Part shown: positions 1-64,000 of the stretch, one piece after another
Numbering within the stretch: the stretch's first letter is position 1
Layout: every line of letters starts with the position of its first letter
Assembly: GCA_002269645.1 (NCBI GenBank)
Contig: NIVC01001253.1
Coordinates: 264,236 to 328,235, forward strand
Length of the DNA: 64,000 nt
Direction of reading: 5' to 3'
From: Macrostomum lignano
Lineage: Eukaryota
Notes under the pieces: model-generated
Told to the model about the DNA's origin: nothing
Databases searched by the model: none
The model's input: the letters and a program-made list of their open reading frames with translations, nothing else
Made by a program: the position numbers and the translations under genes

Positions 1-369
1 TTGCCAAGTGTTATTCTAACACCTGATCCTCGGTTTAGGTGTGCGGGTACTGTGTTGCGCAATCATGCCCGGAGCCACCCCTGTCTTGTCTGCAGCCATC
101 GCAGAGAGGGAATTCATGCAGAAAATAATTTGCTAATTTGCTGCGCTCTGCTTGTTTCGAAAAACATCTGTAATTAGCATTAGGTGTCTTATGTGCCCTG
201 CATTGTGTCTGCTTGGCACCTGTTTGACAATTGCTTTGCCGAAACTCAAAAATTTTGACATGCTGTCTGACTCATCTCTGATCTCTGTGGTAACTGCTTG
301 ATGACCGGCAGGGATTCCGGCTTGTATTTCTACCACATCTGACAGATTTGACAGCTTTACCTGGCCTAC

Positions 370-565
370 TATTCTGACACCCATCTACCTGACTCACCAT
401 TCTGACACCCATCTAAATGACTCACCATTCTGACACCCATCTACCTGACTCACCATTCTGACACCCATCTAAATGACTCACCATTCTGACACCCATCTAA
501 ATGACTCACCATTCTGACACCCATCTACCTGACTCACCATTCTGACACCCATCTAAATGACTCAC

Positions 566-575
<10 letters not shown>
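370..575. repeat. 28-bp minisatellite x7 overlapping a teneurin splice donor
   Basis: Minus-strand unit GTGTCAGAATG|GTGAGTCATTTAGATGG. Confidence 0.95.
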
Positions 576-29857
<29,282 letters not shown>

Positions 29858-30189
29858 GACGCTCTCATGCAAACGTGGATTCTTCAACGAAACCGAATAT
29901 ATTGGGGTATTCTTTTCATGTCGAAAGTCTGTTGTTTCGTTATTAAATTTTTCCCCAAGCTTCCTTTCCTTGGCTTAGCTATAAACCGGGATTCAGTTTT
30001 AATATACGATTCTGTATGACTGCCGGCTAGCCAATAAAGTGACAGCGATAGCTCCTATTGGCTCAAGCTGTGCATATGCTCTCGGATGCATGCCATTGGT
30101 TCAGACGGGGAGTTCTAAAACCAGTCAACTGGATTTTGGTTTGTGGAAAGCATTGACTCGGTGGGAAATTACACTCATTTTGAAGTGTG

Positions 30190-30730
30190 GGAGCTCACTG
30201 TGGTGTCTCAGTGTCTGGGAGCTCATTGTGGTGTCTGGGTGCTCATTGTGGTGTCTGGGAGCTTATTATGCTGTCTCGAGGAGCTCATACTGGTGTCTCG
30301 AGGAGCTCATTGTGGTGTCTGGGATCTCGAGGAGCTCATTGTGGCTGTCTGGGATCTCGAGGAGCTCATTGTGGCTGTCTGGGATCTCGAGGAGCTCATT
30401 GTGGCTGTCTGGGATCTCGAGGAGCTCATTGTGGTGTCTGGGATCTCGAGGAGCTCATTGTGGTTGTCTGGGATCTCGAGGAGCTCATTGTGGCTGTCTG
30501 GGATCTCGAGGAGCTATTTTGTGGCTGTCTGGGATCTCGAGGAGCTCATTGTGGTGTCTGGGATCTCGAGGAGCTCATTGTGGTGTCTGGGATCTCGAGG
30601 AGCTCATTGTGGCTGTCTGGGATCTCGAGGAGCTCATTGTGGCTGTCTGGGATCTCGAGGAGCTCATTGTGGCTGTCTGGGATCTCGAGGAGCTCATTGT
30701 GGCTGTCTGGGATCTCGAGGAGCTCATTTA
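30190..30730. repeat. 30-bp minisatellite upstream of the teneurin ATG
   Basis: GGGATCTCGAGGAGCTCATTGTGGCTGTCT. Confidence 0.95.
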
Positions 30731-31189
30731 GGTGTAAGATGGATGCTTTTTCTGTGCCCAGGTAACTAAGAGTAATTAGCTGGTTAAAAAGTGCATGAAT
30801 TTGAAGTATACTCGAAATATAAAACAACTTGTCATCAAAGCTTCTTCTTACATGTAAAAGCGTTAGTTTGTGTCATTTAACAAAGCAATCAACTGCAAGT
30901 AACCCTATATTAGCTAGTATATAGCTTTATAGATATATAAATACTATATGGAGCTTTCAAAAGCTCAACGAAGCAATATTTCTATGAGATATTCTTTCCC
31001 AAGCTCTATTACTCGTAGGCACTCTCGCTATAGTTTTAAAAATTGAAGACCAAGACAACAGAAAGCTTAAGTTTATAGCATAGGGTTTATATTTTCAAAA
31101 ACAAAATTGCTAAATAAACGGTTCGATCGACAATTTAACTTAGCAAACGCGCTAATCTACTATTAAAATGGAGTTCGCACAGCAACTGT

Positions 31190-32113
31190 TCACTTTCGGT
31201 AGCTCTTTTTGCTGCCGTAGCCGTACGCCTTGTCGTAGCCGCCGTAATAATCGTTGTAGCCGTAGATATCGGCATAGCCAGGATAGTAATCGCCATAGTA
31301 ATCGCTGTAGTCGTAACCGTAGTCCTTGGCATAGCCGTAATCCTTCTTGCCGTAGCCGTAATCCTTCTTGCCGTAGCCGTAATCCTTCTTGCCGTAGCCG
31401 TAATCCTTCTCGCCGTAGCCGTAATCCTTCTTGCCGTAACCGTAATCCTTCTTGCCGTAGCCGTAATCCTTCTCGCCGTAGCCGTAATCCTTCTTGCCGT
31501 AGCCGTAATCCTTCTCGCCGTAGCCGTAATCCTTCTTGCCGTAGCCGTAATCCTTCTTGCCGTAGCCATAGTCCTTCTTGCCATAGCCATAGTCCTTCTT
31601 GCCATAGCCATAGTCCTTCTTGCCGTAGCCATAGTCATTCTTGTCATAGCCGTAATCCTTCTTGCCGTAGCCGTAATCCTTCTTGCCGTAGCCGTAATCC
31701 TTCTTGCCGTAGCCGTAATCCTTCTTGCCGTAGCCGTAATCCTTCTTGCCGTAGCCGTAATCCTTCTTGCCATAGCCGTAGTCCTTCTTGCCGTAGCCGT
31801 AATCCTTCTTGCCATAGCCGTAATCCTTCTTGCCGTAGCCGTAATCCTTCTCGCCGTAGCCGTAATCCTTCTCGCCGTAGCCCTTCTTGTCATAGCCGTA
31901 GTCCTTCTTGCCGTAGCCGTAGTCCTTCTTGCCGTAGCCGTCGTCCTTCTTGTCGTAGCCGTCGTCCTTCTTGTCGTAGGTCTTGTAGCTACCATAAGTT
32001 GCTACTGGATATTTGTAATCGTCTTTGTAATAGAGCTTCTCGTAGTCCTCGCGACTATTGTAGCCGCCGGCTAGGGCCACTGTGGCCAAGGCGAATAGCA
32101 CAACCAGACGCAT
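31190..32113 (-). CDS. Secreted Tyr/Gly/Lys/Asp-rich heptad-repeat (GYGKKDY)n protein, 307 aa, intronless
   Basis: ATG, signal peptide MRLVVLFALATVALA, about 30 GYGKKDY heptads with synonymous variation (GAT/GAC, TAC/TAT), unique Tyr-rich N- and C-flanks, TATA box upstream. Not a satellite shadow. Confidence 0.88.
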   Translation of the reverse strand: MRLVVLFALATVALAGGYNSREDYEKLYYKDDYKYPVATYGSYKTYDKKDDGYDKKDDGYGKKDYGYGKKDYGYDKKGYGEKDYGYGEKDYGYGKKDYGYGKKDYGYGKKDYGYGKKDYGYGKKDYGYGKKDYGYGKKDYGYGKKDYGYGKKDYGYDKNDYGYGKKDYGYGKKDYGYGKKDYGYGKKDYGYGKKDYGYGEKDYGYGKKDYGYGEKDYGYGKKDYGYGKKDYGYGEKDYGYGKKDYGYGKKDYGYGKKDYGYAKDYGYDYSDYYGDYYPGYADIYGYNDYYGGYDKAYGYGSKKSYRK

Positions 32114-32221
32114 TATTGGTGCAGTAAATCAAGACGCAATATTAATTAATTAGGCGCGAAAGTACAGTTAATTGAATAAATGAATGATAGTGAGATAATT
32201 TGTGCGTCATGCTGGTCAGTA

Positions 32222-32227
32222 TTTATA
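32222..32227 (-). promoter_or_regulatory. TATA box of the Tyr-rich protein gene
   Basis: TATAAA on minus strand about 110 bp upstream of ATG 32113; Inr-like TCACT/TCATT about 25-35 bp downstream; CCAAT boxes near 32250 and 32360. Confidence 0.55.
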
Positions 32228-33056
32228 GACTGCGAAGCTCAATTCCACAGCCAATCGGCAGACGGGGGAGGGTAAGAGATTTCAAGCTGGTGGGGTGATT
32301 CAGCGAGCCAAAATAAGGCCTAAAGGGTAAGAAGGGTTTGAGGCCGCGGAGCTCGCTGATTGGCTGACGTGGCTGCGATCTCCACCCCAATACTAAGAGG
32401 AGGGTGTGGCAGCCAAAGCCCTACGGGGGGTCTTAACCAAATGACAGGCTAGAGTAAGATTTCTGGACTTGGGTGGAGGGTGGGGGGTTTTGCAGTTGTA
32501 TTGACTGGCTGACTGTAAAACTATATACACTAAAAATAGCCTCAATTAGCATTCCGCACCCACCCCTTGTTTTTATCGGCTTTCAATACAGACAACGAAT
32601 TTTGACCTCCACACTTAAAGCTAGTTGAGCATTGAAAGAGGGGGGTAAATGGCTGCTGACTCACTGTTCTCTAACTTATTAAAAAAACAATATTTACGCG
32701 GAAAATGGTCTGATTATAAGGAGTACACAACACACTCAAACATTTCTGCAATAAAGTTAGCCGTGTACTTTTGATTTAACACCTATTGAAACTGCATGGC
32801 AATGAATAATGACGGAATGTTTATCATTGATAACTTAGAACTTATTTGATAGTCTTAGAAAACGGATGAATTCTTTTATCTTCACTTTCCTCTTCGAACC
32901 AATTGACTCAATTAACACACGCTAGAAGTTCTCGCCCAAACTGTAGGTGATGCAAGTTGCGTCACAAAGCTCTAACTTAAACTGGTGAGGAGAGAGTGGA
33001 GATTTATGGCTAGAATGGCTAGAGTGGAGTTAAAGCTACCACTTGTTGATCCGGGG

Positions 33057-33767
33057 TGCTGGCCCAGCAACGGAGTATCTGGGAGGCTGGCCCAGCAACT
33101 GAGGATCTGGGAGGCTGGCCCAGCAACTGAGGATCTGGGAGGCTGGTGGCCCTTCAACTGAGGATCTGGAAGGCTGGTGGCCCAGCAACTGAGGATCTGG
33201 GAGGCTGGTGGCCCAGCAACTGAGGATCTGGGAGGCTGGTGGCCCAGCAACTGAGGATCTGGGAGGCTGGTGGCCCAGCAACTGAGGATCTGGAAGGCTG
33301 GCCCAGCAACTGAGGATCTGGGAGGCTGGCACAGCAACTGAGGATCTGGGAGGCTGGTGGCCCAGTAACTGAGGATCTGGGAGGCTGGCCCAGCAACTGA
33401 GAGAAGGCTGGCCCAGTAACTGGGGATCTGGGAGACTGGCCCAGAAACTGAGGATCTGGGAGGCTGGTGGCCCAGCAACTGAGGATCTGGAAGGCTGGCC
33501 CAGCAACTGAGGATCTGGGAGGCTGGTGGCCCAGCAACTGAGGATCTGGGAGGCTGGCACAGCAACTGAGGATCTGGAAGGCTGGCCCAGCAACTGAGGA
33601 TCTGGGAGGCTGGCACAGCAACTGGGGATCTGGGAGACTGGCACAGCAACTGAGGATCTGGGAGGCTGGTGGCCCAGTAACTGAGGATCTGGGAGGCTGG
33701 CCCAGCAACTGAGAATCTGGAAGGCTGGCCCAGCAACTGGGGATCTGGGAGACTGGCCCAGCAATTT
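33057..33767. repeat. Second array of the 28/31-bp minisatellite family seen at 1025-2775
   Basis: Same unit and orientation, unrelated flanks. Confidence 0.95.
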
Positions 33768-34529
33768 GCCATGTTTAGTGAAACAGTTTCCCGATTCCCA
33801 AGCGATCGAACACAATGGAAGTTCATACAGCGGCTGCGTCAGCTGAACTATATGTATGAAATAAAAAACCGCAAATAAGAGCTATTTTATGACTCAATTT
33901 AAGCTTTAAGTTTGGAAACATTATGTACACGTTAATAAAAGTGAACTCAATTGATCAATTTAATATATTTTAATTGCTGCTAATCAACAGTGAAAATGGT
34001 GTGCATTATTTAGCAGTTAAAAGCAAATTTGCTATAAAACATAATGTATTATTTATGAATAATTGCCAGTTCTGTACATGCACTACACAAGCTTGTGCTC
34101 GGAGTAAGGCATCGATAAGATTAAAGCCTAGGCTAAAGATAACACTATAAACACTACTTGCAGTAGGTATAGAAAATCACAGACAATTTAGTATCTCAAA
34201 TAATATATACTTATATAGTTTATATTACAGCAACAGGCACAATACCTGAGATTGGGTCAATTTTTTTGTATCACTGCAACTTACACAGACTACTTATTTC
34301 ACAAGTAGTACGATAATACAGTGAAACAACTATTTTTCATTAAAAAAACAAGTTGGTAATCGTTAACAGGTAGGTAAACAATAGGGTATAGAATAAGTTT
34401 TAAGTCTTCATTATAATAATAAATGAACCCAACACCTGTTGCTTGTGGAAGCGGTTAAAGTACTCATATGAGTAGTGTTTGTTTAGTCTGGAACTATTAA
34501 CTAAATAACGCATCTTAAGGATTTTTGCC

Positions 34530-35530
34530 ATTGGGGTGTCCTGGACTCTCATCAGATCTCTGAGAACGGGGACGTCCTTGGACTCTCATGAGATCTCTGA
34601 GAACGGGGTGCCCTGGACTATCATGAGATCTCTGAGAACTGGGTGTGCTGGACTATCATGAGATCTCTGAGAACGGGGTGCCCTGGACTATCATGAGATC
34701 TCTGAGAACTGGGTGTGCTGGACTATCATGAGATCTCTGAGAACGGGGTGCCCTGGACTATCATGAGATCTCTGAGAACTGGGTGTGCTGGACTATCATG
34801 AGATCTCTGAGAACGGGGTGCCCTGGACTATCATGAGATCTCTGAGAACTGGGTGTGCTGGACTATCATGAGATCTCTGAGAACGGGGTGCCCTGGACTA
34901 TCATGAGATCTTTGAGAACGGGGTGCCCTGGACTATCATGAGATCTCTGAGAACGGGGTGTGCTGGACTAACATGAGATCTCTGAGAACGGGATGCCCTG
35001 GACTCTCATGAGATCTCTGAACGGGATGCCCTGGACTCTCATGAGATCTCTGAACGGGGTGTCTGGACTCTCATGAGATCTTTGAGAACGGGGTGCCCTG
35101 GACTATCATGAGATCTTTGAGAACGGGGTGTCTGGACTCTCATGAGATCTCTGAGAACGGGGTGCCCTGGACTATCATGAGATCTCTGAGAACTGGGTGT
35201 GCTGGACTATCATGAGATCTCTGAGAACGGGATGCCCTGGACTCTCATGAGATCTCTGAACGGGGTGTCTGGACTCTCATGAGATCTTTGAGAACGGGGT
35301 GCCCTGGACTATCATGAGATCTTTGAGAACGGGGTGTCTGGACTCTCATGAGATCTCTGGGAACGGGGTGTCTGGACTCTCATGAGATCTCTGAGAACGG
35401 GGTGTCTGGACTCTCATGAGATCTCTGAGAACGGGGTGTCTGGACTCTCATGAGATCTCTGAGAACGGGGTGTCCTGGACATGAAATCTTTGAGAACGGG
35501 GTGCCCTATACTCTCATGAGATCTCTGAGA
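34530..35530. repeat. 35-bp minisatellite, partly an alternating A/B 70-bp dimer
   Basis: CTGGACT(A/C)TCATGAGATCTCTGAGAAC(TGGGTGTG/GGGGTGCC). Confidence 0.95.
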
Positions 35531-36086
35531 ATGATCCCTAGACTCTCGTGGTATATTTGAGAACAGATTTTACGGGATTTTTTTCCGGATTGTTTAGGAC
35601 AGATAAACAAACAAACTCAAAGGCTGTCAAAATTTAATAGCAGCGCAAAAAAAAGCCAAAAAGCAAACAATACCCCTGACTAGTAGTACAGTGTGGTGCA
35701 AAAAAAGCATAACTCGTACGAAATTCTGTGATGAGAAAAAGCACACGATTGATGAAAGCGCACAAAGTACTACTACATGTATTACACTGCTTAAAGTAGT
35801 CAGTCGGGAGTAATTGGAAACCAATTAAACAAACCGCGTTAAAAATGTTAAATCTGGCCAAATTTACGCAATATCAATACTTTGTTTAATAAATCATAAA
35901 TTAAAACGATTGCTTTTATTAAGACTTTTTAGAAAGAGAATCCTTTCTACCCTACCCGGCTTTCGGGTCCTTTGAAACTTCACAATAGCAAACCGGCTCG
36001 TTTAAGGTTTGTGTCTGTTCTCAGCTCGTTTGTCTGTACTCACATCTCCTCTCTTATCTAATCTTTTCAATTTTATCTTATCTCTC

Positions 36087-36427
36087 GGGGGGCCGTAGCC
36101 CAGCGGTAGCCAGCGGCCCAGGCTCGATTCCAAGTGCAGTCACATTAATTTGGGGCTAAATTGGAATCTCGGCTTGGCTCTGCTCGTGCAATTAACGGCC
36201 TTGAGAGCCAACCCCCCAAGGCGCAGTGAAGTGTACATGCCTAACGATAAAATAAAGTTAGCGCCGCTGTACACTCCTGTGTGAGTGTGTGCCTGCGTAC
36301 GTATCCGCGCGCTTGTGTGCCTGCTCAGGGGAGTTGGCGGAATGGGCAGTAATGCCTCTCGCCGGTTGTGTGCCTATGTCGCTTAAAGTGCGCCAGGGTG
36401 CGCACAACCCCCTGCCTCTAATAAAAA
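36087..36427 (+). mobile_element. tRNA-headed SINE, fullest copy
   Basis: A-box TAGCCCAGCGG, B-box GGCTCGATTCC, 3' end CCCCTGCCTCTAATAAAAAAA; homologous copies elsewhere in the window. Confidence 0.7.
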
Positions 36428-36723
36428 AATCTCATCTCTCCTTTTTTATAATCTATCGACTCTTATCTCATCTCTAATCATCTCTCTTTTCTGCCCTTTT
36501 ATAATCTCTATGCTTATCTCCTCTCTTCTTCCCTATCCTCTAATCTCTCCGCTTATCTCCTCTTTCTCTTATAATCTCCACTTCTATCTTCCCCATTTTC
36601 TCATCTATTATCTGGCCGTCCGAATGGTAAAAAAGCCTTTGCCGAGCCCTGTACTACACACACAAACACAAATAAATATACAAGGCTACTGGCAATTAAA
36701 TCAATTAACAGAAAAAAGAGATT

Positions 36724-38219
36724 TCAGTATCTAAACAGAGCCACAGTGAGCAGGCCCAAGACATAGGCTGCTACTAGTTTGACATGGTGCGACACGGACA
36801 AGTTGGACAGGCTGTTCACAGTCCATAGCCAGTACGACTGCGACTGCTGCTGCTGCTGGTGTTCTTGCAGCTTTGCGACAGATTCTTCTGAACTGATGCC
36901 TTGATACAGCGGCATGGCCAGAAGGCTCACACACACAACGGCTAGGCTCAGGGTAAACCCCAACGGTAGCGGCGCTTGTGTCGCTCCCGGCATCAAGGTC
37001 GTCGACGTGGACAAAGTCGGATTATTGTCGAACCGTCGCTGCGTTGGCAAAGACGACCCGCCGGTTGTCGAACTCAGCGGCGACGGCACGCCGACAGGTT
37101 CGACAAATTGACCAGCGCCGCTTTGAGCAGCCGAGCTCAATGGCACGTCGAGTCGGAGCACGCAGTCGACATCTCGATAGCCAATTACTGAGCTGCCAGA
37201 CTGGCTGTGTAGTTGAATGCGAAGCCGGTGTTTCGCTACCGGCGAGTCTTCGGTCAGGCTGCGAAAGTCCTGAGCTCGAATCAGCCTATGAGCGGGGTGG
37301 TTGGGGTTGCTTGGCTTGATTTCTAAGAAAGAGCTACTTTTGGACAGAGTGGTTTCTAAGAAATGAACTATCTTAGAAAGAGTGGTTTCTAAGAAATGAA
37401 CTATCTTACACAGTGGTTTCTAAGAAATGAACTATTTTAGACAGAGTGGTTTCTAAGAAATGAACTATCTTAGAAAGAGTGGTTTCTAAGGAATTAACTA
37501 TCTTAGAAAGAGTGGTTTCTAAGGAATTAACTATCTTAGAAAGAGTGGTTTCTAAGAAATGAACTATTTTAGACAGTGGTTTCTAAGAAATGAACTATCT
37601 TAGAGAGTGCTTTCTAAGAAATGAACTATTTTAGACAGAATGCTTTCTAAGAAATAAGCTAATGTTCAGACAGGGTGGTTTTTAAGAAATGTGATGAATT
37701 TTAGACACAGTGATTTCTAAGAAATGGACATTCTTAGAGAGGGGTTTCTAAGAAACGAACAATCTTAGAGAGAGTGGTTTCAAAGAAATAAGTTACTTTA
37801 GACAGAGTGGTTTCTAAGAAATCAGTTATTTAATACAGAGTGCTTTCTAAGAAATGAACTATTTTAGACAGAGTGGTTTCTAAGAAATAAGCTAATGTTC
37901 AGACAGAGTGGTTTCTAAGAAATGTGATGAATTTTAGACACAGTGGTTTCTAAGAATTGGGCTAATGTTTAGACAATCTACATAACAATGGTACTTACAC
38001 ATCAACACAACACTGTTTCTGTATCACACCTTTGCTCTCTCTCACTATGTAGTGATTTGGATGAGTTGATAAAATGCTAAAGGCAATTGAAGTGTTATAG
38101 ATATTGTATATAGTAAGGATTTGCTTGTGTGTATTAGCCAATTTTGCTATAAACTCCAGTTTTTGTGTTGAAACAAACACTGGGAAATCTTTAGGCTTGT
38201 TACTTCCACTGCCTTTCAT
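36724..38219 (-). CDS. MOSPD1: Motile sperm domain-containing protein 1-like, 260 aa
   Basis: Exons 38219-37999 and 37285-36724 (phase 2). FPVFVSTQKLEF...HKQILTIYN...KQCCVDV|LIR and C-terminal HHVKLVAAYVLGLLTVALFR match MOSPD1 (LPVFVFPTELIF, THKQVLTLYNP, KPQCCVDIVIR, QKLVAAYILGLITMAILR, recalled). Confidence 0.92.
37315..37975. repeat. About 33-36-bp minisatellite filling the MOSPD1 intron
   Basis: AGTGGTTTCTAAGAAATGAACTAT(C/T)TTAGA core. Confidence 0.92.
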
Positions 38220-38928
38220 TCAGATCTGAAATGGAAGACAAATTTATAAAGTAAATTATAAAAATAGCTTACATTAATCATCAAAAAGCCATCTTCTAAA
38301 AATAGGCCACATTCTTTACTAGACATTCATTAAAATACTTTATAAAAAAATTTCTAATACAAATATTACTGACTATTGGGGACATCTCTATAAGTTGCCC
38401 TAAAAATGACCAAAATATTTGAAATGAATTGGTTAGCTTAGTATAGATTGATGATTAAATCTTTAAACTTTACAATGTTTTTATCAAGGCCCTTAGCACT
38501 ATTTATATATTATATTAATGAGAATATAAGGTCACAAAAAGGATACAACAAAGTTGTTTTTAATACATGTTTAACTTAAATGAAGTGAGAAAGAGTTAAC
38601 ATTAATCATATATAGTGTTTATAATAAGTAAAATAGTCAATAGAATAGAATAAATGTTTTGATATTGGTATTATAAATGTGAAATTAAAATAATACTATC
38701 TAGCCTAAAATACATTTTAAGCAAAATAATAATAGACAAAGACAACAGAACAACTTTATAAGTCATTGTCAAACACAAAGCTTTTAAAGACCATATATAT
38801 TAATATTATATAATATATATTTTTATTTGTTTTTGTAATTATAAGTAAAAAGGTCAATATATCATGTCTAAAAAATTAAGCAATTATTTTCTTAATCAAT
38901 TTAAGTAGGTCTATAGGTCTACTGAAAG

Positions 38929-39065
38929 GGAATACAATCCCAAGATCCTAGGATCTAGTAATCTCAGGATTAGGCCTTAATCCTAGGATTCTAAATCCTA
39001 GGATCATACTTGCCTGAGATTAAAAAATCCCAGGATTGACCATTGGGATCCTAATCTTGGTTTGC
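38929..39065. mobile_element. Decayed ATCCCGGGAT-type repetitive element relic; second relic at about 42185-42300
   Basis: Iterated ATCC(C/T)A(G/A)GAT motifs that read as mutated ATCCCGGGAT units. Confidence 0.4.
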
Positions 39066-39725
39066 AATAATTCAATCATTTATACTTAAATAGTAATATC
39101 TATAGCTGAGCTATTTGTAGGGTGAAAATCATAGCTTTTGAAACATGCAGGCTAGTAAGAAGGTTAAGGCTGAAGGGATACAAAATTGAAGCTATAAGCA
39201 GATTGTAAGGAAATTGCAAGTATAATAATATATATGCTAACTGTATGCAAATGCCATATGGTAGGCCTACTCGCAGTCTAATGTAATTAATTTAAAAACC
39301 TGTGCATAAAGCCTAAAGCAATAGAAGCAAATTCCTCATTGTTTCTAATTGCAGCGCTGGCACTTACTAGATAGGAGTCAAATCATTGTTTATTAGAACT
39401 CTCCTTTTATCTCAAACCTAGCTAAAATCAAAGGTTCTAGACCTTGCATAGATTAGAAGCCTCCTATGTAAAAGACATTCTTAGGACTATTAAGACACCC
39501 TTTAGATGCCTAGCTGCCTTTGCATACAGCGTAGGAGTGGTAATAGAACTACTTTAAGCAGACCTTTACCTTCAAAAGTCCTTGGCCAAGGTTGGGATTA
39601 GAATAATGGGACCTTGCTATCAGACCACAACCCAAGCTAGGGCCTATCAGTTCTCTATCTAAGGTGGGTACCCCTAGGAAGATGAGGTCTAAGTCTTTGA
39701 TATCAGCCTATATATCAGGGTCCTA

Positions 39726-42015
39726 GTCATTTCGTCAACTGGCATTTCGTCAACTGGCCATTTTGTCAACTCGGTTTTATCACTGGTTGTTTCGTCAACT
39801 AGCCAATGAAGCGATATCAAACCTCGGTCACTTTATCAACTGGCCAACAGGAAGTGTTCCAACATTGGTCACTTCGTCAACTGCCAATAAACTACCCCCC
39901 CGCAGCCACAAAAAGGTAAAACTGAACCCTGAAATGACTAAGTCGACAGGCTAATTAATATTCATACCCTTCTGCAACATCTGCTGGCTTTCAATTGATG
40001 CGTCTCTGTTATACGCTTGTACATTTACTAACAAAATATAATGCGCTCATGTGTTTGAAACGTGTGCAGCACGACGGGGTTGACATCCCGTGTTACACAT
40101 TTGTATATGTTAAATTTTGAATGCAGAAGTTAATTAAGAAGTAGTACATGTAGTTGAGGAGAACCCGGACCAAAGATAACGCTTAAAGTGGCTGGGTCCT
40201 CTATTTGCAAAACATACATATAGAAAGCATTCCAAATCAAGCCATTACATACATGAATGTGGTCATATATGACTGCGCAGCAGGTCGCTTGGACGGAACA
40301 GGTCAGCGCGGTGATACAAAAGCCGTGTTGGTCACTCACGTAGGCAATCTTGAAGGCGGCGCGCAGCAGGCCAGCGTGCACCACGTCAACTTGTTGCTCA
40401 AGCGACTTCATCAGCGTCCAGGTCTTGACAGTGTACAGCAGGACAGTCTCGATCACCGCCTTGCCTGGAACAACGCTGCCCTCTGGCAGTCAGCTGTACA
40501 TTAAGCTGGCCTTGGACTGCAGGATTCCCCCAGACTACATGTAAATGTACTGTAGCTCAAGCCAGTAGTGTCGGAACATGTTTCAGAGTGGGGGAGGGGG
40601 GGCTATTTGATGGGAGGGCCATTGCACATAATTTCTTCTTATCTAAGGGCACCCAAACTCCTGCTGTTATATGAGTTTGTGGCTATATGACATAACCAGC
40701 CCAATATTCAATTCTGTGTTGGAGTAGCCAAAAGTCTAGCTGAAAATGCTCAAATTTTCAACTAATTCAAACATTGCGCAACTGTACTGCACTCATTTTA
40801 ATTGGACTGCACTTAAGTGACTTCAGTGGTCCTTGAATAATTTATTTAGTATATAGTCATAGATATCTCAAATGAATGAAAATTGCATTCTTCTATTTCA
40901 TCTCTCCTCTCGATCGTATACTCTCTTATCCTTATTCCTTCGCCTCTCATTTTTTCTTTGAGTATGCCAGCTCACATTTCTCTTCTCTATTCCCTATCCT
41001 CAATCTCCCTCCTTTGGCTTGCAATCATCAGGGACTCCTAGGTGCATATTGCTTAGGGGCCCAGCAAAGCGGACCCAGAAGGGGCAGTCATCATTTTGCT
41101 AGGTTCTCAATCTGGCCCCTTGAGGTAAAAAGTTTGCTGACCCTACACGTAAAAGCACTAGGCTTAGGCACATGGCCAAGTCTTGTGCAGCTACATGAGC
41201 AGGAATGCACGAATCAAGAGCACACCGCTGTGGTACTGCACCCAATATTGCCGATCAGTTTGCGCGTCTGCCTGTGCCTTTGCGTCTATCTGCTTGTGTC
41301 TGCTTGTGCCTTCTTACAGTGCATTGTACATTTTAGTGTTAAGCATGACAGGGAGTAAGGGAATATCTTATACATGTATAGCATGATCGATTGATGAGTG
41401 CGCGTGAATTGTGCATAATTATATACTCCGATCAAAAGCATTACTGGATATCAAGATTCGCTGCAGGGGCTTCAGCTGACTGTGCACAGCGGGGTGGAGG
41501 GGTAGGAAGGCATGTCCACTAATTTTCACGACTCCATATATAGGGGACTTTATAGCACTCCTCGACGCATTTTGATAGAAATACCCATGTTATGTAGTTG
41601 CATGTATGGTTGCATAACACAAATACTCAAGATTCATTAATGCCTGGACGCATATGGGTATGAGTGTGCATGGGGTGACGCATTTGCATAGAATATTTGC
41701 ATCAAAAAATTTAACCTAATGGACATGCAGTCTGGTATTGCAAAATTGCAAAATTTGTTTGTTTTTTAAAAATAAGGCAATTAATAAAACAAGTCATCAA
41801 TATAACAATAATTGTATGCTATACAAGGTATGCAGCTATATTAGCTACATATGTCATATATATATCATTCATATAATGAAAATTTTAGTCACTTTGTCAA
41901 CAAGCAAATGGGAAGGACCTAGGCATTGGTCACTTTGTCAACCACTAGTAAAGTCGCCCTAACACTTTGGTCACTTTGTCAACTGAGTTGACGAACCGCC
42001 AGTTGACGAAATGAC
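39726..42015. mobile_element. Non-autonomous DNA transposon, 2.29 kb, 18-bp TIRs with subterminal repeats
   Basis: GTCATTTCGTCAACTGGC (39726) and its exact reverse complement (41998-42015); about 6 left and 4-5 right copies of TT(C/T)GTCAAC; no transposase ORF, no clear TSD. Confidence 0.75.
40305..40530 (-). mobile_element. RTE-like LINE reverse transcriptase fragment
   Basis: AALFQA/VIETVLLYTVKTWTLMKSLEQQVDVVHAGLLRAAFKI across a frameshift; typical post-RT region of RTE-type LINEs. Confidence 0.75.
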
Positions 42016-42904
42016 CATCACTCATATATCAAACTAACATTCAAAGCTCATTATCAGTTTCTTGTTTGCAAAATATTTTACTCTATTCTACTATATTATT
42101 AAGAGCTCTAGCCTTTTAAAATCAAATTAGATGGCTTTATAGGCTAAAATTATAATAACAATGATTAGAATTTTTATAAATACTGCAATCCTAAGATCTT
42201 AGCCTACTTTGTTAGAATCCTAGGATTGGCAAAGTTCAAGATAGGCCTAGCTTAATCCTAAGAATCCCAAGATTGGCAAAACTTGGGATTTTGTTTTTCC
42301 GATCTACTAGGTCTATTAAAATCTTATAGGCCTAGACTAGTTACTAGTAGAGTATTAAATATAAAGGAAATTTACCAAAAAATTGAATTTAACTTTAAAT
42401 AGCTAGACATGATATAGTAGGCCTATCTTATCCTATATACTAAAAATTAAAAAAAATATTTAATATCAGGCCTACCCTAGCCTTACTATTTTCCCAATTT
42501 TAGAAAAGTTGCTAATTTCTAAATGGCAGATGCCAATTAATGCCAATAGTTATTTGATATATCACATATTTTTATATTGACCAAGCAAAGGAATACATTT
42601 ATATGGTATACCATAACCATAAGGTCTTTATTCATTATCATGCTAGGCCTAAACTTTCCTACATGTTTTCCAGTCAGATGCCTTTTTTAGTTTTGTGTTA
42701 GGGCCTAGCACTATCGCTATGACGCTATGCCTATAGACCCTAGATAGAGTATAGGGCCTAGTATATCAGGCCTAATGATGGTAGATGCATTGCTTGTAAA
42801 TTAAATTTGCAACACAACAGTCAAAGTAAGTTTGTTAGGTTAGGCCTATAGACAAAGAAAACAAATCGAAATAGAAATAGAAAAAGAAAAATCATACAAA
42901 TAGA

Positions 42905-43080
42905 AAATTGATTCTGGTCCTGTGATTGGCAACTCCACTGCGAAAATCGTAAAAAATGGAGTGACCAAAATTGAAAAACATCAAGTCAGTAAAAAAACGA
43001 AGGAACAATCCAACAGACCAACATTTGTGATTTGATGTCATCAGGAGCGAGCGAGGCCAGACTGCGAGAATATTATCAGC
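42905..43080. promoter_or_regulatory. Candidate (bidirectional) promoter between divergent MOSPD1 and ZBBX
   Basis: Small CpG-containing patch within AT-rich DNA: GATTGGCAAC (CCAAT overlapping an RFX half-site), TGATGTCA, GAGCGAGCG. Both genes have a splice acceptor just before the ATG, implying upstream non-coding exons. Confidence 0.3.
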
Positions 43081-43843
43081 TGTTTAAAGTCAATAAGTTT
43101 AAAACAAAATTTTATGTCAAAAATAATTAAGTTTGTACAAGTGCATTATGCGAGCTCTTTGTTTATTTTTATAAAAGCTTATTATTACAATAAATTGTTG
43201 TCTAATGATATACTTTAAAGTTGTCAGAGTCATTCCTTTAATTTGACTTGAAGAAGGAGACACATTTACGATGTAGTAGTAATACTAGTAAGGATTGATT
43301 GGCTTAGCTTTAGGTTCAAAATAAATAAATCCGCTCTGTATTTACAGCATTAAGTGAATTCTTGCAGATTTGAGATTGACTGAAATTGGCAGAATATTTT
43401 TTTTCGCAATCAGATGTCGGTTTGTCTTTGTCTAATTTGTCTCTCTAGAGTCTAGTTAAAACTTTCTAATTTGACCATGACGGAGATCTTATAATAAAAA
43501 CAACAGGATTTTTACAATCGCCTTGTTAAAAAATACGTAGGTTTTTTAACTCATACATCCTAAAGAAGACTAAAGAAAAGCTTAGCGTAGAATAATTTTA
43601 GATTTTTTTAAACATGGCTTTCATTTGCGAAACAATTACCTACGAGTATAAAAAAGCTGCATTCGCATATGCTTTTAAGAAATTATTCAGAATTAATTTC
43701 ATTTTTAAAAAAAAATTTGGTTGCTTTAATCACGTTGAATGAGTGTTCAAAAAAGGAAAGTATATAGATGAACTAGATAATTTTACTAAACTTTTTTGGA
43801 AGATTGAATACTGGAATACATTCTTTAGATGTACTCGACTAGC

Positions 43844-44029
43844 CAGTGGCGTAGCCAGGACTTCATTCTGGGGGGGTTGGGTCACAGTCAGTCACAGGCT
43901 CACAGCGGCAACGGGGGGCAGGAGGTGCTAGGCCTCTGCGACGGGGGAGGGGGCCTGAAAATTTGGCCTTGATCAGCCGGCTGGGGGGTCATGATCCCCA
44001 TGACCCCCCCCCCCTTGGCTACGCCCCTG
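43844..44029. mobile_element. 186-bp MITE with 8-bp TSD (hAT-type)
   Basis: Imperfect TIRs CAGTGGCGTAGCCAGG / CTTGGCTACGCCCCTG; CGACTAGC duplicated at 43836-43843 and 44030-44037. Confidence 0.85.
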
Positions 44030-44365
44030 CGACTAGCTAACATCACAAATAAAATTTATACATTAGTGTAGCTTTTTAATCATCTGTAGAGCAAATGAAG
44101 ATTTAATCCATGTATATAGCTTGATATAACATCATTTTATTATTCTTTCTATATATGTTTGACATGATTTGCTAAGTTGGTAATAAGTATGTACCTCTTA
44201 TTTTAATTTTTGGATGCAAAAGACTTGCTTTGATATTATTTTCAAAAAGCTGTATCCAATTTTTTAAAAATGAATCTGATAAATTATTTATAATTGACAG
44301 AAAATGATAGCCAGTGTGATAGACAGTTCGATTTTCGCTTCTAATTTCAGTCATCATCAGTCACT

Positions 44366-47300
44366 ATGATTAACTTTCACAATAAGACAACAAAGCAGTG
44401 AGTAACACATAATTGTTTTTTATTCAATGTTTTTGTTTTGATAAAACACTTTTTTAATTTTTTACAATATTTTTAACAAAGCTTTATCTTTTATTCATCT
44501 AGGGCACTTCTGCATCAGACTAAACAGTCCACAAAGCAGATGGAAGAGGAAACAAAAAAGATGGAAGTTCGCCTCCAAGAGCTTAAACTGGCAATGGAGA
44601 ATGAGCGACAGCAGAGGGCGTGAGTTGATCAAAATATTCAATTTAAAATCGTGCGCTTGTACGCAAATTCTATCTGTACTCAATGCGCTCAACCCCAAAA
44701 CCACCACCACCATTGTCACCAAACTGCAGAGTCAGTGGCAACCCCGGCTTCTGGTCGCGTGGTCAGGCTGGCGCGCTAACTAACTACAAGTCAGTCAGCG
44801 CTGGCGCTAAAAAACCGGCGCCGCCCAGCAGTGGTCCACCGGTGAGAACCGATGTGACAGACAGTGATAGCCAATGTGACTGACAGTGATAGCCAATGTG
44901 ACAGGCAGTGATAGCCAATGTGACAGACAGTGATAGCCAATGTGACAGACAGTGATAGCCAATGTGACAGGCAGCGATAGCCACTGTGGCAGACAGTGAT
45001 AGCCAATGTGACAGACAGTGATAGCCAAAGTGACAGGCAGTGATGGCCAATGTTACAGACAGTGATAGCCAATGTGACAGACAGTGATAGCCAATGTGAC
45101 AGACAGTGATAGCCAATGTGACAGACAGTGATAGCCAATGTGACAGACAGTGATAGCCAATGTGACAGACAGTGATAGCCAATGTGACAGACAGTGATAG
45201 AAGTAACCGAAAGACAAGTTGATCTATGCTCTATAGGAAAAATACGAATATTAAGGACTACAAAGATTCAACCCACCTCCCTACTCAAATCCTACAACAG
45301 CCCGCCGGCTCTACAAAAGCCGCTGCATCTTCAGTGCGGAAAGTGAAGCTGATCAAAGACGAGCCGATCAACCTGCCGGACAGGACCGCAGCTGCTGCCG
45401 CGATCCCGGGCACCCTGGCACACCTGGCCAACAGAGGTGCGGCTGTCGCTAACGAGGACTCGAACGTTAGAAAGCCTACTGGAGGCCGCACTCGAGGCGG
45501 TGGAGGTGGCGGAGGTGTCAGCGCAGCAGGCGGCGGAGCGCCTCGTTGCGGCCAGTGCGAGGACCGAGCAGCAGCGGTGCTGTGCCCGGAGTGCGCTGAG
45601 GAGTACTGCGCCAGGTGTTTCGCCGCCTTCCACCTGAAAGGAGCGTTGAGAAAGCATCGCTCTTTGCCTCTATCGGCTGTGAGTTGCTGGGGCCAACACG
45701 GTAGCTGATTAACTGTCAATTGGGCAGGGGGACCCAGTAAAGGTCAAGTTGGGTCAATGCTCCCTTGGAAAACAAGTTAAAATACTGCAATCAAACAACG
45801 TATTTTTGTGGCTATGGTACAAGGGGCACCACGATGCAATCAAACACACTTTACAGTCGATAATGCTTAAGCATACCTAGGATTTTTTATTTAATAAAAC
45901 GAAATTACATAAATTCTGTTTGCATGGCCTCAGGTGAACACCCCGCGTCAGTCGCTCGGCCAGAATCTTTCCACTGGAGCGCCAGCAGCAGCTGCTTCAT
46001 CGAGCAGCGGAGGCGGGGGCGGCGGTGATGGGGTCTTCGAAGACACCAGCCGTCAGACCCGGCGCAACATGGTTCGCCAGCTGCTCCACGGAGACGAAGG
46101 CGAGTCGAGTTCGTCCACCTCAGAGGCGATGGCATCCAATGGCGGCGGAGCCCTGCTCACTGGCGAGGTCGACGAGCGGCAGAACGCCGAGGAATTCCGA
46201 CGCGCCCTGGCCGAGTGGCGATCCGGTGGAGGCGGCGAAGCGCAGAAGCCAACGGCAGAGCCGGCAGCTGCTAGGAAGAAGCCAGCGGGCCAGCAGCAGC
46301 GGCAGCAGCCGAGGCAGCAGACGTCCAGCCACGGGACTGCGACGGAAGACGACAACGGCGGCCGATTGTCGTCTAGACTGGAAATCAAGTTCACCTCGTC
46401 GTTGAGCTACGCCGAGCAGCTGCTGTTACAGAAGCATCGTCGCGCTGATGTTGGCAAGATGCCCAGCTACCAAGGCGAATCTAGCGGCGCTAACGACACG
46501 TTTGAAGAAATCCGCAGCATGCAACGCCAGCAGAAGGAGTTGGCGGAGACGCCGCGGAGCTCGGGAAACGACTTGGAGCGATTGCCTGCCAGGGTGAGTG
46601 CAAAGTTTTGATCCATTTTTATTATTCAGTTTACTAACTTGGTACGCTTAAAATGTCACAAAGTGAGAGCAAGCGCTTAGTCTCGATTCTAGCTTTTGAC
46701 ACAATTTAGATTGACAACTTTTGCTTCACCCCCCCCCCCCACAAAAATTGCGCTCATCCAAAAACTAAATGAATTAGTGATAACCAGCTCAATGAATGAC
46801 GTGAGCTCAACTTTTGCCATATCTTGGACAGGCTGTCCAACGGCCTAGAAGACTGGAGTGTGGGTTCCCACCAAGAGACAGGGGTGACAAAAAGAGACAG
46901 GGGCGACCAACAAGAGACAGGGGCGCCCAACAAGATACAGGGGTGATCGATTAACAAGAGACAGGGGCGACCAACAAGATACAGGGGCGATCGATTAACA
47001 AGAGACAGGGGCGCCCAACAAGAGACAGGGGCGCCCAACAAGAGACATGGGCGACCAACAAGAGACAGGGGCGACCAACAAGAGACAGGGGGAATTTTTT
47101 CATTTTTAAATCAAGAATTTAACACCAAAGACTCCAAAAGAAATATCATTATCAACCCGTGAGCACTTATTAAAGAATTATATAATTTTTTCTCATTTAA
47201 AACCGGGGCGCCCACCAAGAGACAGTGGCGACCAACAAGAGACCCCTCCAAACAAAAATTCCTTCCTATGCAACCGTTTCGAGTACTTATATAGAAGATG

Positions 47301-49184
47301 CGTCGCCTTTTCGCAGACGAATCGAACCAAAATCGACGATATGTTTCCGGCGCAATTGGACAACGCTGACGAAGCTGCGCCACCGCCTGACGACGAAGAG
47401 GAAACTCCTCGGGCGCCACCAACCCCCTCTGAATCTGGTTCTCGTCCAGGTACGGCCCGCAGTCAGCGGCAGCAGCAGCGACGGCGGCAGCAGTTCGGTC
47501 TCGAGTGGCAACGGCCGAAGACTCCGGCAGGTTCAGGGAGGTCATCGGCGACGCCGCGCAAGCAGCAGCAGCACAAGCTGACGGCAGCGGCCACGGGTGG
47601 CCTATCTGCACTTCTGGCGCGCCAGTCGATGATGTCAACGATGGAATCCTCATCGAGTCAGCAGGAGCGCAGCTTCTTGATGATGGGCGTTGAGGACAAA
47701 TCGGCGAACGCGACCTCTTCGTCCAATGCAACTCGTCGTCAGGGCAACGTCGCCCCCTGGAGCTCCGGCGACAGTCGGCCCTCCTCGGCGGCCTCCTCGA
47801 GACCATCTAGCGCCCTTAGCAACCGTTTCTACGCCCTGAGCGGCCGTCAATCCTGGCGTCCCGATGCAAGCCTGCGAAGCGCCGGTCTCGACGCGGAACA
47901 GTTGCTAAGGACTCGAGCTGAAGCCGACCGGTTGCTAATGTCAGCCTCCAGCGGACAGAGACCGGACAGCGGCCGGATGCAGCTGGAGGATGTCGAGATC
48001 GAGACGGAGGCGCGCGTGCTTGCAGCGATGCCGCTCAGCCGGCCGGTCAGCGCTCGGACAGAGCGTCAGCGTCTGCGAGCTTCGGCTGCGGCGGCTTCCC
48101 GAGTGTCCAACGGCGATCGAGTCGCCTCCATGGAGTTGGACGTGACCGCCGACTACCTTCAAGATGATGTCGAGCATCTGAGTCGACTGGCGATTGAGTT
48201 GGCCACTCGAGAGGAGCCGGAAGGTGATCTATTCTGCACATACAAGTGTGCTGATACTGTACGCAGGCACGCACTCATACACATGCTCACACAGGGTGTA
48301 CAGAGGCACTGATTTTTTGATCGTCATGCATGTACACTCTCTGTGCCATGGGGGTTGGCCAGTCTTGAAATGATTGTGGCCGCGCACAGATTCAAATCAG
48401 GGGTGTCGCGGCTGGCGCGAGACTGCATTGAGAGCTCAAATTACGACAAGGCATCTCAACATACAACTTGTTACTTTGTAAACAATCAATCTTCAGAATC
48501 TAACGCCGACGAGATGAATCATCCGGCTGTCGCGGGTCTGGTTGGCAGAGAGCTCACCCAGGAAGACAAGGAAAGGTGAGAGTTGGGTCTGGTTGGCAGA
48601 GAACTCACCCAGGAAGACAAGGAAAGGTGAGAGTTGGGCCTGGTTGGCAGAGAGCTCACCCAGGAAGACAAGGAAAGGTGAGAGTTGGGTCTGGTTGGCA
48701 CAGAGCTCACCCAGGAAGACAAGGAAAGGTGAGAGTTGGGCCTGGTTGGCACAGAGCTCACCCAGGAAGACAAGGAAAGGTGAGAGTTGGGCCTGGTTGG
48801 CACAGAGCTCACCCAGGAAGACAAGGAAAGGTGAGAGTTGGGCCTGGTTGGTACAGAGCTCACCCAGGAAGACAAGGAAAGGTGAGAGTTGGGTCTGGTT
48901 GGCAGAGAGCTCACCTAGGAAGACAAGGAAAGGTGAGTCGGGTCTGGTTGGCAGAGAGCTCACCCAGGAAGACAAGGAAAGGTGGGAGCCGAGCGTTTCT
49001 TTTAGGCCTCCAGGTGTCACTTTAGGTTCTGTTTCTACATGTATTCAACATGCTTGTCTAAGAATTAACTACGAGTTGGTTAAAAACTAATTGCAGACAA
49101 CTGCAGGAATGGGACGACAGTGACATGGACCGCATGGACACTGAACGATACGATGATCGAGATGAAGTTCGGCAGCTGCATTAA
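44366..49184 (+). CDS. ZBBX: Zinc finger B-box domain-containing protein, 790 aa
   Basis: Exons 44366-44397, 44503-44619, 44730-44841, 45301-45678, 45934-46593, 47317-48223, 48497-48575, 49097-49184 splice in frame (2373 nt). Coiled coil MEEETKKMEVRLQELK, FWSRGQAG, RKVKLIKDE and B-box CGQCEDRAAAVLCPECAEEYCARCFAAFHLKGALRKH resemble ZBBX. The first exon is least certain. Confidence 0.85.
44853..45200. repeat. 22-bp minisatellite in ZBBX intron 3
   Basis: GTGACAGACAGTGATAGCCAAT. Confidence 0.95.
46855..47092. repeat. About 21-bp minisatellite in ZBBX intron 5
   Basis: ACCAACAAGAGACAGGGGCG; related units at about 47205-47250. Confidence 0.88.
48235..48430 (-). mobile_element. Diverged partial copy of the same SINE in a ZBBX intron
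   Basis: Reverse complement shares gtgtacatgc and acaccctgtgtgag...gtgcctgcgtac..tatc with the 36087 copy. Confidence 0.55.
48535..48985. repeat. 51-bp minisatellite x9 overlapping the ZBBX exon 7 donor
   Basis: GGTCTGGTTGGCAGAGAGCTCACCCAGGAAGACAAGGAAAG|GTGAGAGTTG. Confidence 0.96.
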
Positions 49185-50705
49185 AGAAGTGGCTGTTATT
49201 GTTAACAAAGATCATTGCGTTAGTGAAGTGGATTAGCGAAATTCTAAATGAAATATTTACGTTAAAATACACATGATGAAGGCAATTTTTACATACTTTC
49301 TGGTTCAAATTTAAACAGAATTTAAAAAGATTGAAGGATATTAGTTTTGAAAAACTACAATACCGCAATGAGTGGTACGTATGCTTTTTCAGCTGAATGT
49401 TAACGTTGCAAATTATGAAATAGCTAATGCATGTTGAAATGAAATTTGGCCTTCAATAAAAAGTCTGTAACTTAGGCTCCATGCGTCCTTGCACTTTAAC
49501 AGTGTTCTCTGCAGGTGAACGCTGAATGTTATTTGATGTTTTTAGCCGAACGGTCTTCTTAACCAACGTTTGTTCAAATATTGTTAAAGCAAAGTCCTGG
49601 GGCGATGACTCAGTAAAGTGCATGTAATTTATGTACATCTTTTTTTCGTCCCTGGCCTGCTCTGAATGAATTTAGTACAATGGGAGGGCTGCGTCTTTAG
49701 TCGTAAGAACTGTAAGCTTTCCTTTGTCTTAACTAAGATCCCTTGTTTCCTGCTTTACGTCAAGTGCTGTTCTTTACTCTTTCAAGTTAATTACCATTTT
49801 TATTCTTTGTGATGATAACAAGGGCCGGCTTTTTCTATAGTCTCGTATGCTCTTGTGAGTGTCAACACTGATTCACCTGCGACTGCTTTATTTTACAATT
49901 GATAATAAATTTTACTAATAAATTTGATTTTCCTCTGTTAAAAAAATTGGTAATGTCAAGACGTACGTTCGGAGACTGTTTCAAAACGAGTTCAGTTAAT
50001 TTCAATTCGCTCGCGCAAGCACAAGTAGTAAGGTAGTTATGCCATGCAGGGACTTCTGCGGTGTAAATTTACGATGCATTGAATAGAAAAGAAGGGATTG
50101 AAAACTCGGCTTTAGTGATTAAGAAATATTAGAGATGGCTGATTGAAAGGAAAATGAACATATGTTATATTTATTAGCTTTTCTTACTAAAAAGTAAGTT
50201 AAATATCCAAGGATATGTCACTAAAATCTAACTACGGACGCATTAACTAACGAGTGAAACAAAAGAACGGGAGGACAGGAGTTTGGTTCGTTACAAATAA
50301 GCAAAGCTCATTGTCGGTTCTTTTACTGAACCAATCCTTGCTGGCATTGAACTTCTCAATCGCCTCTTGACAGAAAACTGGAAACTTAATAGGAATGGAA
50401 TCCGTCTTCTTGAACAGTTCAAGCTCTCGATTATCATCAGCAGTTGCGCGCGATTCAAGCAAACTCGGTAGGTGGATCAGCCGGACGTTTTCGCCTCTTC
50501 TTTTTGACCATTTTGGCTCCCGGAAGCCAATGCAGTCTGCAGATCTCCAAACTTTTTACTTTGCCATTGGGCAATGCGGTTAAATAGCGCTGACGCACCG
50601 CTTCGTCCGTGGGTTGAGCAGCCACACTACATTGCAGAAGTCCCTGGTTATGCTCATCACTCAACTGATGAGTAGAGAGAGAGTGATCTTCTTCTTGAAG
50701 CAAGA

Positions 50706-51445
50706 AGATTTTCGGCCCGCACTGAACTCATTCTGGAACCGCGGCTTTTGTAAGCAGTGCCGTCATGACGCTGGAGCTGTGCATCCGAATCTGCGCCTAC
50801 GGTCGGTTCCGTTACTTCGGTGCTCAGGCTGGAGTATACTGCTGCTGCGGCTCCGCTTACGGCTCGCACGGTGCCGCTCCTGAAATCAGTGCAGATCTGT
50901 CTGCACTGGAAACTCGTCACAGGTGTGCGGTGGAGGCTACAAAAATTCAATCTACGAAATCAGCTACCAACAAAGTACGAAGTTTACCCACTGCAAACTT
51001 TCTCTAAGTACATTTAAAAAGATGTAAAAGAAGTGACACCCGACTTTCAGAAGTCAATTTTTTTTATTCTTAGATATGCTCGTGATTTTTTTCATTTATT
51101 TCTTTCAGCTGAACTGAATTATTGTGGCAATGCTTATGGATATGCAATCGTTGTGTCGAGCCTAAACCATTCTTGTAAAAACGCACCCGTAGGTGATCGT
51201 GTAATGAAAAAGCTGGCTGTAGCATCAATGCCGAGCATCTCAGCCTCCAGCAGCTCCACAGCTCCATCACCCACTGCGACGCTACAGCCTATAACGTCAT
51301 TGAGTGCGTTTCGGTCTGTCAACGCAGTCAGGACTGCCTGGGCTGCGCCTTCACGCCATCGAGCCGGCTGTGTCGCCTGCTAAAGTTTGCCGCTGTGCCC
51401 GCTGAGGTGGCCAGCGAGGCTGAGTGGGTTTGGATGAAGCTGTGA
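50706..51445 (+). pseudogene. WSC-PAN paralogue A, 5'-truncated pseudogene
   Basis: No signal peptide; CGA>TGA near 50721; 1-nt deletion at cctgaaatcagtgc; 8-nt duplication cagctcca in exon 2. Intron 50975-51192 is nearly identical to that of paralogue C. Confidence 0.85.
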
Positions 51446-51640
51446 GGCTGAGTAGGTCTGAATGAAGCTGTGAGGCTGAGTGGGTCTGGATGAAGCTGTG
51501 AGGCTGAGTGGGTGTGAATGAAGCTCTGAGGCTGAGTGGGTCCGGATGAAGTTGTGAGGCTGAGTGGCTCTGGATGAAGCTGTGAGGCTGAGTGGGTCCG
51601 GATGAAGCAGGGAGGCTAAGCGTGTCTGGATGAAGCTGAG
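51416..51640. repeat. 28-bp array at the 3' end of WSC paralogue A
   Basis: GAGGCTGAGTGGGTCTGGATGAAGCTGT. Confidence 0.93.
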
Positions 51641-52199
51641 AATGATTGCAAGCAAAGATATTTCATAAAGATGCTCAAAGCCTGCTCAAAAGCAACTCAT
51701 AATAGCTCCTATCTGCTATAACTCAAAGTGAAAAATGTTTATTAGTAAATTCGAAAGTACGTTGCTGGAATACGAACTGAAGCTGCTATCACTATTAAAT
51801 ATTAATTTCGTTAAACTGTGGGACCCAAGAGACTTAAAAAAGTTGGAGAACCTTTTCTTCTTCATTTAACCATTTGGTTTCCTAACCATCTGATGAGGGG
51901 TTGAATTAACCAACTGAAACTACATGTAAATATTGCAACTAGCACATGTCAGCAGGTGCTAAAGCCCCTGGTGCCGCCGCTCCTGGTGCTGGCGCGCCTG
52001 GTTCTAAAGCCCCTGGTGCTAAAGCCCCTGGTTTATTAATTATACATTTAAGCACTAAAAAATTCAAACAGAGGCCAGAAGAAATTGCAAATATTTAGCA
52101 ACGATCACTCAAAAAAACAAATTCAAACAAAGGCCAGAAGAAATTGGCCCAATTGGCCCAGACTAATAAAACTTGTACAAGTCCATGTGCTTGTATGGG

Positions 52200-52380
52200 A
52201 GGGGCCGTAGCCCAATGGTCAAGCGCGGCACTCTTACACCCTGTGTGAGTGTGTGCCAGTGCGTATGACGCCGTAGGAATGGGCAGTCAGTAATGCTTTT
52301 CGCCTGTTGCGTGACAATGTCGCATAAAGTTCGCAAGGGTGCACACAGCCCCCCTGCCTCTAATAAATCAAATAAATAAC
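52200..52380 (+). mobile_element. Internally deleted copy of the same SINE
   Basis: GGGGCCGTAGCCCAATGGTC head joined to acaccctgtgtgagtgtgtgcc...ggaatgggcagt...cccctgcctctaataaa tail. Confidence 0.65.
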
Positions 52381-52395
52381 GTGCCACGACCTCAC

Positions 52396-52768
52396 TTGGT
52401 CGGGTAGCTGATTTCGTAGACTGAATTCTTAAATACTCCACCGCACATCTGTGCAAGGTTTCCGGCGCAGGCCGAGCTGCAGTCGGTCTCAGGAGCAGAG
52501 CCATTTGAGCCGTAGGCGAAGCCGTATCTGCAGTACTCTGAATTGAGCACCGAAGTAGCGGAACCGGCTCCAGAGTCGTTGCAGCGCTTCCTACGAAATT
52601 TGGTATGTCAGGCTTAACTGACTGCGGCCCGAAAGCTGTGACTCCAAAGCAGACCTTTCAAGTGTCTATCAGTCTCAAGTCCCTTTCAAGGAATAGAAAC
52701 CAAGGTAGCGAAATCCCAGAGGCTGCAGCGGAGCAGCTGCCAGACAGCCACAATAAAGGACTATCCAT
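52396..52768 (-). pseudogene. WSC-PAN paralogue B, decayed exon 1 only
   Basis: QPLGFRY, GVTAFGP, RFRYFG, CSSACAGN..QMCGG.FKNSVYEISY recognisable across frameshifts; LCSQICAYG segment deleted; no exon 2 seen. Confidence 0.8.
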
Positions 52769-53413
52769 GTAGATGGACAGGAAAATATACTTCTTGGAAA
52801 ATTTTACCATTATATTATACATTTCACTATACAGTTTTTCCTTCACTTCCACGAGTGAAGGAAAAAAGGAAGGAAGTGAGATGCTTTGGGAGCTCCATCT
52901 TTACCCATCGATCTACCTGCTGTAGAAGCTTACATGCTCTTACAGAAACTCTCGAGCCATAAGTCCTCTTGTTCAATTCCTTTAAACTGAATAAATTTGG
53001 TTTTGAGCTTGTCCTGCGTCCATCAGTTGCTGTTTCTCAAGTCGCAGCATCTGGGGGGCCGCTCAGACCATGCGTGAATAGGTGCGCGTGTGAAATACCA
53101 CCTGGTTCATTAATGCATCGATGTAGCTAGTTGCAAGAGCAAGGCAGCTTCAATCATCTTCATGACAGCAATCAGCTTTCTCCCCATCGACTTTCCCCAT
53201 CATTCAAACTACCAGCTGATTATGCCATGTCAATTCGTTTATCTCGACCAGCTGCTGTGTGAGAACTGCATCATTTGTCGCCTACTCTATGGCTGCTCCA
53301 ACTAATGAGGCTTTTTGTCGCTTTTCCTGTCATTTTTTATTCGATCCATGGTAACTCAAATTTATGTTACTGAATGTGTCATGTACAATGTCATCCGTGC
53401 GAAATGTGTCATG

Positions 53414-53495
53414 TGCGTATCGGATGGTGCCAGTGTCATGCTCGGTCCGCGTGACGGCGTCGTAGCTCGGCTGAAGTGAATCATTCCTCACATCG
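53414..53495 (+). mobile_element. Decayed hAT transposase fragment
   Basis: CVSDGASVMLGPRDGVVARLK*IIPHIVE* matches the hAT catalytic xDGASVMxG...GV.A.LK motif; contains stops. Confidence 0.7.
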
Positions 53496-53989
53496 TCGAA
53501 TAAATACCGGGATATAGTGTCAGACAATTTGCCTGCGTATTGTAATAAGCAGCTGAGGGTGCAGTACACTCATTTTAGCAGGTGCCAAAATATAAATATC
53601 GATGAGAATGAAGAGTAGCTAAAAGTGCTGCTCTCGTTCGACTCTTCAAATGACGAAATTAAGCGTGGGTTAACAGTGCCCACAACAAAATGATCAATTG
53701 TTGTTGCTCAGTACCCAAATTCGGATAGCTACTTTTTCAATAGCGAAAAACAGAGTTTCAGAGTTCCATCAGTTTATATTTCGTACTTTTGACACCTACG
53801 AAACCTTTTACTATTTAAAGCAGTCTTTAAAAATATTAATCTGCAGTTTATAGTTAGAATTCTTTACTAAAAACTTACTTTAAACTCAATACAAGGCACT
53901 GACAACAAAATCGCTTTAAATTGAGAACCTCTATGAATAAATAAAGTTTAGAATATGTTGCTTAGAAAACCCAGTGCACCCATGAACAC

Positions 53990-54382
53990 AGTTTCATCCA
54001 GCTGGAACCACTCAGCCTCACAGCTTCATCGAAACCCACTCAGGCTCACAGCTTCATCCAGACCCACTCAGCCTCACAGCTTCATCGAAACCCACTCAGC
54101 CTCACAGCTTCATCGAAACCCACTCAGCCTCACGGCCTCATCGAAACCCACTCAGCCTCACAGCTTCATCGAAACCCACTCAGCCTCACGGCTTCATCGA
54201 AACCCACTCAGCCTCACAGCTTCATCGAAACCCACTCAGCCTCACAGCTTCATCCACACCCACTCAGCCTCACAGCTTCATCCACACCCACTCAGCCTCA
54301 CAGCTTCATTCACACCCACTCAGCCTCACAGCTTCATTCACACCCACTCAGCCTCACAGCTTCATCCACACCCACTCAGCCT
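53990..54382. repeat. 28-bp array at the 3' end of WSC paralogue C
   Basis: Same unit on the minus strand, about 13 copies. Confidence 0.93.
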
Positions 54383-55240
54383 CGCTGGCCACCTCAGCAG
54401 GCACAGCGGCAAACTTTAGCAGGCGACACAGCCGGCTCGATGGCGTGAAGGCGCAGCCCAGGCAGTCATGACTGCTTTGGCAGACTGAAACGCACTCAAT
54501 AACGCTATAGGCTGTAGTGTCGAAGTGGGTGATGGAGCTGTTGGAGGCTGAGATGCTCGGCATTGACGCTACAGCCAGCTTCTTCATAGCAGGACTACCT
54601 GCGAAAGGGGTGTTTACAAGATTTTTTTAAGCTTGGCACTACACGATTGCATTTCGATAGGCATTGCCACAATAATTCAGTTCAGCTGCAAAAATTACAT
54701 GAACAAAATCACAAGCATAACTAAGAATAAAGACATTTGACTTCTGAAAGTCGGGTGCCACTTCTTTTACATCTTTTTAAATGTACTTAGAGAAAGTTTG
54801 CAGTGGGTAAACTTCGTACTTGGTTGGTAGCTGATTTCGTAGATTGAATTTCTGTATGCTCCACCGCACACCTGTGACGAGTTTCCAGTGCAGACAGATC
54901 TGCACTGACTCTCAGGAGCGGCACCGTGCGAGCCGTAAGCGGAACCGCAGCAGCAGAATTCTCCAGCCTGAACACCGAAGTAGCGGAACCGACCGTAGGC
55001 GCAGATTTGGCTGCACAGCTCCAGCGTCATGACGGTACTGTTTACGAATTCCGGGGTTCCAGAATGAGTTCGGTGCGGGCCGACAGCTGTGACTCCTTGC
55101 AGGCCGGTTAAGTCCCTGTTACCACTAACGCCGTCCTTATAGCAACCGATGTAGCGAAATCTCAGAGGCTGTGTATGAACAGAAGCTTCAATGGTCGACC
55201 ACAGCAGCAGAAATTCGACAATGAAACTCCTTGGATTCAT
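54354..55240 (-). CDS. Secreted WSC + PAN/apple-like domain protein, 221 aa (paralogue C, intact)
   Basis: Exons 55240-54820 and 54598-54354 (phase 1). Signal peptide MNPRSFIVEFLLLWSTIEA; WSC YIGCY...MTLELCSQIC...YFGVQAGEFCCCG...C...C.GNSSQVCGG; exon 2 SVIECVSVCQSSHDCLGCAFTPSSRLCRLL is a PAN/apple-type Cys pattern. Confidence 0.85.
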
Positions 55241-55444
55241 GGCTTCCGAATCGGTAAAGAATGTTAGAAACAGACAAACTGTGCGGCAGTTCAATTTATT
55301 GTTTTTATGTTTTTCTGTTTCTCTCCCCCTCTGTCTTCCTAAGCCAAACTTTCGTCATTGGCTCCAAGAATTCAGACGATGCTCGCTGGTTGGAAGCAGT
55401 TTTTTCAGATGTCACTTGCTTACAGATTACTTCAGGTTCTTGTC

Positions 55445-55700
55445 CCGCGTCTTTACACATTCCGTCGACTCCCCTGAGCAGGCACAGAAGCGCGCTGATA
55501 CGTAGGCGTAACTTTATTTATCGTTAGGCATGTACACTTCACTGTGCCTTGGGGGGTTGGCCCTCAATGGCGTTAATTGCATGTGTAGCAGAGCCAAGCC
55601 GAGATTCCAATTTAGCCTCAAATTATAATGTGACTGCACTGGGAATCGAGCTTGGGCCTCTACTAGCTGGCACATCAGACCAGTGGGCTGCTACTGTCCT
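55445..55700 (-). mobile_element. Copy of the same SINE upstream of WSC paralogue C
   Basis: Reverse complement closely matches 36120-36345 (gctcgattccc.gtgcagtcacatt...cctaacgataaaataaagtt...gtgcctgctcaggggagt). Confidence 0.75.
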
Positions 55701-56419
55701 AATTACACACATTTCCGCTACCGGAAACTACTGTTAGTAGCGTAAAAGCAAATCCATCCCGTTCCTAATTCATGCCCTATTACACTAGCTAAGTCTAAAA
55801 AAAGGCAGATGATACGACTTTGAAAGCATTTTCAAATCACATATTGTCAGAAATATCTAGTTATGCCAAATGAAATATCGATTTGGTTTTTAGAGAAAAT
55901 CAGCTGAAAGTCTGCATCGCTGTTCAGTACATTGTCGCCGAAGGCACTCGAAGTATCATTTAGCCCATGCTGCTGTTCTTGGGCATCGTTGAGCCAAGCA
56001 TTGAGTGACAAGTAGATCAGAGATTAACAATGGCAAAGAACAGAAGCACACAGGTGTCAAAGAGTCTTTCGGCTGCGATTTTTCGTAGTTTTTTTTTAAC
56101 TAAAGTTCCCAAGGCTTTTGGTAGAAGTTGACAGGTGACAATTAATTTTTCATGAGAATCGCGCAGACAGAATAACTGCAAAAAATTATTTTCTAGAATT
56201 CCTTAGCAGATTTGCACTGCACGCAAATTTTAGAAAAAAATTAACAAAATAATGAAAATTTCAGTTGACATGCTCAGTCAAAGACTTCTCATCTGACTAT
56301 ATTTTGCTCGATTGCAAATTGAAATAATTTAAAAACATGTCTTGTGACAGGCTAGGAAAAGTAGAGTAAAGTGGCTTTGCTTTCGGTCACTTTGAGTAGC
56401 ATTGGTACTCCCATGTCAG

Positions 56420-56692
56420 CCTCACAAACCCATTCAGCCTCACAGCTTCATCTAGAACCACTCAGCCTCACAGCTTCATCCAGACCCATTCAGCCTCACA
56501 GCTTCATCTAGAACCACTCAGCCTCACAGCTTCATCCAGACCCATTCAGCCTCACAGCTTCATCTAGAACCACTCAGCCTCACAGCTTCATCTAGAACCA
56601 CTCAGCCTCACAGCTTCATCTAGAACCACTCAGCCTCACAGCTTCATCCAGACCTACTCAGCCTCACAGCTTCATCCAGACCCACCCAGCTT
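56420..56692. repeat. 28-bp array at the 3' end of WSC paralogue D
   Basis: Same unit on the minus strand, about 9 copies. Confidence 0.93.
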
Positions 56693-57434
56693 CACTGGCC
56701 ACCTCAGCCGGCACAGCGGCGAACTTCAGCAGGCGGCACATCCGACTTGATGTCGCGAAGGTGCAGCCCACTCAGTCCTGGCTGAGGTGGCAGGCCATCA
56801 TCAGGCACTGGATTTCCGTCATGGCACTAACACTGCGGTAGATGTTGGAGCTGCTGGAAGCCGAGATTCTCGGCATTGACACTACAGCCAGCTTCTTCAT
56901 CCAAGGACCAACTGGTGAATGTAAAGGTTTTAATCAGGTGTAAATGGTTTCTGCAAGTGTCTAAGACAGTGAAATATATAAAACTGGAAGCAATAAGCTA
57001 CAAAAGCTCACTGGCAGTGTAGCTGATTTTGTAGATCGAGTTTTTGAAATATCCACCACACAGCTGGGATGAGTTACCAGAGCAGGCAGAGCTGCACTGA
57101 CTCTCAGGAGCTGCACCGGACGAGCCGTAGGCGAAACCACAGCTGCAGTACCTTCGGGCCTGATCACCAAAGTAGCGGAACCAGCCGTAGGCGCAGATTT
57201 GGCTACACAGTTCCAGAGTCATTGCATTGCTACTAACAAATTTGGATACCTTTTCCAGCGCTGCATAAGGACCGAAAGCAGTGACTCATTGTAGACCGGT
57301 TAAGTCTTTGCTTGATGTAATGCTGTCTTTGTAGCAACCGACGTAGCGGAATGTCAGAGGGGCACGGTAGTCTCAGTGGTGGTCCACAGAAGCAGAAAGC
57401 CAATGATGAGGCTCTTCAGAAGCATGGTTTTCAT
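56664..57434 (-). pseudogene. WSC-PAN paralogue D, pseudogene
   Basis: Exons 57434-57012 and 56911-56664; frameshift after the signal peptide, TGA in GLQ*VTAFG, second TGA in SQD*VGC. Confidence 0.85.
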
Positions 57435-57574
57435 GCTGATAAAAAACTCCAGTTGCAGTTGTACTTACCTTAACGAGCTATAATCTGTTGCGGTATATTT
57501 GTACATATAAATCATAAAATGCTACTGTAAGTAAAGTAACACAGACACGCGCAGCAAAACTTAAACTATGAACC

Positions 57575-57690
57575 ATGTTTACTATTTATAACGAAAAGAT
57601 GAATCATGTTACTATTTATAACAAAAAGATAAATCATTTTTCTATCTATAACGAAAAGATTAATCACGTTACTATCTATATCTCGCAAAA
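57575..57690. repeat. About 32-bp AT-rich repeat x3-4
   Basis: TTTACTATTTATAACGAAAAGATGAATCATG variants. Confidence 0.7.
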
Positions 57691-58350
57691 ATTGTGATAT
57701 AAATACAAACGAAAAATCCGAGTTGAAATCCCCGACTCGGAGCAGCTTCAAGAGAACTTGAGACCAACCAAGAACTACGAGGCTACATCTCTGAGAGAAG
57801 TGTGTGACCGATCGGAAAGCCTTTGTCAAAGCTTTTGTTCTTTGATTATTGAGAGCTGAGTCATTGCCGGCCGTAATTGATTATTTGATTACTATTGAGT
57901 TATTGAATTTTAGGCCTCCCTATTCCTAATGGATTGAATAGGATCCAATGGACCGATTCCGATACTTCTAGACGATTTTTGATTTGAGTGATTTCGGTAC
58001 CCTATTGTAACCGATAGGGGCACACGACTCCGATGCCGTAGTTTCTAGAAGACGCTCTTTTTGAAGGATTTCGTTATTGAGTTGATTTTATTACAATTGG
58101 GCGCATCCCGGATATCTCTGATTGCTGATCATAAGGTATGTATTAACGTCGACGGATTTAAGTGTTACGGCGTGCTGTCAAGCTCAGCCGACTTCAGGAA
58201 ACTCTGGAGGAAAACTACTTCGAGGAGACGAGCTCGACGAATCTGCCCGATAAGAAGAGGAGCTCGCGACAGTAATGATCACTTATAGATTCTGTGCCCA
58301 GACTTGCGGTCTGGAAGTGAGAGTTCGTGTGTTTAGACAACTAGACTTAA

Positions 58351-58381
<31 letters not shown>

Positions 58382-59149
58382 GCTTTCTCTCTCGTTTTCT
58401 CTCTGTCTTTCCCTCTCTTTCCAGTGTGGTAAGCGAACTCTTTAGATTCATAGTTTGGAAACAAAGCATAATGCTACATGTAAGCGTTTTTTTCAAATGA
58501 ATTGGAGGGCCGTATACATATTAAAGAACTATGGGAAATTCGGGATTACCGTGAATTGGTAGGTTGTTCCGATACGAGTATAGGCGTTGGAACCATCAAA
58601 CATAGAAGTAACTAAAGGCAAAGATGTTGAGTGAGTAATCCAATAGTTTAGAAGTAGGGGAATCTTTAGAAGAATGGCTTGGTGAAGTTTACGTTAATAA
58701 AACCTTGAATTTCAGCGATTAATCTTTGATTCTTCAAAATTTAAATTGCAGCGTTCGGGAACGGTTCTGCTAGCAGCAGGTACATGCACCAATTATCAGG
58801 TCAGGTACGTTTTCTTTGGAGAAGTATTTGTAGCTCGAATTGCGTAGAATGCTTACTTAAATTGCATCGAACCGAAGTTGTGTAACTACGAGCGTAGTAC
58901 GTGTACAGTGAAGTCAAATGCGAAGCTTTTTGGGATTGCTGCTACGTATGGCCAGCCTCACAAAATACCTTAAATAACGTCATACGCGAGCCGAAACATT
59001 AAATGCGTTTACCTTAGACCCGTAGGAATATTTTTGTTTTATTTAAATCGTCATCGATACAAGCGACTAAGTCAGCGGTGAGTCTCCTAATGACTTGTTC
59101 CGTTCAGAAGAGATAAGTCTTCGGTCACTTCTACTCCCTCACCAAAGTT

Positions 59150-59375
59150 ACTTCCGGCATTAGCCGGTAGATTTCGACCACCGACTGGAACAACGCCACC
59201 CTGTGATGGTCAGGTAGGGACTCAGATTGCAGGACTGCCCTCATCGAAAGAAATAAGTCAGCCCAGGTAAACCCGCGGTGAACGTCGGCACAAAGTCGCA
59301 AGCCCCGATGTCAAGCGGCACGTAGAGCACGATGGTGTTGACCACCAGGCCGATACTCGCCGCAACGAAATATGC
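59150..59375 (-). mobile_element. RTE-like LINE fragment, same family as 40305
   Basis: VAASIGLVVNT and MRAVLQSESLPDHHRVALFQSVVE in shifted frames. Confidence 0.65.
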
Positions 59376-59819
59376 TAGCCGAAAAAAATTCTTTACGAAA
59401 TTTAGCGAGCAAAGCAACCGTTAAGGAAGTATAAAATATACTCCGTTTATTTATTTGTTTATCTTAATCAGAATGAGGTGCAGCCAAGGCCAAAGAAACA
59501 AGTTTGAAGTCGTTTTGCATATCTAAAAATGAATAAATTAAGAATATAGCTAATAATATTTTTCCATTTCTTGGCCTGGCCAAGTGGAGTTCAATCAAAT
59601 GATGTGATAAACAGTCACCGAAAGCAAACTTGATGTTGTTCTATATATGCTTATGAAAATTTATTAAAAACAGGTTAGTTTGGCGAAACTATATTTTGAT
59701 TTTTTATGACGTTCTCAGGATATTCTGATATGTTAGTATGCAATTTGAAGAGCATCTTTAATGTCTTTTCTATAAAAATGCATCCTAGTAAAATTCCAGC
59801 AAACTCCATACACCTGCAG

Positions 59820-60410
59820 CAACAGCAACAGCCGAGGAGCTCAAGGGCCTCATTCGCTGTGCTACTCGGGTCACAGCTATTACCATACAGTGGATCCCGG
59901 GGCACGTGGGCGTCGACGGCAATGAGCTGGCCGATCGGGAGGCCAAACGGGCCACGGGCCTGCCGCAACAGCACGTTCCGCTAGCGCTAGCCGCGTCCAA
60001 GAGTCTGCTGCGCAGGTCCGTCCGGTACCAGCCCGTCCTGGAGGGACATCTGAACGATGTCTATTCGGGGAGCCTTACCTACCATGACGGCCCCAGAAAT
60101 CAGAGGGTCCTCGTCTCGCAAGTCCGTGCAGGCCACTGTCCGGCGTCGGCTTATTATAAGAAGCGCATCAGGACGACCGACGACGCCGCCTGCAGGCTGT
60201 GCGGGGACGAGGTGACCCAGTTCTCTGATCCTGATCCTGATCCTGATCTGTCCAGTCCTGGACTCGACTCGCCGCATGCACAGAGTGCAAAACCTCAGCG
60301 ACCTGGCCGATGGTCACGCGGTGGCGCGGCTCCTGGGTGCCCTCAATTGGGTCCCCATCTGATGGAGCCGCACTCCGCTAACAACAACAACAACAACAAC
60401 AGCAACAGCC
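59820..60410 (+). mobile_element. 5'-truncated RNase H-bearing non-LTR retrotransposon (I/Ingi/Nimb-like) with (CAA)n tail and 14-bp TSD
   Basis: QWIPGHVGVDGNELADREAK (RNase H C-terminus), SQVRAGHC...CRLCGDE (Cys motif), tail (AAC)n; CAACAGCAACAGCC at 59820-59833 and 60397-60410. Confidence 0.88.
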
Positions 60411-61215
60411 TGTCCGGATGTCGCAGACGACCTCAACTGTCAAAGACAGTTAAATTAAAATGTCCGCACTCAATGGAGAGTCGATTCCTCTTCTGGCTCA
60501 TTAAATAGCTTCAGTCGTCAGAAACTCATCTTCCCGATTGGCAAAATAAAACGAGATAACTGTATTTGGTAGTGTTAGAAAAGCTGAAATTTTTCTTACA
60601 GAGAAAAATCTACAGTAGCTCATTCAAACAATCAAACAGGCCACATAATCTGCACCGAGTCGCACTGTCTACATCCGGGTGCAGGAGGTGCCGCTGCTGC
60701 TGACGCCAGCGCCCTGGAATCTGTCAGCTTTCCCGAAAAGCTTTTAGATTTCAGCAGAACAAACAAGATGTCATCAGATTAGGGGTGAAAAAAGATGTTA
60801 GCTCCAGTTTTGAATTTGTTTGCAATGCTGGCTATTTCTGCTTTGTCAACTTCGTTCTAAATCGCAAAAGCTTCAAGGCGCCATGGGTAGCCAGGCAGCT
60901 TCTTGAGCTCACGCCCCTCCTGGGTCTGCATTCGCTGCAGGAAAACAATTCGTGCAGTGACCGAAAGGGAGCTACAGCTGGTTCAGCCTCCCCTGAGTCC
61001 ACAACACTGACTGATCTGCATGCCATTAGCAGAGCTGCATTAATCCACCCACCTCGAATTTTCGCTTAAATACGGTGCGAAATCACAGGTAGAGCATCGC
61101 ATGTAAATGCTTATCAGGCCAAAACTGAAGCCGCGATTGCAAAAAAATAAGCAGTGAGATAGGAACTGTCTGCTGACTGAAGTTTTCGCTGAAAAAAACC
61201 CGAATCATATCCGTC

Positions 61216-62124
61216 ATGAAGGCTGGGTGGCAGCTCACCGCCTTTCTGCTGACCTGGGCGAGTCTTGAAGGCTGCCTGGCTGCTGCGCCTCCGCAGCCTC
61301 TGGGATTTCGCTACATCGGTTGCTATAATGATTTAGTTGTCAGGGACTTAAAAGGCCTGCAAGGACTCAAAACCTTTGGCCCGCACCGAACTGATTCTGG
61401 AGAGCCGGCCTTCGTACGCAGTGCCGCCATGACGCTGGAGCTGTGCAGCCAAATCTGCGCCTATGGTCGGTTCCGCTATTTCGGTGTTCAGGCGGGATCA
61501 CACTGCTGCTGCGGCTCCGCCTACGGCTCGCACGGTGCCGCCCCTGAGAGTCAGTGCAGATCTGTCTGCGCTGGTAACTCGTCACAGTGTGTGCGGTGGA
61601 GCCTACAGAAATTCAATCTACGAAATCAACTACCAACCATGTAAGACATAATAGGTGAAATTGTTACCTATTTAGCGTGTTTCTTAAATTTTAATCAAAT
61701 GATAACACATAGCGGAGTCACTTTTAAATTTTCCATTTCCTTACATCTAAATGTACTTTCTCGTAGAGTTCAAAAACTAAATTTATTCGTTAGTTTCGTT
61801 TGTTTATACTAATCTACTTTAAAGTTGCCATGAAACTTGCAAAACATGTTTTCTGCCAAATCCTTACATTGATCTGCAGTTGGACAGTTTCTGACGATGC
61901 TGCCTTCAGCGTCCACACTGAACATCTCGGCTACGAGCAGCTCCGTTACCCACCACAGCATTGCTGCAAGGACAGACATCCAGTGCCTGATGGCCTGCCA
62001 CCTCAGCCAGGACTGCCTGGGCTGCGCCTTTGCGACATCGAGCCGGATGTGCCACCTGCTGAAATTTGCCGCTGTGCCCGCTGAGGTGGCCAGGGAGGCT
62101 GAGTGGGTCTGGATGAAGCTGTGA
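61216..62124 (+). pseudogene. WSC-PAN paralogue E, intact except one +1 frameshift (young pseudogene or consensus error)
   Basis: Exons 61216-61640 and 61880-62124. cagtgtgtgcggt replaces caggtgtgcggt near 61585; exon 1 is 425 nt where phase 1 needs 424. Confidence 0.75.
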
Positions 62125-64000
62125 GGCGAGTGGGTCTGGATACCCTGGAACCCTGAACTGTTTCGTTTTGTCACTGATTTTAATACCCTGATGTGCTGAG
62201 CTGAAAACTTTGCTGAGTGCAGCTCCCTGACTCCAATATATTGTTCCTTTGAATTGGAAACAGTGGCTTCTTAGGGCTTTGACACCTGGGAAAGCTTGCG
62301 CCGTTGATTTGGCAATTAATATTTACTTCCGAGCTGCAAACAAGAAATCCTGGCGTTTTACTTACTGTTCGGGCTAGCAAATCCAATCTGAAACTTCTCT
62401 GCAGGGGTCTTCGAACTTTTAAATAAGCTTTAAATAAGTGCAATAGGGCATTTAATTTCGTCATCGGGAGAGTCTGGTGTGGTTGGCGCTGCGGTAATAA
62501 ATTATATTTCTTCCGGTTGACAAAATATCATTGGTTCGCCAGTTGCAGCTAGTCTTTGCCGTCCTCATAGGCAGAAACTAAGAGAGCCCGTCCATGGGGC
62601 ATGGCTTATTCTCCATCTTCATCTCGGTTCTTCGATTCGAAACAAAATGATCCATATTGAGGAACGAGCGTCAGCATTGGCTTGTAGACCACTTTGGCGC
62701 ACTGTTGAAACTACTGGAACTCAAAGGGGCCGTCCAAAGAGCAACTCAGCCGGCCTCTTACCTCGCCACAGATAGGAGTCTACTAGTATTAATAGTCAAA
62801 AGTACATGCAGCGTTTTTTTACCATTGATCCAAAAATTCAGGATATGCGGATAAACCTCACCTGCTGTCTTACTTGGTGGCATTAATGGGATGCGCTCGT
62901 AGATTAATTAGGAACTAATAAGACACCTGTAACACTATTTTATGTTACTATTGTAATGAAATTATTTGTAGTGCAACCCCGGTCGTGGCCCTCACAGCCC
63001 ACAAATCCAACAGACTAAACTCAAGCAGCGTGATAGGGGGGGGGGTCTTGCAGAGCAGTCTTTAACGAGGTATTATCCACACCCTTGGTTCCCACCCCTT
63101 TGTATCTCTTTGTTCCACCTCAATTCTATCCAAAAATGACGCCACTTTAACAATTTGTGATTATTCACAACTTTCACACCTCGACTCGCTGGAAATGGAT
63201 TGAACGTGGATATAGAGCACAAAGGACCAATGTCCTAAGTGAAGTTTCCTAATACAAGTGCAAATCCTTGTCTCAGATGGGCTTGCAGTAGACTGTGAAA
63301 TTGATTAGAAATTTACATACATATACACTATTATGTCAAGGCTTATGGGGGAATTGCTAAGATGCCAAGGTTTACAGCTGGGGGGAATTGTTGAGACGTC
63401 AATGCTTACAGCTGGGGGAATTACTGAGATGTCAAGGCTTTATGGAGGAATTGCTAATATGTGCAGGCTTACTCCAGACTCCAGAGTAACTAGAGTTTGC
63501 GACCTGGATGCCAGTGCCAGACCACCAGGAGATCATGCTCATCACTGGCAAAAGTGTGAGCGAACTGTTAAGCGCTACTTATCGAGGCGTCGTGATCGCA
63601 GTTTGTATCGGGCATCTCTGGCTGTGGATCGGGCGCAGGAAATCATCCTGCAGTTTCCGAAACTAATGAGATTGATAAGTTAGCTCGTCCAACCACAATA
63701 AGCGACGCTACGTTGGAGGAATGTGTGGATGTTTTTCATTCCAGACCAACGGTACACTACGTGTGCAGGCTGCTCCGTCAAAGAAGATGAAAGTGGACCA
63801 TTGGCGGCAGTCGCAATCTGATCGATATTCTTTTTGAGTGACGTTTCTGTGTAGGCCTGGTATTCACTGATTATCATACCATTTATTCGTTGAACAGTTT
63901 CCCAGCGTTTTGCTAGCATCGAGAAATAAAACTTACCCTTGTGTTATTGTTTAAATTGCCGTTGGGTGCTAATGTCCAAAATGACATTAATGACATCCCA

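What the first reader, a model, noticed from the sequence alone, without database searches (positions are those of the whole stretch)
31190..32113. Secreted (GYGKKDY)n protein: candidate DOPA-crosslinked eggshell or adhesive precursor
Seen: signal peptide, no Cys, about 30 heptads with two Tyr, two Gly, two Lys and one Asp, an acidic Tyr-rich tail and a basic end; single exon with a TATA promoter. Established: trematode eggshell precursors (Schistosoma p48 with GYDKY repeats, Fasciola vitelline proteins) and mussel foot proteins are Tyr/Gly/Lys-rich and are converted to DOPA then quinone-tanned to Lys. Inference: an analogous, possibly undescribed structural biomaterial protein; I do not recognise this heptad.
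Basis: partly seen in the sequence, partly recalled or inferred. Interest (0 to 1): 0.78.

Follow-up and report, generated by a model that had tools for sequence, protein, structure and literature searches.

The report
Secreted tyrosine-rich heptad-repeat flatworm protein
A real-looking, previously undescribed single-exon gene of the flatworm Macrostomum lignano encodes a secreted, disordered protein made of about 31 GYGKKDY repeats. Its chemistry matches the tyrosine/lysine-rich precursors that flatworms tan into eggshell, but neither its tissue nor its function has been shown.

Summary
Window 31190..32113 (minus strand) is an uninterrupted 307-codon ORF. It has a signal-peptide-like start, no Cys, and a composition of 27% Tyr, 22% Gly, 21% Lys and 15% Asp. 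There are 22 exact GYGKKDY heptads, 5 GYGEKDY and a few degenerate ones. An acidic Tyr-rich tail and a basic end follow, and TATAAA lies 114 nt upstream.

The window is the end of contig NIVC01001253.1 of Macrostomum lignano, a free-living flatworm. That assembly's gene set, which is RNA-seq-derived, calls exactly this ORF. It calls neither the longer antisense ORF nor a chance minisatellite ORF.

The window holds about 35 minisatellites that make chance ORFs, so the ORF alone proves little. The signal peptide, the in-frame Tyr-rich flanks, the mostly third-position repeat variation, the promoter and the gene call together favour a real gene (about 0.85).

No homologue exists in 5.8 or 1.8 billion proteins, no Pfam family matches (including the trematode eggshell TES domain), and the papers searched do not contain the motif. 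Composition matches schistosome eggshell precursor p48 (26% Tyr, 15% Gly).

My best reading is a secreted, tyrosinase-crosslinkable structural precursor, with the egg envelope the leading candidate. Tissue, DOPA and function are untested.

The parts
31190..32113 (-). Complete single-exon CDS of 307 codons plus a TGA stop at 31190..31192. The mature protein is about 292 aa, 34.3 kDa, pI about 9.0, GRAVY -2.0.
   Evidence: The exact product is called as a gene on NCBI GCA_002269645.1 contig NIVC01001253.1.
32069..32113 (-). Signal-peptide-like N-terminus MRLVVLFALATVALA, with predicted cleavage after A-L-A before GGYNS.
   Evidence: hydrophobicity rank 3 of 63; only helix, residues 5-14. This is a heuristic; no SignalP was available.
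31982..32068 (-). Non-array N-terminal segment GGYNSREDYEKLYYKDDYKYPVATYGSYK (8 Tyr in 29 residues, net charge 0).
31325..31979 (-). A 21-bp tandem array encoding the heptads. There are 22 GYGKKDY, 5 GYGEKDY and degenerate units (TYDKKDD, GYDKKDD, GYDKK, GYDKNDY). Net charge is +15.
   Evidence: 31.5 copies, 92% match
31193..31330 (-). C-terminal tail: an acidic Tyr-rich stretch (net -5) followed by the basic end DKAYGYGSKKSYRK (+4). At the DNA level it is still recognisably a degenerate, in-frame copy of the repeat.
   Evidence: (array self-matches reach down to 31213 at 68-84% identity)
32222..32227 (-). TATAAA box, 114 nt upstream of the ATG.
32251..32255 (-). Inverted CCAAT box (ATTGG in GCCGATTGGCTG), about 25 nt upstream of the TATA box.
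   Evidence: A similar CCAAT/ATTGG pair precedes the neighbouring teneurin gene.
32359..32363 (-). CCAAT box in CAGCCAATCAGCG, 250 nt upstream of the ATG.
31088..31093 (-). AATATA, the nearest possible variant poly(A) signal, 97 nt after the stop. No AATAAA or ATTAAA occurs within 590 nt.
   Evidence: This is a weak assignment.

Best explanation
This is a genuine, lineage-restricted, single-exon gene of the flatworm Macrostomum lignano with its own TATA/CCAAT promoter.

Shown from the sequence: the product enters the secretory pathway through a cleavable signal peptide. The mature chain of about 34 kDa is an intrinsically disordered, mildly basic polyampholyte built of about 31 GYGKKDY heptads. 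Each heptad carries two Tyr, two Lys and one Asp, separated by Gly.

Inferred: the protein is packed into secretory granules as a dense phase held by Lys-Tyr cation-pi, Tyr-Tyr and Lys-Asp contacts. After release, a phenol oxidase or tyrosinase converts Tyr to DOPA and then to quinone, which is attacked by the neighbouring Lys amines. Peroxidase-made dityrosine is an alternative cross-link. Either route gives an insoluble tanned sheet.

Most likely material (inferred): the egg envelope, meaning the eggshell granules that accumulate in M. lignano oocytes, or the secretion of the shell glands around the female antrum.
For: Real gene:
- The ORF, signal peptide and composition are as described.
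- The flanks outside the array are Tyr-rich and in frame (24 of 75 residues), and the tail is a degenerate in-frame repeat.
- Repeat variation is mostly synonymous in this frame only (16 of 23 cells, against 1 of 23 for the antisense ORF).
- TATAAA, ATTGG and CCAAT lie upstream.
- The exact product is called as a gene in GCA_002269645.1. The antisense 319-aa ORF and a 431-aa minisatellite ORF are not.
- That assembly's GenBank annotation was built only from RNA-seq transcripts plus TransDecoder (PMC5730564).

Material precursor:
- Composition is 27% Y, 22% G and 21% K with no Cys and no fold (pLDDT 38.9).
- S. mansoni eggshell precursor p48 has 26% Y and 15% G (PMC3499410).
- Flatworm eggshells are tanned through Tyr, DOPA, quinone and Lys/His cross-links.
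- The animal's temporary adhesive is already accounted for by two unrelated giant proteins, Mlig-ap1 and Mlig-ap2.
Against: - No expression, peptide or DOPA evidence could be obtained here.
- No homologue of any kind was found, not even a paralogue or another Macrostomum sequence.
- There is no TES domain.
- The exact protein is absent from the 15-billion-sequence protein collection, so its GenBank protein status, and hence its transcript support, is inferred rather than seen.
- The codon-position test is only suggestive when counted by variant types.
- There is no canonical poly(A) signal.
- I did not verify a Macrostomum tyrosinase.
- The only shell/cement-gland transcript with a published probe, RNA815_13, is an unrelated 16-kb VWA/collagen-like gene.
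Confidence: 0.4

Rival explanations
1. The chemistry is the same, but the tissue is different. The protein is a secreted Tyr/Lys-rich structural or adhesive component made by another gland. Candidates are cement for gluing eggs to the substrate, rhabdite or mucus glands, pharyngeal glands, or prostate/seminal fluid. It would not be a component of the eggshell itself.
For: The sequence features (signal peptide, disorder, Tyr/Lys/Gly repeats) do not specify a tissue. Tubeworm cement proteins Pc-1 and Pc-2 carry about 10% and 7% DOPA. From memory, Pc-1 is built of VGGYGYGGKK repeats, close to YGYGKK here; I could not verify this. M. lignano has cement glands and many gland types. Reproduction-related secreted genes evolve fast in this genus (title of PMC7336406, listed), which would fit an orphan gene.
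Against: Temporary adhesion is explained by Mlig-ap1 and Mlig-ap2, found by RNAi, antibodies and footprint mass spectrometry. No positive evidence points to any particular gland.
Confidence: 0.25
2. It is a multi-copy peptide precursor. Prohormone convertases would cut at the KK pairs, carboxypeptidase would trim them, and the exposed C-terminal Gly would be converted to an amide. The result would be about 20-25 copies of a tetrapeptide such as DYGY-amide, acting as a neuropeptide or defence peptide.
For: The protein has a signal peptide, no Cys and 22 G-K-K sites at a strict 7-residue spacing. The architecture resembles directly abutting precursors such as the APGWGKR-repeat protein P0151, which the search happened to retrieve.
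Against: The sites are KK rather than the usual KR or RR. Five units have EK, and four have D in place of the amide-donor G. The non-repeat N-terminus and the 46-residue tail keep the Tyr/Gly/Asp composition without processing sites, which indicates selection on bulk composition and not on one peptide. A Tyr content of 27% is typical of structural precursors. No such peptide string occurs in the literature searched.
Confidence: 0.07
3. It is not a functional protein. The 21-bp minisatellite happens to be open in several frames, and spurious or low-level transcription led to an ORF call.
For: The window carries about 35 minisatellites, many with long meaningless ORFs. Three ORFs cross this array, and the antisense one is even longer. 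There are no homologues, and the protein is absent from the protein collection. The codon-position signal is modest by types. There is no canonical poly(A) signal.
Against: A textbook signal peptide sits immediately at the first ATG, outside the array. The degenerate flanks are in frame and Tyr-rich. TATA and CCAAT boxes are correctly placed. All partial-unit indels are multiples of three. The gene set calls this ORF but not the other minisatellite ORFs tested. The variation is strongly non-synonymous in the antisense ORF frame.
Confidence: 0.13

Closest known systems
Schistosoma mansoni eggshell precursor p48 (and p14/p19), vitellocyte proteins tanned by tyrosinase
   Same: Both come from the same phylum and are secreted precursors. 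Tyr and Gly content is nearly identical (p48 has 26% Y and 15% G, against 27.4% Y and 22.5% G here). From memory only, p48 uses short Tyr/Asp/Lys/Gly repeats (GYDKY), the same four residues.
   Different: No detectable sequence homology was found: no flatworm protein appears among the named hits and no comparably Tyr-rich protein among 160 retrieved. The period is a heptad, not a pentad. M. lignano has no vitellaria, so synthesis would have to occur in oocytes or shell glands. The p48 motif could not be verified in the library.
Fasciola/trematode vitelline protein B family (TES domain, PF08034 / IPR012615)
   Same: It is a flatworm eggshell precursor whose Tyr are converted to DOPA and cross-linked.
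   Different: The TES domain is absent (0 Pfam hits at E<=10). TES proteins have only about 6-7% Tyr and are not simple tandem repeats.
DOPA adhesive and cement proteins of mussels (mfp-1) and sabellariid tubeworms (Pc-1/Sa-1)
   Same: These are secreted, basic, Cys-poor tandem short repeats rich in Tyr, Gly and Lys. Tyr is converted to DOPA by co-secreted tyrosinases (for Pc-1 and Pc-2 DOPA content). The Pc-1 decapeptide VGGYGYGGKK (recalled, not verified) shares the YGYG..KK core.
   Different: They come from different phyla and show no homology. The Asp in every repeat here gives a polyampholyte rather than a polycation. No evidence for DOPA or an adhesive role exists here. M. lignano's known adhesive proteins are unrelated giants.
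Convergent KKDYGY-type repeat proteins of unrelated eukaryotes (P0003 from a JGI metagenome; P0008; Thraustotheca clavata THRCLA_21863 = P0001; Amoeboaphelidium proteins P0005 and P0006)
   Same: They have a signal peptide followed by D/K/Y/G short repeats such as DKKDYGYQ, GYGRRDY and DDGYGKK. Identity reaches up to 81% over the repeat only.
   Different: Matches are confined to the repeats. The other domains and flanks are unrelated, Tyr content is much lower (at most 20%), none has a Pfam family or a known function, and their taxonomy is scattered. This is compositional convergence, not homology.

Membership tests
Trematode eggshell synthesis (TES) / vitelline protein B family | Presence of the TES domain (PF08034 / IPR012615) | tested here: not met
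   hmmscan against Pfam-A gave 0 families even at E<=10
Schistosome p48/p14-type eggshell precursors | N-terminal signal peptide and extreme Tyr+Gly content | tested here: met
   Signal-peptide heuristic. Y 27.4% and G 22.5%, against p48 at 26% and 15%.
Schistosome p48/p14-type eggshell precursors | Detectable sequence relationship to p48, p14 or p19 | tested here: inconclusive
   No flatworm protein appears among the named hits, a flank-only query gave 0 hits, and the 1.84-billion-protein scan gave only period-7 look-alikes. No p48 sequence was available for a direct pairwise test, and low-complexity repeats defeat homology inference.
Schistosome p48/p14-type eggshell precursors | Expression in shell-granule-forming cells and incorporation into the eggshell | not testable with these tools
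   This needs in situ hybridisation, positional RNA-seq or eggshell proteomics.
DOPA-containing quinone-tanned structural or adhesive proteins (functional class) | Post-translational Tyr-to-DOPA conversion and cross-linking by a co-expressed tyrosinase or phenol oxidase | not testable with these tools
   Only the substrate-like sequence (two Tyr and two Lys per heptad) is shown. A Macrostomum tyrosinase was not verified here.
Multi-copy amidated peptide prohormones | Signal peptide plus repeated peptide copies, each ending in Gly and flanked by dibasic cleavage sites | tested here: inconclusive
   There are 22 G-K-K sites. However, the sites are KK and not KR/RR, 5 units have EK, 4 have D in place of G, and the Tyr-rich flanks lack sites.
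Non-coding minisatellite with a chance ORF | No coding signature beyond an open frame: no start context, no frame-specific variation, not in the gene set | tested here: not met
   Signal peptide outside the array, frame-specific variation, Tyr-rich in-frame flanks, promoter boxes, and a gene call for this ORF only.

The most novel reading that the evidence does not exclude
This is the major eggshell-granule precursor of an archoophoran flatworm, made by the oocyte itself. That would make it the first molecular component of an eggshell from a flatworm without vitellaria. It would show that the Tyr/Lys quinone-tanning recipe of trematode and planarian eggshells predates the invention of yolk glands. 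It would also show that the recipe is carried by rapidly turning-over low-complexity repeat genes, here a previously unseen GYGKKDY heptad, and not by a conserved protein family.
Probability: 0.3. Interest if true: 0.6.

Novelty: new member of a known kind. Interest (0 to 1): 0.42.

Why it matters
Nothing is known at the molecular level about eggshell or cement material in archoophoran flatworms. Yet M. lignano is the flatworm model in which eggs are injected through that shell and in which in situ hybridisation, RNAi and transgenesis are routine.

A single small gene encoding a 27%-Tyr, 21%-Lys secreted repeat protein is an immediately testable candidate. If confirmed, it would link the oocyte-made shell granules of basal flatworms to the vitellocyte shell globules of parasites, whose egg production drives schistosomiasis pathology and transmission.

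It would also add a compact, Cys-free, self-neutralising Tyr/Lys/Asp heptad to the set of sequences used for bio-inspired coacervate and DOPA materials. If it proves to be an ordinary gland secretion or an untranslated ORF, the interest is small.

Tried and rejected
- Pfam scan of the protein gave nothing. Pfam scans of the five best look-alikes also gave nothing.
- Full-length homology search returned only repeat-only matches in oomycete, aphelid, chytrid and metagenome proteins.
- A query made of the non-repeat N- and C-terminal parts found 6 word-sharing candidates and no hit at E<=10.
- An exhaustive phmmer search of 1.84 billion representatives gave 965 hits. Those inspected are all other 7-residue-period repeats (VMYGYVR, SGSGSAD, PKPEYGP and similar). 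None of the 160 retrieved proteins exceeds 20% Tyr.
- The PDB sequence search returned only the RNA polymerase II CTD heptads at E=0.55, which is a periodicity artefact.
- AlphaFold2 on the single sequence gave no fold. A repeat solenoid is therefore not supported.
- The exact sequence is not in the clustered protein collection.
- Literature string searches for the heptad returned no papers. GYDKY and VGGYGYGGKK gave only irrelevant hits.
- I tested whether the published egg-shell/cement-gland transcript RNA815_13 is this gene. It is not; it is a 16-kb VWA/collagen-like transcript.
- Lengerer et al. 2018 (tail-organ in situ screen) is not held in the library.
- I looked for paralogues or other Tyr-rich ORFs and for duplicated flanks in the window and found none.
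- An Rfam scan of the window gave nothing.

Full report
**What is there.** Window 31190..32113 carries, on the minus strand, an uninterrupted ATG-to-TGA frame of 307 codons. The protein starts MRLVVLFALATVALA|GGYNS. That start has one basic residue, a 13-residue hydrophobic core and an A-L-A cleavage motif. After 29 non-repetitive but already Tyr-rich residues come about 31 seven-residue units: 22 exact GYGKKDY, 5 GYGEKDY, and degenerate forms such as TYDKKDD, GYDKKDD and GYDKNDY. An acidic Tyr-rich tail follows (AKDYGYDYSDYYGDYYPGYADIYGYNDYYGGY, net -5), then a basic end (DKAYGYGSKKSYRK, net +4). Overall composition is Tyr 27.4%, Gly 22.5%, Lys 21.2%, Asp 15.0%, with no Cys. The mature chain is 292 aa, 34.3 kDa, pI about 9.0 and GRAVY -2.0. 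At the DNA level, Tandem Repeats Finder (TRF) reports 31.5 copies of a 21-bp unit at 31325..31979, with 92% matches.

**Where it comes from.** The exact 307-aa product is on record as a called gene on NCBI assembly GCA_002269645.1, contig NIVC01001253.1 (328,235 bp), at about 295,425-296,348. [quoted passage not shown] The window is the last 64 kb of that contig. The paper reports that 15% of this genome is simple and tandem repeats. This fits the roughly 35 minisatellite arrays in the window.

**Is it a gene or an open minisatellite?** This is the real chance question. Many arrays in the window give long meaningless ORFs. Three ORFs overlap this very array, and the antisense one (31168..32127, 319 aa, CRSRNPS repeats) is even longer. 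Six observations favour the minus-strand 307-aa frame.
- The signal-peptide-like segment lies outside the array. It ranks third in hydrophobicity among all 63 ATG-ORFs of at least 80 aa, and the two above it are hydrophobic repeat artefacts. It is the only structured element AlphaFold2 sees (helix 5-14; mean pLDDT 38.9).
- The 75 ORF residues outside the array contain 24 Tyr, against about 4% expected (p about 1e-15). The tail is still recognisable at the DNA level as a diverged copy of the repeat (68-84% identity), yet it keeps the frame.
- Among 26 in-register units there are 7 kinds of substitution, 5 of them at third codon positions. In this frame 16 of 23 variant cells are synonymous, against 1 of 23 in the antisense ORF frame. 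Counted by kinds rather than cells the signal is only suggestive (p about 0.05-0.1), because copies are not independent.
- The two partial units (15 and 18 bp) are multiples of three.
- TATAAA lies 114 nt upstream of the ATG, with an ATTGG box about 25 nt further up and a CAGCCAATCAGCG box at -250. A similar CCAAT/ATTGG pair precedes the neighbouring teneurin gene.
- The gene index holds this ORF, but neither the antisense ORF nor a 431-aa minisatellite ORF from the same window. The GenBank annotation of this assembly was derived solely from RNA-seq transcript models with TransDecoder.

Four points count against. The exact protein is not in the 15-billion-sequence protein collection. Transcript support is therefore inferred and not seen. 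There is no AATAAA or ATTAAA within 590 nt of the stop. No paralogue was found. I put the probability of a real protein-coding gene at about 0.85.

**Relatives.** There are none.
- Pfam gives no family at E<=10, so the trematode eggshell synthesis (TES) domain of vitelline protein B is absent.
- The word-indexed search of 5.8 billion clusters returns only repeat-confined matches in an oomycete, aphelids, a chytrid and metagenomes.
- A query made only of the non-repeat ends returns nothing.
- The exhaustive phmmer scan of 1.84 billion representatives returns 965 hits. Those inspected are unrelated period-7 repeats, and none of the 160 proteins retrieved exceeds 20% Tyr.
- The PDB gives only the RNA polymerase II CTD heptads at E=0.55.
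- The heptad strings occur in none of the 8.3 million papers searched.

The gene is thus an orphan, undescribed, low-complexity gene.

**What it most likely does.** Shown: the sequence encodes a secretory, disordered polyampholyte in which every seven residues offer two Tyr, two Lys and one Asp separated by Gly.

Established knowledge:
- Flatworm eggshells are built from Tyr-rich precursors. Their Tyr is hydroxylated to DOPA and oxidised by tyrosinase or phenol oxidase to quinones, which cross-link with Lys or His.
- The schistosome precursor p48 has 26% Tyr and 15% Gly, almost the values found here.
- M. lignano is archoophoran. [quoted passage not shown]

Inference: the protein is stored as a condensed phase in granules, through Lys-Tyr cation-pi, Tyr-Tyr and Lys-Asp contacts. 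After exocytosis it is tanned into an insoluble layer, with the egg envelope as the leading candidate. I give this 0.40.

**Rival readings.**
- The same chemistry in another gland (egg cement, rhabdites or mucus, prostate) gets 0.25. The tail-plate temporary adhesive is already explained by the unrelated giants Mlig-ap1 and Mlig-ap2.
- A different reading is suggested by the 22 G-K-K sites: a multi-copy prohormone yielding DYGY-amide. The KK rather than KR sites, the five EK units, the four D-for-G units, and the site-free Tyr-rich flanks argue against it (0.07).
- A non-functional ORF keeps 0.13.

**Comparison with the known.** The protein works like, or at least looks built like, schistosome p48-type eggshell precursors and the DOPA cement proteins of mussels and sabellariid worms. 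Pc-1 and Pc-2 of the latter carry about 10% and 7% DOPA.
- Membership in the TES/vitelline-B family was tested and failed.
- Membership in a p48 family cannot be decided, because no homology is detectable and no p48 sequence was available. Both remain leads.
- The published shell/cement-gland marker RNA815_13 is a different gene.

**Verdict.** Tissue, modification and function remain wholly untested. It is best filed as a new, orphan member of the known kind 'secreted Tyr/Gly/Lys tandem-repeat precursors of tanned biomaterials'. Interest is moderate. It is directly testable in a tractable model, and it would be the first eggshell-type precursor from a flatworm without yolk glands. It is not mechanistically surprising.

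Noticed in passing
window 1..38000 and 44800..56700: The minisatellite load is extraordinary: about 35 arrays with periods of 5-51 bp, each 0.2-1.7 kb long. Many produce long spurious ORFs in several frames. The same 28/31-bp unit (GCTGGCCCAGCAACTGAGGATCTGGGAG) forms two arrays 30 kb apart, at 1026..2766 and 33058..33764.
   Followed up: partly
window 31168..32127 (+): A 319-aa antisense ORF (Arg/Ser/Cys/Pro-rich CRSRNPS heptads) completely overlaps the gene and is longer than it. It is not in the gene set, and its repeat variation is almost entirely non-synonymous (1 of 23 cells). It is a by-product of the sense codon usage.
   Followed up: yes
window about 29974 downward, minus strand (L001 12140..20924+): A teneurin gene (2,688-aa product; GBD, EGF, NHL and YD-shell domains) starts 1.2 kb downstream of the Tyr-rich gene on the same strand. 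Its ATG is near 29855, and its own CCAAT/ATTGG pair lies at about 30020-30060. Its introns must contain many of the minisatellites.
   Followed up: partly
window 54767..55294 (-) and 50765..51007 (+): There are two WSC-domain ORFs (PF01822; E=3.9e-15 and 1.1e-5). The first has a signal-peptide-like start. A prostate-gland-specific M. lignano transcript (RNA815_80.4) is reported to carry two WSC domains. No link to that transcript was tested.
   Followed up: partly
window 45226..48312 (+): A run of GC-rich (up to 57%) ORFs, rich in Ala, Gly, Gln and Ser. The first has an ANCHR-like B-box zinc-binding domain (PF22586, E=5.8e-8). They are probably exons of one gene.
   Followed up: partly
window 59906..60508 (+): A 200-aa ORF whose start (GVDGNELADREAKRA...) looked like the RNase H end of a retroelement. 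Pfam gave no hit at E<=0.01, so this is unconfirmed.
   Followed up: partly
proteins P0001, P0003, P0005/P0006, P0008, P0047: Secreted proteins with very similar short modules (DKKDYGYQ, GYGRRDY, DDGYGKK, GKKDFGY) occur in an oomycete, aphelids and unidentified metagenome or transcriptome organisms. None has a Pfam family. The D/K/Y/G short-repeat design seems to have arisen repeatedly.
   Followed up: partly
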